DNA from: Actinomycetota bacterium
GTDB lineage: Bacteria > Actinomycetota > Acidimicrobiia > Acidimicrobiales > AC-14
DNA: 64,000 bases
NCBI GenBank assembly: GCA_040754375.1
Contig: JBFMCT010000011.1
Span: forward strand, 1,384-65,383
Direction: 5' to 3'
The translations under genes and the position numbers were made by a program. Under the pieces are notes generated by a model. The model saw only the letters and a list, made by a program, of their open reading frames with translations, had not been told where the DNA came from and did not search any database. Of this stretch, positions 1-64,000 are shown one piece after another (within the stretch, counting starts at the first letter, position 1; every line of letters begins with the position of its first letter).

Positions 1-2506
1 CCGCGGAACCGGCCGAGGCCGACGACGAGGCGTCCCCCGTCGGGCCGCTGTCACCCGAGGACGACGTGGTCGCCTCTCCGGCGGTTGCGACCGCCGTGCC
101 CAAGATGGCGTGGTTGGTGGCGGTGGCCGACGTCGAGGCGTCGCCCGTGTCCCCGGTCGGCCCGGAGGCTCCGCTCGCGGCCCGGGGGTCGGCGCCCGCC
201 GCGGACGTGGCGTGGCCGGTGTCGCCCGTGTTCGTGGCCGAGGACTGGGCGGTGGCATCGCCCGAAGCCCCGCTGACCGCCTCGGGAGTGATCGTGGTGG
301 ACGAGGGGCCGCCGTGACCACCGCCGGCCGACGTGGTCGCGACCGACGGCCCGCCGGTGGCCGACGAGGTGGCACCGGCGCCCGCGGCGACGACGTTGAG
401 GGCCGGCCCTCCCGGCCCCGAGGCGGCGACGGCCAGCGCCCCGCCCGGGCCGCCGTCGCCCGCCCCGGCGAAGACGTCCGCCGCGTTGAGTGCGTCACCC
501 GACGCACCCGAGCCGGCCGTCCCGACGGCCGCCGCGCCCGTGTTGGCCGAAGAGGCCGCGTCCCCGGTGGCCGTGGCGTCACCGGTGGCACCGCTGTCGC
601 CGCTGTCGCCCGAGGTGGCATCGCCGCCGGCGGCGACGGCCGAGCCCAGCAGGGCGGTGTTGGTGGCGGTGGCCGTGGAGGTGGCCTCGCCCGTCCTGCC
701 CGTGGGGCCGCTGTCGCCCGAGGTCGCCACCGGGCTGGACACGGCCGACGAAGTGGCGTTGCCCGTGGCCCCGGTGTTGGTGGCCGAGGTCTGTGACGTG
801 GCCGCACCGGTGGAGCCGGACGTGGCCGCCATGGTGATGTCGGCCTCGGCCCGGCCCCCGCCCCCGCCGACGGCCGACGAGGTGGCCACCGAGGGACCAC
901 CGGTGGCCGACGACGGGCCGCCGCCGACGTTGACGGCCGCCCCGCCGGGACCGGCGATGGCGACCGACGTCCCGCCCGCCCCACCGTTGCCGCCGATGAC
1001 CGTGGCCACGACCGTGTTGGAAGCGTTGCCGGAGGCACCCGAGGTGGCGTCGGCCGACGACGATGCGCCCGTGTTGGCCGACGAGGTGGCGTTGCCCACG
1101 GCAGTGGCGTCGCCGGTGGGACCGCTGTCGCCCGAGGAGCCGCTGGTGGCGTCGCCGGACGTGGCGACGGCGCTGCCCAGCAGGCCCGCGCCTTGGGCTG
1201 AGGGAGAGGAGAGTGCGGGCGAGGTAGCGCCCGTGCTGCCCGAGCTGCCGCTGAGGGCGCTGGGGCTGGAGCCGGCCACCGAAGTGGCACCGCCGGTTGC
1301 ACCGCTGTTGGAAGCACCGGCCGACGAACCGCTGTGGCCGGTGGGCCCGGAAAGGGAGGACTGGGTCGCCAGGAGCGAGGAGCCGCCGCCGGGACCACCC
1401 GAGGCCGAGCTGTTGGAACTGGAGTTGCCGCCCGAGAGTGAGGAGAAGGTGTTGGACATCTGGTTGCCGTGGGCAGCACCCGGGTTGTTGCCGGTGCTGC
1501 CGGAGGTGCCTGCTCGTCCTTCCCCGTTGATGGCGATGCCGTTGGAGGCGAGCACGAGATCGGTCGCCGCGGGCGCCGCCGGGCGGGCCCGGTCAGCGGC
1601 CGCCGCGGCCACGGCCCCGGCGCTGACCGCCGAAGCGCCGCTGCCGCACGAGGACCGCTTCGAGGTGCCGGCGGCCACGCAGGTGGCGGCCGAACCGAGG
1701 GCGATGGCTAGCCCGCTGGTGGCCCCCCCGCTGACGGGTGCCGGAGCGGCGGGCGCCGGAGCGCAGCCGGTGGCGCCGGGGAGGACGGCGGCCAAGCCGG
1801 AGAACCCTCGGCAGCCGGGGGCCGAACGAGTGAAGGTGAGGTCGCTGCGAAGAGCGCCCTTGTTGGTGTCGCTGGCTGTCTCCTCGGCCCGGGCCGCAGC
1901 CAGGATGCCCCGGGCGTAGTCGGTCTCGGCCGGCCCCGCGACCGGCGACCCCGGTACGCCCCCGGCACCAGACTGGGCGGCGGCGCCCGCCGGGGCGGCG
2001 GAGGTGTTGGACGGCGAGGAGGGCGGGCCATCGCCGAGCGGGGAGGCGTTGACCGAGTTGCTGGTCGAGGTCGAGACGTTCGAAGACGATGGCGAGCCGG
2101 TGCCAGCCGACGAGCTCTGGATGACGACCTGGGACGAACCTCCCTCGCCACCGGCGGTGGGAGCTGCCGACCGGATCTCGATCACCGTCTGGCCCCGGGC
2201 GACCACCACGGTCGTCACCGTCGAGGCCGTGGGCGCGCCGGCGACGGTCGTCGGCGGTGAGGCCACGGTCGTGGGCGGGACCTCGGGCGGAGCGGCCAGC
2301 ACGGGGGCGTCGGGGACCGGAGCGGGGGCGTCGGGCCCGGCCACCGGTGCCTCGACGGTGGGCGTGCCGTCACCCGAGGAGCGGACCTCCTCGGCTGACG
2401 ACGTCCCTGACCACATCAGGACGACCATGGTGGCGGCGGCCGCGAGCGCGAGAGCGGCACGCCTCAGCGTCCGCACCTCCCCGCAGGCCTCGCCCGTCGT
2501 CCCCAT
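1..2506 (-). CDS. secreted Gly/Ser/Thr/Ala/Asp-rich tandem-repeat protein (N-terminus in window, C-terminus beyond left edge)
   Basis: Manual reverse-complement translation from ATG (cat at 2504-2506). I scanned 1..2506 for tta/cta/tca in this frame and found none, so it is open to the window edge; this explains its absence from the track, which seems to list only ORFs closed in-window. N-terminus MGTTGEACGEVRTLRRAALALAAAATMVVLMWSGTSSA is signal-peptide-like. It is followed by a Pro-rich linker, a 4-Cys segment and long repeats. The plus-strand ORFs here share codon position 3 with it and are broken by stops. Confidence 0.55.
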   Translation of the reverse strand, partial: MGTTGEACGEVRTLRRAALALAAAATMVVLMWSGTSSAEEVRSSGDGTPTVEAPVAGPDAPAPVPDAPVLAAPPEVPPTTVASPPTTVAGAPTASTVTTVVVARGQTVIEIRSAAPTAGGEGGSSQVVIQSSSAGTGSPSSSNVSTSTSNSVNASPLGDGPPSSPSNTSAAPAGAAAQSGAGGVPGSPVAGPAETDYARGILAAARAEETASDTNKGALRSDLTFTRSAPGCRGFSGLAAVLPGATGCAPAPAAPAPVSGGATSGLAIALGSAATCVAAGTSKRSSCGSGASAVSAGAVAAAAADRARPAAPAATDLVLASNGIAINGEGRAGTSGSTGNNPGAAHGNQMSNTFSSLSGGNSSSNSSASGGPGGGSSLLATQSSLSGPTGHSGSSAGASNSGATGGATSVAGSSPSALSGSSGSTGATSPALSSPSAQGAGLLGSAVATSGDATSGSSGDSGPTGDATAVGNATSSANTGASSSADATSGASGNASNTVVATVIGGNGGAGGTSVAIAGPGGAAVNVGGGPSSATGGPSVATSSAVGGGGGRAEADITMAATSGSTGAATSQTSATNTGATGNATSSAVSSPVATSGDSGPTGRTGEATSTATATNTALLGSAVAAGGDATSGDSGDSGATGDATATGDAASSANTGAAAVGTAGSGASGDALNAADVFAGAGDGGPGGALAVAASGPGGPALNVVAAGAGATSSATGGPSVATTSAGGGHGGPSSTTITPEAVSGASGDATAQSSATNTGDTGHATSAAGADPRAASGASGPTGDTGDASTSATATNHAILGTAVATAGEATTSSSGDSGPTGDASSSASAGSA
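85..1200 (-). repeat. at least three degenerate tandem coding repeats, period about 540 bp (~180 aa)
   Basis: Repeat starts are recognisable in the minus-strand translation: ..AGLLGSAVATSGDATSGSSGDSGPTGDATA.. (~1190), ..TNTALLGSAVAAGGDATSGDSGDSGATGDATA.. (~655), ..TNHAILGTAVATAGEATTSSSGDSGPTGDASS.. (~110). Each unit also contains ..SSATGGPSVAT(S/T)SA.GGG.. and ..SATNTG.TG.ATS... Confidence 0.55.
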
Positions 2507-2661
2507 ACCTATTTGTCCCCTTAGTCCCCGGTAGGCGCGGCGCGCCCCTCGGACAGGCGGAGGTTTACCACCGGGCCCTCCCCCCGGCAAGCATCCCGGC
2601 CCCGGCCCGACCCCGCCTTCAACCCGACCCTCGACCACTCCTGACCTGGGAATTCGTAGCG

Positions 2662-2805
2662 TGTTGGAGATCACGGGCCAAGTCTCCGGGCGTCGGTCGA
2701 GACCCCACTTTCCTCACCGACGGCCCGGCCCTGACGGCCCTCGTTCCAACAGAAGCGGCAAAGGCTGGCCAGACTTTCCAACACTGTCGGAGAGGAGTTC
2801 CAACA
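2662..2805 (+). promoter_or_regulatory. array of TTCCAACA boxes upstream of CDS 2849 (three direct, one inverted)
   Basis: TTCCAACA at 2744-2751, 2776-2783 and 2798-2805 (spacings 32 and 22 bp). Inverted near-copy TGTTGGAG at 2662-2669. Lies in a relatively AT-richer divergent intergenic region (2507..2848). Confidence 0.35.
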
Positions 2806-2848
2806 AGGAAGGGGCGGGCGCAGGGCAGACGCGCAACTAGTCTTTGCC

Positions 2849-3655
2849 ATGGACGATGACGAGGTGGTCGATGCGTTCATCGCAACCGGGGCGGGAGCGG
2901 TCTTCGGGCCGACGCTCCACGTCGAGCAAGGCGCCCTAAAGCTGGAGGGCTGGTGGGCCCTGGCCTACCGGGTCTCCCCCGTGGCCATCCTCGTCCGTGA
3001 CGAACACCCACCCTCGGGCCCCGGGGCAACTGACCGCCTGACCGCGGCTCTCACGGCCCGAGGCCTCAGCCGGGTCGGGTCCGACCTGCCGGCCATGACC
3101 ACCGTCGTCTACACCAACTTGGACCTGGCGGGGATCTCGTGGGCCCTGTGGTCCACCGACCGCGAGACCGGGGAGGCCGCCCTCAACGCCCGGGCCACCG
3201 AGGAGAGCTTCTTCTCCCTGGCCGATGGTGGGGCGTCAGGCGACGGCGGGGCGTCGGGCGCCGGGTTCTCGATCACCCACGGCGTCAACGCCTCGTCCCG
3301 GGGGGCCCGCCGCCTGGCCGGAGAGGCCAGCCGCACCGTGCTGGCCGTGGGCGTGACCGCCGAGCTGGCGGCGGCCTTGGGGCCCGGGCTGGAGGACTGC
3401 CGCGTCCACCTCGTCGACCTCGAGGGCCTGGAGCCGCAAGGGTGTTGGGAGCTACTGCCCACCCTGGTCCTGGTCGACGCCACTGGGACCGCGGGGCGAG
3501 CGCTGGTGGCCGGGCTCAGGGCCAGCGCGGTGGCCGCCGTCCCGGTGGTGGCCATCACGTCGGCGGGCCGTGACATCGCGGGAGCCGATGCCACTGTCGA
3601 TGCCGGGGCCCTGCCGGCGGAGGCCGTCGAGACCGTCGCCGCCCTCCTGGTCTGA
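2849..3655 (+). CDS. uncharacterised protein with conserved N-terminal domain and C-terminal receiver-like (REC-fold) domain; paralogue of 58552..59331
   Basis: 268-aa ORF. Aligns by eye along its whole length with the 259-aa ORF at 58552..59331 (MDD.E....F......FG.TLH.E......G.W....RV.P....VR.E ... GARRLAG ... PTL.LV(D/E)A...GR......LRA.......PVVA.T). The C-terminal LVLVDAT / PVVAITS pattern resembles beta3/beta4 of a response-regulator receiver. Confidence 0.7.
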   Translation: MDDDEVVDAFIATGAGAVFGPTLHVEQGALKLEGWWALAYRVSPVAILVRDEHPPSGPGATDRLTAALTARGLSRVGSDLPAMTTVVYTNLDLAGISWALWSTDRETGEAALNARATEESFFSLADGGASGDGGASGAGFSITHGVNASSRGARRLAGEASRTVLAVGVTAELAAALGPGLEDCRVHLVDLEGLEPQGCWELLPTLVLVDATGTAGRALVAGLRASAVAAVPVVAITSAGRDIAGADATVDAGALPAEAVETVAALLV

Positions 3656-3713
3656 GCACCGCGTCTGACGTGAGGCGTCGGCCACCGACCGCCGGCGGTG
3701 CTAGCAAGGAACG

Positions 3714-4562
3714 GTGAGCACGGGCTTTCCCGATGCCGACGCCCGCGACGACTTCAACCGCGTGCAGCGCCAGGGCCGGCTCGACCGCATGCGCGACCGG
3801 GCCCGGCGCCGCCCACCCGAGGCCGGTGACATGCTCGTGTTCGAGGACGTGACCCGGGCACTGGGCCGAGTCGGCCAGCGGGACCTCGGGCACCAGACGG
3901 TCGACATCACGACCATCGTCGGCACCGTCGATCGGGCCAAAGGGTTCGACCGCCAGTTCCGCCCGACCAACCTTCACACCCGCCAGCGATGGGAACGCCT
4001 GGCGGCCGCCTCCCGCCGGGGCGTGGCCTTGCCGGCGGTCGACCTCTACCGGGTGGGGCTACTGCACTTCGTTCGCGACGGCCACCACCGCGTCTCGGTG
4101 GCGCGCGCCCTGGGCCAGAACACGATCGACGCAGTCGTCACCGAGGTCCTCACCGCCGAGGCGCCTCCGGCCCAGGCGTCGCCCGCCGACCTTCCCCTGA
4201 TCGACCACCGGCGGGTGTTCCGGGAGCGGGTGCCGTTGCCCCCCACCGCCCTCGCCCGTATCGAGTTGCACGACGGGTGGGACTACGCGCTGCTGGCCGA
4301 GGGCGTCGAGGCGTGGGGCTACCGCCGCAGCCTCGAAGACGGCGGGTTGGTGGGGCGGACCGAGTTGGCCCGGCGCTGGTTCGAAGAGGAGTACGAACCC
4401 GTGGTCACCACGCTCCGGGCCGCCGGCCTCGTGGGCCGCCGCACCGAGACCGAGGCCTACCTGCGCCTGGGTGCGGAACGCTTCCGCCTCCTGCGTACCC
4501 ACGCCTGGACCGACGAGGTGATCGAGCGCCTACGCCGGCTCCCCCCCGGAAGTCGCCGCTGA
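3714..4562 (+). CDS. ParB/sulfiredoxin-fold (ParB-like nuclease domain) protein
   Basis: 282-aa ORF with LLHFVRDGHHRVSVARALG, the DGHHR-type motif of the ParB N-terminal/Srx fold. GTG start preceded by aaggaacg. Confidence 0.7.
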   Translation: MSTGFPDADARDDFNRVQRQGRLDRMRDRARRRPPEAGDMLVFEDVTRALGRVGQRDLGHQTVDITTIVGTVDRAKGFDRQFRPTNLHTRQRWERLAAASRRGVALPAVDLYRVGLLHFVRDGHHRVSVARALGQNTIDAVVTEVLTAEAPPAQASPADLPLIDHRRVFRERVPLPPTALARIELHDGWDYALLAEGVEAWGYRRSLEDGGLVGRTELARRWFEEEYEPVVTTLRAAGLVGRRTETEAYLRLGAERFRLLRTHAWTDEVIERLRRLPPGSRR

Positions 4563-4589
4563 CCCCCGGCGCCGGCGTCGCCGCTCGGC

Positions 4590-5759
4590 TCATCCAGCCG
4601 CCGCGCCCGTGAGGTTGTCACCCGAGGAGGGGTCGAACAGGTGCAGCCGGGCCGGGTCGAACCACAGGACCGACTCCCGGCCCGCCCTGATGTCGCTGGC
4701 CGCGTCGAGGCGGGCCACCACCATCGAGCCCGACCCGGGTGACTCCACCGTCTCCAGCTCCCGGGCCAGGTCGGCCAGCTCGCTCGACCGTTGCTGCTGG
4801 GCCACCGGGAAGTAGGCGTACTGCTCGGCCCCCAGCCACTCCATGACCTCGACCTTGGTGGTGAACGACGGTACGCCGTCGGGCTGGTCGCCCAGAGCGG
4901 CGTCGTGGAAGTCCTCGGGACGGATGCCGGCGATCAAGGAGCGGTCCCCGCCCAGCCGGTCGCGCCACTCCCCGGGCGCCGGGAACGAGACCATCGGGAG
5001 CCTCACCTCTCCCCCGGCCACCTCGGCGGGCAGGAAGTTCATGGCCGGCGAGCCGATGAAGCCGGCCACGAACAGGTTCACCGGGTGCTGGTAGAGCTCG
5101 CGGGGTGAGGCCACCTGCTGCACCACCCCCTTGCGCAGCACGGCCACCCGGTCGCCCAGGGTCATGGCCTCGGTCTGGTCATGGGTCACGTAGACGGTGG
5201 TCGTCTTGAGCCGGCCCTGGAGGCGGGCGATCTCCGTCCGCATCTGCACCCTCAACTTGGCATCGAGGTTGGAGAGGGGCTCGTCGAGCAAGAAGGCAGC
5301 CGGTTCCCGGACGATGGCCCGCCCCATGGCCACCCGCTGGCGCTGGCCCCCGGACAGGTTGGCAGGCTTGCGGTCGAGGTGGTCTACCAGCTCCAACACC
5401 TGAGCGGCGTCCTCCACCCGGCGCCTGATCTCATCTTCGGGCACCTTGGCCAACCTCAACGGGAAGGCCATGTTCTCTCTCACCGTCAAGTGGGGGTAGA
5501 GGGCGTAGTTCTGGAAGACCATGGCCAGGTTTCGGGCCCGGGGTGGCAGGTCGTTGACCACCCGGTCGCCGATGCGGATCTCGCCGTCGGAGATGTCCTC
5601 GAGGCCGACGATCATGCGCAGCAGGGTCGACTTGCCGCACCCCGAGGGGCCTACCAGGATCACGAACTCCCCATCGGCGATCTCGAGGTTGACGTCGCTC
5701 ACCGCCTCGGTGCCGTCGGGGTAGCGCTTGGTGGCGTGCTCGATGGTGATGGGGGCCAC
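4590..5759 (-). CDS. sugar ABC transporter ATP-binding protein (MalK/UgpC/SugC type)
   Basis: Walker [10 protein letters not shown], signature [14 protein letters not shown], Walker [12 protein letters not shown], and a C-terminal MalK-like regulatory domain; 389 aa. Confidence 0.93.
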
Positions 5760-5778
5760 AGCCGGCGCCCCTCCTTTC

Positions 5779-6609
5779 TCAGCCCTTGACCGCGCCGGCG
5801 GTCAGGCCGGCCACGATGCGGCGCTGGAAGACCAGCACCATGACGACGATGGGTATGGTGACGACCACGGCCGCGGCCGCGATCGAGCCCGTGGGCTGCT
5901 CGAACTGGGAGTCGCCCGTGAAGAAGGCCAAGGCCGCGGGGACCGTGCGCGACGTGTCCGTCGAGGTCAGTGAGATGGCGAACAGGAAGTCGTTCCAGGC
6001 GAAGAAGAAGACCAAGATGGCGGCCGTGAACACACCCGGGGCGGCCAGGGGCACGATCACCTTGCGGAAGGCCTCGAAGGGGGTGGCCCCGTCGACCTGG
6101 GCGGCTTGCTCGAGCTCCCAGGGGATCTCCCGGAAGAAGGCCGACAGCGTCCAGATGGCCAGCGGCAGCGTGAAGGTCATGTAGGGGATGACCAGGCCGG
6201 CCCACGTGTCGTAGAGGCCCAGGGACCGCCACATGTCGAACAGCGGGCCGATGATCGAGATGGGCGGGAACATGGCGATGGCCAGCGCCCCGGTGAGCAC
6301 CGCCTTCTTGCCCGGGAAGCGCAGGCGGGCGATGGCGTAAGCCGCCAGGGTGGCCAGGGCCACGGCCAGCAGGGTGGCGATCAGCGCCACCCCGATGGAG
6401 TTGCGCAGGGGCCGGGTGAACTCGCCGGCTTGGAGGATCGACCGGTAGTTGTCGAAGGTGACCGACCGGGGGATGAACCGGCCGTCGGTCAGGGCGTCGC
6501 CCTTCTTGAGCGAGAGCGAGGCGATCCACGCCACCGGCGCCAGCGCGTAGGCGACGATGATCACGGTGCCGATCGTCCAGAAAGCCTTGTCCCGCTGCTC
6601 GCGCGTCAC
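5779..6609 (-). CDS. carbohydrate ABC transporter permease (SugB/MalG-like)
   Basis: C-terminal 276 aa of ORF 5779..7560. GTG at 6609 overlaps the upstream stop (GTGA). EAA-type motif [26 protein letters not shown]; ends ..[16 protein letters not shown]. The upstream part of the listed ORF is Arg/Gly-rich shadow. Confidence 0.9.
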
Positions 6610-7502
6610 TTGTCCCCTCTCACCTGGCCGAGGTCGGCTCTGAACCCCTTGACGAACAGGAAGGCGATGGCGATCACCGCCAGGAACAGCAGCACCGACA
6701 CCGCCGAACCCACGCCCAGGTTCACCCGGTTGATGAGCTGGTTGAAGCCGAGCATCGAGACGGTCTCGGTGTCGTTGGCCCCCCGGGTCTGGATGAACAC
6801 GGTGTCGAAGATGCGGAAGGCGTCGAGCGTGCGGAACAGCAGGGCCACCAGCACGGCCCCCTTCATGGTCGGCAGCGTCACCTTGTAGAACCGCTGCCAG
6901 GCCGACGCCCCGTCCACCTTGGCCGCCTCCTGAAGCTCCTCGGGCACGATGGCCAGCCCGGCCAGCAGGAGAAGCGACATGAACGGGGTGGTCTTCCACA
7001 CCTCGGTCAGGGTGATGACGAGGAACGACGTCCCCCGCTCGGTCAGCCACGCCCGGTCGGTGTTCAGCCAGGTGTTGACGAACCCGAGGTCGGGGGTGAA
7101 GGCGTACTGCCAGGCGAAGGCGGCGACCACGGTGATGATCCCGTAGGGGATGAGGATCGAGGTGCGTACCGTCCGGCGCCCGAAGATGGCCCGGTGCATG
7201 AACAGGGCCAGTCCCATGCCCACCACCAGCTCGAGGCTGACGGTGACGACCGTGATGATCACCGTGGTCAGCAGGTCCTGCCACCACAGCTCCGAGCTGA
7301 GGACGGTGACGTAGTTGCGTAGCCCCACGAACCCCCGGGCGTCGGGCACCCGCAGGTCGTAGCGCTGCATCGACAGCCACACCGAGTAGGCCAGCGGGTA
7401 GGCCGTGACGGCCAGCATCACCGCCACCGCCGGAGCGCACAGCATCCACCCCAGCTTGCGTTCCTCGCGGGCCCGCTCGGTGACGACCACGGGCGCGGTC
7501 AC
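6606..7502 (-). CDS. carbohydrate ABC transporter permease (SugA/MalF-like)
   Basis: In-frame GTG at 7502 preceded by gggggtggagg. Multi-TM protein with [20 protein letters not shown] motif. The N-terminal extension of ORF 6606..7745 would overlap the binding-protein gene. Confidence 0.85.
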
Positions 7503-7587
7503 GCCCCTCCACCCCCCGACCGGTGTGCCGAGCGCTCCAGACCCGGCGCGTTCGGCACACCGGTTCGTCGGCGGGCAGGCCGGCCCG

Positions 7588-8994
7588 TCACAGGAGGGCC
7601 TCGCCCTTGACGGCCCGGTCGACCAGGTCTCGCAGGGCGCGGGCGGTGCGTTCGGGGTCGACGCTGCGAGGCGGGTGGAGCGTGCGCTGGACGGCCAGGG
7701 ACACGTCGTTGTAGGCAGCGGCCACGGGCCGGGGGGCGGCGTCACGCAGCGACTCGCGGATCATGTCGCCGAACGGGTAGGCCTCACGCATCTCGGGCCG
7801 GTCGTAGGCGGCGTCGAGGGTGGGGGGCAGCCCGCCCTTGACCGCCGCGTTCACCTGGTGTTGCTCGCTGATCAGGCACTCCACGGCGTCGAAGGCCAGG
7901 TCGGACTTGCGGGAGAACGCCCCCACCCCCAGGTTGATGCCCCCCAGCGGGGGCCGGCTGGGCTGGCCGGCCACCACCGCCGGGTAACGGGCCCAGCCCA
8001 TGTTGGCGAACACCTCGGGGGCGTCGCGCTGGGCGCTGGGGTAGACGAACGGGTAGTTCACCATGAACGTGGCCCGCCCCGCCTGGAACGCCAGCCGGGT
8101 GGTGTCCTCGGTGCTGGTCGACAACGACGGGTCGGCAGCCGGGGACCGGGCCAGCTTGGAGATCACACCCAGGGCCGTCGAGGTGGGGCCCTGTTCGAGC
8201 GAGACAGGCGGCACGGGGCCCGTGCCCTCACCCAGCACTGTGCCACCGGCCGATTCCAGCAAGGCGTTGAACCACACGGTGTAGCCCTCGTAGCGGTTGC
8301 CCTGGACGGCGACGTAGTTGGGCTCCCCCGTCTGGCGGCCCAGGGACACGGCCGTGTCGATCATCTCGTCCCACGTCCGGGGGGGCGTGCTCACCCGGTC
8401 GGTGCGGTACCAGAGCAGTTGGGTGTTGCTGGTCGAAGGGGCGGCGTAGAGACGGCCCTTGTAGGTCCCCGTCTGCAGCGGGCCGGCCAGCACGCCCCGG
8501 GAGATCTCCGCCGCCCGGTCGGCGGGGAAAGGCTGGATCCACCCCGCCTCCGCGAACTCGCCGGTCCAGATCACGTCCATGCCCACGATGTCGACCGAAC
8601 GGTCCTTGGCCGCCAGCCGCCGCACCAGTTGCTCGCGCTGGGTGTCGGCGCTGGTGGGCAGGGCCTGGATGCGGATCTCGTAGCGGCCGCCCGACCGCCG
8701 TGAGCAGTCGGCCGCGGCCTCGTCGTAGGCCCCGCTGGGCTCCTTGAACACGTACCAGTTGACGACGTTGGCCCCCCCGCCCTCGCCCCGCCCGCACGCG
8801 GCCAAGGTGGCGGCCAGTACCAGGGCAGCTCCGAGGACACGGCCTCTCTTGGCGGCGTGGCCCCACCTGGGGCGGCGCGTAGCCCTCGTCCGCCCCCTCC
8901 GACACCACTGCGCGATCGCTATGCCCGTGGCGCACTCCTTCCGACCAGGACTGCTACCCGCCAGAACGCTACCTCTACACCCCTTGAAAAGCAC
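7588..8994 (-). CDS. extracellular solute-binding lipoprotein of the sugar ABC transporter (LpqY-like); start uncertain
   Basis: ..RRPRWGHAAKRGRVLGAALVLAATLAACG.. has a signal peptide plus lipobox (LAAC). The mature part shows the family-1 SBP pattern (DVIWTGEFAEAGW). Order and sizes SBP-permease-permease-ATPase match my recollection of mycobacterial LpqY-SugABC. No canonical start lies just upstream of the signal peptide, so the GTG at 8994 is kept provisionally. Confidence 0.8.
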   Translation of the reverse strand: MLFKGCRGSVLAGSSPGRKECATGIAIAQWCRRGRTRATRRPRWGHAAKRGRVLGAALVLAATLAACGRGEGGGANVVNWYVFKEPSGAYDEAAADCSRRSGGRYEIRIQALPTSADTQREQLVRRLAAKDRSVDIVGMDVIWTGEFAEAGWIQPFPADRAAEISRGVLAGPLQTGTYKGRLYAAPSTSNTQLLWYRTDRVSTPPRTWDEMIDTAVSLGRQTGEPNYVAVQGNRYEGYTVWFNALLESAGGTVLGEGTGPVPPVSLEQGPTSTALGVISKLARSPAADPSLSTSTEDTTRLAFQAGRATFMVNYPFVYPSAQRDAPEVFANMGWARYPAVVAGQPSRPPLGGINLGVGAFSRKSDLAFDAVECLISEQHQVNAAVKGGLPPTLDAAYDRPEMREAYPFGDMIRESLRDAAPRPVAAAYNDVSLAVQRTLHPPRSVDPERTARALRDLVDRAVKGEALL

Positions 8995-9012
8995 GGGCCA
9001 TCCGGACGCGGC

Positions 9013-9047
9013 CGGAGGCCGGGCACCCGACCGGGGCCCGGCCTCCG
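9013..9047 (-). terminator. GC-rich hairpin downstream of CDS 9079..9672
   Basis: CGGAGGCCGGGC (9013-9024) pairs with GCCCGGCCTCCG (9036-9047), with a further CCC/GGG pairing inside. There is no clean U-run directly after it on the minus strand. Confidence 0.4.
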
Positions 9048-9078
9048 TAACACCCGCCTCGGAGAGCGCGTTGGCGCC

Positions 9079-9672
9079 CTACTTGCGCACAGCCGCGGCC
9101 GACGGGGCCCGGCGGGACTGGCGCACGAAGGCGATGAAGCCGGCCGCGAACAGGCCGAGGCCGAGGACGCCCAGGCCCACCGTCAGGGCGATGATGCCGG
9201 CCGAACTGCCTTCACTGCCCACCGTGGCCACCGGCGCGGAGGCCGGGGTCACCACCGACTGGCCGTTGGGCCCGAGGATCTGGTAGCTGGCCCGGGCCGG
9301 GGTGCCGTAGGTGTCGACCCCCTGGGCGTCGCGCTGGGTGGCTACCAGCACGTAGTAGCCGGGCTGGCCGTCGGGCACGGTGAACGTGGCCGAGATGTTG
9401 CCCACCCGGTCGGGCTGGACCTCGGCCAGCATGGCCCCGTCGACCCCGTTCCACCGCAGTTGCACGGGGAAGGACGAGGCCACGTCCTGGGCGTTGACCC
9501 GGAACGACGAGCCCGTGACGGTCACCGTGTCACCCGGCTTGCCGGCCGCGCTCGACAGGTTGAGGGTCGCCAGGTTGGTGCACGCGAACACGGCCGCTCC
9601 CGTCAGGACGGTCGCGGTGGCAGCGGCGCCGAAGGCGACGGCTACTTTCTTCCTAAGGTTCACTACTACCAC
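9079..9672 (-). CDS. secreted, C-terminally membrane-anchored protein (Ig/TIG-like single domain)
   Basis: 197 aa. N-terminal signal (KKVAVAFGAAATATVLTGAAVFA), beta-rich middle (GDTVTVTGSSF..), C-terminal TM helix IIALTVGLGVLGLGLFAAGFIAF followed by a basic tail RQSRR. Confidence 0.65.
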   Translation of the reverse strand: MVVVNLRKKVAVAFGAAATATVLTGAAVFACTNLATLNLSSAAGKPGDTVTVTGSSFRVNAQDVASSFPVQLRWNGVDGAMLAEVQPDRVGNISATFTVPDGQPGYYVLVATQRDAQGVDTYGTPARASYQILGPNGQSVVTPASAPVATVGSEGSSAGIIALTVGLGVLGLGLFAAGFIAFVRQSRRAPSAAAVRK

Positions 9673-9799
9673 CTCTCTTTCGTACGCACAGCTCTAATGA
9701 CGCGCCGACCACCAGTCGGGTACGAACGAGGCCCAGGGAGGCCCCAGCCCGACGGCGTCCCGGCACCCTCCAGTATGCCAATACGGCGCTCGGTGCACA

Positions 9800-9835
9800 A
9801 TACTGGCAGTCGGCATATACTGCCGGTGCCAGTAT
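9800..9835 (-). terminator. 14-bp compound hairpin immediately after the dinG-like stop
   Basis: ATACTGGCA(9800-08) gt CGGCA(9811-15) tatac TGCCG(9821-25) g TGCCAGTAT(9827-35). It starts 12 nt after the stop at 9847-9849. The minus-strand RNA is followed by UUGUG. Confidence 0.4.
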
Positions 9836-9846
9836 CGGATGGCGTC

Positions 9847-12015
9847 CTATATCTCCCCGGCTGCCAGTTGGGCGAGGTAGGCCCGGACTTCGGCGCCGTC
9901 GATCGAGCGACGCATGGGGGGCAGTGACCGGAGCAGGGCCGCCTTGTAGCGCGCCTTGGCCAACCGGCGGTCGAGCACCGCCACGACACCTCGGTCGGTG
10001 GCCGTGCGCACCAGCCTTCCGGCTCCTTGGGCCAACAAGGTGGCGGCTAGAGGGAGGTCGACGGCCTCGAACGGCACCCGTTGCTCGTTCTGGGCGGCTT
10101 GGCGGCGGGCCTCGAGAAGGGGGTCCCGGGGGGATGGGAACGGGAGGCGGTCGATGACCACCAGGGTCAGCGACCGGCCGGGTACGTCCATGCCCTGCCA
10201 GTAGCCCATCGTGGCCAGCAGGCAGGATGTCTCGTCGTCTCGGAACCGTTCAATCAGCCCCGGGCTGGGTGGCCCGTCCTGCACATGCACAGCCCACGGG
10301 AACCTGTCCTTGAAGCTCTCGCTGGCCAGGCGCAGCATGCGGTGGCTGGTGAACAGACCGAGCGTCCGCCCGCCGGCCGCCTCCATCAATGAGGCCAGCT
10401 CGTCGAGGGCGGCGGCGTCGAAAGACCTGGGCATCTGGCGGGGATCGGGCAGGTGCACGGGGCAGTAGAGCAAGGCGTTGGCCCGGTAGTCGAACGGGCT
10501 CCCCAACCGCAGCCCCACCACCGCCCGGCCCCCCTCCCCCGGCCCGCCGCCACCGCCGTCGAGCTCGCCGTCGGGGTCGTCGGCCCCACGGTCGCCGGGG
10601 CCGTCAGGGTCATCGGGGCCCTCGCCGCTCTCGTCCCCGCCTACGCGTTCGCCGGCCAGGAGGGCGGGGCGTAGGCCGAGGCGATGGGCGACGGGGTCGA
10701 CATCGCCCCCGACGCTCAGGGTGGCACTGGTGAGGATGGCGGTCCGGCGCCGGTACACGCGCTGGGCCAGCACCGGGCCGACGTCGACGGGGGCCACGGT
10801 AAGGACGGGTTCGGGCCCCTCGGGGACGTAGACGACGTCACCGGCTTGGGGGGCACGAGCCCGGCGTAGGTCCTCCAGCAGGCTGGAGGCCGCCTGCAGG
10901 CACCGGTCCCTCCGCCCGTCCCGCCGCCCCCCGGCGCCCGGCTCCCCGCCCCCGCCCGACGGGCCGCCCCCGCCCGAGCCCGAGCCCGCGCCCGACGGTA
11001 GCTTGCGCAGGAGCGAGGTCACCGCCGAGAGCACCTCGTCGGCCGCGGCCAGGGCCCCGGCGACCGACGGCTCAGTCACGTCGAGGCGCTGGCCGGTCGC
11101 GGGAGCCAGCGCCGCAGCCACGCTGTCGCCCACCCGTTCGAGGCGGGCCGGTTCCTCCGAACCCGCCACCATCAGGCCCCGGAGCTGGCCGGCCAGCCAG
11201 GCGAAGCGGCGGCGTCCGAGTTCGAGGCCGAACGTCCGGCTGGCCACGTTCTCCAGTTCGTGGGCCTCGTCGAACACGACGGCGTCGTGATCACCGAGAA
11301 GAGCCCCGCCGATGGCCGTGTCCAGGCAGTAGAGGTCGATGTTGGTGACGACGAGCTGGGCCTCACGCGCCCGGGCCAGGGCCTTCTCGGCCAGGCACTC
11401 CTCCCCGCGGTCGCAGGACGCCGCCCCCGGGCACTCGCGGGGGCCCACCGTCACGAGGCCCATGAGGCCGGGGCCCACCTCGACGGGCGCGGCCCCCATG
11501 TCGCCCGCCCCCGGGGTGAGGGCCCAGTCGGCCAGTTGGTCGAGGACGGGCCGGCGGCGGTCGGCGATGAGCTGGCCCTGGTCGCCACCGGTGGCCTCGG
11601 CCAGCTTGGCCAGGCACAGGTAGTTCGACCGTCCCTTGAGCACGGCCGCGTCCACCCCGCCCAGGGCGGCGGCCACCACCGGGATGTCCTTGTTGATGAG
11701 CTGGTCCTGCAGGGGCTTGCGGGCGGTGGCGACCACCACCCGCCGGCCCGACAGGACGGCCGCCACCAGGTAGGCCAGCGACTTGCCCACACCGGTGCCC
11801 GCCTCCACGGCCAGGTGGTGGCCGGCGGCCAGGGCCTCGGCCACGGCCCGGCACATCTCGGCCTGCTCGGGCCGTTCCTCGCCGCCGGGCAGGCCGGCCA
11901 CGAGGGCAGCCAGTGCCGCCACCGCCTCGCCACCTGGGCCCTTGTTCACCCACCCAGCATCGCCCACGGCCGCCGCCGGGACCGGTACCCGACCCACGAG
12001 CGGCCCACCTGGCAC
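9847..12015 (-). CDS. dinG: ATP-dependent DNA helicase, DinG/XPD (Rad3-related, Fe-S) family
   Basis: 722 aa. Walker A AGTGVGKSLAY and DEAH box VFDEAHELE. Four Cys (NYLC.., ..ECPGAASCDRGEEC) in the position of the XPD-type 4Fe-4S domain. Two Gly/Asp/Pro low-complexity insertions. Confidence 0.85.
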   Translation of the reverse strand: MPGGPLVGRVPVPAAAVGDAGWVNKGPGGEAVAALAALVAGLPGGEERPEQAEMCRAVAEALAAGHHLAVEAGTGVGKSLAYLVAAVLSGRRVVVATARKPLQDQLINKDIPVVAAALGGVDAAVLKGRSNYLCLAKLAEATGGDQGQLIADRRRPVLDQLADWALTPGAGDMGAAPVEVGPGLMGLVTVGPRECPGAASCDRGEECLAEKALARAREAQLVVTNIDLYCLDTAIGGALLGDHDAVVFDEAHELENVASRTFGLELGRRRFAWLAGQLRGLMVAGSEEPARLERVGDSVAAALAPATGQRLDVTEPSVAGALAAADEVLSAVTSLLRKLPSGAGSGSGGGGPSGGGGEPGAGGRRDGRRDRCLQAASSLLEDLRRARAPQAGDVVYVPEGPEPVLTVAPVDVGPVLAQRVYRRRTAILTSATLSVGGDVDPVAHRLGLRPALLAGERVGGDESGEGPDDPDGPGDRGADDPDGELDGGGGGPGEGGRAVVGLRLGSPFDYRANALLYCPVHLPDPRQMPRSFDAAALDELASLMEAAGGRTLGLFTSHRMLRLASESFKDRFPWAVHVQDGPPSPGLIERFRDDETSCLLATMGYWQGMDVPGRSLTLVVIDRLPFPSPRDPLLEARRQAAQNEQRVPFEAVDLPLAATLLAQGAGRLVRTATDRGVVAVLDRRLAKARYKAALLRSLPPMRRSIDGAEVRAYLAQLAAGEI

Positions 12016-12077
12016 GATCTGTGGGTGCCGGCCGTGGACAACCGCCTGTGAACCTGCCGTCGGGAAGGAGCGCCGAG

Positions 12078-12317
12078 GTGGCCCGGGCTCTCGGCGTGGT
12101 GCTGCTCGTCCCCGTCTCGCTGTTCTACCTGGCCAGTGGGCTCGTCGTGCCGATGCCGTGGCTGGTCGCCGTATGGGCCTTGGGAGTGGCGGCCGTGGCC
12201 TACGCCATTGTCAACCGCCGCCACCGGTGGCGGGTGGCGGCCACCCCCGTGGTCTCCTTCGCCCTGTGGGTGGTCGTGCTCTCCCTGGGCGACGCCCTCC
12301 TGGGGTGGACGGCCTGA
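12078..12317 (+). CDS. small membrane protein (2-3 TM)
   Basis: GTG at 12078 preceded by gggaaggag; translation VARALGVVLLVPVSLFYLASGLVVPMPWLVAVWALGVAAVAYAIV.. is hydrophobic. The upstream part of ORF 11913..12317 overlaps dinG. Confidence 0.4.
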   Translation: MARALGVVLLVPVSLFYLASGLVVPMPWLVAVWALGVAAVAYAIVNRRHRWRVAATPVVSFALWVVVLSLGDALLGWTA

Positions 12318-12337
12318 CCCGCGGGCCCAGCCCGGAG

Positions 12338-12580
12338 TCAGCCGTCGCCGCCCTCGCCGCCCCCTCCGCCCGATCCCCCGCCCGAGCCGGCCTGGGTCAG
12401 CAGGGCGAACAGGCCCCCCGCCAGGGTGGCCAGCAGCGTGGTGAACGACTCGGGCGCGTCACGGCCCTCATAGGCCATGATGGCCCACGTGATCCCGCCC
12501 ACGACGAAGTAGATCGCCAGCGCGGAGACGATCACCAGGTAGAGCCACGGGGGTAGACGGGGGTTCTGTCCTCCGGCCAA
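12338..12580 (-). CDS. small membrane protein with Gly-rich tail
   Basis: 80-aa ORF (TTG start) with two hydrophobic helices (WLYLVIVSALAIYFVVGGITWAI; TTLLATLAGGLFALL). Confidence 0.4.
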   Translation of the reverse strand: MAGGQNPRLPPWLYLVIVSALAIYFVVGGITWAIMAYEGRDAPESFTTLLATLAGGLFALLTQAGSGGGSGGGGGEGGDG

Positions 12581-12589
12581 GGTCCCGCC

Positions 12590-12835
12590 TCAACCGATCG
12601 CCGGGACGGAGCCGCTCTCGGGACCGTCGGACAACGGCGGGGCGGGCCGCACCTCCTCGACGAGCTTTTCCTTGTCGACCTCGCCCTCGATGTTCAGCTC
12701 GGCGATGACACCGTCCTCACCGAGGCTCACCGTGACCCGCGTCCCCTTGTCCACGTCGAACGGTCTACGCCGTGGCGGCCCGCCTGTCGAGCGCGGCGCC
12801 GGACGCCCGCCCGGGCCGGTCGCGCCGGGTGCCAT
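12590..12835 (-). CDS. possible small protein (81 aa), weakly supported
   Basis: ATG at 12835. Only the C-terminal part (FDVDKGTRVTVSLGEDGVIAELNIEGEVDKEKLVEEV) looks protein-like. The rest of ORF 12590..13441 is antisense to the methyltransferase. Confidence 0.25.
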   Translation of the reverse strand: MAPGATGPGGRPAPRSTGGPPRRRPFDVDKGTRVTVSLGEDGVIAELNIEGEVDKEKLVEEVRPAPPLSDGPESGSVPAIG

Positions 12836-12844
12836 GCTGGCGGG

Positions 12845-13573
12845 GTGGACGACGGGGTGCTCGACGAGCAGCAAGCGTTCTACCGGGCCAGGGCACCGCA
12901 CTACGACGACTGGTGGCTGGGCCGGGGCAACTACCAGCGCGGCGAAGACCGGGCCCGGCGGTGGCACGAGCAGGTCGTGACCATAGAGCGGGCGCTGGCC
13001 GAGTTCGGGCCCCGGGGCGACGTGCTCGAGCTGGCGGGCGGCACGGGCTGGTGGACACTCCAACTGGCCCGCACCGCCGGCACGCTGACCGTCGTCGATT
13101 CGTCCCCCGAGGCCCTCGAGCTCAACCGCCGGCGCGTCTCCGCGGCCGAGGGGGCGACGACCACCACCGAGGTCGACTACGTGGTGGCCGACTTGTTCTC
13201 CTGGGAACCGGCCCGGCAGTTCGACGTCGTCTTCTTCTCGTTCTGGCTGTCCCACGTTCCCCGCGCCCGGTTCGCCGACTTCTGGGCCCTCGTGCGGCGC
13301 AGCCTGCGCCCCGGTGGCCGGGCCTTCCTGGTCGACAACCGCCACCAACCCACGCCGGGCGTCTCCGGCGGCGACCCCTACGTGGTCGAGTACCTGCCCG
13401 ACCTCCACCGCCGCCGGCTGGAGGACGGCCGCGAGTTCCACGTGGTCAAGGTCACCTACGGGCCCGACGAGCTCGCCGCCCTGCTCCAGGCGGACGGCTG
13501 GCAGCCCTCCATAGACGCCACTGAGTGGTTCCTGTACGGCTGGGCCCAGCCCGCCGACCCGGGAGTGCAGTAG
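12845..13573 (+). CDS. class I SAM-dependent methyltransferase
   Basis: 242 aa. Motif I VLELAGGTGWWT, then VVDSSPEAL, FDVVFFSFWLSHVP and LRPGGRAFLVD. Confidence 0.85.
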   Translation: MDDGVLDEQQAFYRARAPHYDDWWLGRGNYQRGEDRARRWHEQVVTIERALAEFGPRGDVLELAGGTGWWTLQLARTAGTLTVVDSSPEALELNRRRVSAAEGATTTTEVDYVVADLFSWEPARQFDVVFFSFWLSHVPRARFADFWALVRRSLRPGGRAFLVDNRHQPTPGVSGGDPYVVEYLPDLHRRRLEDGREFHVVKVTYGPDELAALLQADGWQPSIDATEWFLYGWAQPADPGVQ

Positions 13574-13663
13574 AGGGCTGCGAGCACGGTCCGTGGTGCT
13601 CCGCTAGGTTGGCCTCGGCTGGGCTTTGCGGGAAACCTGGTTCGAGGAAGGCGGGGGACGAGA

Positions 13664-15262
13664 ATGAAGAACGCTGTTCGGGGCGCGACCGGAGCAGTCA
13701 CACTGCTGGCGTTGCTGTTCGTGAACACATCCGCGGGCGCACAGACGGGGGACCGTACGCCCGCGCCCACGGGGGCCGTCCAGGTCACCGCCAACCCACT
13801 GCCCGTACGCGCCCATTCCTCGCCCCAGATCGCCATGAACCCCCGCACCGGCGAGCTCGTGGTCGTCGAGGCCGACGTGCGCACCGACCGCGCCTGTCGC
13901 GTCCACCTGTCGCTCGACCACGGTAGGACCTGGCGACCCGGCGGCAACCCGATGTCGTCGCCGTTCGACGATTGCAGCTTCTATGCCGAGTACGGGCCGT
14001 ACGCGACGGCCGCTTTCGGCCGCGACGGGACGCTGTACATCGCGTTCGTGGCCAGCGAGCTCCTCGCCCGGAGCCGCAACGACGTCCCCCGCCACGTGTT
14101 CCTGGCCCGCTCCACCGACAGTGGGCGTACGTTCCAGACGACCCGGGTCTTCGACGCCCCGGACGGCGACCAGAACCGGGGCCTCAACAAGGGCCCCATG
14201 GTGGCCGTCGACCCCCGCGACCCGGCCAAGGTGTACGTGGGCTGGCGCCAGGGCGTCTTCACGGCCACCACCACCGAGAAGCTCAAGACCAACATCGCAG
14301 CCTCACACGACGGTGGGCGCACGTTCCGCCCACCCGTGGAGATATCCGGCACCCCCGGCGGTGACTACCCCGCCATCGCGGTCGACGGCCGCGGCACGGT
14401 GCACGCCGTCTACTGGGCGCGCACGTTCGGCGTCCCCCCGACGCCGTCGGGCCAGCAGGCACCCCTGCGGCCGATCATGTACTCCCGCTCGACCGACGGA
14501 GGCGCCACCTTCACGCCGGCCACCGAGATCGACCCCGGCAACCAGTCCGCGTCGCGACCGGCGATGCTGGCCGCCGACCCGTCCTCGGGCAACCTCTACC
14601 TCGTCTGGCATGGCCACGCCGAGCCCAACAACACCGGCCCGCAGTTCGACGGCGACCTCGAGATCTTCGTCCGGACGTCGACCGACGGCGGCGACACCTG
14701 GGGAGAACGCGTCCTCGTCAACGACGACACCGTGAACGCCAACCAGTACGAGCCGGGGGTCTCCGTAGCCCCCAGCGGGCGGGTCGACATCGCCTGGTAC
14801 GACTTCCGGCACAGCCCGACACCGCCGCTGGTGAGCCCCGGCCACAACGGCGACAAGGGGACGTCGGACGTCTATTACAGCTACTCCACCGACGGCGGCC
14901 GGACCTTCGCCCCCAACGTCCGGGTCACCGATCGCAGCATCGACCGCTCGGTGGGCGTGTGGGGCAACGACATCAACAGCAAGTTCAACATCGGCATCGC
15001 GTCGTCGGACCAGGCCGTTCACCTGGCATGGCAGGACAGCCGCAACGCCGTCGGCGAGACCCACTCCGAAGACGTCTACGCGGCCGCCGTATGGCTGGAC
15101 GGCGCCCAGGCCGTGACGACCGGCGCAACGGCGGGTACGCCCGGCTGGCTCCTGCTGGCGGCCGGCCTCGCCTTGGGCCTGGGGGCGGCTGCCGTCGGCG
15201 CCTGGGCCCTCGCCCGCCGGGCCGTGGCCACACCAGGCAGGGGCTCGCCGGTGGCCACCTAG
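13664..15262 (+). CDS. secreted BNR/Asp-box repeat beta-propeller (sialidase-like fold) with C-terminal TM anchor
   Basis: 532 aa. Signal peptide, then repeated S-x-D-x-G-x-T-(W/F) boxes (SLDHGRTW, STDSGRTF, SHDGGRTF, STDGGATF, STDGGDTW, STDGGRTF). C-terminal helix WLLLAAGLALGLGAAAVGAWAL followed by ARR. Confidence 0.8.
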   Translation: MKNAVRGATGAVTLLALLFVNTSAGAQTGDRTPAPTGAVQVTANPLPVRAHSSPQIAMNPRTGELVVVEADVRTDRACRVHLSLDHGRTWRPGGNPMSSPFDDCSFYAEYGPYATAAFGRDGTLYIAFVASELLARSRNDVPRHVFLARSTDSGRTFQTTRVFDAPDGDQNRGLNKGPMVAVDPRDPAKVYVGWRQGVFTATTTEKLKTNIAASHDGGRTFRPPVEISGTPGGDYPAIAVDGRGTVHAVYWARTFGVPPTPSGQQAPLRPIMYSRSTDGGATFTPATEIDPGNQSASRPAMLAADPSSGNLYLVWHGHAEPNNTGPQFDGDLEIFVRTSTDGGDTWGERVLVNDDTVNANQYEPGVSVAPSGRVDIAWYDFRHSPTPPLVSPGHNGDKGTSDVYYSYSTDGGRTFAPNVRVTDRSIDRSVGVWGNDINSKFNIGIASSDQAVHLAWQDSRNAVGETHSEDVYAAAVWLDGAQAVTTGATAGTPGWLLLAAGLALGLGAAAVGAWALARRAVATPGRGSPVAT

Positions 15263-15294
15263 GATGACCCGAGTCGGCTCGCCCCGACAGGCCG

Positions 15295-16467
15295 TCATCT
15301 CCGCCGGTGGCCGGCGGGGTGGGATGTGACGGAGCCGTAGATCTCGAGGTGGCGGCGGGCGGTGGCCTCCCAGGTGAAGCGGGAGGCCACGCGGTGGCCG
15401 GCTCGGACGAGGCGGTGGCGTAGCTGGGCGTCGGTGGCGACGGCCCGCATGGCTCGGGCCAGGGCGCTCGGGTCGGCCGGGGGGACCAGCAGGGCGTCCT
15501 TCCCGTCGGTCAGGTACTCCCGGAAGACCGCTATGTCGGTGGCCACGACGGGCAGGCCCGCGCTCAATGCTTCGAGCACGACCAGGCCCCATCCCTCGTT
15601 CAGCGAGGGGAACACGAAAGCGTCGGCCACGCCGTACCAGTCGCCCAGCTCGTCGTCGTCCACGGTGCCCAGGAGCACCACGTCTCGGCCGAGCTCGAGG
15701 CCGAGGGGCCCGAGGCTGGCGAGGGCCGCCTCGCGGTAGGCCCGGTAGTCCTGGAAGGAGTGCCCGCCGACGATGGCCAGGACCGGCCTCGGGTCGAGGG
15801 CGTCGAGGGCGGCCAGGGCGGCCAGCAGGTGGGCACTGCCCTTGCGGGGCTCGATGCCGCCCACGGTGAGGAACACGAACCGGCCGTCGCCCGCCCCGAT
15901 CCGGTGGCGCAGGGCGGCCCGTCGACCGGCAGGGACGGGCGGGAACGGCCGGCCGTCGGCCCCGTTGTAGACGACCTCGGCGTCCACGCCGTAGCCGTCG
16001 CGCAGGAGCGTGCGCCAGTGCTCGCTCACCACCAAGGCCCGGTCGGGCTCGAGGATGGCCTGGTGCTGGCAGTCGATCAGCGCCTGGGTGGTGAAGTCGT
16101 CGACGTGATGGACGGTACGCACCACCGGCACCCCGGCACCGCCGTCGCGTACCCGGGCGGCGGCCCGCGCCGAGATGCAGTCCTGGGCGTGGAAGAGGTC
16201 GAAGTCGTCGGCGACGACCGAGAGGCCGGCAGCCAGGGAGGCCACCGACGCGAAGACCCGTTCCTCCAGGCTGGCCCCCTCGGCGGGCGGGCCCACGATC
16301 TTGACCGGGACAGCGACGGGCCTGAAGAACCCCGCACTGTCGCCCAGGGCGAGGACGGTCACGTCGGCCCCCAGGCGGTGGAGGGCCTCAGCCAGCCACA
16401 GGGTGTGGGCCACACCGCCGCGGGGCTTCACCGAGTACGTGACGAGGCCGATCCGCGGCCCGGTCAC
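15295..16467 (-). CDS. GT4-family glycosyltransferase (MSMEG_0565-like by context)
   Basis: GTG at 16467 overlaps the fdrA-like stop (GTGA). 390 aa with the GT-B C-terminal pattern FVFPSLNEGWGLVVLEALSAGLPVV. The listed ORF 15295..16905 has a spurious N-terminal extension. Confidence 0.8.
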   Translation of the reverse strand: MTGPRIGLVTYSVKPRGGVAHTLWLAEALHRLGADVTVLALGDSAGFFRPVAVPVKIVGPPAEGASLEERVFASVASLAAGLSVVADDFDLFHAQDCISARAAARVRDGGAGVPVVRTVHHVDDFTTQALIDCQHQAILEPDRALVVSEHWRTLLRDGYGVDAEVVYNGADGRPFPPVPAGRRAALRHRIGAGDGRFVFLTVGGIEPRKGSAHLLAALAALDALDPRPVLAIVGGHSFQDYRAYREAALASLGPLGLELGRDVVLLGTVDDDELGDWYGVADAFVFPSLNEGWGLVVLEALSAGLPVVATDIAVFREYLTDGKDALLVPPADPSALARAMRAVATDAQLRHRLVRAGHRVASRFTWEATARRHLEIYGSVTSHPAGHRRR

Positions 16468-18011
16468 AATGCAGCGGTGACGAGCTGAGGCTGGCGGGTG
16501 GCGATGGCGGCCGCGGCCAAGGAGGCCCGGGCGGCGGTGGGCGTGACCGTGCAGCCCGCCTCGGTAAGTTGGGCCCGCTGGCGCTCGAAGCCCTGAGGGT
16601 CGCCGTCGGTCCCCAGCACGTAGGCCACCACGCTCGGCCCGCCGCCGGCCATGATCTCCGCGCACGCAGGGGCCAGTTCGCCCGCCGGGTCGGGGTGGGA
16701 CCCGTACCCCAGCACGACGTCGATCAGGACCACGGCCACCTCCTCGTCCTGGCCCGCCTCCCTGATGAGCTCGAGGCGGGCCGCGGGGTCGATCATGGGA
16801 TGGGGGCGGCCCTTGGTGTACTCCTCCTCGCCCAGGTCGAGACAGACGTGGCTGCCGGTTGGCGCGGGCACCCGGTAGGCCTTGTCCAGCGGTGTGTTGG
16901 ACCAAACCGGGCCGATGTACCGCGACAGGACCGCCAGCGACTCGTAGCAGAGCGTCCCGCCCGAGAACAGGCCCCGCACGAGGGACCGGCCCGGGCCGAG
17001 GCGGGCGGCGGACCTCTCGACCGCCTCAGCCAGACCGGAGATCAGGTCGGGCACGTCGATGCCCAACAGGGTCAGGGCCCGCACCACCCCCTCCTCCAGC
17101 GTGCCTACGACGGCGACGCCCTCGGGTTGCCCGAACGCCGGTCCCAAACCGATGAGCGAGGCCACCAGCGGCGTGCCCCCGGCCAGGGCCACGACGTCGC
17201 GGGCGACGTGCTCGGAGGGCGGCTTCGACACCAGGAGGATGGCATCGGTGCCCGGGTCCTTGGCCATGGCCGACACGGCCAGCTTGGCCATGCGCCCGCC
17301 CACGGCATCGGTGAGGTCGCGGCCGCCGAGCCCGACTACCGAGGACACCCCCGCGCCCCAGCGGTCCAGCAGGCTCATGGCCTCCTGGGCGCCGGTGCCC
17401 GCGGCCGCGACCACACCGACCCGGCCCGGCTTGACCACGTTGGCAAAGCCCAGCCCTACGCCCCCGAGCAAGGCGGTGCCCGCCCCGGGGCCCATCACCA
17501 ACAGTCCCAGGTCGGTGGCCCGGTCCTTGAGCGCCACCTCGTCGGCCACCGGCACGTTGTCGCTGAACAGCAGCACGTGGAGGCCGGCAGAGAGGGCCTT
17601 GTGGGCTTCGAGGGCGGCGTAGTCTCCGGGAACGGACACCACGGCGACGTTCGTCGCGGCCTGGGCGGCCAGCGCCTCGCCGAGGGTACGGGGCCGGCGC
17701 TCGGCTTCCCGGTCGTGCTCCGCACCCCGGGGCTCGGCGAACAGCCTTTCCTCGGCGGCCGCCACGGCCGCGCCGGCACTGTCATCGTCGGTCGCCTCGA
17801 CGGCCACGAACAGATCGTCGGCCGAGACGCCGTCGAGGCCACCGGGCGAGAAGCCCCGCTCGACCAGGGTGGCGACGTTGGCCGGGGTGCCCATGGCCGC
17901 GGCCGCCCAGTCGACCCCCTCGACGTCGAGCATGGCCCGGGTGCCGGCCATCTGGAGCACGGAGTCGAGGTAGGTGCCCCCGAAGACCTTGACCAACCGG
18001 CTGGCCGTCAT
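16464..18011 (-). CDS. fdrA: FdrA-family protein (succinyl-CoA-synthetase-alpha-like CoA-ligase fold)
   Basis: 515 aa. Starts ..FGGTYLDSVLQM.. and continues NVAVVSVPGDYAALEAHKAL..GLHVLLFSDNVP..GLLVMGPGAGT..VGVVAAAGTGAQE, as in FdrA. ATG overlaps the carbamate kinase stop (ATGA at 18008-18011). Confidence 0.85.
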   Translation of the reverse strand: MTASRLVKVFGGTYLDSVLQMAGTRAMLDVEGVDWAAAAMGTPANVATLVERGFSPGGLDGVSADDLFVAVEATDDDSAGAAVAAAEERLFAEPRGAEHDREAERRPRTLGEALAAQAATNVAVVSVPGDYAALEAHKALSAGLHVLLFSDNVPVADEVALKDRATDLGLLVMGPGAGTALLGGVGLGFANVVKPGRVGVVAAAGTGAQEAMSLLDRWGAGVSSVVGLGGRDLTDAVGGRMAKLAVSAMAKDPGTDAILLVSKPPSEHVARDVVALAGGTPLVASLIGLGPAFGQPEGVAVVGTLEEGVVRALTLLGIDVPDLISGLAEAVERSAARLGPGRSLVRGLFSGGTLCYESLAVLSRYIGPVWSNTPLDKAYRVPAPTGSHVCLDLGEEEYTKGRPHPMIDPAARLELIREAGQDEEVAVVLIDVVLGYGSHPDPAGELAPACAEIMAGGGPSVVAYVLGTDGDPQGFERQRAQLTEAGCTVTPTAARASLAAAAIATRQPQLVTAAL

Positions 18012-18988
18012 GTCGACGCCACCAGCGGCTTGACCCGGACGATGTGGGTACCGCGCGGCCCCTCGATGTCCGAGACCGTTCCTTGGAGCGAGGCGTACAC
18101 CAGTTGGGGGGTGGTGATGACGGCTTCCTCACCGCCCCGGCGCAGGAACCGCACGGCGGCCCGGACCTTGGGGGCCATGCTGCCCTCGGGGAACTCGCCC
18201 CTCTCCAGCCACTGCTCGGCCTCGTCCACCGCCATCTCGTGGATGGCCCTCTGGTCGGGCTGGCCGTAGTGGAGCAGCACCGTCTCCACCCCCGTGACCA
18301 GCACCAGCGCCTCGGCGGCCAGGGAGGTGGCCAGGCGCTGGGCCGCGTAGTCCTTGTCGATCACGGCGTCGATGCCGCCGTAGCCGTCGTGGTAGCGCAC
18401 CACCGGCACCCCTCCCCCGCCGGCCGCCACCACCACCTGGCCCTGGTTGAGCAGGGCTCGGATGGCGTCGGTCTCGAGGATGGCGACGGGCTCGGGCGAG
18501 GGGACTACGCGCCGGTAACCACGGTCGGCGTCCTTGTTGACCACCCATCCCCGTTCGGCGGCCATCGTCTCGGCCTGCTCCTTGGTCAGGAAGGGGCCGA
18601 TGAACTTCGTCGGGTTCTCGAAGGCCGGGTCGTCGGGGTTCACGGCCACGTGGGTGACGATGGCTACCGCCCCCCGCATCCACGACGCGTCGGCCACCCG
18701 GCGAAGTGCCAGGCAGATGAGGCTGCCCAGCTGGCCTTCGGTCATGGCCCCCAGAGAGAACAGGGGCTGGGCCGGCACCAGCTTCTGGCCCTCCTCCTGC
18801 TGGATGGCGAGGTTGCCGACCTGGGGGCCGTTGCCGTGGACGAGGACCACGCGCCACCCGCTGCGCATGAGCGAGGACACGGCCTTGGCCATGGCCGTGG
18901 CGTTGGCCTCCAGCTCCTGGTGCGTTCCCTGCTGGCTCTCCCGGGTGAGGGCGTTGCCGCCCAGCGCCACCACGGCCGTCTTCGGCAT
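18008..18988 (-). CDS. arcC: carbamate kinase
   Basis: 326 aa. VVALGGNAL, VLVHGNGPQVGNL, RRVVPSPEP and VVAAGGGGVP motifs are typical of carbamate kinase. Confidence 0.9.
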   Translation of the reverse strand: MPKTAVVALGGNALTRESQQGTHQELEANATAMAKAVSSLMRSGWRVVLVHGNGPQVGNLAIQQEEGQKLVPAQPLFSLGAMTEGQLGSLICLALRRVADASWMRGAVAIVTHVAVNPDDPAFENPTKFIGPFLTKEQAETMAAERGWVVNKDADRGYRRVVPSPEPVAILETDAIRALLNQGQVVVAAGGGGVPVVRYHDGYGGIDAVIDKDYAAQRLATSLAAEALVLVTGVETVLLHYGQPDQRAIHEMAVDEAEQWLERGEFPEGSMAPKVRAAVRFLRRGGEEAVITTPQLVYASLQGTVSDIEGPRGTHIVRVKPLVAST

Positions 18989-19002
18989 CGGCCCTCCTCT
19001 GA

Positions 19003-19047
19003 TGGACGAGAGCGGGTGTAGAGGATGAGAAATTGTCGTCCATTATA
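19003..19047 (-). promoter_or_regulatory. candidate arcC-operon promoter: TATAAT box plus inverted repeat
   Basis: Minus-strand TATAAT at 19047-19042. Inverted repeat TGGACGA (19003-19009) / TCGTCCA (19036-19042). RBS agaggaggg before the ATG at 18988. AT-rich island in GC-rich DNA. Confidence 0.3.
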
Positions 19048-19064
19048 GTGTAGGGTAGGCGCCG

Positions 19065-19418
19065 ATGAGCGGCCCGCCGGCCCCGCCGGTCCCACCCAGC
19101 CCGTTCTCTGACCCCGAGGTGCCGGGCGAGGTCCTCTACCGGTGGTTCCAGGCCGAGGAGCGCCTCTACCCTGTGGCCATGGTGATGCCCGAGCGTTACC
19201 AGGAGGCCGTGCGCCTGGTCGGGCGGCTGGCCGAGCAGCTCCGGGCGTCCTGCCCTGACATCCCCAGCCTCGTCACGGCCGATGCCGAGGCCCGGGACGC
19301 AGCGCAACGGCTCGCCTCCCACGACCCGGCCATGGCCGAGGACCTCGACCTGTCCCTGGTGGCCGGCGCGGCATGCTCGATCCGCTACCGGGAGCTGGCC
19401 GCTCAGCGCCGGGGCTGA
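19065..19418 (+). CDS. hypothetical protein (117 aa), first gene of the radical-SAM/GNAT operon
   Basis: ORF with an ATG start that ends 3 nt before the next start. No motif recognised. Confidence 0.5.
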   Translation: MSGPPAPPVPPSPFSDPEVPGEVLYRWFQAEERLYPVAMVMPERYQEAVRLVGRLAEQLRASCPDIPSLVTADAEARDAAQRLASHDPAMAEDLDLSLVAGAACSIRYRELAAQRRG

Positions 19419-19421
19419 ACC

Positions 19422-20516
19422 GTGGACCTGGGCCACCTCATCACCGACCTGCAGAGCCGGGGCCTCCGTGTGGAGGCGCAGATGGAGGCCCGTCACGGCG
19501 GCGCCGGGCCCAGCGACTCGGGGATGCTGTGGATCGAAGGCGTGGCCGTGACCGTCCCGACCGACAACGCCCTCGCCCACGCCTCGCCTTATGTCCTGCG
19601 CCCCGAGGACGAGGGCTACGGCATCTACCGCGACGGTGAACGGCTGGCCGCCGCCACGGCCACGCCCCGGCCCCGCTACTACGACCTCTCGACGGCCGAC
19701 GGGACCCCGTACTGGAAGATCGCCCTGCTTCACCTCGACTCGCTGGCCAGCACCGTCTTGCAGACCTGCGCCTACTGGGGGAACTCCGACCAGTGCCAGT
19801 TCTGCGGTATCGGCCTGTCGTTGGACGGCCGGCGCACCATCGCCAAGAAGCGCCCCGAGCAGCTGGCCGAGGTGGCGGTGGCGGCCAAGGAGCTCGACGG
19901 CGCGGTCGACGCCACCCTGACCACCGGCAGCACCGCGGGGGCCGACAAGGGAGCGCTGTACGTGGCCACCTGCGGCGCGGCCGTCAAGGAGGCGGCCGGG
20001 CTACCGGTCGAGGTGCAGTTCGAGCCGCCCGACGACCTCGACGTGATCGACCGCGTCCACGACCTGGGGATCGACTCGGTGGGCATCCACGTCGAGTCGT
20101 TCGACCCCGTGGTGCTGGCCCGGGTGGCCCCGGCCAAGGCCCGCACCGGCATCGAGGGGTACTTCGCGGCCTGGGAGCGGGCGGTCAGCCTGTTCGGCGA
20201 GGGCCAGGTGTCGACCTATGTGATCCTCGGCATGGGGGAGGACGCCCAGCTCACCGTGGAGGGGTGCCGGCGGGCCATCGACGCGGGCGTCTACCCCTTC
20301 GTGGTCCCGTTGCGGCCCATCGCCGGCAGCCTGATGGGGGACTTCATGCCCCCCTCGGCCGAGTACACCGAGAGCATCTACCGGCGGGTGGTGCCCTACC
20401 TGCGGGAGCGGGGCCTGGACACCAAAGGCGTGGCTGCCGGGTGCGCCCGCTGCCAGGCGTGCTCGGCCATGGCCACCGTCGAGAAGCTCCTCACGATCAG
20501 CCCGTCGCGGTCTTGA
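19422..20516 (+). CDS. radical-SAM-like protein (MSMEG_0568/Sll0785-like by context)
   Basis: 364 aa. TIM-barrel-like pattern with a Cys triad C-x8-C-x2-C (CAYWGNSDQCQFC) and a C-terminal CARCQAC cluster. Followed directly by the GNAT gene, as in Nit1C clusters. Confidence 0.7.
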   Translation: MDLGHLITDLQSRGLRVEAQMEARHGGAGPSDSGMLWIEGVAVTVPTDNALAHASPYVLRPEDEGYGIYRDGERLAAATATPRPRYYDLSTADGTPYWKIALLHLDSLASTVLQTCAYWGNSDQCQFCGIGLSLDGRRTIAKKRPEQLAEVAVAAKELDGAVDATLTTGSTAGADKGALYVATCGAAVKEAAGLPVEVQFEPPDDLDVIDRVHDLGIDSVGIHVESFDPVVLARVAPAKARTGIEGYFAAWERAVSLFGEGQVSTYVILGMGEDAQLTVEGCRRAIDAGVYPFVVPLRPIAGSLMGDFMPPSAEYTESIYRRVVPYLRERGLDTKGVAAGCARCQACSAMATVEKLLTISPSRS

Positions 20517-20992
20517 GCACCGCCGCCGACGTCCGCAGCCGCCGTTCGTGCCGGATCGCCACCCGGCCCGACGAACTGGCCGTCCACTACGGGATCCGCC
20601 ACCGCGTGTTCGTGGAAGAACAGGGCCTGTTCGACGGCTCCGACATCGACAGTTGGGACGCGGTGGCGGGCGCCGTCCACGTCCTCGGCCTGTGGGACGA
20701 CGAGCCCGTCGGCGCCGTGCGCCTGTTCCCTCTCGACCCGTCCACCGACTTGTGGCAGGGCGACCGCCTGGCCGTGCTGGCCAGGTACCGGGTCCGCAAC
20801 CTGGGGATGCCCCTGGTCAAGTTCGCGGTGGCCACCGCCGCGGCCCGGGGTGGGCGGGAGATGGTGGCCCACGTCCAGCTACCGAACGTCGCCTTCTTCG
20901 AGCGCATCGGCTGGCACACCTACGGCGCGGTCGAGACCTACGTCGGGGTCGAGCACCAGCCCATGGCCATCGACCTCAGCCCGTACCGCTGA
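20513..20992 (+). CDS. GNAT N-acetyltransferase (MSMEG_0567/Sll0786-like by context)
   Basis: TTG at 20513 overlaps the previous stop (TTGA). 159 aa with HYGIRHRVFVEEQG.., VGAVRL.., GMPLVKFAVATAAARG, FFERIGW. Confidence 0.75.
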   Translation: MSTAADVRSRRSCRIATRPDELAVHYGIRHRVFVEEQGLFDGSDIDSWDAVAGAVHVLGLWDDEPVGAVRLFPLDPSTDLWQGDRLAVLARYRVRNLGMPLVKFAVATAAARGGREMVAHVQLPNVAFFERIGWHTYGAVETYVGVEHQPMAIDLSPYR

Positions 20993-21950
20993 GGCCCGTC
21001 ACCGGCTCGGCCGCGAGGTCGACCACGACGGCCGGACGGGCCCCGGCCGCGGTCACAGCCACCACGCCCGTGTCGTCGAGCGTCCCGATGACGGCCACCT
21101 CTATGGCCCGGTCGCGGAACGGCCGGGCGCATTCCTCCTCCCGCCCGGGTGGGACGCACAGCAGGAAGCCGTAGCAGGGGAACGCCAGGAGCCATGTGAC
21201 CAGGTCGGCCCCGGGCGGCCGCGGGACGGCCTCGAGGTCGATGGTGACTCCCAGGCCCTGGCACTCGACCAGCATGGCCGTGGAGCCGACGATGCCGGCC
21301 ATGCTCACGTCCTTGGCGGCCACGCACGCCCCTCGGTCGGCCACGTCGGCCAGGAGCCGGACGTCGGCCGCCAGCCGGTCGCCCCGCTCGGCGAAGGAGG
21401 CGAAGAAGGGGAAGTCTTCGCGCATGCGGCCCTCGGTAACGCACGCCAGCATCAGGCGTTGGCCGGCGGCCGCGTTGCGGACCGAGAGGACGCGGTTGGC
21501 CTCCCGTACCCGGCCCAACCCGAAAGCCGACACGGAGGCCGGCCCGTCGCGGACCGTGAGGTGCCCGCCCACCACGGGGACGTCGTAGAGCACCGAGGCG
21601 TGGCGCATGCCCTCCAGCACGGAGCGGGCCACGGGCTCGGGGGCCACCACCGTGTCCACGATGGCCAGCGGGACGGCGCCCATGGCCGCCAGGTCGTTGA
21701 CGTTGGCCAGCACGGCGGCGGCGCCCGCGCCGAACGGGTCGCGCGCCACGAATGCAGGCGCCATGGCCTCGCCGCCCACGGTGAGGACCAGGCCGCCGAC
21801 CTCCACCACCGCGCCGTCGTCGCCCGGCCCGTGGGCCCAGTCGGTGGCACCCAGGACCTCGGTGACGAGGCCGATGCCGGCCTTGTCCCGCAGGCCCGGA
21901 TGGGCCCGCAGGCGGGCGGCCACCGCCTCCACGTCCCATCGACCGGGCAT
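20976..21950 (-). CDS. AIR-synthase-related (PurM-superfamily) protein, Sll0787-like
   Basis: 324 aa. DDGAVV, AAAVLANVNDLAAMGAVPLAIVD, VPVVGGH and AKDVSMAGIVGS motifs of the PurM/ThiL/HypE fold. Its 3' end overlaps the convergent GNAT gene by 17 nt. Confidence 0.8.
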   Translation of the reverse strand: MPGRWDVEAVAARLRAHPGLRDKAGIGLVTEVLGATDWAHGPGDDGAVVEVGGLVLTVGGEAMAPAFVARDPFGAGAAAVLANVNDLAAMGAVPLAIVDTVVAPEPVARSVLEGMRHASVLYDVPVVGGHLTVRDGPASVSAFGLGRVREANRVLSVRNAAAGQRLMLACVTEGRMREDFPFFASFAERGDRLAADVRLLADVADRGACVAAKDVSMAGIVGSTAMLVECQGLGVTIDLEAVPRPPGADLVTWLLAFPCYGFLLCVPPGREEECARPFRDRAIEVAVIGTLDDTGVVAVTAAGARPAVVVDLAAEPVTGLSGTG

Positions 21951-21959
21951 CCCTCATCC

Positions 21960-21988
21960 TTGCACTAAAGTAAACGTCTCTCTACCAT
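21960..21988 (+). promoter_or_regulatory. candidate sigma70-type promoter of the comA-like operon
   Basis: TTGCAC (21960-65), 17-nt spacer, TACCAT (21983-88), then aagaggaga ATG (21998). This would give a very short leader. Confidence 0.3.
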
Positions 21989-21997
21989 AAGAGGAGA

Positions 21998-22783
21998 ATG
22001 GGCCCACCGCCGTTCCGCCTGGACCTGCCTCCACGAGCGCCCCGACCCCGCCGGACGGGGCTCACCCACGTGCTCGACAAGGGTATGCCGGCGACCCAGC
22101 TGGCCGGCGTCCTGGAGTCGTGCGGGGCGTTCGTGGACGTGTGGAAGTTCGGCTGGGGCACGGCCTACGTCGACCCGCTGCTCGCCGGCAAGCTCGCCCT
22201 CCTGCGGGCCCACGACGTCCTCGGCTGCCTGGGGGGCACGCTCTTGGAGGTGGCCTGGGCACAAGGGCGGGCCGACGAGTACCTGGCCTGGGCCCGGGAG
22301 TTGGGCGTCCCGAGCGTGGAGGTCTCCCGCGGGGCCGTGCCTATGGGCGAGGACGACAAGGACCGGCTGATCCGCTCCGCGGTCGAAGCCGGGTTCGTCG
22401 TCCTGTCGGAGGTGGGCAGCAAGAGCGCCTCCTCCCAGCCTTTGCCCGACCAGTGGGGCAAGGAGGTGGAGCGCGACCTCGACGCCGGGGCCACCTGGGT
22501 CCTGGCCGAGGGGCGCGAGAGCGGGACGGTCGGCATCTACGACCACGCCGGGCGGGTACGAGAGGACGTCGTCGACGCCGTGGTGGACGCGGGCGGGGTG
22601 GGAAGGGTCGTGTTCGAGGCGCCCGCCAAGGACCAGCAGGCGTGGTTCATCCGCTGCTTCGGCTCGGACGTCAACCTGGCCAACGTCGCCCCTGCCGAGA
22701 TCCTCGGCCTGGAGACCCTGCGCCTGGGCCTGCGGGCGGACACCATCGGGCTGTCGCGGCCCCCGGCGGTGCGCCGGCGATGA
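21998..22783 (+). CDS. comA: (2R)-phospho-3-sulfolactate synthase (ComA) family protein
   Basis: 261 aa. It aligns along its length with my recollection of archaeal ComA: GLT.VLDKG.., D..KFGWGT, EVS.G, VLSEVG.K, DLDAGA..V..EGRESG, V.FEAP.K.QQ..FI..FG..VNLAN., LETLR.GLR.DT. Confidence 0.85.
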   Translation: MGPPPFRLDLPPRAPRPRRTGLTHVLDKGMPATQLAGVLESCGAFVDVWKFGWGTAYVDPLLAGKLALLRAHDVLGCLGGTLLEVAWAQGRADEYLAWARELGVPSVEVSRGAVPMGEDDKDRLIRSAVEAGFVVLSEVGSKSASSQPLPDQWGKEVERDLDAGATWVLAEGRESGTVGIYDHAGRVREDVVDAVVDAGGVGRVVFEAPAKDQQAWFIRCFGSDVNLANVAPAEILGLETLRLGLRADTIGLSRPPAVRRR

Positions 22784-23670
22784 ACACCGTCCCCGGCCAG
22801 TACCGGAAGGTCTCGGTCGCCCGGGTCGACGTTGCCCTCACCGTGGACGGCCTCACCGGCCACTTCCTGGGACGGGAGGTGTACCGCCACACCCGGTTCG
22901 TCGTGGTGCGCGACGGCCACGGCGCGACCGCGCTGGTCGAGGTGGACAAGCCGGCCCGCGGCGACCTGTTCTCTCCGGTGACGTCGGTGACCGTGCGGGC
23001 TCTGCCCGCCGACTGCGTGTACGTGGTCGCCCCCGACGCCGACACCGGCGTCCCCAGTGCGCTGGCGGCGGTGGCCCGCGACCAGGGCAACGGCGCTCGC
23101 TGCGTAGTGGTCGAGGGCCGCTACGACCACGTGAGCTTCATCCTCGACCCCGCCCCGGTGCGGGTGCGGGTGGGCGACGTCGTGCCGCCGATGCCGGCCA
23201 AGCTGGTCGACCAGGCCCGGCGGGTCCTCGACCTGGCCGAGGACCTGGCCCCTGTGGAGCTGGTGCCCGAGGTGGTGGACATGGCCGACCTGGCCCGGGC
23301 CGGCGGTCAGGGCCGGGCCGACCACTACCTGCTGCCGTGCCGGGCCTCGGGGTTCGAGCTCGACGGCGCCCAGGTCTCGTTCCTCGACGAGCGGCCGCCC
23401 CGGGCCGACTGGACGCTCATCGGCTGTGAACGGTCCCGTTCCATCCATCAGTGGTTCTACGGCGACCTGCCCGCCGGTCCCATCGAGACCTGCCCCCGCA
23501 AGCTCTTCACCGGTCCCGGCCCCCTGCTGACCAAGTGCTGCCTGCTGGAGAACGAGAACTGCACCGACGGCGACACCGTGGTGGTGCCCTGGGGCGCCTC
23601 GCTCGACCTGGTGCGCCAGGCCGTCACCGACCTGTCTAGGACCGGGGAGCCGGCGTGGGCGCCCGCCTGA
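22780..23670 (+). CDS. uncharacterised Cys-rich protein (296 aa)
   Basis: ATG at 22780 overlaps the comA-like stop (ATGA). C-terminal third carries LLPCRASG, LIGCERSRSIH, ETCPRK, LTKCCLLENENC. No family recognised. Confidence 0.6.
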   Translation: MNTVPGQYRKVSVARVDVALTVDGLTGHFLGREVYRHTRFVVVRDGHGATALVEVDKPARGDLFSPVTSVTVRALPADCVYVVAPDADTGVPSALAAVARDQGNGARCVVVEGRYDHVSFILDPAPVRVRVGDVVPPMPAKLVDQARRVLDLAEDLAPVELVPEVVDMADLARAGGQGRADHYLLPCRASGFELDGAQVSFLDERPPRADWTLIGCERSRSIHQWFYGDLPAGPIETCPRKLFTGPGPLLTKCCLLENENCTDGDTVVVPWGASLDLVRQAVTDLSRTGEPAWAPA

Positions 23671-25004
23671 GCGACTCCCGCCTGTACAGCCACCTGTGGG
23701 GCACCGACGAGCTGCGAGGGCTGTTCGACGAGGAGGCCCGGCTCCAGCGCTGGCTCGACATCGTCGCCGCCCTGGCCCGGGCCCAGGCCAAGCTCGGGAT
23801 CATCCCCGCGGCGTCGGCCGAGGAGATCACCCGCTCGGCCAGGGTGGAGCGCCTCGACCTGGACCTCGTGGCCGAGGAGACCCGCCGCACCTCGCACTCC
23901 ACCCTGGGGCTCATCCACGGCCTCCAGCGGGTGCTGCCCTCGCCCGCCCGCGACCACGTCTACGTCGGCACGACCGTGCAGGACGTCACCGATACGTGGA
24001 CGGCGCTGACGATGGCGGCCGTAGGACAGACCGTGTGGCGGGACCTGCGGGCCATCGAGGACCTGCTCATCGACCTGGCGGTGGCCCACCGGGGCACCCT
24101 GATGGTGGGGCGCACGCACGGCCAGCCCGGGGCGCCCATCACCTTCGGCTTCAAGGCGGCCTCATGGGCCGACGAGGTCCGCCGCCACCTGGCCCGCCTG
24201 GCCGACGCCAGGCCCCGGTGGCTGGTGGGCCAGCTCGGCGGCGCAGTGGGCGCCCTCGGGTTCTTCGGGGCCGACGGGCCGGCGCTGCGGGCCGCCTTCT
24301 GCGCCGAGCTCGGCCTCGGTGAACCGGCCATCTCGTGGTTGACCGCCCGCGACCGGGTAGCCGAGTTCGGCACTGTGCTGGCGATGGTGAGCTCGACCCT
24401 GGCCCGCATCGGCACCGAGGTCTACGAGCTCCAGCGGCCCGAGATCGGCGAGCTGCGCGAGCCCACGACAGCCTCGGCGGTGGGCAGCATCACCATGCCC
24501 CACAAGCGCAACCCCGAGGCCAGCGAGCACCTCGACACCCTCTCCCGACTGGTGCGGGCCAACGCCGGCGTGCTGCTCGACGGCATGGTCGGCGCCCACG
24601 AGCGAGACGGACGGGCGTGGAAGGCCGAGTGGGTGGCCTTTCCGGAGGTTTGCCTGCTCACCGGCTCGGCCCTCGCGGTCGCCATCGGGCTGCTGTCGGG
24701 GCTGGAGGTGGACGCCGAGGCCATGGCCACCCGGGCGTCGGCTGCGGAGTCGCGGGCCGGTTCGGAACGGGCCCTGTCCATCCTCACCCGGCGGCTGGGG
24801 CGAAACGAGGCCCAGGACGCCCTTCACCAGGCGCTGCAACCGGGTGCCCTCCACCCGCCCGACCTGGCCCAGGCCGGGCTCCTGACCGACGACGAACTGG
24901 GATCCCTGGCCGCCCCCGCCCTTGACGGCGCGCGGGCGATGGTGGACGAGGTGGTGGCGCGCGCCCGGGCCGCCCGCCGGGGCGAGCCTGAGATATGGGC
25001 GTGA
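23655..25004 (+). CDS. fumarate-lyase-superfamily enzyme, adenylosuccinate lyase / 3-carboxymuconate cycloisomerase-like
   Basis: 449 aa. GRTHGQPGAPITFG and the signature loop GSITMPHKRNPEASE. Confidence 0.8.
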   Translation: MGARLSDSRLYSHLWGTDELRGLFDEEARLQRWLDIVAALARAQAKLGIIPAASAEEITRSARVERLDLDLVAEETRRTSHSTLGLIHGLQRVLPSPARDHVYVGTTVQDVTDTWTALTMAAVGQTVWRDLRAIEDLLIDLAVAHRGTLMVGRTHGQPGAPITFGFKAASWADEVRRHLARLADARPRWLVGQLGGAVGALGFFGADGPALRAAFCAELGLGEPAISWLTARDRVAEFGTVLAMVSSTLARIGTEVYELQRPEIGELREPTTASAVGSITMPHKRNPEASEHLDTLSRLVRANAGVLLDGMVGAHERDGRAWKAEWVAFPEVCLLTGSALAVAIGLLSGLEVDAEAMATRASAAESRAGSERALSILTRRLGRNEAQDALHQALQPGALHPPDLAQAGLLTDDELGSLAAPALDGARAMVDEVVARARAARRGEPEIWA

Positions 25005-25996
25005 ACGGACCTCCCTGGGGTCGGTTGCCCCGGTTCCCCCTGGCCGCGCTCCCTACCCCCCTGGTGCGGGCCCGGCATCTGGAGGCCCGGGTCGCCCGCG
25101 GCCGGCGGGGCCCGATCGTCCTCGTCAAGCGCGACGACCTCAGCGGCTTCGCGGCCGCCGGCCACAAGGCCCGCCAGCTCGAGTACCTGGTGGGCGCGGC
25201 GCTGGCCGAGGGGTGCGACGTCCTGGTCACGGGCGGGGGGCCGAGCTCGAACTGGTGCCCGGCAGCCGCCGTGGCGGCCCGGGTGGCCGGCCTCGAATGC
25301 CAGCTGGTCTCGTTCGGCACCCGGCCCGAGCGCACCCATCCCAACCTGGCCGCCTCGCTGGCCAGCGGGGCCGAGGTCCGGTTCACGGGCGATCCCGACC
25401 GCGACAACTTGGAGGCGGCCATCGTGGCGGCCGCCGACGACCTGCGGGCTGCCGGCCGGCGCCCGTTCGCCGTGCCCCGGGGTGGTGCCAGCCCCCTCGG
25501 GGCCGTGGGCATGGTCGCGGCGGCCTACGAACTAGCCGTCCAGCTCGGCGACCTCGAGGCCACGGCCGTCGTGGTGGCCACCGGGTCGGGCGGGGCCTGC
25601 GCCGGGCTGGCCGCGGCCGGGCGCTTCCCGGTCGTCGGCGCCTCGGTCAGCCGTCCCCTCGACGAGGCCGCCGCCCAGGTCGGGCGGCTGGCCCAGGCCT
25701 CGGCGTCCCTGCTCGGCCTCCCGGCGCCCACCCCGCCGGAGCTGTTCGACGTGCGGGGGCCGGGCTTCGGCGTCGCCTCCGACGAGGGCGAGGCGGCCGC
25801 CACCGTCGCCCTCCACACCGAGGGGCTGCTGCTCGACCCGACGTACACGGCTAAGGCGTTCGCCCTCCTGCTCCGGCTGGCCGAGGCCGATGACGGCCAC
25901 CCGAGCCCGGGACCGCTGGTCTTCTGGCACACGGGCGGGCTGCTCTCGGCCGCCGACCACCTGGCGCGTACGGCCGCCGTGGGAGCCGGTGCATGA
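24995..25996 (+). CDS. PLP-dependent enzyme of the ACC deaminase / D-cysteine desulfhydrase / cysteate sulfo-lyase fold
   Basis: 333 aa. LPTPL, VKRDDLSG..AAGHKARQLEYL (Lys in the PLP position), ATGSGG, and LDPTYTAKA near the C-terminus. Confidence 0.75.
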   Translation: MGVNGPPWGRLPRFPLAALPTPLVRARHLEARVARGRRGPIVLVKRDDLSGFAAAGHKARQLEYLVGAALAEGCDVLVTGGGPSSNWCPAAAVAARVAGLECQLVSFGTRPERTHPNLAASLASGAEVRFTGDPDRDNLEAAIVAAADDLRAAGRRPFAVPRGGASPLGAVGMVAAAYELAVQLGDLEATAVVVATGSGGACAGLAAAGRFPVVGASVSRPLDEAAAQVGRLAQASASLLGLPAPTPPELFDVRGPGFGVASDEGEAAATVALHTEGLLLDPTYTAKAFALLLRLAEADDGHPSPGPLVFWHTGGLLSAADHLARTAAVGAGA

Positions 25997-27495
25997 GGAC
26001 CTTTGGCCCGGCCACGTCGGGTCCCGCCCCCGAACTGGTCGAGTCGGGTTTCGCCCTCGAGAACGCCGACGCCCCCCTTCTCCATCGTGGCCTCAACCTG
26101 GCCGACATGGCCCACGTCCTGGACCTGCGCAGCCAGCAAGTCATCCCCGACGACGCCGCCCGCCAGCTCCTCGGGCTGCTCCTCGAGGTCCACGAGATGC
26201 CGGCCGAGGAGTTCCCCTACGACCCGTCGTTCGGGGAGGCGTACAACTCCCGGGAACGGTACTTCGTCTCCCGTCTGGGCGACACGGCTGGCTGGCTGCA
26301 CGCCGGCCGGCCCCGGCGGGAGGCCACCCGGATCGCCCTGCGGCTACTGCTGCGCCGCCAGTTGGTCGAGGTGCTCGCCGACGCCGCCCGGCTGGCCGAC
26401 AGCATGGCCGATCAGGCGGCCGCCCACGTGGGCTCGGTGATGCCCGACCAGACCTACCTCCAGCAGGCCCAGCCGTCCACGTTCGGCCATTACATCCTCT
26501 CGTTCGCCTACCCGACCCTGCGCGACAGCCGGCGCCTGCTCGACGCCGTGTCCTGGGTGAACGCCAGCCCGGGCGGGGCCGGGTGTGTCAACGGCAGCCG
26601 GCTGTTGGCCGACCGGGAACTGCTGGCCGACCTGCTCGGGTTCGACGGCGTGATCGAACACACCCGCGACGCCATGTGGCAGGTCGACGGGCTCATCCAC
26701 ATCATGGGCACCACGGCCAGCATGCTCTCCAACCAGAGCAAGTTGGCCGAGGACCTGGAGATCTGGTCGAGCAGCGAGTTCGACTACGTGGACCTCGACC
26801 CTGGCTTCACCCGGGCCAGCGTGCTCATGCCCCAGAAGCGCAACCCGTACTCGCTGTCGATCGTGCGGGGTGCCCACGGCATCCTCATCGGGCGGCTGTC
26901 CGGCTTCCTGGCCGTGGTCAAGAGCCCCTCGGCCCGCAGCGACAACTTGATCTTCGCCTACGGCGAGGTCCCCCGGTCCCTCGATCTGGCCGCCCGCGTC
27001 ACCCGCCTGATGGGCGGGGTCGTCCGCACCTTGGCGGTCAACACCGACCGCATGGCCGATGCCCTGCGCGACGGGTTCACCCAGGCCACCGACCTGGCCG
27101 AACACATCGTCACGACCACCGGCATCGACTACCGCACGGCCTACCTGGTCGTGGGCCAGGCCGTGCGGGTGGCCAGCGCGGCCGGGCTGCGGGGGGTGGA
27201 CATCACGGGCGAGATGCTCGACCGGGCGGCCACGGACCTGCGGGGCCAGCCGCTGGGGCTGGCGGGCGCCGACCTCACCGACGTGCTCGACCCCCGCCAG
27301 ATCGTCGCCACCCGGTCCGCCCCGGGCGGGGCCGCGCCGTCGGCCGTCGAGGCCATGGTGGGCACGTGCCGGGCCGAGGCGGCCGAGGTCCTGGCCGAGG
27401 CCATGAGGCGCCAGGGGGACTTCGACCACGCCGAGGAGCTGCTCGTGGAACGGGCCGTGGCCGAGGCGCACGGCCGGCAGGAGGTTGCCCAGTGA
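25993..27495 (+). CDS. fumarate-lyase-superfamily enzyme, argininosuccinate lyase-like
   Basis: 500 aa. QTYLQQAQPSTFGH, and a signature loop ASVLMPQKRNPYS that deviates from GSSxMPxKxNP. ATG overlaps the previous stop (ATGA). Confidence 0.8.
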   Translation: MRTFGPATSGPAPELVESGFALENADAPLLHRGLNLADMAHVLDLRSQQVIPDDAARQLLGLLLEVHEMPAEEFPYDPSFGEAYNSRERYFVSRLGDTAGWLHAGRPRREATRIALRLLLRRQLVEVLADAARLADSMADQAAAHVGSVMPDQTYLQQAQPSTFGHYILSFAYPTLRDSRRLLDAVSWVNASPGGAGCVNGSRLLADRELLADLLGFDGVIEHTRDAMWQVDGLIHIMGTTASMLSNQSKLAEDLEIWSSSEFDYVDLDPGFTRASVLMPQKRNPYSLSIVRGAHGILIGRLSGFLAVVKSPSARSDNLIFAYGEVPRSLDLAARVTRLMGGVVRTLAVNTDRMADALRDGFTQATDLAEHIVTTTGIDYRTAYLVVGQAVRVASAAGLRGVDITGEMLDRAATDLRGQPLGLAGADLTDVLDPRQIVATRSAPGGAAPSAVEAMVGTCRAEAAEVLAEAMRRQGDFDHAEELLVERAVAEAHGRQEVAQ

Positions 27496-28895
27496 AGCTG
27501 CCCACCGACATCGAGGTTGTGAACGTCGGCCTCCCGCTGTTCGCCGACGCCGTCCGCCAGCAGGGCCGGCCGGTGGTGCAGGTCGACTGGCGCATCCCCG
27601 CGGGCGGGGACCTCGAACTGGTGGCCGCCCTGAGCCGGCTCTACGGCCGTCACGGGGCGGCCATCGACGAGGCCAATGCGGAGGTCGCCCGGCGGTTGGA
27701 CCAGGGTTCGCCCAAGTTGGTGGGCCTCGAGCGGGCACTCGACGTCCTGCCCGGTGTCGACGACCGAACGGTCATCCACTGCGGCCCGGCCATCGGCTGG
27801 ACCGACATGTGCGACCCCCTGCGCCGGTCGGTCCGGGCCGCGGTAATGGCCGAGGGGTGGGCGGCGACGCCCGCCGAGGTGGACGGGCTGATGGCGCGCC
27901 ACGGGGTACGGCTGGAGCCGGCCAACCACCACGGGGCCGTCGTGCCCATGGCCAGCGCCATCGGCCCTACCGCGCCGATGCTCGTCGTGGAGAACGAGGC
28001 CGGCGGTACCCGCGCCTTCTCGGCCCTCAACCAGGGCCCGGGTGAAGTGGCCTGGTTCGGGCGGGAGACTCCCGCGGCCGTGGACCGGCTGGTCTTCCTA
28101 CGGGAGGTGGCCGGTCCGCTGCTGGCCGAGTGCCTGCGCCACTCGGGGCCGCTCGACGTGTTCACCCTGGCGGCCCAGGGACTGCAGATGGGCGACGACC
28201 TGCACATGCGCACCCAGGCCACGACCAACCTGTTCGTGCGGGCCCTGCTGCCCCACCTGATGGGGCTCGAAGACCGGCGACGGGCCGACCTGGGCCGCTT
28301 CCTCTCCACCGACCACCTGTTCTTCCTGAACGTGGCCATGGCCGGGGCCAAGTCGCTCACCCTGTGGGCCGAACAGGTACAGGGATCGAGCGTGGTCACC
28401 ACCATGGCCCGCAACGGCACGACCTACGGGGTCCGCCTGCCAGGCTCGCAGCGTTGGTTCGTCACCGCCTCGCCGCCCATCGGCCAGGCCCTCTACTACC
28501 CCGGTTACGGTCCCGAGCACGGCGCCCCCGACATCGGCGACAGCGCCGTGCTGGAGCTGGTCGGCCTGGGCGGTTCGGCGGCCGCCGCCTCGCCCGCGGT
28601 GGCCGCCTTCGTCGGCGGCACCATGGCCGACGCCATCGCCTCGACCGAGGCCATGGACCACGTGTGCGTGGCCCGCAGCACCCGGTTCAAGCTGCCGTTG
28701 CTCGACTTCCGCGGCTCACCGGTGGCCGTCGACGTCCGCAAGGTGGTCGAACTGGGCATCACACCCAAGGTCAACACCGGCATCCTCCACGCCCACGACG
28801 GCTCCGGACAGGTCGGCGCGGGTGTGGCCGAGGCCCCCATCGCCTGCTTCCGCGAGGCGTTGCTGGACCTCGACCGCCGCCTGTCCTCGTCCTGA
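27492..28895 (+). CDS. DUF1116 (YlbE-like) protein
   Basis: GTG at 27492 overlaps the previous stop (GTGA). 467 aa resembling E. coli YlbE-type proteins that accompany FdrA. The listed ORF 25890..28895 has a 534-codon spurious extension. Confidence 0.7.
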   Translation: MKLPTDIEVVNVGLPLFADAVRQQGRPVVQVDWRIPAGGDLELVAALSRLYGRHGAAIDEANAEVARRLDQGSPKLVGLERALDVLPGVDDRTVIHCGPAIGWTDMCDPLRRSVRAAVMAEGWAATPAEVDGLMARHGVRLEPANHHGAVVPMASAIGPTAPMLVVENEAGGTRAFSALNQGPGEVAWFGRETPAAVDRLVFLREVAGPLLAECLRHSGPLDVFTLAAQGLQMGDDLHMRTQATTNLFVRALLPHLMGLEDRRRADLGRFLSTDHLFFLNVAMAGAKSLTLWAEQVQGSSVVTTMARNGTTYGVRLPGSQRWFVTASPPIGQALYYPGYGPEHGAPDIGDSAVLELVGLGGSAAAASPAVAAFVGGTMADAIASTEAMDHVCVARSTRFKLPLLDFRGSPVAVDVRKVVELGITPKVNTGILHAHDGSGQVGAGVAEAPIACFREALLDLDRRLSSS

Positions 28896-28905
28896 TGAGG
28901 CGCTA

Positions 28906-29718
28906 GTGCTCGAACTGGGCCTGGGCGCCCGAGAGGCGCTCTCGGTGCCCGGCACGGGCACCGTGATCGGGGCCTACACCAAGGCCGCCTACGTCCGGGT
29001 GCCGGGCGGGCTGTTCGCCCTCACCACACGCGACGTGGCCTCCGGTCCCCTGCACGCCCGCACCGACCTGCCCGTCGCGCGCCTCGGCGTGGGCGACCGG
29101 GTTGTGGTCACGCCGAGGCTGCTCCAGGCCGGGCCGCTCCTGTTCGACCTCCGGGCGGCCACCGTCTGGCGGGGCCGCCTCCCCCAGGTCGGCCCCCCGG
29201 GCCACGCCGGCACCGCCGGCCGCGGAGTCGACGTCCCGGGCCTGGCCCGCCGCCTGGGCGGGGCCGGTCCCGGGCTCACACCCGCGGGTGACGACGCCCT
29301 GGCCGGGGTCCTCCTCGTGGCCCGGCTCCACGGTGGTCAGCCGGCCGAGGAGGGCCTCGTGGGGATCGCGGCCGCCGTCCCCACCAACGACATCTCCCGG
29401 GCCTTCCTCGTTTGGGCGGCCCGGGGCCAGAGCACCGAGCCCGTCCACCAGTTCCTCCTGACCGGCGACCCCCACCACCTGGGCACCGTGCGGGCCATGG
29501 GGCACACCTCCGGAGCGGCCTTGGCTGACGGCCTCATGTACGCATTGCACGCTTTTGCAAGGCCCGTGCAACAGGACGTCGCAGGCTGCGGGGTACCAGC
29601 CGAACCCCGAGGAGGTCCCGCGTGGCCCGGACGATTCTCACTCTCCGCCCCACCACTGTCTGCCCGTGCTGGTTCGCCACCGCCGCCCCAGCCCACCACG
29701 ACCGGCTGGTCCGGGTGA
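28906..29718 (+). CDS. DUF2877 (YlbF-like) protein
   Basis: GTG at 28906. GPGLTPAGDDALAGVLLV motif as I recall for DUF2877. About 270 aa, like YlbF. Confidence 0.6.
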   Translation: MLELGLGAREALSVPGTGTVIGAYTKAAYVRVPGGLFALTTRDVASGPLHARTDLPVARLGVGDRVVVTPRLLQAGPLLFDLRAATVWRGRLPQVGPPGHAGTAGRGVDVPGLARRLGGAGPGLTPAGDDALAGVLLVARLHGGQPAEEGLVGIAAAVPTNDISRAFLVWAARGQSTEPVHQFLLTGDPHHLGTVRAMGHTSGAALADGLMYALHAFARPVQQDVAGCGVPAEPRGGPAWPGRFSLSAPPLSARAGSPPPPQPTTTGWSG

Positions 29719-29912
29719 CGACCGACCTGACCGCGACCCTGGACCTGGTGGAGATGGCCGTCACCTGGGCCGAGCTCGACTACAGCCACGAGGACGTCAT
29801 CCCGCCCCGGCGCTGGCTGGAGTTCGCGGCCGAGCACGAGTGGGAAGACCCCGACGTGGCCGAACGGCTCTTCAGCGCGGCCGCCGAGATCGCCCTCAGG
29901 CGGGCGGGTTGA
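29715..29912 (+). CDS. possible small acidic protein (65 aa)
   Basis: GTG at 29715 overlaps the previous stop (GTGA). ..VEMAVTWAELDYSHEDVIPPRRWLEFAAEHEWEDPDVAERLF... Its 3' end overlaps the convergent OsmC-like gene by 17 nt. Confidence 0.3.
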   Translation: MTTDLTATLDLVEMAVTWAELDYSHEDVIPPRRWLEFAAEHEWEDPDVAERLFSAAAEIALRRAG

Positions 29913-30348
29913 CGACGACCTCGACCTCGTTCAGCGTACGAAGGGTGTTGGACACGTAACACACGGCCTTGGCCCGCTCAACCAGGCGGTCCAGCTCCTC
30001 CCGCTCGTGGCTGGAGGTGACCTCGACCCGGAGATGGGAGAACTTGGGGCCGTCGTAGGCGCCCACGACCAGCACGGCCAGGTCGGCCAGCTCGATGCCG
30101 CGCTTGCGCCCGACGTGGGCCACGGCGAGGGCGAAGCACGACCCCAGCGAGGCCAGGAAGAGGTCGGTCGGCTGCGGCCCGGTGCCCTCCCCTCCGGCGT
30201 GCTCCGGCTCGTCCACCCGTACCTCGAACTCACCGGCCGTGACCCGGCAGCGGTAGCCGCCCTCCCATACGGCGTATACCGAGCGCGAGCTCGAGGGCGG
30301 ACGCTCAGCCGTGCTCGTGGCCGTGCCCGTGCTCGTGCCCACTGGCAT
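29896..30348 (-). CDS. OsmC/Ohr-family peroxiredoxin-like protein; start uncertain
   Basis: ..GGEGTGPQPTDLFLASLGSCFALAVA.. and ..AKAVCYVSNTL.. carry the two conserved Cys of the OsmC fold. The first canonical in-frame start after the upstream stop region is ATG 30348, which would overlap the His-tail coding region by 44 nt. Confidence 0.7.
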   Translation of the reverse strand: MPVGTSTGTATSTAERPPSSSRSVYAVWEGGYRCRVTAGEFEVRVDEPEHAGGEGTGPQPTDLFLASLGSCFALAVAHVGRKRGIELADLAVLVVGAYDGPKFSHLRVEVTSSHEREELDRLVERAKAVCYVSNTLRTLNEVEVVVNPPA

Positions 30349-30709
30349 GATCGTGACCGTGCCCGCCGGCATGATCGTGACCGGCCGGGCGCTCGGCCAG
30401 CTCACCGGCCCGGGCCTCCAGCTCACCGGCGCCCACGACGCCCCTGCCGGCCAACACCCGCTCCAGGGCGGTGAGCCAGCAGCGGTAGTAGCTCCAGCAC
30501 TCGTCGCCCTCGCGCTCCCAACCGCCGACGGCGGCGATGAGCTCACGACGGAAGTCCTCCCAGTCGATGGTCCCGGCGTCGTGGAGGGCCATGGCCAGCC
30601 CGAACGCCCGGCTCTCCCACGGGGCCGCGAAGACCAGCTCGCCGTTGCTCCGGGGGGGCGCCCCCGGCCCCTCGATGTCCAGCACCGCGCCCGGCGACGG
30701 GACAGTCAT
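30305..30709 (-). CDS. nitrile hydratase accessory (activator) protein with C-terminal His-rich tail
   Basis: ATG at 30709 overlaps the alpha stop (ATGA). 134 aa. [18 protein letters not shown].. resembles the beta-subunit-like NHase activators. Tail is [24 protein letters not shown]. Confidence 0.75.
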
Positions 30710-31305
30710 GGAGCCGCCACCTTGGCCACCCCGACCATGGCGTCGCGCGTCACCAGCGAGGCCAGGTCTTCCTCGCTCATCCCCTCGGTGCCCGCCGGCC
30801 GTTCGGGCAGCACCATGTAGCGCACCTCCGAACTGCTGTCCCATACCCGCAGCTCGATGTCGTCGCCCAACTCCAGCCCCATCTCGGCCAGCAGGGCCCG
30901 GGGGTCGCGCACCATCCGCGACCGGTAGGCGGGGTCCTTGTACCAGCCCGGGGGCAGGCCCAGCACCGGCCACGGGTAACAGGAGCACAGCGTGCAGACG
31001 ACGACGTTGTGCACCGACGGCGTGTTCTCCAGTACGACGATGTGCTCGCCCTGGGGGCCCTTGAAGCCCAGTTCGGCGATCGAACCCGTGCCGTCCTCCA
31101 GCAGGCGGGCCTTGTAGTCAGGGTCGGCCCAGGCGTGGGCCACGACCTTGGCGCCGTTCATGGGGCCGACGTCCTGCTCGTACATCTTGATGAACTTGTC
31201 CATGAGGGAGGGGTCGACGATCCCCCGCTCCACCAGGATCGATTCGAGAGCCTCCGTCCGCAGCTCGATGGGCAGGCGTTCGGCGGTGGTGTCCGACGTG
31301 GTCAC
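30706..31305 (-). CDS. nthA: nitrile hydratase alpha subunit, cobalt type
   Basis: GTG at 31305 overlaps the beta stop (GTGA). Metal-site motif [14 protein letters not shown] (Thr/Tyr variant = Co type; the Fe type is CSLCSCT). Confidence 0.9.
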
Positions 31306-31967
31306 GGCGCGGCCTCCAGATAGGACTCGTACAGGTCGAACCTCAGGGTGAACTTCTCGGCGTCCTCGCCCCACAGCTCAGTCGAGCCGAACTCGACGTT
31401 GTAGACGTGCTGGGGGTTCTCCCCCAGGAAGTGGGCGTTGGTGTCGGGCAGCACCTGGGCGGGCAGGACGAGGCGCACGACACCCGCCCGCCCGCGCACG
31501 TAGCGGGCCAGCCGGGTGTGGCCCGTCGGGTGGATGTCGCGCGCCCGCACCCGGTCCCCCACCGCGAACTTGGGCGGGTCGTCGATCTGGCGGATCGACC
31601 CGGCCGCCGTGGGCTGGTAGTCGGGCTTGTCGGGCTCGGGGACGGGCGGCTCCTCCACGTCCTCGCCCCGCAGCTTGCGGGCCCGGGCGTCGACCGCCCC
31701 GGGGGCGATGATCGACGATCCCACCAGCAGGTTCTCGGTCATCTTGAGCCAGCGGCCGTAGTAGCCGTAGGCCAGGTAGTCGATGGGGTGCTGGCGGTTC
31801 AGGCCGTGGCGGAACGTGTCGAGGTTGGTGCCCGAGATCCGCATCGACAGCAGCGCCATGGCGAACGCCCGCTTCTCCCACTCCTCATGGAAAGGCGGGT
31901 CGTCGGGCGGGTCGAGGCTGACGCGGCCGAAACCCTGCAGCCCGCCCATGTCGGCGACGGTGTCCAA
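31302..31967 (-). CDS. nthB: nitrile hydratase beta subunit
   Basis: 221 aa. MGGLQGFG..., [11 protein letters not shown], ..YYGRWL.., ..[12 protein letters not shown]... Gene order beta-alpha-accessory. Confidence 0.9.
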
Positions 31968-32051
31968 CGTCGCACCTCCTTCAAACGAAAGGGAGAGACG
32001 CCCCCCGACCGTGGCGGCCGGGGGGCGCTCCCGGTGATCGGCGACGAGTGG

Positions 32052-32540
32052 TCAGACGGTCCAGGTGTTGATCTGGAACGCCCCGGCCCGCCAGGCGGTC
32101 AGCGCCGAGTCGAGCACGTCCAGCGGGTGGAAGGCCTTCACGCCATCGATGAGGTCGTCCTCCCGGAAGCCGTAGAGCGCGCCCATGGCGAAGCGGCAGG
32201 CGTAGACGTTCGCTCCCTCCTTGAGGAGGGTCTTGATCTGGTTGTTGATGGCCATGTGCCCGGGGAAGGCCTCCTGGCCGACAGCCGGGAAGCCCCGGGT
32301 GCCTGACGCCAGCAGGACGCCCGGCCCGTAGAGGATGATGTTGACCTCGAACCCCTTGCGCACCAGCCGGGTCGAGGTCAGCAGGTTCACCAGCGCGACC
32401 GAACCCTCGTAGGGGACGGTGTGTATGAAGACGAAGGCCCGCTCGCCGGGGTTGGCCTTGATGTCTTCGAACAGCTTCTCGTCCGTGTCGAAAAGGACCT
32501 CGCCGTCGGCGGGGCGTTCCTGGTTGACTGTCTTCGGCAT
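32052..32540 (-). CDS. DsrE-like ~160-aa protein (MSMEG_0572/Sll0783-like by size and context)
   Basis: 162 aa. ATG directly abuts the upstream stop (TAGATG) with RBS gaggagag. The pattern AFVFIHTVPYEG...VNIILYGPGV...ANVYACRFAMGA suggests a DsrE/DsrF-type fold. Confidence 0.6.
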   Translation of the reverse strand: MPKTVNQERPADGEVLFDTDEKLFEDIKANPGERAFVFIHTVPYEGSVALVNLLTSTRLVRKGFEVNIILYGPGVLLASGTRGFPAVGQEAFPGHMAINNQIKTLLKEGANVYACRFAMGALYGFREDDLIDGVKAFHPLDVLDSALTAWRAGAFQINTWTV

Positions 32541-32855
32541 CTACTCTCCTCGTGTCTCGGTAAGGGTCTGCGGTGGGGTGGTGACTCGGCCGTCGGCGCT
32601 GACGGCCGGGGTTCCTCGTAGCGGGGGATGCGCCCAGTTCTGACGATGGCTGCCCGGCATCGCCCGGATCGTGAAGTGCCGCAGTCCCCAGGGCAGCCGG
32701 CGGTAGACGGGCGCGAAGACCTGTAGCCAGAACTTCTCCCGCACGCCCTTGGGCCGGGGCGGGCCGGCCCGCCCGTACTTGTCGGCCATCCGCCGTTGGG
32801 CGTCGACGAGCAGGTAGTGCTCGGAGTTCTGGCGGAGCCAGTGGGCGAAGGCCAC
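32541..32855 (-). CDS. small conserved-looking protein (104 aa; MSMEG_0570-like by size and position)
   Basis: GTG at 32855, 2 nt after the oxidoreductase stop. ..HWLRQNSEHYLLVDAQRRMADKYG...KFWLQVFAPVYRRLPWGLRHFTIRAMPGSHRQNW... The rest of ORF 32541..33899 is antisense shadow. Confidence 0.5.
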   Translation of the reverse strand: MAFAHWLRQNSEHYLLVDAQRRMADKYGRAGPPRPKGVREKFWLQVFAPVYRRLPWGLRHFTIRAMPGSHRQNWAHPPLRGTPAVSADGRVTTPPQTLTETRGE

Positions 32856-32857
32856 CG

Positions 32858-34195
32858 CTACCTGCCCAGCGAGGCCAGGCCGTTCTGGGCGGCCAGCGCG
32901 ATGGGCTCGTTGAGAGCCCCGATGGGTGGGGAGTAGACGTTCTCCATGGTGGCGAGGTCGTCGAGGGTGATCCCCGTACGGACGGCCATGGCCAGGAAGT
33001 CGGCCCGCTCCTTGATGCCCTCGCCCCCGACGAGCTGGGCGCCGATGAGGCGGAGCGTCCCCGGCTCGGCCAGCAGCTTGACTTTGATCTTCTTCATGTC
33101 CGGGTAGTAGCGGGCCCGGGAGATGCCCTGGGCCACGCCCATGACGAACGGGATCCCCAGGGCCGTAGCCAGCGTCTCGCCGAACGACACGCCACCGATC
33201 ATCCACTTGCCGGCCACCATCCCCCAGGGGACGTACACGGGCTGGTACGCCCGCTTGCCCCCGGCCGCGTTGGTGCCCGCCACCTTGCCCTGGGCGTAGG
33301 CGTGGCTGCCGGACAGGCCCTGGATGGGGACGTCGCTCACGCCGTGGGGCAGCTCGACACAATCGCCGGCCGCGTACACGTCGGGCGCCGAGGTGGTCAT
33401 GCGCTCGTCCACGATGATCCCGCCGGTGGAACCGACCTTGATGCCCGCTCCCGCCGCCATGCGGGCATTGGGCTGCTTCTTGGTGCACACGACGACCACG
33501 TCGGCCGGCAGTTCCCCGGCGTCGGTGCGCACCGCCCGCACGTGCCCTTGTCCGTCGCCCACGAACTCGCGCAGGGCCGTGTTCCAGTGCATCTTCACGC
33601 CCATCTCCGCCCAGGACTCCTCCACCGGAGCGGCGATGTCGGGGTCGGCGGCCTCGGCCAGGGCCCAGGGGTGAGGGTCGATCACGTGGGTCTCGATGCC
33701 GCGGTGGGCCAGGGCCGTGACCATCTCCAAGCCGAGGGGCGACGCCTCCACCACCACCGCCACCTTGACGGTGTCGAGCACCTTGTCCCACTCCATGGCG
33801 CTGCGGATGTTCTTTACGTAGTAGAGGCCCCCCAGCTCGGTGCCGGGGACACCCGGGTCGGCGTAGTCGAAGCCGGTACCGAGGATCAGCCGGTCCCATT
33901 GCTGGGTGCCCTCACCCTCGATGGTGACGGTCCGGGCGTCGACGTCGAACGACGAGACACGCGTCTCATAGTGGATGTCGATGCCCGCCTCCTGGTAGGA
34001 CTGCTTGGTGGCCAGGAACAGCCGGTCGAAGTCGGGGATCTCCTTGCCGTGGACATAGGGGATGCCGCACGGGCTGTACGCGGCGTCCTCGTACTCGGTG
34101 TACACCACGACTTCGGCGCTACGGTCCGTCTGCTTGGCGGCGCCCGCGGCACCGATCCCCGCTGCCCCACCACCGATCACGACGATCCTGGCCAC
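32858..34195 (-). CDS. FAD-dependent pyridine nucleotide-disulfide oxidoreductase (CoA-disulfide reductase / NADH oxidase-like, single active Cys)
   Basis: GTG at 34195 preceded by aggagacgggggg. 445 aa. IVVIGGGAAGIGAA, YSPCGIPY, VAVVVEASPLGLE, AAGDC, and a C-terminal dimerisation domain. Confidence 0.85.
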   Translation of the reverse strand: MARIVVIGGGAAGIGAAGAAKQTDRSAEVVVYTEYEDAAYSPCGIPYVHGKEIPDFDRLFLATKQSYQEAGIDIHYETRVSSFDVDARTVTIEGEGTQQWDRLILGTGFDYADPGVPGTELGGLYYVKNIRSAMEWDKVLDTVKVAVVVEASPLGLEMVTALAHRGIETHVIDPHPWALAEAADPDIAAPVEESWAEMGVKMHWNTALREFVGDGQGHVRAVRTDAGELPADVVVVCTKKQPNARMAAGAGIKVGSTGGIIVDERMTTSAPDVYAAGDCVELPHGVSDVPIQGLSGSHAYAQGKVAGTNAAGGKRAYQPVYVPWGMVAGKWMIGGVSFGETLATALGIPFVMGVAQGISRARYYPDMKKIKVKLLAEPGTLRLIGAQLVGGEGIKERADFLAMAVRTGITLDDLATMENVYSPPIGALNEPIALAAQNGLASLGR

Positions 34196-34280
34196 CTGCC
34201 CCCCGTCTCCTACCGCATGGACGATCCGGCTCTGACGTTTACTATACTGGACGTCGTTGGTAATGGCGTCAAGGAGGCCT

Positions 34281-34925
34281 ATGACTGATCTCGGCGATCC
34301 GGCGCCCCGTACCGACGGGCGGGCGGGTGTGGACGGCATCGTGAGCGGCATCGGGTTGCGCCTGCGGGAGTTGCGCCTCCACCACAGCCTCTCGCTCCAG
34401 CAGTTGGCCGAACGGGCGGGCGTGTCGGCCGCCGCCATCCACAAGATCGAGCGCAACGGCATGGTCCCCACGATCACCACGCTGCTGAAGCTGGCCGACG
34501 CGTTCGACCGCCCGGTGGCCTACTTCCTCGACGACGAGAAGGCCGAGGCCGGGCCGGTGGCGTTCATCCCGGCCGACGAGCGGCCGACCGTGTTCAACTC
34601 CCGCCCGGGCGTCGAGGTCCGCGCCATCTCCGGCTCGTACCCGAAGTTCTTCCTGGCCTCGACGGTGGTCACCGTCCAGCCCGGTGCCGGCAGCGGCCCG
34701 TCACGCGCCGTCGACCAGCGGGAGGAGCTCGTACTGGTGCTCGAGGGCACTCTCCGCTTCGAGGTCGACGGCCGGGAGTACCTGCTCGAGCCAGGGGACG
34801 CCCTGCACCTGCGGACCGACGGCCCGCATCGTTGGGTGAACCCGGGAGACGGCCCGGCCCAGGCGGCCTGGACCACCCTCAAGCCGTTCGACGGCTGCCC
34901 GTTCGGATCGGGGGCGGTGAGGTAG
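34281..34925 (+). CDS. XRE-family HTH + cupin-domain transcriptional regulator
   Basis: ATG at 34281 with a perfect aaggagg RBS (the track start 34257 is an upstream TTG). HTH LSLQQLAERAGVSAAAIHKIERNG. C-terminal cupin (..ELVLVLEGTLRFEVDG..L.PGDALH). Confidence 0.8.
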   Translation: MTDLGDPAPRTDGRAGVDGIVSGIGLRLRELRLHHSLSLQQLAERAGVSAAAIHKIERNGMVPTITTLLKLADAFDRPVAYFLDDEKAEAGPVAFIPADERPTVFNSRPGVEVRAISGSYPKFFLASTVVTVQPGAGSGPSRAVDQREELVLVLEGTLRFEVDGREYLLEPGDALHLRTDGPHRWVNPGDGPAQAAWTTLKPFDGCPFGSGAVR

Positions 34926-34928
34926 GCC

Positions 34929-35897
34929 ATGGCGCTGACGACCGTGCCGGTCGCCCCGTGGATCGAGGGGTTCCAGCCCTTCGACCACACCTCGGTGCGG
35001 CGTACCGAAGTCGTGCGTCCCGCCATGTGCGGGCACAACTCGTTGCTGGTCGGCCAGATCGGCGACTGGACCTGGGACGCCGTCGCCCAGGTGTGCGGCA
35101 CCGACGTACTGCGGGCCGCCAGCCGCACCGGCGAGCCCGCCTACCTGTCGTTCTATTACTACCGGGTGCGTAGCAGCCCGTCGTTCCACCTGCGGACGCC
35201 GACGTTCGGCGACCGCCTGCACGTGACCTCGCAGCTCTTCGACTTCGGCAGCGAGTCCGTGCTGACCCTGCACCGCATCAGCCTCCTGGCCGGCGTAGGT
35301 GGCTTCGGGCCCGACGAGTTCTACTCGGGCACCGACAAGGACTGCCTCTATGTCGAGAACCTCAACCGGTGGATCTCCCGGCCCGACGACGGGTCCAACC
35401 GCCGTCTGGTCCCGGCCTCGCCGCCGGACTTCCGCCACCACCACCTGCCCCCGCTGCCCGAGGCCTACTCGCCCCGCCACGCCTGCCACCGCGCTCGCAC
35501 CCGGCTGACGTTCCTCGACGGCGACGATCTCGACCGGCTGGAGCCCGCTGGCCCGCCCGTGGAGCTCGAGTACCGCGTCGACCCCAGCCGGGACCTCAAT
35601 GGCGTGGGCCTGCTGTACTTCGCGGCCTACTTCTCGATCGTCGACTGGGGCCTGCTCCAGCTCTGGCGGGGCCTGGGCCGCAATAGCCGCTCGTTCCTCG
35701 AACGAGTGGTGGTGGACCAGCAACTCTGCTATCTCGGGAACGCTGATGCCGACAGTGCTGTGAGGGTGAGCGTCCAGCGGCGGGAAGCGGTGACCGGTGA
35801 CCGCGGCCACGAGGTCGTCGACGTGGTGCTACGAGACCGTGCCGACGGGCGGCTACTGGCCGTTTGCACCCTGCGGCTACTGGCGAACCCTCGCTAA
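34929..35897 (+). CDS. double hot-dog-fold protein (acyl-ACP thioesterase / LnmK-like)
   Basis: 322 aa, two similar halves, with ..NGVGLLYFAAYFSIVD.. reminiscent of acyl-ACP thioesterase-type hot-dog proteins. Family assignment is by eye only. Confidence 0.45.
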   Translation: MALTTVPVAPWIEGFQPFDHTSVRRTEVVRPAMCGHNSLLVGQIGDWTWDAVAQVCGTDVLRAASRTGEPAYLSFYYYRVRSSPSFHLRTPTFGDRLHVTSQLFDFGSESVLTLHRISLLAGVGGFGPDEFYSGTDKDCLYVENLNRWISRPDDGSNRRLVPASPPDFRHHHLPPLPEAYSPRHACHRARTRLTFLDGDDLDRLEPAGPPVELEYRVDPSRDLNGVGLLYFAAYFSIVDWGLLQLWRGLGRNSRSFLERVVVDQQLCYLGNADADSAVRVSVQRREAVTGDRGHEVVDVVLRDRADGRLLAVCTLRLLANPR

Positions 35898-38800
35898 CCG
35901 GCCCCGGGCCACGAAGCCGTCCCGCAACTCGGCGGGGAGCAGGGCGGCGAGGCGGTCGAACGCCTCCCGGGCCTGGCCGGGAGGTGCCACCTCGGCCAGC
36001 AGCAGGTCCGAGCCGGTGGAAGCGGCCACGGCCGCGGCCTCCTCGCACCGGCCGAGGTGGTGCAAGGCCAGCGCCTCGTACTTGCGGGAGCGGCGCTGGC
36101 GGGCCGTGTCGAGGAGGCCGTCGGCTTCGTCGGCGGCCAAGCGGCAACGCAGCTCCCGGTAGCGGAGCTCGGCCCGCCAGTGGAACGGGAGCCAGTTGGA
36201 CAACAGCGGCCCCGCCTCCTCTACCAGTTGCCCGGCTGTGCCGTCGTCGCCCGCCAGCAGCGCGCATTCCGCCCGGGCCAGGATCCCGTGCAGCTCCTGC
36301 TCGATCTGAAGGCTCCCGGCGCCAACGTCGCGGGCCTCGTCGACCGCCCGCTCGGCCAGGTCACGGGCCCGGCCCTGCTGGCCGACCTCCCGCCACACCC
36401 ACGACAACAATGTGTCGGTGCGGGCGCGGTAGAAGTGGACGTCGTACTCCTCCAGCAGGCGCCGCTTGCGGTCGAGCGCCCGCAGGGCACCGCCGAAGTC
36501 GCCGAGGTTGGCCCGGGCCAGGGCGGCAAAGAACAGGGCACGCAGCAGCGGTCGGAAGGAGCCGCTGCGCGTCGACTCGGCCGCCGCCTGGTCGAGGGTG
36601 CGACGGGCCTCGGCGAAGCGGTCACCGTGCTCCAGCAAGGCGCCCAGGCAGCTCAACGCCGACGCCGTGGTAGGCGCGTCGGGCTCTCGCGACAGGGCCT
36701 CTTCGTAGGCTGAGGCGGCGCCGTCGATGTCGCCTGCCCAGTGCCGGATGCGCCCCACCAGGACCAGCGCGCTGGGCAGCGCGGCGGGAGCGGCGGCTGC
36801 CGACTCGGCCAGCTCGGCGGCCCGGGCCGCCAGTTCGGAGGCGACCGCCGGGTCCCGGCCGTAGTACGCCGTCCAGCCCAGGCGCTCGAGGGCCTGGGCC
36901 TCGATGCCCTCGTCCCCGATGCCGCGGGCGATCGCCAGCGCCGCCATGTGGTCCTCGTTGGCTCCTGCGTAGTCGGCCAGCTCTTCGCGCATCTGCCCGC
37001 GACGGATGAGCGCCCGGGCTCGGGCCCCGTCGTCGCCCGCCTGCCCGGCCGCGGCGATGGCCTCGGTGAGGAGGCGCTCGGCGTCTCGGAGAGCGAACGA
37101 CCGGACCGCCCGCTCCGCGGCCCCCGACCACGCGGCGTGGGCCTGGGCCCAGTCGCCGGCCGCGCCATGGTGGACGGCGGCCATCTCCGGTTTGCCCGCC
37201 AGCTTGGCCGCGGCCCTGCGGTGGCGGCTGGCCCGGATGGGTGCCGGCGTGCTGTCGTAGAGAACGTCGCGGATGATGCTGCCGGCGAAGAGGAAGCGGC
37301 TGCCGTCGGTGGTCAGCAGCCCGGCCTGTAGGGCGTGCCCCGCCCGCTGGGCCGCTTCCTCGGTGGCCAGGCCCATGAGCTCGGCCACGAAGTCCAGCTC
37401 GAAACCACCGCCGACGATCGCCGCTCCCCGCAGGAGCTCCTCGACGTCCTTGCCGGCCCGGGCCACCCGATCGAGCACCGCCGTCCGCAGCGACGGCGGC
37501 TGGCGTCCCCCCTGATCGGCCGCGGCCAGGCGCAGGGCCTCGACGACGAACTGGGCGTGACCACCGGTGCGCTCGTGCAGTTCGAGCGAGTCGACCGAGG
37601 TGGCGCCCAGGCGCTGGCGGAGCTGTTCGACGGCTGCGGGGGACAACTCCTCGAGCGCCAGGACCTCGGCGGCGTGGCCCGCAAGGGGCAGGATGCCGTC
37701 CATCTCGTCGGAGGCGACGGTGCCCACGATCAGGATCGCCCTGGTTTCGAGGCGCCCGGCGAGGAGGAAGGCCGCTTCGACGGTCGAGCGCCCGGCGTGG
37801 TGCAGATCGTCCAACACGATGAGCACGGGCTGCTCCCGGGACAGCCCCTCGAGCACGCTCGTCACCGCGCTCAGGGAATGCCGGCGCTCGATCTCGGGGG
37901 TCGAGCGCTCGTAGGGCGACTCACCGAGCAGGGGCCGGAGCTGGGGCATCAGCTCGGCCAGGGTGCCGGCCCACCGCCCGGCCAGGCGCTGGACCTTCTG
38001 GGGCTCGAGCGACGAGAGGCAGCCGGCCAGAGCTTCGAGTAGTGGCTGGAGGAACAGCGAACGTTCGGCCTCGTAACACGTCGCCCACATCACGAGCGCG
38101 CCCGTGGCCCGGGCCTCCGACGCCAGTTCGGAGGCGAGCCGGGTCTTGCCCGACCCGACCGAACCCGAGACGAGCTGGACGCCGGCCCGGCCCCGCACGG
38201 CCGCCGACCAGCGCTCGAGGAGAGCGGCCAGCTCGGCCTCCCGACCGACCAAAGACGATGAGGCGCCCGAGCCCGCATGGTTTCGGTCGAGGGCCGTCGG
38301 ATCGGCGGCCGGGACCGGTTCCGAACGGACGATGGCGAGGTAGAGCCTCTCGGTCTCGGCACCCGGGCCCGCGCCCAGTTCGGTCGCCAGCGTCTCCCGC
38401 AACTCCCGGTAGGCGGTGAGGGCGGCCGCGGCGTCGCCGGCCAGGTAGAACGCCTGCATACAGGCCCGGTGGGCTTCCTCGTCCACGGGATCGGCTTCGA
38501 TGGCCGCGGTGGCGGCGTCGAGGGCGGCGATCGGCTCGCCCAGCCCCAGCGCGGCCGCCCACGCCGCGTGGCGGGCCCGGCGCACGAGCCTCTCGGCCTG
38601 GCGGCGGGCGGGCTCGGCCCATGGCGCATAGGGCTCGTCGACCAGGAACGTCCCCCGCTCGAGCAGGTGGCGGGCCTGCACGGCCGCCGCTGCGGCCAGC
38701 GCCACCCGCCCGTCGCGGAGCTGGTTCTCGGCCTCGGCCACCAGCTGCTGGGCCTCGTCTTCGTCCACCCAGCAACCGGCCAGCTCCCACCGGTAACCAC

Positions 38801-39065
38801 CCCGCCCACCGCTGATCCGTTCCGCCCCCACCACCCGCCGCAGCCGGCTGACCAGGGACGCGACGTTCTGCGCCGTACCCGGCGGGGCCCGGTCCCCCCA
38901 CAGCGCGTCCACGATCGCATCGGTCGGCACGTATGCCCCGCGCCGGACCACCAGCAGCCGGGCCAGCGAGGTCGCCTTCCCTCCGGGCAAAGCCAACGGC
39001 CCGCCGGGCACGCCGAAGACCTCGAACCGCCCCATCAGTCGGACCCGGAGCTCAACCTCCGGCAT
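35877..39065 (-). CDS. SARP/AfsR-family regulator: OmpR-type winged helix + BTAD + P-loop NTPase + TPR
   Basis: 1062 aa. N-terminal LRVRLMGRFEV..., BTAD (..EEAHRACMQAFYLAGDAAAALTAYRELRETLATELG..PG.ETERLY), Walker A SGSVGSGKTRL, Walker B VLIVLDDLHH, and a long TPR-like C-terminus. Confidence 0.85.
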   Translation of the reverse strand: MPEVELRVRLMGRFEVFGVPGGPLALPGGKATSLARLLVVRRGAYVPTDAIVDALWGDRAPPGTAQNVASLVSRLRRVVGAERISGGRGGYRWELAGCWVDEDEAQQLVAEAENQLRDGRVALAAAAAVQARHLLERGTFLVDEPYAPWAEPARRQAERLVRRARHAAWAAALGLGEPIAALDAATAAIEADPVDEEAHRACMQAFYLAGDAAAALTAYRELRETLATELGAGPGAETERLYLAIVRSEPVPAADPTALDRNHAGSGASSSLVGREAELAALLERWSAAVRGRAGVQLVSGSVGSGKTRLASELASEARATGALVMWATCYEAERSLFLQPLLEALAGCLSSLEPQKVQRLAGRWAGTLAELMPQLRPLLGESPYERSTPEIERRHSLSAVTSVLEGLSREQPVLIVLDDLHHAGRSTVEAAFLLAGRLETRAILIVGTVASDEMDGILPLAGHAAEVLALEELSPAAVEQLRQRLGATSVDSLELHERTGGHAQFVVEALRLAAADQGGRQPPSLRTAVLDRVARAGKDVEELLRGAAIVGGGFELDFVAELMGLATEEAAQRAGHALQAGLLTTDGSRFLFAGSIIRDVLYDSTPAPIRASRHRRAAAKLAGKPEMAAVHHGAAGDWAQAHAAWSGAAERAVRSFALRDAERLLTEAIAAAGQAGDDGARARALIRRGQMREELADYAGANEDHMAALAIARGIGDEGIEAQALERLGWTAYYGRDPAVASELAARAAELAESAAAAPAALPSALVLVGRIRHWAGDIDGAASAYEEALSREPDAPTTASALSCLGALLEHGDRFAEARRTLDQAAAESTRSGSFRPLLRALFFAALARANLGDFGGALRALDRKRRLLEEYDVHFYRARTDTLLSWVWREVGQQGRARDLAERAVDEARDVGAGSLQIEQELHGILARAECALLAGDDGTAGQLVEEAGPLLSNWLPFHWRAELRYRELRCRLAADEADGLLDTARQRRSRKYEALALHHLGRCEEAAAVAASTGSDLLLAEVAPPGQAREAFDRLAALLPAELRDGFVARGRLARVRQ

Positions 39066-39231
39066 CGGGTGCGCCCCCTTCCCCGGCCTACCGGGACGAC
39101 CCTCAAACTACCCTTCGTCGCGCCTTACCGGCGTACGAAGGCCCCGCTCCTACCATCCAGCCCTAGGAGCGGCGGGCGGACCGCGAAGCACCCGGCGCCT
39201 TCACCTGGCTGGCTAGCTCTGGCTGGCTGGC

Positions 39232-39307
39232 TGGCAGTCCCAACGGGGTTCGAACCCGTGTCTCAACCTTGAGAGGGTTGTGTCCTAGGCCACTAGACGA
39301 TGGGACC
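39232..39307 (-). tRNA. tRNA-Glu (anticodon CTC), CCA encoded
   Basis: Reverse complement GGTCCCATCGTCTAGTGGCCTAGGACACAACCCTCTCAAGGTTGAGACACGGGTTCGAACCCCGTTGGGACTGCCA folds as a cloverleaf. Anticodon loop is CUCUCAA, T-loop TTCGAAC, and pair 1-72 is G:U. Confidence 0.9.
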
Positions 39308-39331
39308 AGTGTCGCCGCCGCGCGCGACGGC

Positions 39332-39406
39332 TGGCTCGGGGGGGAGGACTCGAACCCCCAATAACAGGGCCAGAACCTGTCGTGTTGCCGATTACACCAC
39401 CCCCGA
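39332..39406 (-). tRNA. tRNA-Gln (anticodon CTG), CCA encoded
   Basis: Reverse complement TCGGGGGTGGTGTAATCGGCAACACGACAGGTTCTGGCCCTGTTATTGGGGGTTCGAGTCCTCCCCCCCGAGCCA. Has U1:A72, anticodon loop UUCUGGC and T-loop TTCGAGT. Confidence 0.9.
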
Positions 39407-39438
39407 TCGGGCTCGACCAGCCTAGCAGTGCCTAACGC

Positions 39439-40923
39439 ATGCCCTGCCGGGGGAAAACCCACAGCATGCCGACAGTGAACCGGGTGCTGCCCGAACGAGC
39501 ATACGAGACCCTGGACGACTACGTGGCCGCGGGCGGCGGGCGAGGCCTGGAGGCGGCCCGGGCCGTGGCCCCCGAGGTGGTGATCGCCGAGATCGAGGCG
39601 TCGGGGCTGCGGGGCCGGGGCGGGGCCGGGTTCCCGACGGGCACCAAGTGGCGGACCGTGCGCGACCACCGTTCGGACCTGCTGCCCACGTCGGTGGTGG
39701 TCAACGCGGCCGAGGGTGAACCGGGGACGTTCAAGGACCGCACGATCATGCGCCTCGACCCGTACTCCGTGCTCGAGGGCGCCCTGGTGGCGGCCCACGC
39801 CGTCGGCGCGGCCATCGTGGTGGTGGCCACCAAGGCCACGTTCAGCCCGGAGGTGGCCCGGCTGCGAAGGGCGATGGCCGAGGTTCGGCGGGCGGGTTGG
39901 CTGGCGGAGGACTTCGAGCTGAGCCTGCACGAGGGCCCGAGCGAGTACCTCTACGGCGAGGAGACGGCCCTGCTGGAGTCGATCGCCGGGCGCCCGCCTT
40001 TCCCCCGCATCGCCCCGCCGTTCCGCCGGGGGGTCACCGAGGTGGTCGAGCTCGACGCCGACGACGAGAGCGGGCTGGCCGCCCCGGTCGACATGGCCGG
40101 GCCCAGCGACGGCGACGTGGCCCCGCCTACCCTGGTCGACAACGTCGAGACCCTGGCCAACGTGCCCCGGACGGTAAGCGAGGGCGCTGCTTGGTTCCGC
40201 CGGTACGGCACCGACGAGTCGCCGGGGACGATCGTATGCACCGTCACCGGTTCGGTGCGCCGCCCGGGCGTGGGCGAGGTCCCCATGGGCACGCCCCTGG
40301 CCGAGGCCATCGCCGCCATCGCCGGCGGACCGCTCGACGGGCGTCGCCTGGTCGCCGTGCTGCCCGGGGTGGCCAACGGGTACGTGCCCGCCGACCTGCT
40401 GGCCACCCCCCTGACCTACGAGGCCATGGCCGCCAACGGGAGCGGCCTGGGCTCGGCCAGCTTCCGGGCCCTCGACGACGGTGACGACGTTGTGGCGGTC
40501 ACCGCTGGGGCGTCGCGGTTCCTGGCCGTGGAGTCGTGCGGGCAGTGCGTGCCCTGCAAGCAGGACGGCCTCACCCTGGCCACCATCCTCGAACGCCTGT
40601 GCCGGGGCGAGCCCGAGCCGGGCGACGTCGACGTCCTGAAGACCAGGGCGGCCACCGTCGGCGACCGCGCCCGGTGTTACCTCGCCCTCCAGCACCAGGC
40701 CGTAGTGACCAGCCTGCTCGACCGGTTCCCAGACCATGTCGAGGCCCACGCCACCCACGAAGCGCCCCCCACCGACCGCGCCCTGGTGGCCGAACTGGTC
40801 GACCTGGGCGACGGCCACGCCGCCATCGACGAGGACTTCCGCCACAAGCAGCCCGACTGGGACCACGGCCGCACCGACTCGGGCCAGGCCCCCGCCGACC
40901 GCCATGCCGAGCACCGCAGCTGA
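39439..40923 (+). CDS. NuoF-like flavoprotein (NADH dehydrogenase subunit F family, FMN + 4Fe-4S), orphan
   Basis: GLRGRGGAGFPTGTKW (FMN site), NAAEGEPGTFKDR, YLYGEETALLESI, ESCGQCVPCKQDG (N3-type cluster). An alternative start ATG at 39466 has a better RBS. Confidence 0.8.
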   Translation: MPCRGKTHSMPTVNRVLPERAYETLDDYVAAGGGRGLEAARAVAPEVVIAEIEASGLRGRGGAGFPTGTKWRTVRDHRSDLLPTSVVVNAAEGEPGTFKDRTIMRLDPYSVLEGALVAAHAVGAAIVVVATKATFSPEVARLRRAMAEVRRAGWLAEDFELSLHEGPSEYLYGEETALLESIAGRPPFPRIAPPFRRGVTEVVELDADDESGLAAPVDMAGPSDGDVAPPTLVDNVETLANVPRTVSEGAAWFRRYGTDESPGTIVCTVTGSVRRPGVGEVPMGTPLAEAIAAIAGGPLDGRRLVAVLPGVANGYVPADLLATPLTYEAMAANGSGLGSASFRALDDGDDVVAVTAGASRFLAVESCGQCVPCKQDGLTLATILERLCRGEPEPGDVDVLKTRAATVGDRARCYLALQHQAVVTSLLDRFPDHVEAHATHEAPPTDRALVAELVDLGDGHAAIDEDFRHKQPDWDHGRTDSGQAPADRHAEHRS

Positions 40924-40954
40924 CCCCGGCCGCCCGCCGGGCCCGGCGCCGGGC

Positions 40955-41596
40955 TCAGCGCCCCAGTAACACCACCGGTGGGGCGGCGATGCGGCGTTGG
41001 ATGCCGGCCTCGCGGCGGTAGCCGATGATGCGGCCCACGGCCACCGCCGCCGTCTCGCGGAACATGTGGCGGGTGGCGCTGGCCCCGGTGATAGGGCTGG
41101 TGCGGGTGGGCGAGGCGTGGGCCTCGAGTCCCAGCTCGCCGGCGATGGCCGTGACCCGGTAGGAGTGGAAGCCGTCCGAGACCAGCAGCACGGAGTGGAT
41201 GTCGCGCTCTTGCAGGAACACAGAGGCGGCGGCCAGCGACTCCCACGAGTTGGTGCCGCTGACCTCCCGCAGGATGTCCTCGTCGGGCACGCCCCGGCCC
41301 ATCAGGTAGTCGGCCGAGGCGGCCGCCTCGGTGAACTCGTCCCCCGGCTGCTTTCCCCCGGTCACCACGATCACCGGGGCCAGGTCGCGCTGGTATAGGT
41401 CGAAGGCGTGGTCAAGGCGGGCCTGGAGGATGGACGAGGGCACCCCGTTGAACTGGGCCGCGCCCAGCACGACGATGGCCTGGGCGGGCCGGGCCCGGTC
41501 CTGGCGCGACGCCCACCAGACCTGGGCGAACGTGAACACGAGGTAGCCGGCCACCACCAGCCCCGCCACGATCGCGAGCTTGAGGAGCCGGATCAC
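40955..41596 (-). CDS. DUF218 (YdcF/ElyC-like) membrane-anchored protein
   Basis: GTG at 41596 overlaps the gltX stop (GTGA). N-terminal TM, then IVVLGAAQ..., VIVVTGG..., LLVSDGFHSYR. Confidence 0.75.
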   Translation of the reverse strand: MIRLLKLAIVAGLVVAGYLVFTFAQVWWASRQDRARPAQAIVVLGAAQFNGVPSSILQARLDHAFDLYQRDLAPVIVVTGGKQPGDEFTEAAASADYLMGRGVPDEDILREVSGTNSWESLAAASVFLQERDIHSVLLVSDGFHSYRVTAIAGELGLEAHASPTRTSPITGASATRHMFRETAAVAVGRIIGYRREAGIQRRIAAPPVVLLGR

Positions 41597-42999
41597 GAGC
41601 CCTCGAGAAGCTCCCTCGCCCGCCTCACCCGGGCCAGCACCTCGTCGCGGCCCAGGACCTCCAGGGACTCGAACAGGGGCGGGCCGACCGGACGGCCGGT
41701 CACCGCCACCCGGACGGGGGCCTGGGCCTTGCCCAGCTTGAGGCCGTGGCGCTCCCCCACCTCGGCCGTGGCTGCGTGCAGGGCGGCGGCCGTCCACTCC
41801 GCCCCGGCGTAGGCCTCGAGCACCCCGTCGAGCACGGCGGCCGCCACCGGCGCGCCCATCACCTTGTCCCAGGCGGCCTGGTCCACGGCGGGCTCTTCGA
41901 GGAACAGGAAGTCGACGGTGGCCGCCACCTCACCGAGGGTACGCACCCGTTCCTGCACGAGGGGCGCCATGGCCACGAACTTGGACAGGTCGAAGCGCTC
42001 GGGCGGCCACGGCGTGTCGGTCTCCAGCCACGGGAGCGACTCGGACACGAAGACCTCGACCGGCAAGGCCCGTATGTAAGCGGCGTTCATGTGGTCGAGC
42101 TTCTGGGTGTCGAAGAAGGCGGGCGAAGGGGTCACGTCCTCCAGGCGGAACTGGGCCACCATGTCCTCGATGGGAGCGATCTCGCCCCCCTGGCGGGGAG
42201 CCCACCCCAGCAGGGCCAGGTAGTTGCGCATGGCCTCGGGCAGGTACCCCCGCTCGCGGTACTCCTCGACGGCCACCGCGTGCTGGCGCTTGGACAGCTT
42301 GCGCCGCTGGGCGTCGACGATCAGCGGCAGGTGGGCGTAGACGGGCTCGGGCGCGGTGGTCAACGCCCGGCGCAGCATGAGCACGCGGGGGGTCGACGAC
42401 AGCAGGTCCTCCCCCCGAATGACGTGGGTGATGCCCATGTCGAGGTCGTCCACGGCGTTTGGCAGGTAGAACGAGGGCGAACCGTCGGAGCGCACGATCA
42501 CGAAGTCCTCGATCGTGGAGTGGGCGAAGCGGACCTGGCCCCGCACGACGTCGTCGACCACCGTCTCGCCCTCGTCGGGCGTGCGCAAGCGCAGCGCCCG
42601 GCCCGGCCCGGCCCCCAGGCCCAACTCGCGGCAGAAGCCGTCGTAGCCGGCCGGGCCCGAGGTCGCCCCCGAGCGGGCGCGTACGTCGTCGGCCGTGCAC
42701 CCGCAGTAGTAGGCCCGGCCCTCGGCCACCAGGGTGGCGGCCACCTCCCGGTAGCGGTCGAGGCGGTGGGACTGGTGCACAGGCCCCTCGTCCCAGTCGA
42801 TCCCCAGCCAGTGCAGGCCGGCCTCGATGGCCCGCACCGACTCCTCGGTCGAACGTGACGCGTCGGTGTCCTCGATGCGCAGCAGCAGCGTCCCCCCCGT
42901 GTGGCGGGCGTACATCCAGTTGTACAAGGCCAGTCGGGCCGTCCCGACATGGAGGTACCCGGACGGGGCCGGGGCGTAACGGACTCGAGGGGCGCTCAC
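41593..42999 (-). CDS. gltX: glutamate--tRNA ligase
   Basis: GTG at 42999. 468 aa with PAPSGYLHVGTAR (HIGH), LLRIEDTD and KLSKRQ (KMSKS). The upstream part of ORF 41593..43845 is antisense to proS. Confidence 0.92.
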   Translation of the reverse strand: MSAPRVRYAPAPSGYLHVGTARLALYNWMYARHTGGTLLLRIEDTDASRSTEESVRAIEAGLHWLGIDWDEGPVHQSHRLDRYREVAATLVAEGRAYYCGCTADDVRARSGATSGPAGYDGFCRELGLGAGPGRALRLRTPDEGETVVDDVVRGQVRFAHSTIEDFVIVRSDGSPSFYLPNAVDDLDMGITHVIRGEDLLSSTPRVLMLRRALTTAPEPVYAHLPLIVDAQRRKLSKRQHAVAVEEYRERGYLPEAMRNYLALLGWAPRQGGEIAPIEDMVAQFRLEDVTPSPAFFDTQKLDHMNAAYIRALPVEVFVSESLPWLETDTPWPPERFDLSKFVAMAPLVQERVRTLGEVAATVDFLFLEEPAVDQAAWDKVMGAPVAAAVLDGVLEAYAGAEWTAAALHAATAEVGERHGLKLGKAQAPVRVAVTGRPVGPPLFESLEVLGRDEVLARVRRARELLEGS

Positions 43000-43026
43000 T
43001 GCCAGCGACGGTAGCCTCGGGGGCCC

Positions 43027-44433
43027 ATGCCCCAGAGCGTTTTGACCCCCCAGTCCGAGAGCTTCCCCCAGTGGTACCAGGATGTCGTGGCCAAGGCCGA
43101 GCTGGCCGACAACGGGCCGGTGCGCGGCACGATGGTCATCCGGCCCTACGGCTACGCCATCTGGGAGCGCATGCAGCGCGAGCTCGACGACCGCATCAAG
43201 GCCGCAGGCGCCCGCAACGCCTACTTCCCGCTGTTCATCCCCGAGTCCTACCTGCGCAAGGAGGCCCAGCACGTCGAGGGGTTCAGCCCCGAGCTGGCCG
43301 TGGTCACCCACGGGGGGGGCCGGGAGCTGGAGGAGCCCGTCGTGGTCCGGCCCACCAGCGAGACGATCATCAACGTGTTCTTCGCCAAGTGGGTCCAGAG
43401 CCACCGCGACCTGCCCCTGCTGATCAACCAGTGGGCCAACGTGGTGCGCTGGGAGCTGCGGCCCCGGGTCTTCCTGCGCACCACCGAGTTCCTGTGGCAG
43501 GAGGGCCACACGGCCCACGCCACCCAGGACGACGCCCGCCGCTACGCGGTGCGCATCCTGGGGGAGGTCTACGAGGACTTCGCGGTCAACGTGCTCGGCA
43601 TCCCCGTGGTCGTGGGCCGCAAGACCGAGCAGGAGCGGTTCGCGGGGGCCGACGCCACGTACACCATCGAGGGCATGATGGGCGACGGCAAGGCCCTGCA
43701 GATGGGCACGAGCCACGAGCTGGGGCAGAACTTCTCCCGGGCCTTCGGCATCGACTTCCAGGACGAGAGCGGCCACAGCGAGTTCGCCTGGCAGACCTCG
43801 TGGGGGGTCTCCACCCGGCTGGTGGGGGCGCTGATCATGGCCCACGGCGACGACGCCGGCCTGCGCCTACCCCCCCGGCTGGCCCCCGTCCAGGTCGTCG
43901 TCCTGCTGGTGCGGGGCGAGGACGGGGCGGGCGAGAAGGCGGCCGCCCTGGCCGCCGAACTGTCGGCCGCCGGCCTGCGGGTCGAGCTCGACGACCGGCT
44001 GGGCACCTCGTTCGGGCGGCGGGCCGTCGACTGGGAGCTGAAGGGCGTCCCCGTGCGCGTCGAGGTCGGCCCCCGAGACCTGGCCACCGGCCACGTGACC
44101 GTGGTCCGTCGCGACAGCCAGTCCAAGCAGCAGGTCGGCCTCGACGGGCTGGCCGCGCTGGTCTCGTCCACCCTCGGCGAGGTGCAGGCCGCCCTCCACG
44201 ACCAGGCCCTGGCCCGGCGCCAGGCCGCCACGGCCGACGTGGCCACCGTGGCCGAAGCCGTGGAGGCCTCCCAGAGCGGGTTCGCCCGCCTGCCGTGGGA
44301 CACCGCCCGGGCCGCCGAAGGCGAGCTCAATGCGGCCGCCGTGTCGGTCCGCTGCCTGCAACGGCCCGACGGGAGCCTGCCCGGTTCGTCGGCCGAGGAC
44401 GGCTTGGTGGCCACCGTGGCCAAGGCCTACTGA
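43027..44433 (+). CDS. proS: proline--tRNA ligase (short, archaeal/eukaryote-like type)
   Basis: 468 aa. ..GTMVIRPYGYAIWE.., FPLFIP, RPTSET, RTTEFLWQEGHTAH, GTSHELGQNFS. Confidence 0.92.
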   Translation: MPQSVLTPQSESFPQWYQDVVAKAELADNGPVRGTMVIRPYGYAIWERMQRELDDRIKAAGARNAYFPLFIPESYLRKEAQHVEGFSPELAVVTHGGGRELEEPVVVRPTSETIINVFFAKWVQSHRDLPLLINQWANVVRWELRPRVFLRTTEFLWQEGHTAHATQDDARRYAVRILGEVYEDFAVNVLGIPVVVGRKTEQERFAGADATYTIEGMMGDGKALQMGTSHELGQNFSRAFGIDFQDESGHSEFAWQTSWGVSTRLVGALIMAHGDDAGLRLPPRLAPVQVVVLLVRGEDGAGEKAAALAAELSAAGLRVELDDRLGTSFGRRAVDWELKGVPVRVEVGPRDLATGHVTVVRRDSQSKQQVGLDGLAALVSSTLGEVQAALHDQALARRQAATADVATVAEAVEASQSGFARLPWDTARAAEGELNAAAVSVRCLQRPDGSLPGSSAEDGLVATVAKAY

Positions 44434-44470
44434 ACCAGCCGGCACCGCCCGCCGGCCCACGATGGTTCAG
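44430..44470. terminator. compound hairpin between convergent proS and the CHAT gene
   Basis: CTGAACCA (44430-37) / TGGTTCAG (44463-70) with inner GCCGGC (44438-43) / GCCGGC (44451-56). Both stop codons lie inside the outer arms. Confidence 0.4.
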
Positions 44471-47187
44471 GCGCCGTAGCAGACGAACGACGACGCCGAC
44501 GCCCTGGCCCTGATGTCGGAGGGATCGGTGAGCGACTGGGCCTGGGCCAGCGCCTCGGCAGGGGCCATGCCCGAGGCCAGCAGCCGGTGGAAGTCGACCA
44601 TGAGACGGCGGGTCTCGTCGTCGCCGACCAGCAGGACGCTGGCCACCACGGTGGACGTGCCCAGGGCGAACAGGGCCGACGACAGGCCCAGGAGCTCGTT
44701 GCCGGGCCGTACGGCGGCCATGCCCGCGTTGCACGACGAGAGGACGACCCGGCGGGGCGCGGCCTCCAACCGCTCCAGCTCGTACACCGTCAGCGGGCCG
44801 TCGGCCAGGCGGAGCGACGAGAAGAGCGGGTTGTCGTCGCGGAAGGACCCGTGGGCGATCACGTGGGCCAGCTCGGCGCCGTCGAGGGCCGAGGCCACGG
44901 CCCGAGCGGTGGCCCGGGGGCCCGACAGAACAGTGGCGCCTGGGTAGACCCGGTTGAGCTCCTCGATCTCCTCGCCGGCATGGGCCACGTTGGGACCGGC
45001 CACGACGACCGTCGTGCCCCCGGTGCGGTACGGGGAGGTGGCCGCCCGCAGCCAGACGGCAGCCGACGGGGCCACGGACACCGGCCGGTCCCGGCAGGAC
45101 GGCAGCGCCCGCCAGGGCAGCAGGTGGAGGGGGCCGGTCGGCACCACCACCAGGGCGCGGTCGCCGATGACGGCCCGCACCGGCCCGAGCAGGATGTCGT
45201 CGAGCTGGGCCGCGCTCCGGGAGAACGCCTGCTCCATGACTGCCCCCGAGCCCCTGGCGCCCCGAGCCGACACCAGCCGGTCGAGGCTGAACCGCAGGGA
45301 ATCCACCTCCCGGCCGATCAAGGTCACCGGCCCCACGGACCACAGGCGGCAGGCACCGTCGCGGACTGTGACGGCGTGCAGGAGGCCGTCGCCCTCGACG
45401 TACTCCACCAGGACGGCCGGGCCCAGAGCGGCCGCCAGCCGGCCGGCCGGCACCAGGCGCGGACCGGGGGCCTGGAAGCCACCCGTTTGCCACGTCGAGC
45501 GGCGCACGGCCGTTTCGAGAGCCGCCTTCTCGTGCAGCAGGTCGCCCGGTCCCTCCCCGTCGAACAGCGACTTCTCGACGTTGGCGTTGATGGCCCGCAG
45601 CTCGGCCAGTCGGGACGCCAGTTCCACGTCCGCCGGTGGCCGCACGGGGGTCAGTTGCACGGTGGCCGCCCGCCCCCGTTCGGCCCAGGCCAGGACTCGG
45701 GTGGCCTCATGCCCGGCCAGAGCGATCCTCACGCCCAGCCCCGCCAGGTCCGACGCCATGGCCCCGGCGTTCACCCGCAGCTCGGTGGCCCCGAGGGTGG
45801 CCCGGTAGGCGTCGACAGCCCGCAGCCCGGCCCGCAGGGCGCTCTCGGCGCCCGGCCCGTCACCCTTGCCCCAGCGCAGCAGAGCTTCGGCGTGCCACGC
45901 CTGCGCCCGCACCTCGGCGGGAGCCCGGCGCCGGTGGCGGGCCTCCTCCCGCAACTGGCACTCCGCTACCGGGAGATCGCCCCGCTCCAGCGCGGTACGG
46001 GCGGCCAGGACCCGAGCGTGCGAGGCCGCTGCCGTCCACCGCGCCCGCCTCAGGTCGGCGGCGATGGACTGGGCGGCCACCATGGTGGCCTCGGTGCAGT
46101 CGCTCTTGGCCCATCGCACCCGCAACCAGGCGTACCGGGCCAGGACCTCCCAGGCTGGACGGTTCTGGTGGGCGAAGGCGGCCCGAGCCATCTCGGCCAG
46201 CGCTTCCGCCTGGTCGAGGTCGCCCGCCGCGATCTCCACCTCGGCCAGCAACAGGCGGACCTCGGCCAGGTCGGTCTCCATGCCCGCCACCTCGAGCTGG
46301 GCCATGGCCTGGCGGCCCACCTGGCGGGCCTCGACGATCAGATGGGCCCGCAACAAGGTCTCGCAGTAGTCGCGCAGCGCCCCGGGGTGGGAGACCCCCT
46401 GGCGGGCCAGCGATCGGGACGCGCCCTCGAAGGCCCTCAGTGCGGCCGGGATGTCGCCCTGGCGGGCGGCCACGAAGCCGAGGTTGTGGTCCACCTCGGC
46501 CGCCTGGACAGGCTCGCCCAGCTCGCGCCACAAGCGGGCCGCCTGCGTGAGGTCGGTGGTGGCCGCCTCGAACCGCCGGGCGTAGGCGTGCAGCAGCCCT
46601 CGGTTGTTGAGCACCCGGGCCTCCCCCGGGCGGTTGCCGTCGCGCCGCATGGCGGCCAGGCCCCGCCGGTAAGCATCGAGGGCATCGTCCGCCCGGCCCA
46701 GGCGCTGCAGGACCAGCGCCCGCTGGCACTCGGCCCGGGCCAGGCGCGTGCCCGAGGACGCCGTCTCGACCCGCTCGAGCTCGGCCAATGCCTCCTCGAG
46801 GCGGCCCGAGCGGGCCAGGACGAGGGCCAAGTCGATGGTGACGTCGCCCGCCCGAGCGGCCAGATCGGCGGTACTGGCCAGCTCACGCGCCTCCCGTAGC
46901 CACCGTTCGGCGGCCACCAGGTCCTGGCCTTCGACCGACGCCCGCCCCACGGCCAGGTGGGCGATCACGGCCGTCTCGGCGTCCCCTTCGAGGGGCGCCC
47001 ACGGTTCCTCACGCAGGGGGCACACCAGCGACAGAACTGATGCCGGCTCGGTCGCGGCCCGTGACAGGGCCCGTTCGGCCTCCCCGCGCAGACCTGTGCC
47101 ATGAGGGCCGGGCGGACGCCGGCGGTGGCTGGCTCCACCGGTAGTGCCCGCCTCTTCGCTCACGCCCGGTTCAGGTGGCGAGCTCAC
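44467..47187 (-). CDS. TPR-repeat protein with C-terminal CHAT (caspase-like) domain
   Basis: 906 aa. Long TPR-like helical N-terminal part. C-terminal ..ELAHVIAHGSF.. (His) and ..VVLSSCNAG.. (Cys) give the CHAT catalytic dyad pattern. Confidence 0.85.
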   Translation of the reverse strand: MSSPPEPGVSEEAGTTGGASHRRRPPGPHGTGLRGEAERALSRAATEPASVLSLVCPLREEPWAPLEGDAETAVIAHLAVGRASVEGQDLVAAERWLREARELASTADLAARAGDVTIDLALVLARSGRLEEALAELERVETASSGTRLARAECQRALVLQRLGRADDALDAYRRGLAAMRRDGNRPGEARVLNNRGLLHAYARRFEAATTDLTQAARLWRELGEPVQAAEVDHNLGFVAARQGDIPAALRAFEGASRSLARQGVSHPGALRDYCETLLRAHLIVEARQVGRQAMAQLEVAGMETDLAEVRLLLAEVEIAAGDLDQAEALAEMARAAFAHQNRPAWEVLARYAWLRVRWAKSDCTEATMVAAQSIAADLRRARWTAAASHARVLAARTALERGDLPVAECQLREEARHRRRAPAEVRAQAWHAEALLRWGKGDGPGAESALRAGLRAVDAYRATLGATELRVNAGAMASDLAGLGVRIALAGHEATRVLAWAERGRAATVQLTPVRPPADVELASRLAELRAINANVEKSLFDGEGPGDLLHEKAALETAVRRSTWQTGGFQAPGPRLVPAGRLAAALGPAVLVEYVEGDGLLHAVTVRDGACRLWSVGPVTLIGREVDSLRFSLDRLVSARGARGSGAVMEQAFSRSAAQLDDILLGPVRAVIGDRALVVVPTGPLHLLPWRALPSCRDRPVSVAPSAAVWLRAATSPYRTGGTTVVVAGPNVAHAGEEIEELNRVYPGATVLSGPRATARAVASALDGAELAHVIAHGSFRDDNPLFSSLRLADGPLTVYELERLEAAPRRVVLSSCNAGMAAVRPGNELLGLSSALFALGTSTVVASVLLVGDDETRRLMVDFHRLLASGMAPAEALAQAQSLTDPSDIRARASASSFVCYGA

Positions 47188-47332
47188 CCGTGGCCCGATC
47201 CCCGGCCCGGCCGGCGCGGCCTATGGTGCCGGCCGCGCCCCGGGGCTCGGTTCGCCCGAGGAGAGGCGACATCAGTGCGGGGCCCGTACCCGCGGGCGGA
47301 CGACCGCCAGGCAGGGCATAAGCATTGGGCCG

Positions 47333-47794
47333 CTACAGGGCTACCCAGTCGGTGACGGCCAGGACCTCGTCGCTGCCGAGCGGGCGGCACCGGAGGCTCA
47401 CCGGGCCGCGCGGGACGGATTCGGCGAAGAAGCGGCCGTGCGCGTCGACGTCCAACCGGAACGACCCGTCGCGGTGGCGGACCTCGACCGATCCGGGCAC
47501 GGGCGGCACGAGCTGGCCCACCACCCGGCGGTTCGTGAGGTCGTCCACGACGGCCATCTCGACGGCCACGCTCCCACCCTCGAAGCTCAGGTGACGGGCG
47601 CCCTGGGCACTGCGCACGCCGACCTGCTCGTCGAGCACCGAGTCGTAGACCAGCTCGGCCAGCTCGGCGTCGAAGGTGCGCCGCCCGAGGCAGGACCGCA
47701 GCGACTGGAGCACGTCATAGGGCACCGGGTCAGCCGCCGTGACGACCCGCACCAGGTTGTCGGGCATCCACTGGTCGTCAGCAGCCAGGTTCAC
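47333..47794 (-). CDS. hypothetical protein (153 aa), coupled to the ECF sigma gene
   Basis: ATG overlaps the sigma-factor stop (47791-47794). No TM helix and no zinc anti-sigma motif. The C-terminal half (GSVEVRHRDGSFRLDVDAHGRFFAESVPRGPVSL) resembles a carboxypeptidase-regulatory-like beta-sandwich. Confidence 0.55.
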   Translation of the reverse strand: MNLAADDQWMPDNLVRVVTAADPVPYDVLQSLRSCLGRRTFDAELAELVYDSVLDEQVGVRSAQGARHLSFEGGSVAVEMAVVDDLTNRRVVGQLVPPVPGSVEVRHRDGSFRLDVDAHGRFFAESVPRGPVSLRCRPLGSDEVLAVTDWVAL

Positions 47795-48396
47795 GAGCTC
47801 GCCCCTCTCATAGACCCAGCCCGATCTTCCAGGTACCGCTTCAGCACCGGTTCGGCCCGCAGCTTATCCAGGCAGCGCCCCCTCGTCGGCCCGATGCTGC
47901 CGATCGGTACCCCGAGGCTCTCGCCGATCTGCTCGTAGCTGAACCCGGGTTCGGTCGTGAGCATCAGCAGGAGGACCCGGCAGTTGTAGGGCAGCGACTG
48001 GAACGCCTGCCACAGGGCCTGATCACGCTCCTCGGTGAGCAGGGCCCGGTCCACCTCGCCGCCCTCGGACGGGCGCCGGATGTCGACCATGGGGTCGAAG
48101 GGAACGTCACGGCGGGCCCGGCGGGCCAGGCGCAGCGACTCGTTGCGGGCCGTGACCGCCAACCACGCCCCGATGCGCTCGGGGTCACGGAGCTTCACCA
48201 GGTGCTCGGCCAGGCGCAGCCACGTCGTCTGCATGACGTCGTCGGCGTCAGCCACCGACAGCCCATGGCTGCGGGCGATGGCCCAGATGAGCCGGGCGTA
48301 TTTCTCCACCAGCTCGTCCCATGCCGCGGTGTCCCCATCGGCGGCCGCCTTGACGAGGGCCGTGACGGTCACGATGTGGCCCCGTTGGTCGAGCAA
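47791..48396 (-). CDS. ECF-type RNA polymerase sigma-70 family factor
   Basis: 201 aa. Region 2 (..AWDELVEKYARLIWAIAR..DADDVMQTTWLRL) and region 4 HTH (..FSYEQIGESLGVPIGSIGPTRGRCLDKLR). Confidence 0.85.
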   Translation of the reverse strand: MLDQRGHIVTVTALVKAAADGDTAAWDELVEKYARLIWAIARSHGLSVADADDVMQTTWLRLAEHLVKLRDPERIGAWLAVTARNESLRLARRARRDVPFDPMVDIRRPSEGGEVDRALLTEERDQALWQAFQSLPYNCRVLLLMLTTEPGFSYEQIGESLGVPIGSIGPTRGRCLDKLRAEPVLKRYLEDRAGSMRGASS

Positions 48397-48410
48397 CTGG
48401 CACGTATCAG

Positions 48411-48435
48411 GGAACGGGCTCCGGTCTCTGATGTC
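48411..48435 (+). promoter_or_regulatory. candidate ECF-type promoter (GGAAC-N17-GTC) pointing away from the sigma gene
   Basis: GGAAC at 48411-15, 17-nt spacer, GTCGG from 48433. Lies in the 84-bp gap between the sigma start and the small ORF at 48481. Confidence 0.25.
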
Positions 48436-48480
48436 GGACTAGTACAACCGGGCTGGGCCTCAGATGAAGGAACGGAGCAC

Positions 48481-48591
48481 ATGCAGCCTCTTCGGAAGAT
48501 CCGCCGGCGGGCCATTGGTATGGTGACGAGCATCGGTGTGCTCGCGGGTGTGTGGGTGGCAGCGGGAGCCCCCATCTACCAGGGCTTCTGA
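48481..48591 (+). CDS. possible 36-aa membrane peptide
   Basis: ATG preceded by gaaggaacggag. MQPLRKIRRRAIGMVTSIGVLAGVWVAAGAPIYQGF has a basic N-terminus plus one TM helix. Confidence 0.3.
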   Translation: MQPLRKIRRRAIGMVTSIGVLAGVWVAAGAPIYQGF

Positions 48592-48723
48592 CACTCCGGT
48601 AGGCACGGGTAGGCGGGCCGCGGGCGGCGGTAAGACCGGCCGTATCATCGCGGCCACGTCGACTACGACTCCCACCCCAGGTCCCACCCCTGGTCGCATG
48701 CCTGGCCGCCCTCCCCCATTCCA

Positions 48724-49341
48724 GTGATGATAGTCGCGCCGGTACTCCTGGGGGTGGTCATCGGCTGGGCGCGCCGGGGCCGGCTCGGCGGTCTCGGGTC
48801 GCTCAGGTTGCGGGCCCCCTTGCTCGTGTTCGCGGCCGTGGGTGCCCAGCTGGCGCTGGGCCGCCTTCCGGCGACGTGGCGCTGGCCGGTCGTGCTCGGC
48901 ACCTACGCGGCGGTCGGCCTGTGGGTCGGCCTCAACGTGCGGGGACGGTCGGCGGCCGTGAGGGCCGGACTGGGGCTCGTCGCCCTCGGCTGGGCCATGA
49001 ACCTGGCCGCCATGGCCCCTTATGGGGGCATGCCTGTGTCGGTGTCGGCGCTGAGGGCCGCGGGCTTCGACGCTGACCATGACGTGACCGGCGGTCACCT
49101 CTACAAGCATGTAGTGGCCGACGACGGCGACGTCCTCGCTCGGGCCCTCGGCGACTCGGTCCCCGTCCCCCCGTTGCGGGCCGTGATCAGCAGTGGCGAC
49201 ATCGTGCTGGCCGCGGGGATCGCCACCGTGATCGCCGGGGCCATGGGCCGGCGCCCGCCGGTGGGCCACCCGGGCCCTACTGGCCGGCACCCACCAACGA
49301 GCGCCAGTCCCCCAGCCGGGCACGCGCCTCGGCCGGGGTGA
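48724..49341 (+). CDS. DUF5317-like integral membrane protein
   Basis: 205 aa, several TM helices, ..NLAAMAPYGGMPV.. and ..SSGDIVLAAG.. as I recall for DUF5317. The 3' 65 nt overlap the convergent CDS 49277..49798. Confidence 0.55.
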   Translation: MMIVAPVLLGVVIGWARRGRLGGLGSLRLRAPLLVFAAVGAQLALGRLPATWRWPVVLGTYAAVGLWVGLNVRGRSAAVRAGLGLVALGWAMNLAAMAPYGGMPVSVSALRAAGFDADHDVTGGHLYKHVVADDGDVLARALGDSVPVPPLRAVISSGDIVLAAGIATVIAGAMGRRPPVGHPGPTGRHPPTSASPPAGHAPRPG

Positions 49342-49798
49342 CCCGCAGGGTGCCGGCCGGCACCCGGTCGGCGATGGCCCGCCGCTCCCAGTAGTCGTGG
49401 GACGCCCCCCGGAAGGCCTTGGCCCGCCAGTCCACCAGGTCGGGGGGCAGGCTGTCGGGGTCGTCGAGGAAGCCGAACATGCCGAAGGCCAGCTCGAGGT
49501 CGTGGTTCACCGGTGCCCGCCCGAACATCGAGGCCCGCCGCAGGGCCACGGCCATCACCCCGTCCACCACGTCGGACCGGTGCTCCCCGGGGGCCAGGCG
49601 CAGCCTGTCCTCGAACTGCGACACCAGCACGAGCACGTAACCCTGATCGGGCCCGGGCCGGCCCAGACGCTGACCGGTGGGCTGGCCCCCCACCAGGTCG
49701 GCGGGGCGGCTGGCCGTCCACCGCCCGGGGGGCGGCAGGGCCAGCGACGAGCGCGGCTTGTCGGCCGTGGTGGGCGGGACGTAGTCAGGCGCCGACAT
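49277..49798 (-). CDS. hypothetical protein (173 aa)
   Basis: ORF with ordinary amino-acid composition (..GYVLVLVSQFEDRLRL.., ..LELAFGMFGFLDDPD..). No family recognised. Confidence 0.55.
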   Translation of the reverse strand: MSAPDYVPPTTADKPRSSLALPPPGRWTASRPADLVGGQPTGQRLGRPGPDQGYVLVLVSQFEDRLRLAPGEHRSDVVDGVMAVALRRASMFGRAPVNHDLELAFGMFGFLDDPDSLPPDLVDWRAKAFRGASHDYWERRAIADRVPAGTLRVTPAEARARLGDWRSLVGAGQ

Positions 49799-49849
49799 CG
49801 CCTCTTTGTAGCCCCTGGGACGGCCGGGCGCCAGGGCCGCCGACCGGCG

Positions 49850-50770
49850 TCAGGCCCGGACGAGCTCCAGCCAGTCCTTGTAGCGGTCGACCTCGCCCCG
49901 CACGGTGGAGAAGTAGACCTCCTGGATGGCCCGGGTGATGGGGCCGGGGTCGCCGATCTCGCGGTCGTCGACCGACCGGATGGGCACCACCTCGGCCGCC
50001 GTCCCGGTGAGGAAGGCCTCCTCGGCGAGATAGAGGTCGGTCCGCAGCAGGTTGGCCTCCACGACCTCGTAGCCCAGGTCCTGGGCGATCGTGACCACCG
50101 AGGCCTGGGTGATGCCCTCGAGGGCGCCCGCGGCCGAGGGCGTCTTCACCAGCCTCCCGTTCTTCACGATGAGAAGGTTCTCGCCGGTGCACTCGCTCAC
50201 GTACCCCTGGGGCGACAGCAGGATGGCCTCGTCGTAGCCCCCCTTGAGGGCCTCGACCTTGGCCATGGACGAGTTCACGTACATACCCGTGCCCTTGGCC
50301 GCCACCGGCATGGCGTTGGGGTCGTGGCGGGTCCAGGTGGAGATCTTGGTGCGCACGCCCCGGCGGATGCCCTCCTCGCCCAGGTAGGTACCCCACGGCC
50401 ACACCGCGATCGACACATTGACGGGGCAGGGCATGGGGTTGAGGCCCATCTCGCCGTAGCCCAAGTAGACGATCGGGCGGATGTAACAGGCGTCGAGCCC
50501 GTTGACCCGCACGGTCTCTTTGACGCCCTCGATGATCCGCTCGGGCGTGAACGGGATGTCGATCAGGTAGACCTTGGCGCTGTTGAACAGCCGGTTGACG
50601 TGGTCGGTGAGGCGGAACACGGCCGGGCCCTGGCTGGTGGCGTAGGCCCGGATGCCCTCGAACACGCCGCTGCCGTAGTGGAGCGAGTGGGTGAGGATGT
50701 GGACGCGGGCCTCCTCCCACGGCACCATCTCCCCGTCCATCCAGATCTTGTCGACGGTCTGGATCGGCAT
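49850..50770 (-). CDS. ilvE: branched-chain amino acid aminotransferase
   Basis: 306 aa. IWMDGEMVPWEEA, HSLHYGSGVFEGIRAY, AKG.G.Y.NS, ECTGEN, EGITQ, TGTAAEV. Confidence 0.92.
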   Translation of the reverse strand: MPIQTVDKIWMDGEMVPWEEARVHILTHSLHYGSGVFEGIRAYATSQGPAVFRLTDHVNRLFNSAKVYLIDIPFTPERIIEGVKETVRVNGLDACYIRPIVYLGYGEMGLNPMPCPVNVSIAVWPWGTYLGEEGIRRGVRTKISTWTRHDPNAMPVAAKGTGMYVNSSMAKVEALKGGYDEAILLSPQGYVSECTGENLLIVKNGRLVKTPSAAGALEGITQASVVTIAQDLGYEVVEANLLRTDLYLAEEAFLTGTAAEVVPIRSVDDREIGDPGPITRAIQEVYFSTVRGEVDRYKDWLELVRA

Positions 50771-50773
50771 GGC

Positions 50774-51778
50774 CTAGGGCTCCTTCGTGTTCATGTCTGC
50801 GACGCGCTCTGCGAGGGCATCGCCGATCTCGGTGGTGGTGGCGCCGGGCGACGGCAGCGCCTCCGAACAAGCAGCGGCGACCCGGGCGGCTGCGCCCGTC
50901 TCACCCAGGAAGTCCAGCATCATCGCCGCCGAACGTACGGCGGCGACGGGGTTGGCCTTGCCCGTGCCCACGATATCGGGGGCCGACCCGTGGACGGGCT
51001 CGAACATCGACGGGCCCGTCCGGCGAGGGTTGAGGTTGGCCGACGCCGCCTGGCCGATCCCTCCGGTCACGGCCCCGGCCAAGTCGGTGAGGATGTCGCC
51101 GAACAGGTTGTCGGTCACGATCACGTCGTAGCGGGCTGGGTCTTCCACGAGATGGACGCAGGCGGCGTCGACGTGGTTGTAGGCGGTGGTGACCTCGGGG
51201 TGCTCGGCCGCCACCTCGTCGAACGTGCGCTGCCACAGGTCCCCGGCGAAGGCCAGCACGTTGGTCTTGTGGACCAGCGTGAGGTGGCGCCGGGGCCGCG
51301 ACCCGGCCAGCTCGAAGGCGAACCGCATGCACCGCTCGACGCCCATCCGGGTGTTCACCGAGCCCTGGGTGGCCACCTCGTGCGGGGTGCCCCGGCGCAG
51401 GACGCCGCCTTCGCCCGCGTAGCTCCCCTCGGTGTTCTCCCGCACGACGGTGAAGTCGAGGCCGCCGCCGTGGAACGGGCGCAGGTTGACGTAGAGGTCG
51501 AGCTCGAACCGCAGCCTCAGCAGCAGGCCCCGCTCGATGACGCCGGGCGCTACCTCGGGCGTCCCCACCGCCCCCAGCAGGATGGCATCGAGGCCCCGTA
51601 GCTCGTCGAGCACGGCGTCGGGCAGGATGTCCCCGGTGCGCAGGTAGCGGGCCCCGCCCAGGTCGTAGTCCTCCATGACGAGGTCTACTCCAGCGGCGCG
51701 CACGACCTTGAGCGCCTCGGCCACGACCTCGGGGCCGATCCCGTCGCCCCCGATGACCCCGATCCTGTGCCCCAACAC
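50774..51778 (-). CDS. leuB: 3-isopropylmalate dehydrogenase
   Basis: 334 aa. [54 protein letters not shown]. Confidence 0.93.
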
Positions 51779-51962
51779 GTCCTCTCAAATGCGAAACCGC
51801 CCACCATCGGTGGACGGTCGTGGACGCACTCGCCCGGCGGGTGCCGGCGGGTGCGCTACGGAATTACGATGGTGCCGAAAGGCCTCACAGCGACCTCCAG
51901 TGTCCGTGACCGGCCCCTGCTCCGTCAACCCACTTGCCACCAGATGGGGGAAGCGTTCACCC

Positions 51963-52439
51963 ATGGCCAATCAACAGACCAGCCTTTCCCGCACGGCCTA
52001 CGACCGGCTGCGCACCGAGCTGACCGACCTCGAGACCCGGGGCCGGGTCGACATCGCCCGCATCATCGAGCGCGCCCGCGAGCTCGGCGACCTGTCCGAG
52101 AACGCCGACTACCACGCGGCCAAGGAGGACCAGGGCCGCATGGAGGCCCGCATCCGCCAGCTCCAGTCCATCTTGGACAAGGCCGTAGTCCTCGACGACG
52201 AGGCCGCGGCCGACGCCAGCACGGTCGTCCCGGGGGCGGTGGTGACCCTGCGCTACGAGGGTGACGACGAGACTGAGCGCTACCTCATCGGCTCCATCGA
52301 GGAGCGCCGCGACGACGTGGGGGTCATCTCCCCGGCATCGCCCCTCGGCCAAGCCCTGCTCGGCAAGTCGACGGGCACCACCGTCGCCTACGAGGCCCCC
52401 AGCGGCACCATGCGTGTGGACATCGTCGCCATCGGCTGA
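51963..52439 (+). CDS. greA: transcription elongation factor GreA
   Basis: ATG at 51963. 158 aa. ..GDLSENADYHAAKEDQG..EARI.QL.. coiled-coil domain plus a C-terminal FKBP-like domain. Confidence 0.9.
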   Translation: MANQQTSLSRTAYDRLRTELTDLETRGRVDIARIIERARELGDLSENADYHAAKEDQGRMEARIRQLQSILDKAVVLDDEAAADASTVVPGAVVTLRYEGDDETERYLIGSIEERRDDVGVISPASPLGQALLGKSTGTTVAYEAPSGTMRVDIVAIG

Positions 52440-52453
52440 GGCCCAACCCCACG

Positions 52454-52504
52454 AAACCCGCGCGGGAATCGTGGGCGTTTCGCCCACGATTCCCGCGCGG
52501 GTTT
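52454..52504. terminator. perfect 24-bp-stem hairpin between convergent greA and the Kelch gene (bidirectional terminator candidate)
   Basis: AAACCCGCGCGGGAATCGTGGGCG (52454-77), ttt loop, CGCCCACGATTCCCGCGCGGGTTT (52481-504). A/T tracts sit at the stem base on both strands. Confidence 0.6.
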
Positions 52505-52529
52505 GCCGGTCGCGGGGGGTCGCGGGGGT

Positions 52530-53609
52530 TCAGCCGGCCTGGACCTCGTGGGCCGTGCTGACGAACAGGCCGGGCTGGGGGCCGCCACCGATGAAGTGGA
52601 CGTTGGGGCCCACGCCCACGACGGCCAACCCGTGGCGGGGCTGGGCCAGCGGCGCCAGGCGTTCCCACCGGCCCTGGGCCGGGACCAGGCACTCCACCGA
52701 GGCGATCGTGCCCTGGGTCTCCTCACCGCCGGCCACGCACAGCCGGCCGGCGACCTCGGTGGCCGCCGTCCCGCCCCGGGTGTCGGCCAGCATGGGCTCG
52801 GCCCGCCAGGCGGCCTCCCCGGGCGCCCATGACTCGACGGTGCGCAGGTTGGAGTCGAAACCGCCCAGGCGGCCGCCGATGGCGTAGGCCCGGCCCCCGA
52901 GAGAGGCCATGCCCAGGTGCTCGCGGGCCTGGGCCAGGTCGGGCCCGGGGCGCCACGCCGGTTCCCCCGGGGCCCACGACTCGCTGGTCCCGGTCAGGCC
53001 GCCGGTGACTCCCCCGGCCACCACCAGGCGACCACCAGCCACCGCCGTCCCCTGGGCGCCCCGGGGCCTGCTCATGGCCACCTCGGCCCGCCAGGCCCGC
53101 TCGCCCGGGCCCAGGCTCCAGACGTCGGCCCGGACCTGCCAGTCCCGCCCCGGTGGGTTGGTGTAACCGCCTACCGCATAGAGCCGCTCGCCCAGCACGG
53201 CCAGCCCCAGGTGGTGGAGGGCCACGGGCAGGGCCACGCCCGGCTCCCAGCGGTCGGCCCCGGGCAGGTACAGGTCGACCCGGTCGCTGGCCCCGCCATC
53301 GAGGGTGAGCCCCCCGGCGACCACGACCTTGCCGTCCCAGAAGGCTCCGGCCACCTCGGTGCGGGCCAGGGGCAAGGGGGCCAGCTCCCCGACCACGGCC
53401 GTCGTCGGGGTGCCCGCCGGCTCGGGGCTACTGGCGCCCGTCCCCGGGCCCGGCGTCTCCGTCGACGACGAGCAGGCCGGCCCGGCCAGGACCACCACGG
53501 CCATCGCAGCCGCGGCCCACGCCCGCGGTGACTGTGGCTCGCGTCGGGTGGGGCACAGGGAGGCGACGGGCCTGCCCCATGGCCATCGGCCACCCGAGCC
53601 GGCCCGCAC
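52530..53609 (-). CDS. secreted Kelch-repeat beta-propeller protein; start uncertain
   Basis: Repeated ..L(Y/V)A.GG.. blades (GERLYAVGG, GGRLVVAGG, GGRAYAIGG, AGRLCVAGG, VHFIGG). Hydrophobic signal ..AAAAMAVVVLAGPACSS. GTG 53609 is the first start downstream of the IclR stop. Confidence 0.7.
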   Translation of the reverse strand: MRAGSGGRWPWGRPVASLCPTRREPQSPRAWAAAAMAVVVLAGPACSSSTETPGPGTGASSPEPAGTPTTAVVGELAPLPLARTEVAGAFWDGKVVVAGGLTLDGGASDRVDLYLPGADRWEPGVALPVALHHLGLAVLGERLYAVGGYTNPPGRDWQVRADVWSLGPGERAWRAEVAMSRPRGAQGTAVAGGRLVVAGGVTGGLTGTSESWAPGEPAWRPGPDLAQAREHLGMASLGGRAYAIGGRLGGFDSNLRTVESWAPGEAAWRAEPMLADTRGGTAATEVAGRLCVAGGEETQGTIASVECLVPAQGRWERLAPLAQPRHGLAVVGVGPNVHFIGGGPQPGLFVSTAHEVQAG

Positions 53610-53631
53610 CAACAGCGACCGAGGACGGCGC

Positions 53632-54267
53632 TCAACCACGGGCCAGGGCCTCCGAGATGGCACCCGCAGCCTCCACCACCGCGGCCCCGTAGCGCGCCCC
53701 GGGCCGGCGGGTGGTGCGTTCGAGGGGGCCGGAGACGGACACGGCGGCCACGGTGCGGCCCTGGGCGTCGGTGACCGGCGCGCTGACCGAAGCCACACCC
53801 CGCTGGCGTTCCTCGACGCTCTCGGCCCAACCGGGATGACCGGGCCGGCGAGGACCGGCGGCGAGGGCCCGGCCGGCCGAACCGCGGTCCAACGGTAACG
53901 AGGCGCCCACCTCCACGATGGTACGGAGCCCGTGGGGAGATTCAAGGGCGGCCACGCACACCCGGTGCTCGCCGCGGCGGACGTAGAGCTGCACGCTCTC
54001 CCCGGTGGCCTCCCGGAGGCGCTCCATGGCCGGCCGGGCCAGGGCGGCCAGTCCGGCGGTGGCCAGCCGAGGCCCGAGGCAGAAGCGGCCCCCGCCGTCC
54101 CGGCCCACGAACCCGTGGACCTCGAGGGCCTGGGCCAGGCGGTGGGCCGTGGGGCGGCTCAGGCCGGTGGCGTTCACCAGTTCGGCGAGGGACATGGGCC
54201 CGCCGTCGAGGGCGTCGAGCACCCAAACGGCCTTGTCGAGCACGCCCACACCGCTTACAGTTCTCAC
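53632..54267 (-). CDS. IclR-family transcriptional regulator, divergent from leuCD (LtbR-like position)
   Basis: 211 aa. N-terminal wHTH ([36 protein letters not shown]) plus an IclR effector domain. Confidence 0.85.
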
Positions 54268-54296
54268 ATGGCAAGACTAGCGTCTCGGATAATGAG

Positions 54297-55721
54297 ATGA
54301 CCCCTACCCCGCCCCGGACCTTGAGCGAGAAGGTTTGGGACCGCCACGTGGTGAGGTCGGCCCCGGGCGAGCCCGACCTGCTCTACGTCGACCTCCACCT
54401 CGTCCACGAGGTCACCTCACCCCAGGCCTTCGACGGGCTGCGTCTGGCCGGGCGGACGGTGCGCCGCCCCGACCTGACGGTGGCCACCATGGACCACAAC
54501 GTGCCCACCACCACGGGCGCGGGCGGCCTGGTCGGCCCGGTCACCGACCCTGTCTCGGCTCGCCAGATCGAGGCCCTGGCCCGCAACTGCGAGGAGTTCG
54601 GGGTCCGCCTCTACCCCATGGGCCACTCCCGCCAGGGCATCGTCCACGTCATCGGCCCCGACCTGGGCCTGACCCAGCCGGGCATGACCATCGTGTGCGG
54701 CGACAGCCACACGTCGACCCACGGGGCCTTCGGGGCGCTGGCCTTCGGCATCGGCACCAGCGAGGTCGAGCACGTGCTCGCCACCCAGACCCTGCCCCAG
54801 CCCCGGCCCGCGACCATGGCGGTCGACCTCGAGGGCGACCTGCCCGCCGGGGTCACGGCCAAGGACGTCGTGTTGGCCATCATCGGGCGGATCGGCACCG
54901 GAGGCGGCATCGGCCACGTCATCGAGTACCGGGGGGCGGCCATCCGCGCCCTGTCGATGGAAGGACGGATGACGATCTGCAACATGTCGATCGAGGGCGG
55001 CGCCCGGGCCGGCATGGTCGAGCCCGACGACACCACCTTCGCCTACCTCGAGGGCCGCCCCCACGCGCCCCGGGGGGCGGCCTGGGAGCGGGCCCTCGAC
55101 GACTGGCGGTCCCTGGCCACCGACGCCGGCGCCCGCTTCGACCGCCAGGTCACGATCGACGCCACCACCCTGAGCCCGCACGTGTCATGGGGCACCAACC
55201 CGGCCCAGGTCGTGCCCATCGATGCCACCGTGCCCGACCCCGACGCCCTCGCCGACCCGGCCGAGGCCGAGTCGGCCCGGCGGGCCCTGGCCTACATGGG
55301 CCTGACGGCCGGCACCCCCGTTCGCGACATAGCCGTCGACACGGTGTTCATCGGCTCGTGCACCAACTCCCGCCTCGAAGACCTGCGGGCCGCGGCGGCC
55401 GTGGTCGCAGGGCGCAAGGTCCGCCCGGGGTTGCGGGCCATGGTGGTGCCCGGTTCGATGCAGGTGCGGGCCGACGCCGAGGCCGAAGGCCTGGACCGGG
55501 TGTTCTCCGACGCCGGGTTCGAGTGGCGGGCGGCCGGCTGTTCGATGTGCCTGGGCATGAACCCTGACGTCCTCCAACCCGGCGAGCGCTGCGCCTCGAC
55601 GTCCAACCGCAACTTCGAAGGCCGCCAGGGCCGGGGAGGCCGGACCCACCTGGTCTCGCCCGCGGTGGCCGCGGCCACCGCCGTGGCCGGCCGTTTCGCC
55701 ACCCCCGAGGAGCTGGCATGA
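54297..55721 (+). CDS. leuC: 3-isopropylmalate dehydratase large subunit
   Basis: 474 aa aconitase-family protein. [26 protein letters not shown], and the Fe-S Cys residues in GSCTNSR and [10 protein letters not shown]. Confidence 0.95.
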
Positions 55722-56314
55722 AACCCGTCCGCACGATCACCGGGACGGCCCTGCCGCTGGACCGGTCCGACGTCGACACCGACCAGATCATCCCCAGCAA
55801 GTGGCTCAAGCGGGTCGAGCGCACGGGGTTCGGCGAAGGCCTGTTCTCGCAGTGGCGGGCCGACCCCGACTTCGTCCTCAACCAGCCTCAGTGGCGGGGG
55901 GCCAAGGTGCTGGTGGCCGGGCCCAACTTCGGGACGGGTTCGTCGCGCGAGCACGCCGTGTGGGCCCTGACCGACTACGGGTTCGAGGCCGTCGTATCGC
56001 CCCGCTTCGCCGACATCTTCCGCTCCAACGCCACCAAGGCGGGCCTGCTCCCCGTACAGGTCGACGGCCAGACCGGCCGCCGACTGCTGGACGCGGTGAC
56101 GGCCGACCCCGCCCTGGTCGTCACGATCGACGTGGAGGCCCGGACGCTCTCCGCCGCCGCCGCGGGGATCGACACGACGTTCCCCCTCGACGACTTCACC
56201 CGCGGGCGGCTGCTCGAAGGCCTCGACGACATCGGGACCACCCTGCGCCACGCCGACGCCATCGCCGCCTACGAGTCGGCAAGGCCGCCCTGGTTGCCCG
56301 TCACCGCCGGCTGA
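55718..56314 (+). CDS. leuD: 3-isopropylmalate dehydratase small subunit
   Basis: 198 aa. [23 protein letters not shown] overlaps the leuC stop. Confidence 0.95.
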
Positions 56315-57939
56315 GCCTCGCCCCCGCCTCCTGCGTCGGCCCCGGTCCCACCACCCCCGCCGTCGCCGCCGGGCCCGGGTACCGCGGGCCCGGGAGGCTC
56401 GGGCGCGGCGGCGGGCGCCAGCCGGCCGACGCCGGGCCCTTCCCGGGGTGCCCGGGCCTGCGGGCCCCGGCCCGACGAAGGCCGAGCGGGGCCTGAAACC
56501 ACCTCGCGGCGGGCGGTGGCGAACACCTCCCGGGCGGCCTCGAGGTCGTGGGAGGCCTCCAACCGCAGCGACGCGGCCTCCTCGCGGGCACGTTGCAGTT
56601 CGGCCTCGGCGTCGCGCCCCGCCCGGTCGCGCGCTTCGGTGGCCGCGGCCAGCGCCCGGCGGGCGGTGTCGCGCAGGTCGTTGGCCTCCCGCTCGGCGGC
56701 CGCCCGCAGCTCGCGGGCCTCGTCGAGCTCGCGCTGGGCCCCCTCCCGGAGACGGGAGGCCTCGGCCGCGGCCGCCTCCCGCAGGCTGGCCGCGGTGTCC
56801 AGCTCCCCCCGGGCGGCCGTCCGCCACTGCGAGAGCTCGGCTTCGGCCGCCGCCTGGAGGTCGGCCAGGGCGAGCAGCTCCTGCTGGGCCGCCTCCTGGG
56901 AGCGGGCCAGCACGCGGGCCGCCTGGGAACGTAGGTCGCGCGCCGCCTCGAGGTTCTGGCGGAAGGCCTCGCTGGTCTTGGCCCCCTCGCGCTCGGCCAT
57001 GGCCAACATCTCGGCCGCCTCCCGCTCGGCTTGGGCCCTGGTGTCGAGCGTCGAGGCCAGCATCCGCTGGGCCGCCTCGCGGGTCTTGACCCCCTCACCT
57101 TCGAGAAGGGCCCGTTGGCGCCGGGCCAGGTCGAGCTCGGCGGCCGCCACCTCCCTCGCCCGGGCGGTGTCCCGCTCCGTCTCCTGCCAGGCCTGCTCGA
57201 CGGCTCGGGCCATGCGCTCGACCTCCGATCGGGCCGACTCCAGTTCACCTTGGGCCGACTCCAGCACGGTCCGGGCCTCGGCCTCCGCCCTCGACCTGGT
57301 GGCCCGCGCCGCCGCCAGCTCGACCTGGGCCTGGCGGCGGTCCCGTTCGGCGCTGTCGGTGGCCGCGGCCTGCGCGGCCGCGTCGCTGGCGGCCTGCTGG
57401 CGGGCATCAGACGCGGCCGCCAGCTCGTTCGAGGCCTGACGGCGCACGTCGTCGGCCGCCGCCTGAGCGTCGGCCAGCAGATGACCGCAGTCGCGTTCGG
57501 CGGCCCGGCGCAGCTCCTGGGCGGCGTCGGAGCCCTGCTCGGCCATCCGCTGTAGATCGGCCGCCGAGCGCCTCGCCTGCTCGAGCAGGTCGGCCGCCTC
57601 CAGGCGGGCGGCCGCCCTCATCTCCGCGGCCTGGCTCTCGGCCTCAGCCCGGAGCCTGGCCGCCGTCCGCTCGGCCAAGGCCTCGGCCTCGTCGGCCCGC
57701 TGCGCGGCCCGGCGAGCCTCTTCCAGCAACTCCTGGGCACGCCGCTCGGCCGTCGCCGTGGCCTCGCTCGTCTCAGGCCCGGCGGCACCGTCCCCTCCTG
57801 CCTGCCCACCGGTCCCGGGCGTAGCGCTCCCATGCAGTGGGGTGGCCGCCACCTCCCGTAGGAAGGCGTCGACCTCGGCTTGGTCGTAACCCTGGGGCGA
57901 CACCGAGAACCGCCGCTGTTCGATCTCCTCCGGTGACAT
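56269..57939 (-). CDS. DivIVA-domain protein with ~450-aa Ala/Glu/Arg coiled coil and Pro/Gly-rich tail
   Basis: ATG 57939 (or GTG 57942) preceded by ggaggtgaggagg. MSPEEIEQRRFSVSPQGYDQAEVDAFLREV is a DivIVA N-terminal motif. The upstream part of ORF 56269..58239 is discarded. Its 3' end overlaps leuD convergently by 46 nt. Confidence 0.7.
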   Translation of the reverse strand: MSPEEIEQRRFSVSPQGYDQAEVDAFLREVAATPLHGSATPGTGGQAGGDGAAGPETSEATATAERRAQELLEEARRAAQRADEAEALAERTAARLRAEAESQAAEMRAAARLEAADLLEQARRSAADLQRMAEQGSDAAQELRRAAERDCGHLLADAQAAADDVRRQASNELAAASDARQQAASDAAAQAAATDSAERDRRQAQVELAAARATRSRAEAEARTVLESAQGELESARSEVERMARAVEQAWQETERDTARAREVAAAELDLARRQRALLEGEGVKTREAAQRMLASTLDTRAQAEREAAEMLAMAEREGAKTSEAFRQNLEAARDLRSQAARVLARSQEAAQQELLALADLQAAAEAELSQWRTAARGELDTAASLREAAAAEASRLREGAQRELDEARELRAAAEREANDLRDTARRALAAATEARDRAGRDAEAELQRAREEAASLRLEASHDLEAAREVFATARREVVSGPARPSSGRGPQARAPREGPGVGRLAPAAAPEPPGPAVPGPGGDGGGGGTGADAGGGGEAQPAVTGNQGGLADS

Positions 57940-58051
57940 CACGCCGCACCTCCTCACCTCCAGAGTAGATGCCGCTGGAACGGGCCCTCCAGGGACCGTC
58001 CCGTCTACGCAACGTGCGCCACGTCTCGGCACAGCCGCTACCGTCCGGTCG

Positions 58052-58570
58052 TTGCCCAGCAACCAACCCACCGCCTTCGACGTGCGTACCGTCCCGGTGA
58101 CCGCCACTCGCCCCTTGCGCTTGTCGGTCCTACGCCCGGGCCGCCCGGCGGGCGAAGCCGAGTACCCGGGTGACGACGACCCGTCGACGGTCCACTTCGG
58201 CGCGTTCGTGGTCGGCGAGGAGGAGGCCGCGGCGGCCATCGCGTCCCTCTACCGCGAAGCCCGACCCGGCGGTCCCTGGCCGGCCTGGCGACTGCGGGGC
58301 ATGGCTACCGACGCCCGCTGGCGGGGCCTGGGCCTGGGGCGGGCACTGGTCGAGGCGTGCGCCAGCCACGTCAGCCACCGTGGGGGCGGGGAGCTGTGGT
58401 GCAATGCCCGGGTGGCGGCCACCGGCTTCTACGCCCGTGCCGGCTTCGGGGCGGTGAGCGCCGAGTTCGACGTACCCGGGATCGGTCCCCACGTCGTGAT
58501 GGTCCGCCGGGTGGAGGCCGTTAACGACCGAGGCGGCAGTAGCCTGCGGCCATGGACGACCGGGAGCTGA
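58052..58570 (+). CDS. GNAT-family N-acetyltransferase
   Basis: 172 aa. ..RLRGMATDARWRGLGLGRALVEA.. (acetyl-CoA loop) and ..ARVAATGFYARAGF... Confidence 0.7.
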   Translation: MPSNQPTAFDVRTVPVTATRPLRLSVLRPGRPAGEAEYPGDDDPSTVHFGAFVVGEEEAAAAIASLYREARPGGPWPAWRLRGMATDARWRGLGLGRALVEACASHVSHRGGGELWCNARVAATGFYARAGFGAVSAEFDVPGIGPHVVMVRRVEAVNDRGGSSLRPWTTGS

Positions 58571-59331
58571 TCGAGTCCTTCGTCGACAACTCGTCGCAGC
58601 GGGGGTTCGGCGAGACCCTCCACATCGAAGGCGACGTGATCATCTTCGACGGCTACTGGCACGCCTGCCTGCGGGTCGGGCCCAACACCTTCGTGGTCCG
58701 GGCCGAGGAGACCCCGGTGGAGTCGGACATCCTGGCCCAGATGGCCGCCGTGCTGGCTGACCGAGGCCTGGCCCACGTGGCCACCGACCTGCCCGGCATC
58801 ACCGTGCTCACCATGAACAAAGCCAGCTTGGGCTTCGTTTCGTGGAACGTGTGGGCCGCCGACCTGGAGACGGGCCAGTCCGAGCTGGCCCGGGCCGTCA
58901 CCGAGGACAGCTTCTTCGAGAACGCCGAGTACTACAACCCCACGGCCGAGACCGATTACACGGCCGAGCTGCACGGGGCCCGCCGTCTGGCCGGGCTGCC
59001 GACCTCGGTCATCCTCAGCGTGGGCGTGGCCCAGGACGAGCTCGACGGCCTGGAGGCCGCCCTGGGTGACTGCGTCGTCGTACCGAAGCGGTTCGGCGAG
59101 ATCGAACCCGACGCCTGCGGTTCGCTCGTGCCCACGCTCATCCTGGTGGAGGCGAGTGAGCAGGTCGGCCGGGAGTTCGTGATGGGCCTGCGAGCGGCGT
59201 CGTGCTCCCGGGTCCTGCCCGTGGTGGCCGTGACGCCCGGGGCCGTGCCCCCGCTGGGGGCCGACGCGGCCGTCGGCGCGGGCGACGACCCCGCCAACTG
59301 GGCACCGCCCATCCGCAAACTGCTCCCGTGA
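58552..59331 (+). CDS. uncharacterised protein, paralogue of 2849..3655 (conserved N-domain + REC-like C-domain)
   Basis: 259 aa. See 2849..3655 for the shared motifs. Here the receiver-like beta3 reads LILVEAS (Glu where the paralogue has Asp). The start overlaps the GNAT gene by 19 nt. Confidence 0.7.
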   Translation: MDDRELIESFVDNSSQRGFGETLHIEGDVIIFDGYWHACLRVGPNTFVVRAEETPVESDILAQMAAVLADRGLAHVATDLPGITVLTMNKASLGFVSWNVWAADLETGQSELARAVTEDSFFENAEYYNPTAETDYTAELHGARRLAGLPTSVILSVGVAQDELDGLEAALGDCVVVPKRFGEIEPDACGSLVPTLILVEASEQVGREFVMGLRAASCSRVLPVVAVTPGAVPPLGADAAVGAGDDPANWAPPIRKLLP

Positions 59332-59390
59332 CCGCGGCCGGGCGGGGCCGGGCCGGGCGGGACGCCCCCCTAGGCCCGTAGAATGAAGCC

Positions 59391-60167
59391 ATGCGGGTCG
59401 GGATATCGGGCAAGGGCGGCGTAGGGAAGACGACCATCTCCGCCGTGCTGTCGCGCACGCTGGGGCGCCGGGGCCGGCGGGTCATAGCCATCGACTGCGA
59501 CTCCGACCCCAACCTGGCGGCCAATGTCGGCTTGGGCGAGGAGATGGTGGGCATGCTGCGCCCCTTCCTCGACCAGTCGGGTGAGGTCCGCTTCGTCCCC
59601 CGCAACCTGTCGCCCTCGACCCTGCTCGGCGAGTACGGCTACCACGGGCCCGACAACGTGACGCTCATGCTGGCCGCCCGGGCCGAGAAGGCGGGCTCCG
59701 GCTGAACGTGGAGCTCCCACGTCACCGTGCGTGACTTCATCCAGCAGATAGAGGACGAGATCCCCGGCACGGTCGTGGTGTGCGACATGGAGGCCGGCCT
59801 CGAGCACCTGTCCATCGGCACGCTGGCCCACATCGACATGCTGCTGGTAGTCGTCCAGCCCACGCTCAAGACGATGATGACGGCCGACCGCACCCACAAG
59901 CTGGCCCTCGAGCTGGGGATCCCCGAGATCGCCTTCCTGGGCAACCGCATCCGCCGGCCGAGCGACGTGGACCAACTGGAGGCCTTCGCCCGCGACCACG
60001 GTGGCCCGCTGCTGGTGGCCATGCCCGAGGACGACGAGGTCCGCCATGCCGACGCGGCCAACATGTGCATCCTCGACGCCGCCCCCGAGTCGACCACCGT
60101 CAAAGGCGTGGCCACCATCGCCGACTGGCTCGAGGGCCGTTTCCCGGTCCCCAACCTGTCGCGCTGA
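59391..60167 (+). pseudogene. CooC/MinD-type P-loop NTPase interrupted by a single in-frame TGA (59703-59705)
   Basis: ORFs 59391..59705 and 59727..60167 are in the same frame. N-part is MRVGISGKGGVGKTT (deviant Walker A); C-part is VVVCDMEAGLEHL (Walker B/switch). Read-through gives ..KAGSG*TWSSHVTVRDF.., where CooC has ..GGSQCYCREN.. as I recall, so TGA and TGG sit at the two Cys of the CxC metal site. Confidence 0.65.
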
Positions 60168-60174
60168 CGTCAAG

Positions 60175-61719
60175 CTACGGGCCGACCTCGGTGCGGCGGG
60201 GTTCGGCCCGGTCGCGGACGCGCAGGACCTTGTTCACGGCGTTGAGGTAGGCCCGGGCCGAGGCCTCGACCACGTCGGTGGACACGCCCCGGCCCGACAC
60301 CTTCACGCCGCCCGCCTCGACCTGGATGATCACGTCGCCCAGGGCGTCCACCCCGCCGGTGACCGAGGACACGTTGAAGTCGGTGAGCCGGCCTTCGACA
60401 CCGGTGGCGGCCGCGATGGCCTTGCAGGCGGCGTCGATCATGCCGTCGCCGTCGGCCGATGCCTCGCGCACCCGACCGTCCCGCATCACCGCCACCTTGG
60501 CCCGGGGTGTGCCCACCGTCCCGCCGCTGACCTCCAGTGACTCGAAGGAGAAGCCGTGCTCCACGCTCGTGCCCATCTCCTCGGCCACGATGGCCTCCAG
60601 GTCGGCGTCGGTGATGGACACCTTGCGGTCGGCCAGCTCCTTGAACCGGGCGAAAGCGGCGTTGAGCGTCTCGTCGGGCACGGTCAGGCCCAGCTTGTCG
60701 AGCGAGTCCTTGAAGGCGTGGCGCCCCGAGTGCTTGCCCAGCACGATCTGGCTGCCGACCTGGCCCACGGTGCCGGCGTCGATGATCTCGTAGGTCGAGC
60801 GCTCGGCCAGCACGCCGTGCTGGTGGATACCCGACTCGTGGGTGAAGGCGTTGCGGCCCACGACCGCCTTGTTGTACTGGACGGGGTAGCCCGTCAGGCG
60901 GCTGACCATGCGGCTGGTGCGGGCCAGCTCTTCGGTGCGTACGCCCACCTCGATGCCCGGGAACTGGTCGGGGCGGATCTTGACGGCCATGACCACCTCC
61001 TCCAGGGCGGCGTTGCCGGCCCGCTCGCCGATGCCGTTCACGCACACCTCGACCTGGCGGGCGCCGGCCTGCACCCCGGCCAGCGAGTTGGCCGTGGCCA
61101 GGCCCAGGTCGTTGTGGCAGTGGGTGGACGTGACGTAGTCGCCTTTGACCTCGCGGCGGATGTACTGGATGAGCGCCCCGAAGTCCCACGGGATCCCGTA
61201 GCCCACGGTGTCGGGAATGTTCAGCGTGGTGGCCCCGGCGTCGACGGCCGCCTGCAGCACCTCGAGCATGAAGTCGAGGGGGGTGCGGGTGGCGTCCTGG
61301 GGGCTGAACTCCACGTCGTCGGTGTGCTCTCGAGCCCGCGCCACCCCGCTGCGGGTGGCCTCGACCACCTGGGCCGGGGTCATGCGCAGCATGTGCTCCA
61401 TGTGGTTGGGGCTGGTCGAGATGAACACGTGGATGCGGCCCCGGGCCGCGTCCCGCAGGGCCTCCCAGCAACGGTCTACGTCGCCCCTCTGCGTACGCGA
61501 CAGGCCGGCGATGACCGGGCCGTGGACCTTGCGGGCGATGGCCTGGACGGCTTCGAAGTCCCCCTGGCTGGCGATCGGGAACCCGGCCTCGATCACGTCG
61601 ACGTTGAGGCGGGCCAGCTGCTCGGCGATCTCCAGCTTCTCGGCCGCGTCGAGGGAGATGCCGGGCGACTGCTCGCCGTCGCGCAGCGTCGTATCGAAGA
61701 TGATCAGCCGATCGCTCAT
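60175..61719 (-). CDS. leuA: 2-isopropylmalate synthase
   Basis: 514 aa. [29 protein letters not shown], and a C-terminal LeuA dimerisation/regulatory domain. Confidence 0.94.
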
Positions 61720-61760
61720 CGTGGTTCAGCCTCCAGCACGTTCGGGTTGGGTCGTGGGGG

Positions 61761-61796
61761 AAAAGAAAAAACCTCCCGGCCCGCAGGCACGAGAGG
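61761..61796 (-). terminator. leuA leader attenuator: intrinsic terminator hairpin + U-run
   Basis: Minus-strand RNA CCUCUCG-U-GCC UGCG GGC CGGGAGG (10 bp with one bulge, tetraloop) followed by UUUUUUCUUUU. It lies 41 nt upstream of the leuA ATG. Confidence 0.7.
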
Positions 61797-61828
61797 TTCT
61801 GGCGAGCACCCGGAGGGGGTACTCGCCG

Positions 61829-61867
61829 CTACGTAAGGAGCAGGCCCGAGAAGAAGGGTGCACTCAT
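61829..61867 (-). promoter_or_regulatory. leucine leader peptide ORF (MSAPFFSGLLLT*)
   Basis: ATG 61867, stop at 61831-61829. Three consecutive Leu codons (CUG CUC CUU) just before the stop. Followed by hairpin GGCGAG..CUCGCC (61827-61801) and then the terminator. Confidence 0.65.
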
Positions 61868-61920
61868 CCGGCTTCCATGGTGACAGTCGCGCCTGATGCC
61901 GTCAAGTAGGGTCGACCGGC

Positions 61921-62430
61921 GTGACCCGTCGAACCGTCCGTGTCGTGGCCGTCCTCGGCGCCCTCGGCGGCATCGGGGCCGCGATAGCCAAGATCCTCCA
62001 GGGCCGGCGTTCGGGCCAGGCCCACATGCCCAGCGGTGACCCCCTCCTGCCCAAGCGGTCCGAGACGCCGCTGGTCGAGCCCAAGATGTTCAAGGACCTC
62101 AACCTGCGGCCCGCCGGCGAAGCGGACGAGGACGAGCCCCGGGACACGCCCCCCCAAGGCCCCCGGGTGGTCGGCCCCCAGGCCCCCTCGGCGGCCGCCC
62201 GCCCCGCGCCCCAGCCCTCCTCGCCGGCCGAGCCGCCATCTGCCCCGGCCCACGCCTGGGTCGAGCCCGACGGCGCCGCCTGCCCGGCCACCCACCCGGT
62301 GAAGGCCAAACTGGCCAGCGGCATCTTCCACCTGCCGGGCATGACGGCCTACGAGCGCACCACTGCCGACCGCTGCTACCGGGACGAGGCCGCAGCCGAG
62401 GCCGACGGCCTGCGCAAGGCCAAGCGGTAG
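61921..62430 (+). CDS. membrane-anchored protein with Pro-rich linker and small C-terminal Cys-pair domain
   Basis: 169 aa. N-terminal TM (VRVVAVLGALGGIGAAIA). C-terminal ..CPATHPVKAKLASGIFHLPGMTAYERTTADRCYRDEAAAEADGLRKAK matches a widespread actinobacterial I(K/Y)HxPG..Y..T....CF..E..A.AAG(F/Y)R module as I recall it. Confidence 0.6.
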   Translation: MTRRTVRVVAVLGALGGIGAAIAKILQGRRSGQAHMPSGDPLLPKRSETPLVEPKMFKDLNLRPAGEADEDEPRDTPPQGPRVVGPQAPSAAARPAPQPSSPAEPPSAPAHAWVEPDGAACPATHPVKAKLASGIFHLPGMTAYERTTADRCYRDEAAAEADGLRKAKR

Positions 62431-62455
62431 CGACGCTCCCCAGACCCGGCCGGCC

Positions 62456-63619
62456 TCAGCCCCGCCAGTCGAGGCACACGGCGGTGGCGTCGTCGCGCAG
62501 GTCCGATGCCCGGTGGTCGACGACCGCCCGGGTGATGAGGCGGACGACCTCGGCCGGGGGGAGCGAAGCCGTGGCCTGGGCCAGGTCGACGAGGCGCTCT
62601 TCCCCGAACTGGTCCAGGCTGTCGGGCGCGGCCTCCAGCACGCCGTCGCTGACCACCAGGAGGCGGTCGCCGGGCGCCAATTGCCAGCGCTGCACCTGGT
62701 AGGCGGCGTCGCGGAACATGCCCAAGGGGAAGTCGGCATCGAGGTTCATCTCGCTCGCCTGCCCGCCCCGCAAGCAGTAGGCGTGGGGGTGGCCGGCGTT
62801 GACGACGTCCACCGCCCCTGTCGCCAGGTCGAGGCAGGCCACCAGGCCGCTGACGAACTGCTCCTCCTCGAACTGGGACGACACCGCGGCATTGGCGGCC
62901 TGGGCCTGGTCACCGACGCCGTGGCCCGACCGGCGGGCGTTGCGGAGGGCGTTCACGGCCAAGCTCCCGACGACCGCGGCCCGCAGGCCGTGGCCCATGG
63001 CGTCGGTCACCGACACGGTGACCGTCCCGACGTCGACGCAGTAGTCGAAGTTGTCGCCCCCGAACTCGTAGGCGGGCTCCAGCATCCCGGCCAAGGCCAC
63101 GTCGTCGCTCTCGTAGGCCAGGGCCGGCAGCAGGCCCCATTGGATCTCGGCCGCCAGCTCGAGGGGGCGATAACGGCGGGCCCGCTCGAAGAAGTCGGTG
63201 TAGGGGCGGCAGGCGGCGATGACGTAGGCCACCGTGGTCGCCACCCGGCCAACGCGGTCGAGGTCGTGGGCCGAGGGAGGCCGGGCCAGCAGGACATCGA
63301 GCACCCCCAGGCGGTCGGCCCGGACCGACACCGGGACGTAGACCCGGTGACCTTCCTGGTCGGGAAAGGCCATGGGCTGCTGGCGGCGGAACACGGTCCC
63401 GGCCGGGCTGTCGTCGACGGCCAGCGACTCGCTCGAGCGGGCCGGCCGGCCCTCGTCGATCCGCTCGAGGGTGCGCTCGCCGTAGTCGGCCAGGAGCAGG
63501 CTCACGGCCTGGGCCGGGAACATGGCCTTGACGTGCCCGGTCAGCACGGCCAGAGCCGCGAACGGCGGAGCCGAGTCGAGCGCCGCCAGCAGCTCCGCTA
63601 TGTCCTCCCCGGCGGTCAC
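62456..63619 (-). CDS. PP2C/SpoIIE-family serine phosphatase with N-terminal GAF-like sensor
   Basis: 387 aa. GGDNFDY.., VTDAMGHGL.AA, VVNAGHP, LLVVSDGV. GTG overlaps the serA stop (GTGA). Confidence 0.85.
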   Translation of the reverse strand: MTAGEDIAELLAALDSAPPFAALAVLTGHVKAMFPAQAVSLLLADYGERTLERIDEGRPARSSESLAVDDSPAGTVFRRQQPMAFPDQEGHRVYVPVSVRADRLGVLDVLLARPPSAHDLDRVGRVATTVAYVIAACRPYTDFFERARRYRPLELAAEIQWGLLPALAYESDDVALAGMLEPAYEFGGDNFDYCVDVGTVTVSVTDAMGHGLRAAVVGSLAVNALRNARRSGHGVGDQAQAANAAVSSQFEEEQFVSGLVACLDLATGAVDVVNAGHPHAYCLRGGQASEMNLDADFPLGMFRDAAYQVQRWQLAPGDRLLVVSDGVLEAAPDSLDQFGEERLVDLAQATASLPPAEVVRLITRAVVDHRASDLRDDATAVCLDWRG

Positions 63620-64000
63620 CCCGGGTCTTGGCTGAGGCGGTCGACCCGCACGATGCCGGGCTCGGACCGCAGCCCTTCGAGGACCTGGTCGGGCACGGGC
63701 TGGTCGGTCGACAGGACCATGAGGGCGGCCTCCCCCGAGGGTGAACGGCCCACGTCCATGTCCGAGATGTTGACCCCGGTCCGGCCCAGGAGCGTCCCCA
63801 CCACGCCGATCATGCCGGGCCGGTCGTCGTTACGGACCACCAGCATGTGGCGGGCCGGTGGGATGTCGACGGTGTGGTCGTCGACCATGACCAGGCGGGC
63901 CTCGTTGCCCAGCCCGAACAGGGTGCCGGCGATGGAGTGGTCAGGGCCCCGAACGGTGATCAGGTTCACGTAGTCCTCGGTCTCCGACGACTTCGACTCG
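63616..64000 (-). CDS. serA: D-3-phosphoglycerate dehydrogenase, C-terminal ASB/ACT part (5' end beyond right edge)
   Basis: ..HMLVVRNDDRPGMIGVVGTLLGRTGVNISDMDVGRSPSGEAALMVLSTDQPVP..VL..L is the typical ACT domain at the end of long-form SerA. The frame stays open to the window edge. Confidence 0.8.
   Translation of the reverse strand, partial: ESKSSETEDYVNLITVRGPDHSIAGTLFGLGNEARLVMVDDHTVDIPPARHMLVVRNDDRPGMIGVVGTLLGRTGVNISDMDVGRSPSGEAALMVLSTDQPVPDQVLEGLRSEPGIVRVDRLSQDPG

Follow-up and report, generated by a model that had tools for sequence, protein, structure and literature searches.

The five-step bacterial pathway for coenzyme M (CoM) has already been worked out (PMC9457059), and its genes lie in the order B-A-D-E-C on the alkene/vinyl-chloride plasmids of Nocardioides JS614 and M. 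chubuense NBB4. The enzymology of the E. coli oxamic transcarbamylase AllFGH has likewise been described (PMC11326118), and Nit1C has been linked genetically to cyanide assimilation (PMC7815647). A homologous cluster in M. smegmatis is induced >500-fold by nitrogen starvation and confers peroxide resistance (PMC6039565). In the window studied here (the whole 64-kb stretch of DNA that was analysed, from an uncultured actinobacterium), an operon with the same B-A-D-E-C order runs on into genes for two putative AllFGH-type subunits and a small conserved protein.

All eight open reading frames (ORFs) of this operon are present on the plus strand at the coordinates given by an earlier sequence-only reading, and its description of one tightly packed unit was borne out. 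GC at the third codon position is 0.86-0.95 in all eight vs. 0.47-0.61 at the second, a strong coding signal in a window of 73% GC. Six of the seven proposed junctions are exact: ATGA at 22780, a 16-nt overlap at 23655, a 10-nt overlap at 24995, ATGA at 25993, GTGA at 27492, and a 10-nt gap before 28906. The seventh, GTGA at 29715, is present in the sequence, yet no gene boundary lies there. The starts of xcbA, xcbD, xcbE, xcbC, and allH are backed by homologue alignment, and the 16-nt xcbA/xcbD overlap is also found in two other loci (L001 and L002). A scan of the plus strand found no intrinsic-terminator-like sites within the operon. The predicted promoter (21960-21988, plus strand) consists of a −35 element TTGCAC, a 17-nt spacer TAAAGTAAACGTCTCTC, and a −10 element TACCAT, and the spacer holds a conserved box, AAAGT(A/G)(A/G)AC, with a background rate of 0.04 per kb. 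The xcbB ATG lies 9 nt 3′ of the −10 element, indicating that the operon mRNA would be leaderless or nearly so. This architecture recurs 5′ of XcbB across several actinobacterial lineages, in 49 of the 73 related loci. Co-transcription of the xcb genes, AllG, AllH, and the small CxC/HH protein from a single conserved, apparently leaderless promoter is strongly supported at the sequence level.

Family models and alignments strongly support genes 1 to 5 as the complete bacterial CoM pathway, XcbB-XcbA-XcbD-XcbE-XcbC, the chemistry of which is not new. XcbB (21998-22783; PF02679, 276 bits) matches the M. jannaschii ComA structures over its full length (176-180 bits), is 49-50% identical to the JS614 and NBB4 proteins, and would join PEP and sulfite to form phosphosulfolactate, the ComA reaction that had been correctly anticipated. 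The ArgH-like XcbC (25993-27495; NF052535, 434 bits against a cutoff of 575) would then eliminate phosphate from phosphosulfolactate to give sulfoacrylate. Its loop ASVLMPQKRNPYS, earlier called divergent, is in fact the XcbC signature: the characterised Xanthobacter enzyme carries it as RASKILPQKRNPY, JS614 and NBB4 have it too, and the loop RASVLMPQKRNPY is common to this protein and the Xanthobacter, JS614, and NBB4 XcbC. Cysteine would be added to sulfoacrylate by the adenylosuccinate-lyase-like XcbD (23655-25004; NF052536, 587 bits, cutoff 600), a predicted 3-sulfopropionylcysteine synthase that is 42% identical to Xanthobacter XcbD and in which GSITMPHKRNPE is invariant. XcbE (24995-25996; NF052537, 235 bits, cutoff 450), a PLP enzyme of the ACC-deaminase/D-Cys desulfhydrase fold with 39% identity to Xanthobacter XcbE, would convert 3-sulfopropionylcysteine to sulfoethanethioaldehyde by cleavage and decarboxylation; its invariant Lys58 is presumably the PLP lysine. 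The final reduction to CoM would fall to XcbA (DUF7714; 22780-23670; NF052538, 337 bits, cutoff 150; PF24830, 300 bits), previously described as an unknown Cys-rich protein and here assigned as a [2Fe-2S] thioaldehyde reductase with five invariant cysteines (C187, C216, C238, C253, and C254). Because the scores of XcbC, XcbD, and XcbE fall short of the strict NCBIfam cutoffs, the product could be other than CoM.

Genes 6 and 7, we infer from homology, encode AllG and AllH, two subunits of an AllFGH-type oxamate carbamoyltransferase. The earlier family names, DUF1116 and DUF2877, stand, as do the calls of ComA, two aspartase/fumarase-superfamily lyases, and an ACC-deaminase-fold PLP enzyme, but the two DUFs can now be read as subunits of oxamic transcarbamylase. 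AllG (27492-28895; PF06545, 221 bits) is 37% identical to E. coli AllG over 407 aa and scores 267 bits to PDB 3CLQ, and AllH (28906-29718; PF11392, 59.5 bits) is 35% identical to E. coli AllH over 99 aa. An AllF/FdrA-like subunit resembling succinyl-CoA synthetase alpha (16464-18011, minus strand; NF004760, 400 bits, cutoff 433; 37% identical to E. coli AllF over 504 aa) and a carbamate kinase (18008-18988, minus strand; NF009007, 302 bits, cutoff 266; 40% identical to E. coli YbcF/AllK) are encoded divergently ~4 kb upstream of the operon. In E. coli, the counterpart of the N-terminal ~50 aa of the AllG-like protein is found at the C-terminus of AllF (its last ~50 aa), and this relocation argues for a complex. 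AllG and AllH would assemble with the AllF-like protein into an oxamic transcarbamylase (OXTCase)-type enzyme that phosphorolyses a carbamoyl-X compound to carbamoyl phosphate, which the carbamate kinase would turn into NH3, CO2, and ATP.

Gene 8 spans 29622-29912 and encodes a 96-aa protein that carries CxC...HHD motifs and whose body is acidic and helical. This start is set by the invariant residues of the family (C14, C16, F18, A19, H25, H26, and D27), whose codons sit upstream of 29715, by homologue lengths of 94-124 aa, and by a GGAGG six nt upstream of the GTG at 29622. A start at 29715, giving the 65-aa version of the sequence-only reading that public gene calls share, was rejected, as it leaves out the conserved C14...D27 stretch. 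Gene 8 overlaps the AllH ORF by 97 nt within a non-conserved tail formed by the final ~50 codons of AllH, and AllH homologues stop earlier. No Pfam or NCBIfam family was found for gene 8, and its all-alpha AF2 model (pLDDT 66) had no fold match in the PDB.

The operon is flanked on both sides by further members of a supercluster. Upstream, beyond the AllF-like gene, lies an MSMEG_0565-family GT4 glycosyltransferase (15295-16470, start approximate, minus strand; TIGR04047, 371 bits, cutoff 260). Nearer the operon are a conserved 117-aa protein without a match in the family search (19065-19418, plus; 35-75% identity in 35 loci, always 5′ of the radical SAM gene), an MSMEG_0568-family radical SAM protein of the Nit1C NitD type (19422-20516, plus; TIGR04043, 388 bits, cutoff 304), an MSMEG_0567/Sll0786-family GNAT (20459-20992, start at 20459 or 20513, plus; TIGR04045, 110 bits, cutoff 68; 57% identical to the L001 GNAT), and an AIR-synthase-like protein of the sll0787/NitF type, divergent from xcbB (20976-21950, minus; TIGR04049, 257 bits, cutoff 321; 167 bits to the methanogenesis marker 2 model). 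Downstream and convergent with the operon is an OsmC/Ohr-like two-Cys protein (29896-30348, minus; PF02566, 68 bits), found in 50 of 84 loci. The minus strand continues with a nitrile hydratase accessory protein with a His-rich tail (30305-30709; TIGR03889, 69 bits, cutoff 46), the alpha subunit (30706-31305; TIGR01323, 303 bits, cutoff 250), whose motif we take to be of the cobalt type, the beta subunit (31302-31967; TIGR03888, 186 bits, cutoff 152), an MSMEG_0572/Sll0783-family DsrE-like nitrogen-starvation protein (32052-32540; TIGR04044, 207 bits, cutoff 110), and a conserved 104-aa protein (32541-32855; WLRxNSEHYLL...MPGSHR). The latter had no match in the family search, was detected by tblastn in 38 loci beside the window, and lies between the reductase and DsrE-like genes in the loci whose coordinates were compared. 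Next come a CoA-disulfide-reductase (CoADR)/Nox-family flavoprotein with the single-Cys motif YSPCGIPY (32858-34195, minus; TIGR03385, 246 bits, cutoff 579), 34% identical over its full length to the JS614 FAD oxidoreductase adjoining xcbB, and, divergent from it, an HTH-cupin PuuR-like regulator found in 31 loci (34281-34925, plus; HTH_3 and Cupin_2; PuuR model, 73 bits). The remainder of the window consists of housekeeping genes.

This supercluster comprises Xcb, AllFGH, carbamate kinase, the Nit1C/gpr-type nitrogen-starvation set (glycosyltransferase, radical SAM, GNAT, AIR-synthase-like, and DsrE-like proteins), the CoADR-like flavoprotein, and the OsmC-like protein, often joined by a cobalt nitrile hydratase. 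Among 383 related loci from a species-level genome set, it recurs in the best 80, nearly all of which bear the label Actinomycetota. The cultured species Nocardioides guangzhouensis, Streptomyces chiangmaiensis, Planosporangium flavigriseum, and Nonomuraea sediminis are among its carriers. Gene order is shuffled among lineages. Of 61 loci, 47 have AllG directly 3′ of XcbC and on its strand, and 13 others have it at another place in the locus. The 47 fully flanked loci contain AllG (45), AIR-synthase-like (41), OsmC (36), AllF (35), carbamate kinase (34), radical SAM (34), DsrE-like (32), and reductase (31) genes. Conversely, when six contexts were examined from AllG outwards (that of the window and those of five sampled AllG homologues, 69-79% identical), xcb adjoined AllG in five. 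L088, a related cluster, carries all of the supercluster but lacks xcb in cis, a point against the explanation favoured below. Its recurrence in many Actinomycetota, with no genes for alkene metabolism in the DNA covered, suggests a role for CoM that has gone unrecognised.

The best explanation as a whole, to which we give somewhat better than an even chance, is that the CoM pathway, the OXTCase-type enzyme, and carbamate kinase belong to one supercluster with CoM as its thiol. Judging from conserved context, the genes would form a ~20-kb functional unit of the Nit1C/gpr nitrogen-starvation type, in which CoM would be the dedicated thiol, would be kept reduced by the CoADR-like flavoprotein, and would work with the DsrE-like and OsmC-like proteins. 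Also in its favour are the genetic link of Nit1C to cyanide assimilation (PMC7815647), the nitrogen-starvation induction and peroxide resistance of the M. smegmatis cluster (PMC6039565), and the CoADR-like reductase that accompanies xcb in the alkene-type clusters. We tentatively favour a nitrogen-scavenging or redox system that depends on CoM, with a carbamoyl intermediate handled by AllFGH and carbamate kinase. More speculatively, the carbamoyl donor may be S-carbamoyl-CoM, which could arise from CoM and cyanate or, alternatively, from hydration by the cobalt nitrile hydratase of CoM-thiocyanate, itself formed from cyanide and oxidised CoM. If so, CoM would be a recycled carrier that brings C1-N compounds to carbamoyl phosphate. 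The nitrile hydratase-to-AllFGH route cannot be universal, since no nitrile hydratase was found within the fetched ±10 kb of the Nocardioides guangzhouensis locus. AllFGH action has been demonstrated solely on oxalurate/oxamate, which counts against the explanation. The radical SAM, GNAT, AIR-synthase-like, and glycosyltransferase proteins are given no role by this explanation, and the AIR-synthase-like enzyme could run the opposite, dehydrating way, which speaks against it.

CoM could instead be a low-molecular-weight redox thiol chemically unlinked to AllFGH and carbamate kinase, an alternative that we consider possible but unlikely. The CoADR-like flavoprotein would then be a CoM-disulfide reductase, OsmC-like (and in some genomes AhpD-like) proteins would rely on CoM for peroxide detoxification under nitrogen starvation, and AllFGH and carbamate kinase would be co-regulated nitrogen salvage of an ordinary ureide. 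OsmC-like, CoADR-like, and DsrE-like proteins are indeed core members, CMD/AhpD-like, thioredoxin, and DJ-1 genes occur in some loci, the reductase accompanies xcb both here and in alkene-type clusters, and the M. smegmatis gpr cluster raises NADPH/NADP in addition to peroxide resistance. However, co-regulation alone does not call for allG and allH within the xcb operon, right after xcbC, in most lineages, and no allantoin/ureide genes were found nearby. Moreover, the thiol for which Actinomycetota are known as a phylum is mycothiol.

A biosynthetic supercluster, in which CoM or an Xcb intermediate is built into a larger thiol/sulfonate cofactor or metabolite, appears distinctly improbable. 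The glycosyltransferase, GNAT, AIR-synthase-like ligase/dehydratase, and radical SAM enzyme would elaborate it; carbamate kinase would make carbamoyl phosphate, AllFGH would carbamoylate the product in the synthetic direction, and dehydration of an S-carbamoyl group to S-cyano, in HypE-like fashion, might follow. The GT4 protein weakly matches the mycothiol and bacillithiol glycosyltransferase families MshA (109 bits) and BshA (58 bits), and the cluster contains a GNAT, a type of enzyme also involved in mycothiol synthesis. The AIR-synthase family includes HypE (24.9 bits), an NCBI description cited in the Nit1C literature calls the cluster possibly biosynthetic, and E. coli OXTCase has been assayed in the synthetic direction (PMC11326118). 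By contrast, carbamate kinases usually run catabolically, a nitrogen-starved cell would not be expected to build a nitrogen-rich group, CoM offers neither an amine nor a carboxylate to ligate, and any nitrile product would be broken down by a nitrile hydratase or nitrilase encoded in the same cluster.

The five xcb genes are identical in kind and order to those of the plasmids noted above, as expected of an operon that simply supplies CoM for the metabolism of alkenes/epoxides or vinyl chloride, like those of Xanthobacter, Nocardioides JS614, and Mycolicibacterium, but this is very improbable here. In the window, otherwise housekeeping, searches for homologues of epoxyalkane:CoM transferase, 2-KPCC, and the JS614 methane-monooxygenase-like gene found none; nor were any found for the first and last of these in any fetched actinobacterial locus, where the 2-KPCC query drew only ~25% identical flavoprotein matches, and no epoxyalkane:CoM transferase occurs in the best 80 of 383 loci.

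Hardly tenable is the new sulfonate/ureido pathway of the sequence-only reading, with two aspartate-type N-donations releasing fumarate and the PLP enzyme as cysteate sulfo-lyase: despite the superfamily of both lyases and a CuyA score of 183 bits, the lyases specifically match XcbD and XcbC, signature loops included, the XcbE model scores above CuyA, and published Xcb enzymology already contradicts it, having shown experimentally that XcbD adds cysteine and XcbC eliminates phosphate (PMC9457059). Its broader guess, that the operon links sulfonate with ureido/carbamoyl chemistry, is a reasonable though putative connection and the part of that reading that retains interest.

The first five genes of the operon at 21998-29912 (+) correspond to the bacterial coenzyme M (CoM) pathway established in Xanthobacter autotrophicus Py2 (Wu et al. 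2022, PMC9457059). There, XcbB joins sulfite to PEP, XcbC removes phosphate to form sulfoacrylate, XcbD adds cysteine, XcbE uses PLP to cleave and decarboxylate the product to sulfoethanethioaldehyde, and XcbA, a [2Fe-2S] protein, reduces sulfoethanethioaldehyde to CoM (PMC9457059). In the window, gene 1 encodes a ComA/XcbB-type phosphosulfolactate synthase (PF02679, 276 bits, cutoff 25) that matches the solved M. jannaschii ComA structures full-length at 176-180 bits; the archaeal equivalog TIGR03849 gives 249 bits against a cutoff of 280. Gene 2 belongs to the XcbA family (DUF7714; NF052538, 337 bits, cutoff 150), and its cysteines C187, C216, C238, C253, and C254 are conserved throughout a set of 16 sequences, including those of Nocardioides sp. 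JS614 and Mycolicibacterium chubuense NBB4, and are also present in the Xanthobacter copy. Gene 3 encodes a predicted adenylosuccinate-lyase-like XcbD (NF052536, 587 bits, cutoff 600), which is 42% identical to Xanthobacter XcbD and carries the invariant GSITMPHKRNPE motif. The best model for gene 4, a PLP enzyme, is XcbE (235 bits vs. a cutoff of 450; CuyA, 183), and the protein is 39-48% identical to known XcbE proteins, with an invariant Lys58 that we take to be the PLP lysine. Gene 5 encodes a predicted ArgH-like XcbC (NF052535, 434 bits, curated cutoff 575). XcbC, XcbD, and XcbE all score under the strict NCBIfam naming cutoffs, and the identity of the window's Xcb proteins to characterised enzymes is 35-54%. 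All five genes are contiguous and in the actinobacterial order B-A-D-E-C.

These results overturn the proposal, made in a sequence-only reading of this stretch, that the paired lyases perform two aspartate-type nitrogen donations, because genes 1-5 match the Xcb families, motifs, and gene order of the CoM pathway. The ArgH-like loop that had been called divergent is RASVLMPQKRNPY, which alignment showed to be the altered signature loop common to the XcbC proteins of Xanthobacter, JS614, and NBB4. Homology plus the published enzymology show that CoM synthesis lies within the predicted capacity of the operon, and this core of the finding, the five-gene pathway, is already known. An exact-sequence look-up of the window's XcbA gave no record, and blastn against plasmids returned only alkene-type xcb clusters at ~65% identity, indicating that the window is not a known plasmid.

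At 35-42% protein identity, the window and Xanthobacter Py2 have all five families in common, together with the XcbC loop, the GSITMPHKRNPE motif of XcbD, the lysine of XcbE, and the five cysteines of XcbA. By contrast, the Py2 order is A-B-C-D-E, and the window has three extra genes in its predicted operon and no CoM-consuming epoxide enzymes nearby. The clusters on pNOCA01 (JS614) and pMYCCH.01 (NBB4) are closer in layout, with the same order of ComA, hypothetical protein (XcbA), ASL-like, PLP, and ArgH-like genes (43-54% identity) and, as in the window, a CoA-disulfide reductase (CoADR)-like FAD oxidoreductase nearby. Both of these clusters are plasmid-borne with CoA-transferase genes nearby, and that of JS614 has an EtnE-type gene and monooxygenase genes beside it. 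Unlike the window, neither includes AllG, AllH, AllF, carbamate kinase, Nit1C-type, or nitrile hydratase genes. We note that on Xanthobacter plasmid pXAUT01 the xcbA copy upstream of xcbB (5400-6540 of the compared locus) reads in two frames in the deposited sequence, its N-terminal half in one and its C-terminal half in another, and is missing from the PLSDB gene table; either a frameshift in this copy or an error in sequencing may be the cause.

The window has a GC content of 73%, and all eight plus-strand ORFs within 21998-29912 have a GC3 of 0.86-0.95, the codon-position pattern expected of genuine actinobacterial genes. Of the seven junctions previously described for the operon, six proved exact: ATGA at 22780 and 25993, GTGA at 27492, overlaps of 16 nt at 23655 and 10 nt at 24995, and a 10-nt gap ahead of 28906. 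Most of the start codons defining them are backed by homologue alignments. The seventh, a GTGA at 29715, is not a gene boundary. The residues invariant in the gene 8 family (C14, C16, F18, A19, H25, H26, and D27) are encoded upstream of GTG 29715, homologues are 94-124 aa in length, and a GGAGG sits six nt upstream of GTG 29622. We therefore place gene 8 at 29622-29912 (96 aa), where it overlaps the non-conserved tail of the AllH reading frame. A terminator scan found no terminator-like site on the plus strand within the operon.

A generic sigma-70 scan found no promoter, and the conserved promoter of xcbB emerged only from comparison among loci. It spans 21960-21988 and consists of TTGCAC, a 17-nt spacer, and TACCAT, with the ATG (21998) 9 nt further. 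Forty-nine of 73 loci, drawn from different orders, have the same layout, with a typical distance of 7 nt from the −10 hexamer to the start codon, which indicates that the operon mRNA would be leaderless or near-leaderless. The spacer contains a conserved box, AAAGT(A/G)(A/G)AC (background frequency 0.04 per kb), that is a probable operator. The conserved promoter argues that the unit starts with xcbB. The 10-mer AGTAAACGTC has only two copies in the window, one in the xcbB promoter spacer (21969-21978, +) and one in the divergent intergenic region between the reductase and regulator genes (34234-34243, −). It could be a common operator, but it was missing from the equivalent reductase/regulator region of 23 other loci, and we set this candidate aside. 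Separately, the divergent intergenic region between the carbamate kinase gene and a 117-aa gene (18980-19075) is an AT-rich island containing the inverted repeat ATGGACGA-N26-TCGTCCAT, and ATGGACGA recurs in the reductase/regulator intergenic region.

Genes 6 and 7 extend the operon with two subunits of a second system. Gene 6 encodes AllG (DUF1116; PF06545, 221 bits; 37% identity to E. coli AllG over 407 aa) and gene 7 encodes AllH (DUF2877; PF11392, 59.5 bits; 35% identity to the E. coli protein). On the opposite strand ~4 kb upstream are an AllF homologue (16464-18011; 400 bits, cutoff 433; 37% identity) and a carbamate kinase (18008-18988; NF009007, 302 bits, cutoff 266; 40% identity), and these two are found together in 34-35 of 47 full loci. 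The E. coli AllF, AllG, and AllH proteins form an oxamic transcarbamylase that converts oxalurate and Pi to oxamate and carbamoyl phosphate and feeds the carbamate kinase AllK (PMC11326118), with all three subunits required (PMC11326118, PMC9843812). All four proteins of the E. coli allF-allG-allH-allK set (fdrA-ylbE-ylbF-ybcF) are thus represented in the window at 35-40% identity. However, the window splits their genes over two divergent transcription units, joins allG and allH to xcb, and lacks an allantoin-pathway context; allantoin-pathway families had no match among the genes scanned in the window.

The two systems also differ in where the C-terminal ~50 aa of AllF reside. The AllG N-terminus in the window (~50 aa, 27492-27650) is homologous to residues 506-554 of E. 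coli AllF (37% identity), a likeness also seen against PDB 3DMY and NF004760, and the window's AllF is correspondingly shorter (515 aa vs. 555 aa in E. coli). From the alignments, this segment has moved between the AllF and AllG subunits, and such a relocation argues for one protein complex. We infer that AllF, AllG, and AllH form a phosphorolytic carbamoyltransferase whose carbamoyl phosphate passes to the carbamate kinase. The 96-aa product of gene 8 is conserved and all-helical with a CxC...HHD motif; it matched no Pfam or NCBIfam family, and its AF2 model, of moderate confidence (pLDDT 66), had no PDB fold match at E ≤ 0.001. Three gene calls in related contigs could be real fusions or frameshift artefacts: an extended 469-aa AllH (L094, 11383-12792), an apparent XcbA-XcbD fusion of 739 aa (L093, 5407-7626), and an apparent radical SAM-GNAT fusion of 576 aa (L094, 841-2571).

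The operon sits within a larger block from ~15.3 to 34.9 kb. Its upstream side holds an MSMEG_0565-family glycosyltransferase, AllF, carbamate kinase, and the 117-aa protein, followed by an MSMEG_0568-family radical SAM protein, an MSMEG_0567-family GNAT protein, an sll0787-like AIR-synthase homologue, and the xcb-allGH operon. Convergent with the operon are genes for an OsmC-like protein, a nitrile hydratase accessory protein, nitrile hydratase alpha and beta (presumably of the cobalt type), an MSMEG_0572/Sll0783 DsrE-like protein, a 104-aa protein, and a CoA-disulfide-reductase-family flavoprotein with a single-Cys YSPCGIPY motif. A divergent PuuR-like HTH-cupin regulator marks the end of the block. 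The radical SAM, GNAT, DsrE-like, and glycosyltransferase proteins all exceed the cutoffs of their models (TIGR04043, TIGR04045, TIGR04044, and TIGR04047, respectively), and the AIR-synthase-like protein best matches TIGR04049 (257 bits vs. a cutoff of 321). Reading the nitrile hydratase as a thiocyanate hydrolase was rejected, as TIGR03887 scored 194, below its cutoff of 291, and the nitrile hydratase alpha model passes.

This block resembles the Nit1C (nitB-H), gpr (MSMEG_0565-0572), and Synechocystis sll0783-0787 clusters, since it has bona fide members of the MSMEG_0565, MSMEG_0567, MSMEG_0568, and MSMEG_0572/Sll0783 families and likewise an sll0787-like AIR-synthase homologue. By contrast, it has nitrile hydratase with its accessory protein and the CoADR-like reductase instead of the nitrilase and MSMEG_0569, and it adds Xcb, AllFGH, carbamate kinase, OsmC, and two small proteins. 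No model for the Nit6803-type nitrilase (NitC) matched any scanned window protein, and the MSMEG_0569 flavoprotein model was missing among the matches listed. The conserved 117-aa and 104-aa proteins had no family match even at E ≤ 0.1. The 104-aa gene (32541-32855, −), previously unannotated, encodes the pattern WLRxNSEHYLL...FWLRVFAPVYRxLPW...MPGSHR, belongs to no Pfam or NCBIfam family, and had tblastn matches in 38 related loci; in the loci compared by coordinates, it lies between the CoADR-like reductase and DsrE-like genes. As a side observation, the AIR-synthase-like protein (20976-21950, −) scored higher with the methanogenesis marker 2 model (TIGR03267, 167 bits) than with the PurL, ThiL, SelD, and HypE models. 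Methanogenesis marker 2 is an uncharacterised protein of CoM-using methanogens.

To place the window among its relatives, we used an XcbA alignment to scan a GTDB set in which each species has one genome and recovered 383 loci encoding XcbA relatives; in a library of 1.8 billion proteins, such relatives form 448 clusters at 50% identity. The best 80 of the 383 loci were nearly all labelled Actinomycetota, with one Dormibacterota and a few generic "bacterium" labels, and the nearest relatives among them were Acidimicrobiia (64-71% identity). This set includes the cultured Nocardioides guangzhouensis, Streptomyces chiangmaiensis, Planosporangium flavigriseum, Nonomuraea, and Streptosporangium. 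Using the window proteins as tblastn queries against related loci, we found that AllG immediately follows XcbC, on the same strand, in 47 of 61 informative loci; another 13 have it at a different place in the locus. In the 47 fully flanked loci, AllG was present in 45, the AIR-synthase-like protein in 41, OsmC in 36, AllF in 35, carbamate kinase and radical SAM in 34 each, DsrE-like in 32, and the reductase in 31; nitrile hydratase was common, yet not universal. Gene order was shuffled among lineages, which points to selection for co-location rather than common ancestry of one arrangement. When sampling was centred on AllG, xcb was adjacent in the window and in four AllG homologues at 69-79% identity. 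One locus (L088) carried the whole supercluster with AllG beside the AIR-synthase-like gene and no xcb on the contig, suggesting that xcb is a module inserted at the divergent promoter.

Given this conserved co-location, we infer that the whole supercluster serves one nitrogen-starvation-type function, with CoM as its dedicated thiol. The Nit1C nitrilase is needed for Pseudomonas growth on cyanide (PMC7815647), and the gpr cluster of M. smegmatis is induced >500-fold by nitrogen starvation via GlnR (PMC6039565). A thiocarbamate would be the most economical chemical bridge from the thiol to the carbamoyltransferase, and we considered a scheme in which CoM would be a recycled carrier in a new C1-N assimilation route of Actinomycetota, via S-carbamoyl-CoM. 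CoM would add directly to cyanate to give S-carbamoyl-CoM; alternatively, cyanide and oxidised CoM would yield CoM-thiocyanate, which nitrile hydratase would hydrate to the same compound. Phosphorolysis of the AllFGH type, modelled on thioester phosphorolysis by the succinyl-CoA-synthetase relatives of AllF, would then release carbamoyl phosphate and free CoM, and carbamate kinase would convert carbamoyl phosphate to NH3, CO2, and ATP. In this specific form the scheme is unlikely. It gives no role to the radical SAM, GNAT, AIR-synthase-like, or glycosyltransferase proteins, and a route from nitrile hydratase to AllFGH is weakened by the locus of N. guangzhouensis, which retains AllF, AllG, and carbamate kinase with no nitrile hydratase within the fetched ±10 kb and an AhpD-like gene there instead.

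Other explanations fare differently. It is possible, if tentative, that CoM is purely a redox thiol for OsmC-type peroxide defence and that AllFGH is merely co-regulated. The M. smegmatis gpr cluster also confers peroxide resistance and raises NADPH/NADP (PMC6039565), and the counterpart of the CoADR-like reductase adjoining xcbB in alkene-type clusters (34% identity) ties the reductase to CoM itself; co-regulation would not, however, call for the position of AllG right behind XcbC. More doubtful than either the redox or the carrier scheme is that the cluster makes a CoM-derived metabolite, with carbamoylation running in the synthetic direction. Classical alkene metabolism and the sulfonate/ureido scheme of the sequence-only reading are together very improbable. 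On CoM-dependent alkene and epoxide genes, tblastn gave no match in the window to JS614 EtnE, Py2 XecA, Py2 2-KPCC, or the JS614 methane-monooxygenase-like protein, no match to the epoxyalkane:CoM transferase or JS614 monooxygenase queries in the actinobacterial loci fetched from the best 80 of 383, and only ~25% identical flavoprotein matches to 2-KPCC in those loci.

As recently as 2024, methanogenic archaea and aerobic alkene-utilising bacteria were stated to be the only organisms known to have CoM biosynthesis genes (PMC11507031). Against this background, what is new is that allG, allH, and a small gene extend the operon, that the operon lies within a widely conserved Nit1C-like/AllFGH/nitrile-hydratase supercluster, and that, by implication, CoM biosynthesis would be widespread in Actinomycetota at xcb loci with no recognisable CoM-transferase or alkene monooxygenase gene. 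Our literature search found no paper on any of these three points and, among the papers listed, no apparent link of CoM genes to nitrile hydratase, carbamate kinase, DUF1116, or Nit1C. Should these loci really produce CoM, its bacterial distribution and role would be much wider than thought, and the Nit1C/gpr cluster and the newly defined AllFGH would gain a concrete, testable biochemical partner in growable organisms. If the carrier scheme were true, it would be a third physiological role of CoM, after archaeal methanogenesis/alkane oxidation and bacterial epoxide carboxylation, and would add a new substrate class for the AllFGH family. Because several carriers are cultured, the proposal is directly testable.

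Directly after the HTH-cupin regulator lies a gene for an LnmK-family bifunctional acyltransferase/decarboxylase (34926-35897, +; TIGR04098, 282 bits), followed by a large SARP/BTAD-AAA-TPR (AfsR-like) regulator (35877-39107, −) and then by tRNA-Glu(CTC) and tRNA-Gln(CTG) (39232-39406, −). The LnmK-like gene and nearby SARP regulator raised the idea of a secondary-metabolite cluster, which we rejected; LnmK is absent from all related loci and so probably lies outside the supercluster, and no PKS or NRPS domain was found among the genes scanned in the window. In one locus (L095, 13422-16130), an ABC importer (SBP_bac_3 binding protein, permease, and ATPase) stands between allH and the OsmC-like gene and may be a clue to an imported substrate. 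Two Streptomyces loci (L086 and L087, 18263-21010) have three genes after the supercluster with Pfam matches to Asn_synthase (weak), AIRC, and Ni_insertion, a trio that, as we read it, resembles the LarE/LarB/LarC set of nickel-pincer cofactor synthesis. Finally, a TPR-CHAT protein is encoded beside an ECF-type sigma factor in the window (44467-48438, −), and the cluster has a CHAT/TPR protein and a sigma factor as neighbours in L094 and a CHAT gene in L001.

Follow-up and report, generated by a model that had tools for sequence, protein, structure and literature searches.

Gene clusters of the Nit1C type (Podar et al. 2005, PMC1199592), named examples of which are nitBCDEFGH of Pseudomonas oleovorans CECT5344 and gpr (MSMEG_0565-0572) of M. 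smegmatis (PMC6039565), include a Nit6803-family nitrilase, and in four canonical plasmid clusters its gene directly follows that of the DsrE-like 0572 protein. In the 64-kb stretch of DNA analysed here (the window), a nitrile hydratase (NHase) is encoded at this position, and the locus raises the question of whether one nitrile-hydrolysing enzyme has been exchanged for another. The original prediction held that a cobalt NHase had replaced the nitrilase as the only missing member of the M. smegmatis gene order; our analysis supports it in part, as right in substance and wrong in detail.

On the minus strand, the genes are ordered flavoprotein, 104-aa protein (p104), 162-aa DsrE-like protein, an 84-nt gap (32051..31968), nthB, nthA, a His-tailed activator and OsmC (Table 1). 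The flavoprotein ORF starts with GTG and stops with TAG, lies 2 nt (CG) from the GTG start of p104, and the junction of p104 with the 162-aa ORF reads TAGATG. Across the gap, nthB starts with TTG behind a GAAGGAGG ribosome-binding site, and the overlaps of nthB with nthA (GTGA) and of nthA with the accessory gene (ATGA) follow. Read from the sequence, the order, tight coupling, overlaps and gap described in the original prediction are correct to the base. GC3 is 0.86-0.97 in all frames from the flavoprotein through OsmC, and gene calling done independently on metagenome contigs that carry an identical protein yields the same genes.

Table 1. Features of the cluster in the window, in order of position (bit scores are followed by the family cut-off where given).
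Feature	Positions	Strand	Basis
MSMEG_0565-family glycosyltransferase	15295-16467	-	TIGR04047, 371 bits vs 260
AllF/FdrA homologue	16464-18011	-	NF004760 FdrA, 400 bits
Carbamate kinase	18008-18988	-	NF009007, 302 bits vs 266
Small conserved ORF, 117 aa	19065..19418	+	Upstream of radical SAM gene
MSMEG_0568-family radical SAM	19422-20516	+	TIGR04043, 388 bits vs 304
MSMEG_0567/Sll0786 GNAT	20513-20992	+	TIGR04045, 110 bits vs 68
sll0787-type AIR-synthase-like (PurM-fold) protein	20976..21950	-	TIGR04049, top match, 257 bits, under the 321 cut-off
Coenzyme M pathway homologues ComA/XcbB, XcbA, XcbD, XcbE, XcbC	21998..27495	+	NCBIfam
AllG (DUF1116) and AllH homologues	27492..29718	+	Pfam AllG, AllH on identical genes of metagenome contigs
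OsmC/Ohr-family protein, start uncertain	~29896..30348	-	PF02566
NHase accessory/activator protein, 134 aa	30305..30709	-	TIGR03889; NHase_beta_N-like
nthA, Co-type nitrile hydratase alpha subunit, 199 aa	30706..31305	-	TIGR01323
nthB, nitrile hydratase beta subunit, 221 aa	31302..31967	-	TIGR03888; NHase_beta_N, NHase_beta_C
GC-rich hairpin and TCTCTCCCTTTCGTTTG	31993..32035	-	MFE, terminator scan
MSMEG_0572/Sll0783-family DsrE-like protein, 162 aa	32052..32540	-	TIGR04044
p104, 104 aa	32541..32855	-	Unnamed family
Flavoprotein, FAD/NAD(P)H, 445 aa	32858..34195	-	Pyr_redox_2, Pyr_redox, Pyr_redox_dim
XRE-HTH and cupin regulator	34263..34925	+	HTH_3, Cupin_2
LnmK-family acyltransferase/decarboxylase	34929..35897	+	TIGR04098, 282 bits

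The presence of a cobalt NHase where canonical clusters have the nitrilase is confirmed by sequence and family scores. All three genes pass the NCBIfam equivalog cut-offs, with 189 bits for nthB (nitrile_beta, cut-off 152), 304 bits for nthA (nitrile_alph, cut-off 250) and 68.8 bits for the accessory protein (nitrile_acc, cut-off 46). As a thiocyanate hydrolase gamma subunit, nthA reached only 194 bits against a cut-off of 291 and this identity was rejected. Its motif VCTLCSC, which we take to be the cobalt-type motif, is accompanied by top PDB matches to Co-type NHases. The order beta-alpha-activator, the VCTLCSC motif and an activator homologous to the N-terminal half of beta are shared with Co-type NHase operons such as that of Pseudonocardia thermophila JCM 3095 (PDB 1IRE). 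Those operons adjoin amidase or aldoxime dehydratase genes, whereas the NHase of the window sits within a Nit1C-type/coenzyme M (CoM) cluster, and its activator, unlike theirs, has a long His-rich C-terminal tail. Another Co-type operon of this order is nhlBAE of Rhodococcus rhodochrous J1. The OsmC gene (69.6 bits) accompanies NHase in most related loci, and is present in some NHase-less loci too.

Membership of the locus in the Nit1C-type system is borne out by the 0572, 0568, 0567 and 0565 families, all of which exceed their NCBIfam cut-offs in the window; the AIR-synthase-like protein shares 37% identity with its Klebsiella Nit1C counterpart. The 162-aa protein scores 206.9 bits for TIGR04044 (cut-off 109.85), in agreement with its earlier placement in the 0572 family, shares 52% identity with its Klebsiella Nit1C counterpart and 62% with that of Methylocystis, and carries a Cys in YACRFA that is invariant across canonical and variant 0572 proteins. 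By sequence comparison, it is the only one of the flavoprotein, p104 and 162-aa trio to be assigned to a Nit1C family. The oxidoreductase had been taken for MSMEG_0569, an identity that we reject, as TIGR04046 matches the positive controls and not the window protein. Judged by its sequence, the flavoprotein falls in the class of CoA-disulfide reductases, NADH oxidases and persulfide reductases: its top NCBIfam match is TIGR03385, CoA-disulfide reductase (247 bits, under the 579 cut-off), and its one redox Cys, Cys43 in YSPCGIPY, aligns with that of its nearest PDB relatives (6pfz, 6ruz, 3cgb, 3kd9 and 8a56).

Nor is p104 the MSMEG_0570 protein, as had been proposed, since the family model matches positive controls and not p104 (hhalign probability 5.7%). 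It is basic (pI 11.5), with a conserved core of ~85 aa, a variable tail and the motifs WLRxNSEHYLL, FxPxYRxLPW and MPGSHRxxW, and matches no Pfam or NCBIfam family; its relatives form 173 protein clusters, every one annotated 'hypothetical'. Its AF2 model has three helices (pLDDT 66), for which a Foldseek search gave no match. The gene invariably lies between those of the flavoprotein and 0572, including in Methylocystis (47% identity). The small ORF at 19065..19418 was likewise rejected as MSMEG_0570 by profile comparison; it matches no Pfam or NCBIfam family, reaches ~200 aa in many relatives and, in each of the 24 loci that conserve it, lies upstream of the radical SAM gene. The nitrilase is thus not the only missing member, as the 0569 and 0570 families are also absent from the trio positions, and the resemblance to the M. 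smegmatis order 0569-0570-[0571]-0572 is one of analogy, not orthology.

That the nitrilase is lacking from the cluster holds: tblastn with two Nit6803-family nitrilases (E<=1e-3) found none in the window, nor does any of the 54 related loci whose 10-kb flanks are complete carry one (0/54). The relative genomes were viewed within +/-10 kb of the anchor and may encode a nitrilase outside that range. These loci come from the best 80 of 414 genome hits, plus seven hand-picked contexts, and their counts are not phylogenetically independent. Among the 80 species-level genome loci, NHase lies downstream of 0572 on the same strand in 40 and convergently in 20, upstream in 2, is absent in 12 and undetermined in 6. 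The 54 full-flank loci, every one of which has the flavoprotein (54/54), include 46 with NHase, 7 with Amidohydro_2, none with both and one with neither (Fisher p = 4.5e-8 for exclusivity, n=54, uncorrected for phylogeny). NHase is thus strongly co-conserved with the Nit1C-type genes.

The association spans at least five arrangements, and in a second, more distant clade NHase occupies other positions. It is co-directional with OsmC-flavoprotein-p87-0572 behind the XRE-cupin regulator in L097-L099, directly upstream of AmiS/UreI-rSAM-GNAT in L096, and fused to the xcb operon in L100, where CbtAB cobalt transporter genes precede the flavoprotein. Adjacency is kept in Actinomycetota, Dormibacterota, Chloroflexota-labelled and Pseudomonadota-like genomes. 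Distances of nthA and nthB follow those of the flavoprotein (Mantel r 0.70-0.73) as closely as 0572 does (0.72), so NHase tracks the core no less closely than core genes track one another.

Taken together, the locus lies at one end of a ~20-kb conserved supercluster (~15295-35897), which we consider to be, on balance, a CoM-linked variant of Nit1C/gpr in which NHase replaces the nitrilase as a swappable module. The variant would keep the 0572 protein, radical SAM, GNAT, AIR-synthase-like protein and glycosyltransferase of Nit1C, and would have swapped the FMO/YpdA-like flavoprotein (0569) for a CoADR-like one, the 0570 protein for an unrelated basic protein of 104 aa, and the Nit6803-family nitrilase for the cobalt NHase with its activator. 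A ~100-aa protein, a ~440-aa flavoprotein and a nitrile-hydrolysing enzyme adjoining 0572 are common to both types of cluster. In contrast to Nit1C, the window genes are scattered across ~20 kb and both strands, with xcbA-E, AllF/G/H, carbamate kinase and OsmC added, and with an XRE-cupin regulator where Nit1C has sigma-54 or MocR-type regulators; this regulator is present and divergent from the flavoprotein gene in 53/54 full-flank loci. The LnmK-family gene is limited to the closest relatives, and its product is distantly related (66 bits, under the cut-off) to TIGR04099 (Pnap_2097), a family also annotated in the clusters of Methylocystis and Agrobacterium.

The bacterial CoM pathway is described for xcbA-E of Xanthobacter autotrophicus Py2 (PMC9457059), and homologues of all five genes form one co-directional block in the window, where, in contrast to that strain, no genes for an alkene monooxygenase or an epoxyalkane:CoM transferase were observed. 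XcbA passes its cut-off (NF052538, 337 bits vs 150), whereas the other four are top matches under theirs (XcbD 587/600, XcbC 434/575, XcbE 235/450 and ComA 249/280 bits), so that the product may be either CoM or a related sulfonate thiol. Homologues of E. coli allFGH oxamic transcarbamylase and allK carbamate kinase (PMC11326118, which describes the AllFGH function, and PMC9843812) are also present, here split between two places and with no allantoin context; AllG/AllH are co-located in 44/54 loci.

A plasmid of Methylocystis iwaonis (NZ_CP143315.1, 180.6-200.4 kb) carries a nitrilase-rSAM-GNAT-AIR version of the supercluster, the sole nitrilase-bearing example of this variant among the loci examined. 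It shares the CoADR-like flavoprotein, p104 homologue, 0572, DUF1116/AllG, glycosyltransferase, FdrA-like protein, XRE-cupin regulator, AIR, GNAT and radical SAM genes and xcb genes, and differs in having a Nit6803-family nitrilase, upstream of the radical SAM gene, and no NHase. With NHase in most loci, Amidohydro_2 in a minority and nitrilase in Methylocystis, the nitrile-hydrolysing enzyme appears as a swappable module; as this nitrilase adjoins the radical SAM gene and not 0572, 'slot' is a loose term.

The hydrolase position could also be real without being nitrile-specific, the three enzymes serving lineage-specific substrates or side reactions (for example, detoxification of by-products of the radical SAM/PurM-like chemistry, or scavenging of nitrogen compounds) and NHase not being the functional equivalent of the nitrilase. 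Amidohydro_2 proteins are not known to act on nitriles, and with this family as the alternative in 7/54 loci the common substrate may be something other than a nitrile. Neither the window nor the related loci have a conserved amidase, an AmiS/UreI amide or urea channel adjoins NHase in L096, and AllF/G/H and carbamate kinase homologues occur in both the NHase and nitrilase versions. Two of the three alternatives have only nitriles as a common substrate, however, the strict mutual exclusivity suggests one role, and the enzyme adjoins 0572 or the radical SAM gene in canonical and variant clusters alike; we regard such lineage-specific use as rather unlikely.

The gap downstream of 0572 bears on a further possibility, an independent nitrile-catabolic unit lying beside an unrelated sulfur/redox operon by adjacency without functional meaning. 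It holds a 14-bp uninterrupted GC-rich stem followed by TCTCTCCCTTTCGTTTG, with an MFE of -49.9 kcal/mol (z = -3.64, reached by 0/200 shuffles), a terminator scan match and no Rfam family match. Within 100 nt of the 0572 stop, stems of at least 8 bp occur in 55/88 loci and of at least 10 bp in 40/88, compared with an average of 6.6 bp in shuffled sequences, and stem sequences vary between lineages. The hairpin is terminator-like or an RNA-stabilising 3' structure that would end one tightly coupled flavoprotein-p104-0572 unit, and we infer that nthB-nthA-activator(-OsmC) is probably a transcription unit of its own. With NHase also convergent to the trio in 20/80 loci, co-transcription is not required and is doubtful here. 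The original prediction had set a terminator with an independent promoter, and no co-conservation, against itself; here the hairpin is terminator-like and the co-conservation strong. The hairpin, the separate ribosome-binding site and the loci with convergent or absent NHase fit mere adjacency, which is nevertheless improbable given several phyla, varied arrangements that include same-direction operons, exclusivity with Amidohydro_2, co-varying distances and cobalt transporter genes embedded in the core in L100. Least probable is that the trio and OsmC serve to mature or repair NHase, by maintaining its oxidised Cys ligands or delivering cobalt, and are not partners in a metabolic pathway: NHase needs Cys-sulfinate and Cys-sulfenate ligands, and OsmC and a thiol-type flavoprotein adjoin it, but the trio occurs without NHase in Amidohydro_2-type loci and Methylocystis, and the 0572 family goes with nitrilases in canonical Nit1C.

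Under the favoured reading of a CoM-linked variant with a swappable module, the CoADR-like flavoprotein would probably maintain in reduced form either a low-molecular-weight thiol, itself probably CoM supplied by the neighbouring xcb genes, or a persulfide carried by the 0572 Cys. This fits the published phenotype of MSMEG_0565-0572, a gene set that gives GlnR-dependent resistance to peroxide and a higher NADPH/NADP (PMC6039565). NHase would hydrate the same nitrile that is hydrolysed by the nitrilase in canonical clusters, with a predicted amide product instead of acid and ammonia; with no conserved amidase, ammonia would be released, as it is by the nitrilase, only if a further enzyme acted on the amide. 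The cobalt NHase in the nitrilase position represents a new handle on this large, widely conserved and uncharacterised cluster, which belongs to a family that has had no assigned function since 2005.

The genes around the nitrile hydratase (NHase) follow one another on the minus strand, from a flavoprotein gene to an OsmC-family gene. Their order, gap and overlaps, as given in the original prediction, were confirmed by direct reading of the minus strand, by third-position GC and by independent gene calls on metagenome contigs encoding an identical 162-aa protein. The window has a GC content of 72% and its coding frames are unambiguous (third-position GC 0.86-0.97). The NHase alpha, beta and accessory proteins each score above their NCBIfam equivalog cut-offs and are encoded in the order beta-alpha-activator. 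The alpha subunit carries the metal-site motif VCTLCSC, which we take to be that of cobalt-type enzymes, and the nearest solved relatives are cobalt-type NHases; the enzyme is, as predicted from sequence, an ordinary member of this family. Thiocyanate hydrolase was rejected as an alternative identity, with the gamma model TIGR03887 reaching 194 bits against a cut-off of 291 and the beta subunit being a single 221-aa protein, not split in two.

Features of the window and of compared loci (L-numbers), with positions, strands and remarks
Feature	Position	Strand	Remarks
MSMEG_0565 glycosyltransferase	15295-16467	-	
AllF(FdrA) and carbamate kinase homologues	16464-18988	-	
Small ORF	19065-19418	+	117 aa; no known family
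MSMEG_0568 radical SAM (rSAM; Nit1C ORF3)	19422-20516	+	TIGR04043, 388 bits (cut-off 304)
MSMEG_0567 GNAT (Nit1C ORF4)	20513-20992	+	TIGR04045, 110 bits (cut-off 68)
sll0787-type AIR-synthase-like (Nit1C ORF5)	20976-21950	-	TIGR04049 best match, 257 bits, under cut-off of 321
ComA/XcbB, XcbA, XcbD, XcbE, XcbC homologues	21998-27495	+	all five co-directional
AllG(DUF1116) and AllH homologues	27492-29718	+	
96-aa ORF	29622-29912	+	overlaps AllH 3' end and convergent OsmC gene (by 17 nt); no known family
OsmC-family gene	~30348..29896	-	
Activator/accessory gene	30709..30305	-	134 aa; ATGA overlap with nthA; His-rich C-terminal tail
nthA	31305..30706	-	GTGA overlap with nthB
nthB	31967..31302	-	TTG start preceded by GAAGGAGG
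Gap between 0572 and nthB	32051..31968		84 nt
0572 gene	32540..32052	-	162 aa; joined to p104 via TAGATG
p104 gene	32855..32541	-	104 aa; GTG start two bases after flavoprotein stop
Flavoprotein gene	34195..32858	-	445 aa; start GTG, stop TAG
LnmK-family acyltransferase/decarboxylase	34929-35897	+	starts 4 nt after XRE-cupin stop
SARP/BTAD + AAA_16 large regulator	35877-39065	-	adjoins cluster
Amidohydro_2 protein gene	L070:13989-14852		homologues in L055, L058, L059, L060, L065, L071, L076, L079
MSMEG_0569 gene (Klebsiella)	L088:13420-14685		
AmiS/UreI-type amide/urea channel gene	L096:1557-2084		between NHase and rSAM
CbtB/CbtA genes	L100:7196-8220		directly upstream of CoADR-like flavoprotein gene

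The three genes upstream of nthB had been matched to the M. smegmatis order 0569-0570-0571-0572, with the nitrilase (0571) as the only missing member, and this match did not survive. The 162-aa protein is, on its profile score, a clear member of the MSMEG_0572/Sll0783 (YchN/DsrE-like) family (Nit1C ORF1; TIGR04044, 206.9 bits against a cut-off of 109.85) and has the invariant Cys of YACRFA in common with canonical 0572 members. The flavoprotein was rejected as MSMEG_0569 (COG2072/FMO-like; Nit1C ORF7), with TIGR04046 outside the best 25 of its 59 matches and all 59 below their cut-offs. The 104-aa protein (p104) was likewise rejected as MSMEG_0570 (Nit1C ORF6, ~100 aa), having no NCBIfam match, no tblastn match and an hhalign probability of 5.7% when 64 p104 homologues were compared, profile against profile, with five 0570 proteins. 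Klebsiella plasmid proteins, used as positive controls, score 118 bits with TIGR04042 (0570) and 637 bits with TIGR04046 (0569), so that the library does contain both models and the proteins of the window do not fit them; further, the Klebsiella 0570 and 0569 proteins, used as tblastn queries, matched neither the window nor any related locus. Of the two small proteins expected to belong to the 0570 and 0572 families, only the second does, and the nitrilase is one of three families absent, together with 0569 and 0570. As p104 and the flavoprotein fail these tests, the likeness to the M. smegmatis order lies in size, position and general type (a flavoprotein plus a ~100-aa protein) and not in orthology.

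The flavoprotein is assigned to the structural class of CoA-disulfide reductases (CoADR), NADH oxidases and persulfide reductases by class membership and not by equivalog score: its top matches are CoADR/Nox and its single Cys43 aligns with the redox Cys of solved relatives, while the CoADR equivalogs TIGR03385 and NF007123 give 247 bits (cut-off 579) and 241 bits (cut-off 458). The next-best NCBIfam matches of the Klebsiella MSMEG_0569 protein are the ArsO flavin monooxygenase and YpdA, a putative bacillithiol disulfide reductase, which makes a thiol-reductase role conceivable for both flavoprotein types. For p104 there is no Pfam or NCBIfam model, and its homologues are annotated only as 'hypothetical'; its AF2 model is a three-helix structure of low confidence (pLDDT 66), for which Foldseek found no match in the PDB at E<=0.001.

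The remaining genes of the Nit1C set sit 10-17 kb from the NHase locus, among them the AIR-synthase-like gene, whose product is 37% identical to the Klebsiella Nit1C member. Next to them lies a set of homologues of the enzymes of a bacterial coenzyme M (CoM) biosynthesis pathway (PMC9457059). XcbA scores above its NCBIfam cut-off (337 bits against 150), and for XcbD (587/600), XcbC (434/575), ComA (249/280) and XcbE (235/450) the respective model is the best match, in each case at a score below the cut-off. No alkene monooxygenase or epoxyalkane:CoM transferase was seen near the xcb set, and the host genome is Acidimicrobiia-like. In E. coli, AllF/G/H constitute the oxamic transcarbamylase, which goes with its carbamate kinase (PMC11326118, PMC9843812); the window homologues differ in being split over two places in the cluster, outside any allantoin context. 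An XRE-cupin regulator gene is divergent from the flavoprotein gene and is followed by the LnmK-family gene, which is confined to the window's closest relatives and whose product bears a weak likeness to Pnap_2097, a family annotated in the Nit1C-type clusters of Agrobacterium and Methylocystis. Housekeeping genes (leuA/B/C, ilvE, gltX, proS) bound the cluster at about 15.3-35.9 kb. The large regulator adjoining it is kept only in about nine close Acidimicrobiia loci, and the 96-aa ORF is kept in seven close loci, with a counterpart of ~111-126 aa after XcbC in three distant ones (L097-L099). The small ORF upstream of the rSAM gene is kept there in 24 loci and may be C-terminally truncated in the window, since many relatives encode about 190-220 aa; it was rejected as the missing 0570 or as a nitrilase remnant (hhalign probability 0.1%, no nitrilase similarity).

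That the Co-NHase is a non-orthologous replacement of the nitrilase in a Nit1C-type system, the central claim of the original prediction, is well supported by comparative sequence evidence. With Klebsiella and Methylocystis queries, tblastn (E<=1e-3) detected no nitrilase (Nit1C ORF2; subfamily-1, Nit6803/sll0784) across the 64-kb window and 87 related loci. All four canonical Nit1C plasmid clusters compared (Klebsiella, Acinetobacter, Agrobacterium, Aquabacterium) carry a Nit6803-family nitrilase gene directly after 0572, followed by rSAM-GNAT-AIR-(GT)-0570-0569. A plasmid of Methylocystis iwaonis is of the window's variant, with the CoADR-like flavoprotein, a p104 homologue, 0572, DUF1116, GT0565, an FdrA-like protein, the XRE-cupin regulator and xcb genes, and it lacks an NHase but has a nitrilase of the Nit6803 family, encoded upstream of rSAM-GNAT-AIR. 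The variant flavoprotein and small protein thus occur together with a nitrilase, which means that their change is independent of the change from nitrilase to NHase. Additionally, every actinobacterial or Dormibacterota locus that lacks the NHase encodes a 287-aa Amidohydro_2 protein, belonging to no NCBIfam family and in most cases lying just upstream of rSAM, and no NHase locus encodes this protein. Among 54 loci with full flanks, 46 have only the NHase, 7 only Amidohydro_2, none both and one neither (Fisher p = 4.5e-8, phylogeny not corrected for), the last being Sphingobium LB126 (L094), where both are lacking within 10 kb. Taken together, the canonical order of 0572 and nitrilase, the Methylocystis swap and the exclusivity of Amidohydro_2 make the replacement idea much stronger than it was from the window alone.

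The association is also widespread. A scan with one genome per species yielded 414 species with a close 0572 relative, of which the best 80 were analysed with 10-kb flanks. Most of these 80 come from Acidimicrobiia and other Actinomycetota (Nonomuraea, Streptosporangium, Asanoa, Streptomyces chiangmaiensis), and the others include Dormibacterota and MAGs that carry a Chloroflexota, Bacillota or Burkholderiales label. Across loci, the unit of XRE-cupin regulator and flavoprotein-p104-0572 is essentially invariant. Relative to 0572, the NHase lies downstream on the same strand in 40 of the 80 loci, downstream and convergent in 20, and upstream in 2; it is absent from 12, and its position is not readable on the short contigs of the other 6. 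Within +/-10 kb in the 54 full-flank loci, NHase is present in 46, OsmC in 43, at least one AllF/G/H or carbamate kinase gene in 44, and at least two xcb genes (counted from 0572) in 38. Pairwise distances give Mantel r values of 0.70 for nthA and 0.73 for nthB with the flavoprotein, as high as the 0.72 between the core genes 0572 and flavoprotein themselves, which fits long co-inheritance, with shared species phylogeny contributing to every value. Seven contexts were sampled from a second, more distant clade, in which 0572 is 78-100% identical to that of Methylocystis and about 60% to that of the window, and six of them contain an orthologous NHase (nthA 63-72% identical) in new positions. 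Three of these (L097-L099) read nthB-nthA-activator-OsmC-flavoprotein-p87-0572 in a single direction behind the regulator, one (L095) reads XcbC-nthB-nthA-activator-flavoprotein-p104-0572, and one (L096) nthB-nthA-activator-AmiS/UreI-rSAM-GNAT; in the last (L100), nthB-nthA-activator are fused to the xcb genes and CbtB/CbtA cobalt transporter genes stand directly 5' of the flavoprotein gene. The channel in L096 and the transporter in L100 fit an active cobalt NHase that makes a small amide.

A single operon of all these genes, as had been proposed, is not supported. Folding of the 84-nt gap yields a very stable hairpin whose stem is uninterrupted, GC-rich and 14 bp long (MFE = -49.9 kcal/mol, z = -3.64; 0 of 200 shuffles as low); it is trailed by TCTCTCCCTTTCGTTTG and was flagged by a terminator scan. 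A strong hairpin is common within 100 nt of the 0572 stop, with stems of 8 bp or more in 55 of 88 loci and of 10 bp or more in 40 of 88 (shuffles average 6.6 bp); the stem sequences vary by lineage and a strong U-tract is absent. An Rfam scan of the gap for riboswitches or leaders gave no match at E<=1, and a scan for a sigma-70 promoter upstream of nthB, uninformative at 72% GC in an actinobacterial-type genome, gave none anywhere in 29500-35000. The hairpins, together with the convergent NHase in 20 loci, indicate that 0572 usually ends a transcription unit, and in the window nthB-nthA-activator(-OsmC) probably form a separate unit or depend on read-through. A terminator combined with a lack of co-conservation had been named as evidence against the replacement; the terminator-like hairpin is there, and the co-conservation clearly is as well.

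What the analysis shows is which genes are present, to which families they belong, how they are arranged, that they are conserved together and that the hydrolases exclude one another; we infer that the NHase would hydrate whichever nitrile is the substrate of the nitrilase in clusters of the canonical and Methylocystis types. For the Nit1C nitrilase no convincing natural substrate has been found; cinnamonitrile and fumaronitrile were best in vitro and cyanide was poor (PMC7815647). The immediate product of the NHase would be an amide, and the lack of a conserved amidase nearby (none among 21 scanned window genes outside the supercluster, nor among the additional families conserved across 80 loci), together with the AmiS/UreI channel beside the NHase in one locus, suggests that this amide would be either handed to another enzyme of the cluster or exported. 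Four constant partners suggest redox chemistry of the thiol/persulfide kind: the DsrE-like protein with its invariant Cys, the CoADR/persulfide-reductase-like flavoprotein, OsmC and the predicted CoM pathway encoded in the cluster. This reading agrees with phenotypes of canonical clusters, where MSMEG_0565-0572 confer peroxide resistance and a raised NADPH/NADP ratio (PMC6039565) and a Synechocystis sll0783 mutant has been linked to NADPH-dependent PHB accumulation (PMC3901256). As xcb genes go with the CoADR-like flavoprotein type and none were seen next to the four canonical clusters, this flavoprotein would, speculatively, be likely to reduce CoM disulfide or a CoM/0572 persulfide. HypE/HypF provide an analogue for the conversion between cyano and carbamoyl groups, and a further speculative possibility is that the PurM-fold protein, acting with carbamate kinase and the homologues of AllF/G/H, turns a carbamoyl group into a cyano group or reverses that step. 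A tentative, rather doubtful overall scheme is a pathway in which 0572, the CoADR-like reductase and cluster-encoded CoM make or consume a nitrile (or a compound derived from cyanide) by thiol/persulfide chemistry, with nitrilase, Co-NHase and Amidohydro_2 interchangeable.

Nit1C was defined by Podar et al. in 2005 by seven genes (PMC1199592), and since three of the seven are absent from the window and one is borderline, the cluster is outside Nit1C as so defined; it works like Nit1C and evidently descends from the same stock. The supercluster of which the locus is part is uncharacterised and occurs widely; its hydrolase is one of three alternatives, and a putative CoM pathway is embedded in it. 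In the full-text literature, which largely leaves out subscription journals, we found no paper on an NHase in a Nit1C-type cluster, on a link between Nit1C genes and CoM biosynthesis, or on the p104 family. Through this finding the Co-NHases gain a new clade whose genomic context is defined, and the sister cluster represents a natural experiment that swaps the nitrilase for an NHase or an amidohydrolase, replaces flavoprotein and small protein by unrelated ones, and adds a complete set of CoM-pathway homologues, a carbamoyl-transfer set and OsmC. The constant set of 0572, rSAM, GNAT, PurM-like protein and glycosyltransferase defines the core chemistry, and the variable parts suggest hydrolysis of a nitrile (or amide) as one step and a thiol-reductase reaction as another. 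CoM production is predicted in cultivable strains of Nonomuraea, Asanoa and Streptosporangium, carriers for which we know of no CoM-dependent metabolism. If the proposed scheme is true, the variant would show what Nit1C/gpr clusters actually do, and CoM would have a second bacterial role, beyond alkene and epoxide metabolism, in hundreds of soil Actinomycetota, Dormibacterota and Proteobacteria.
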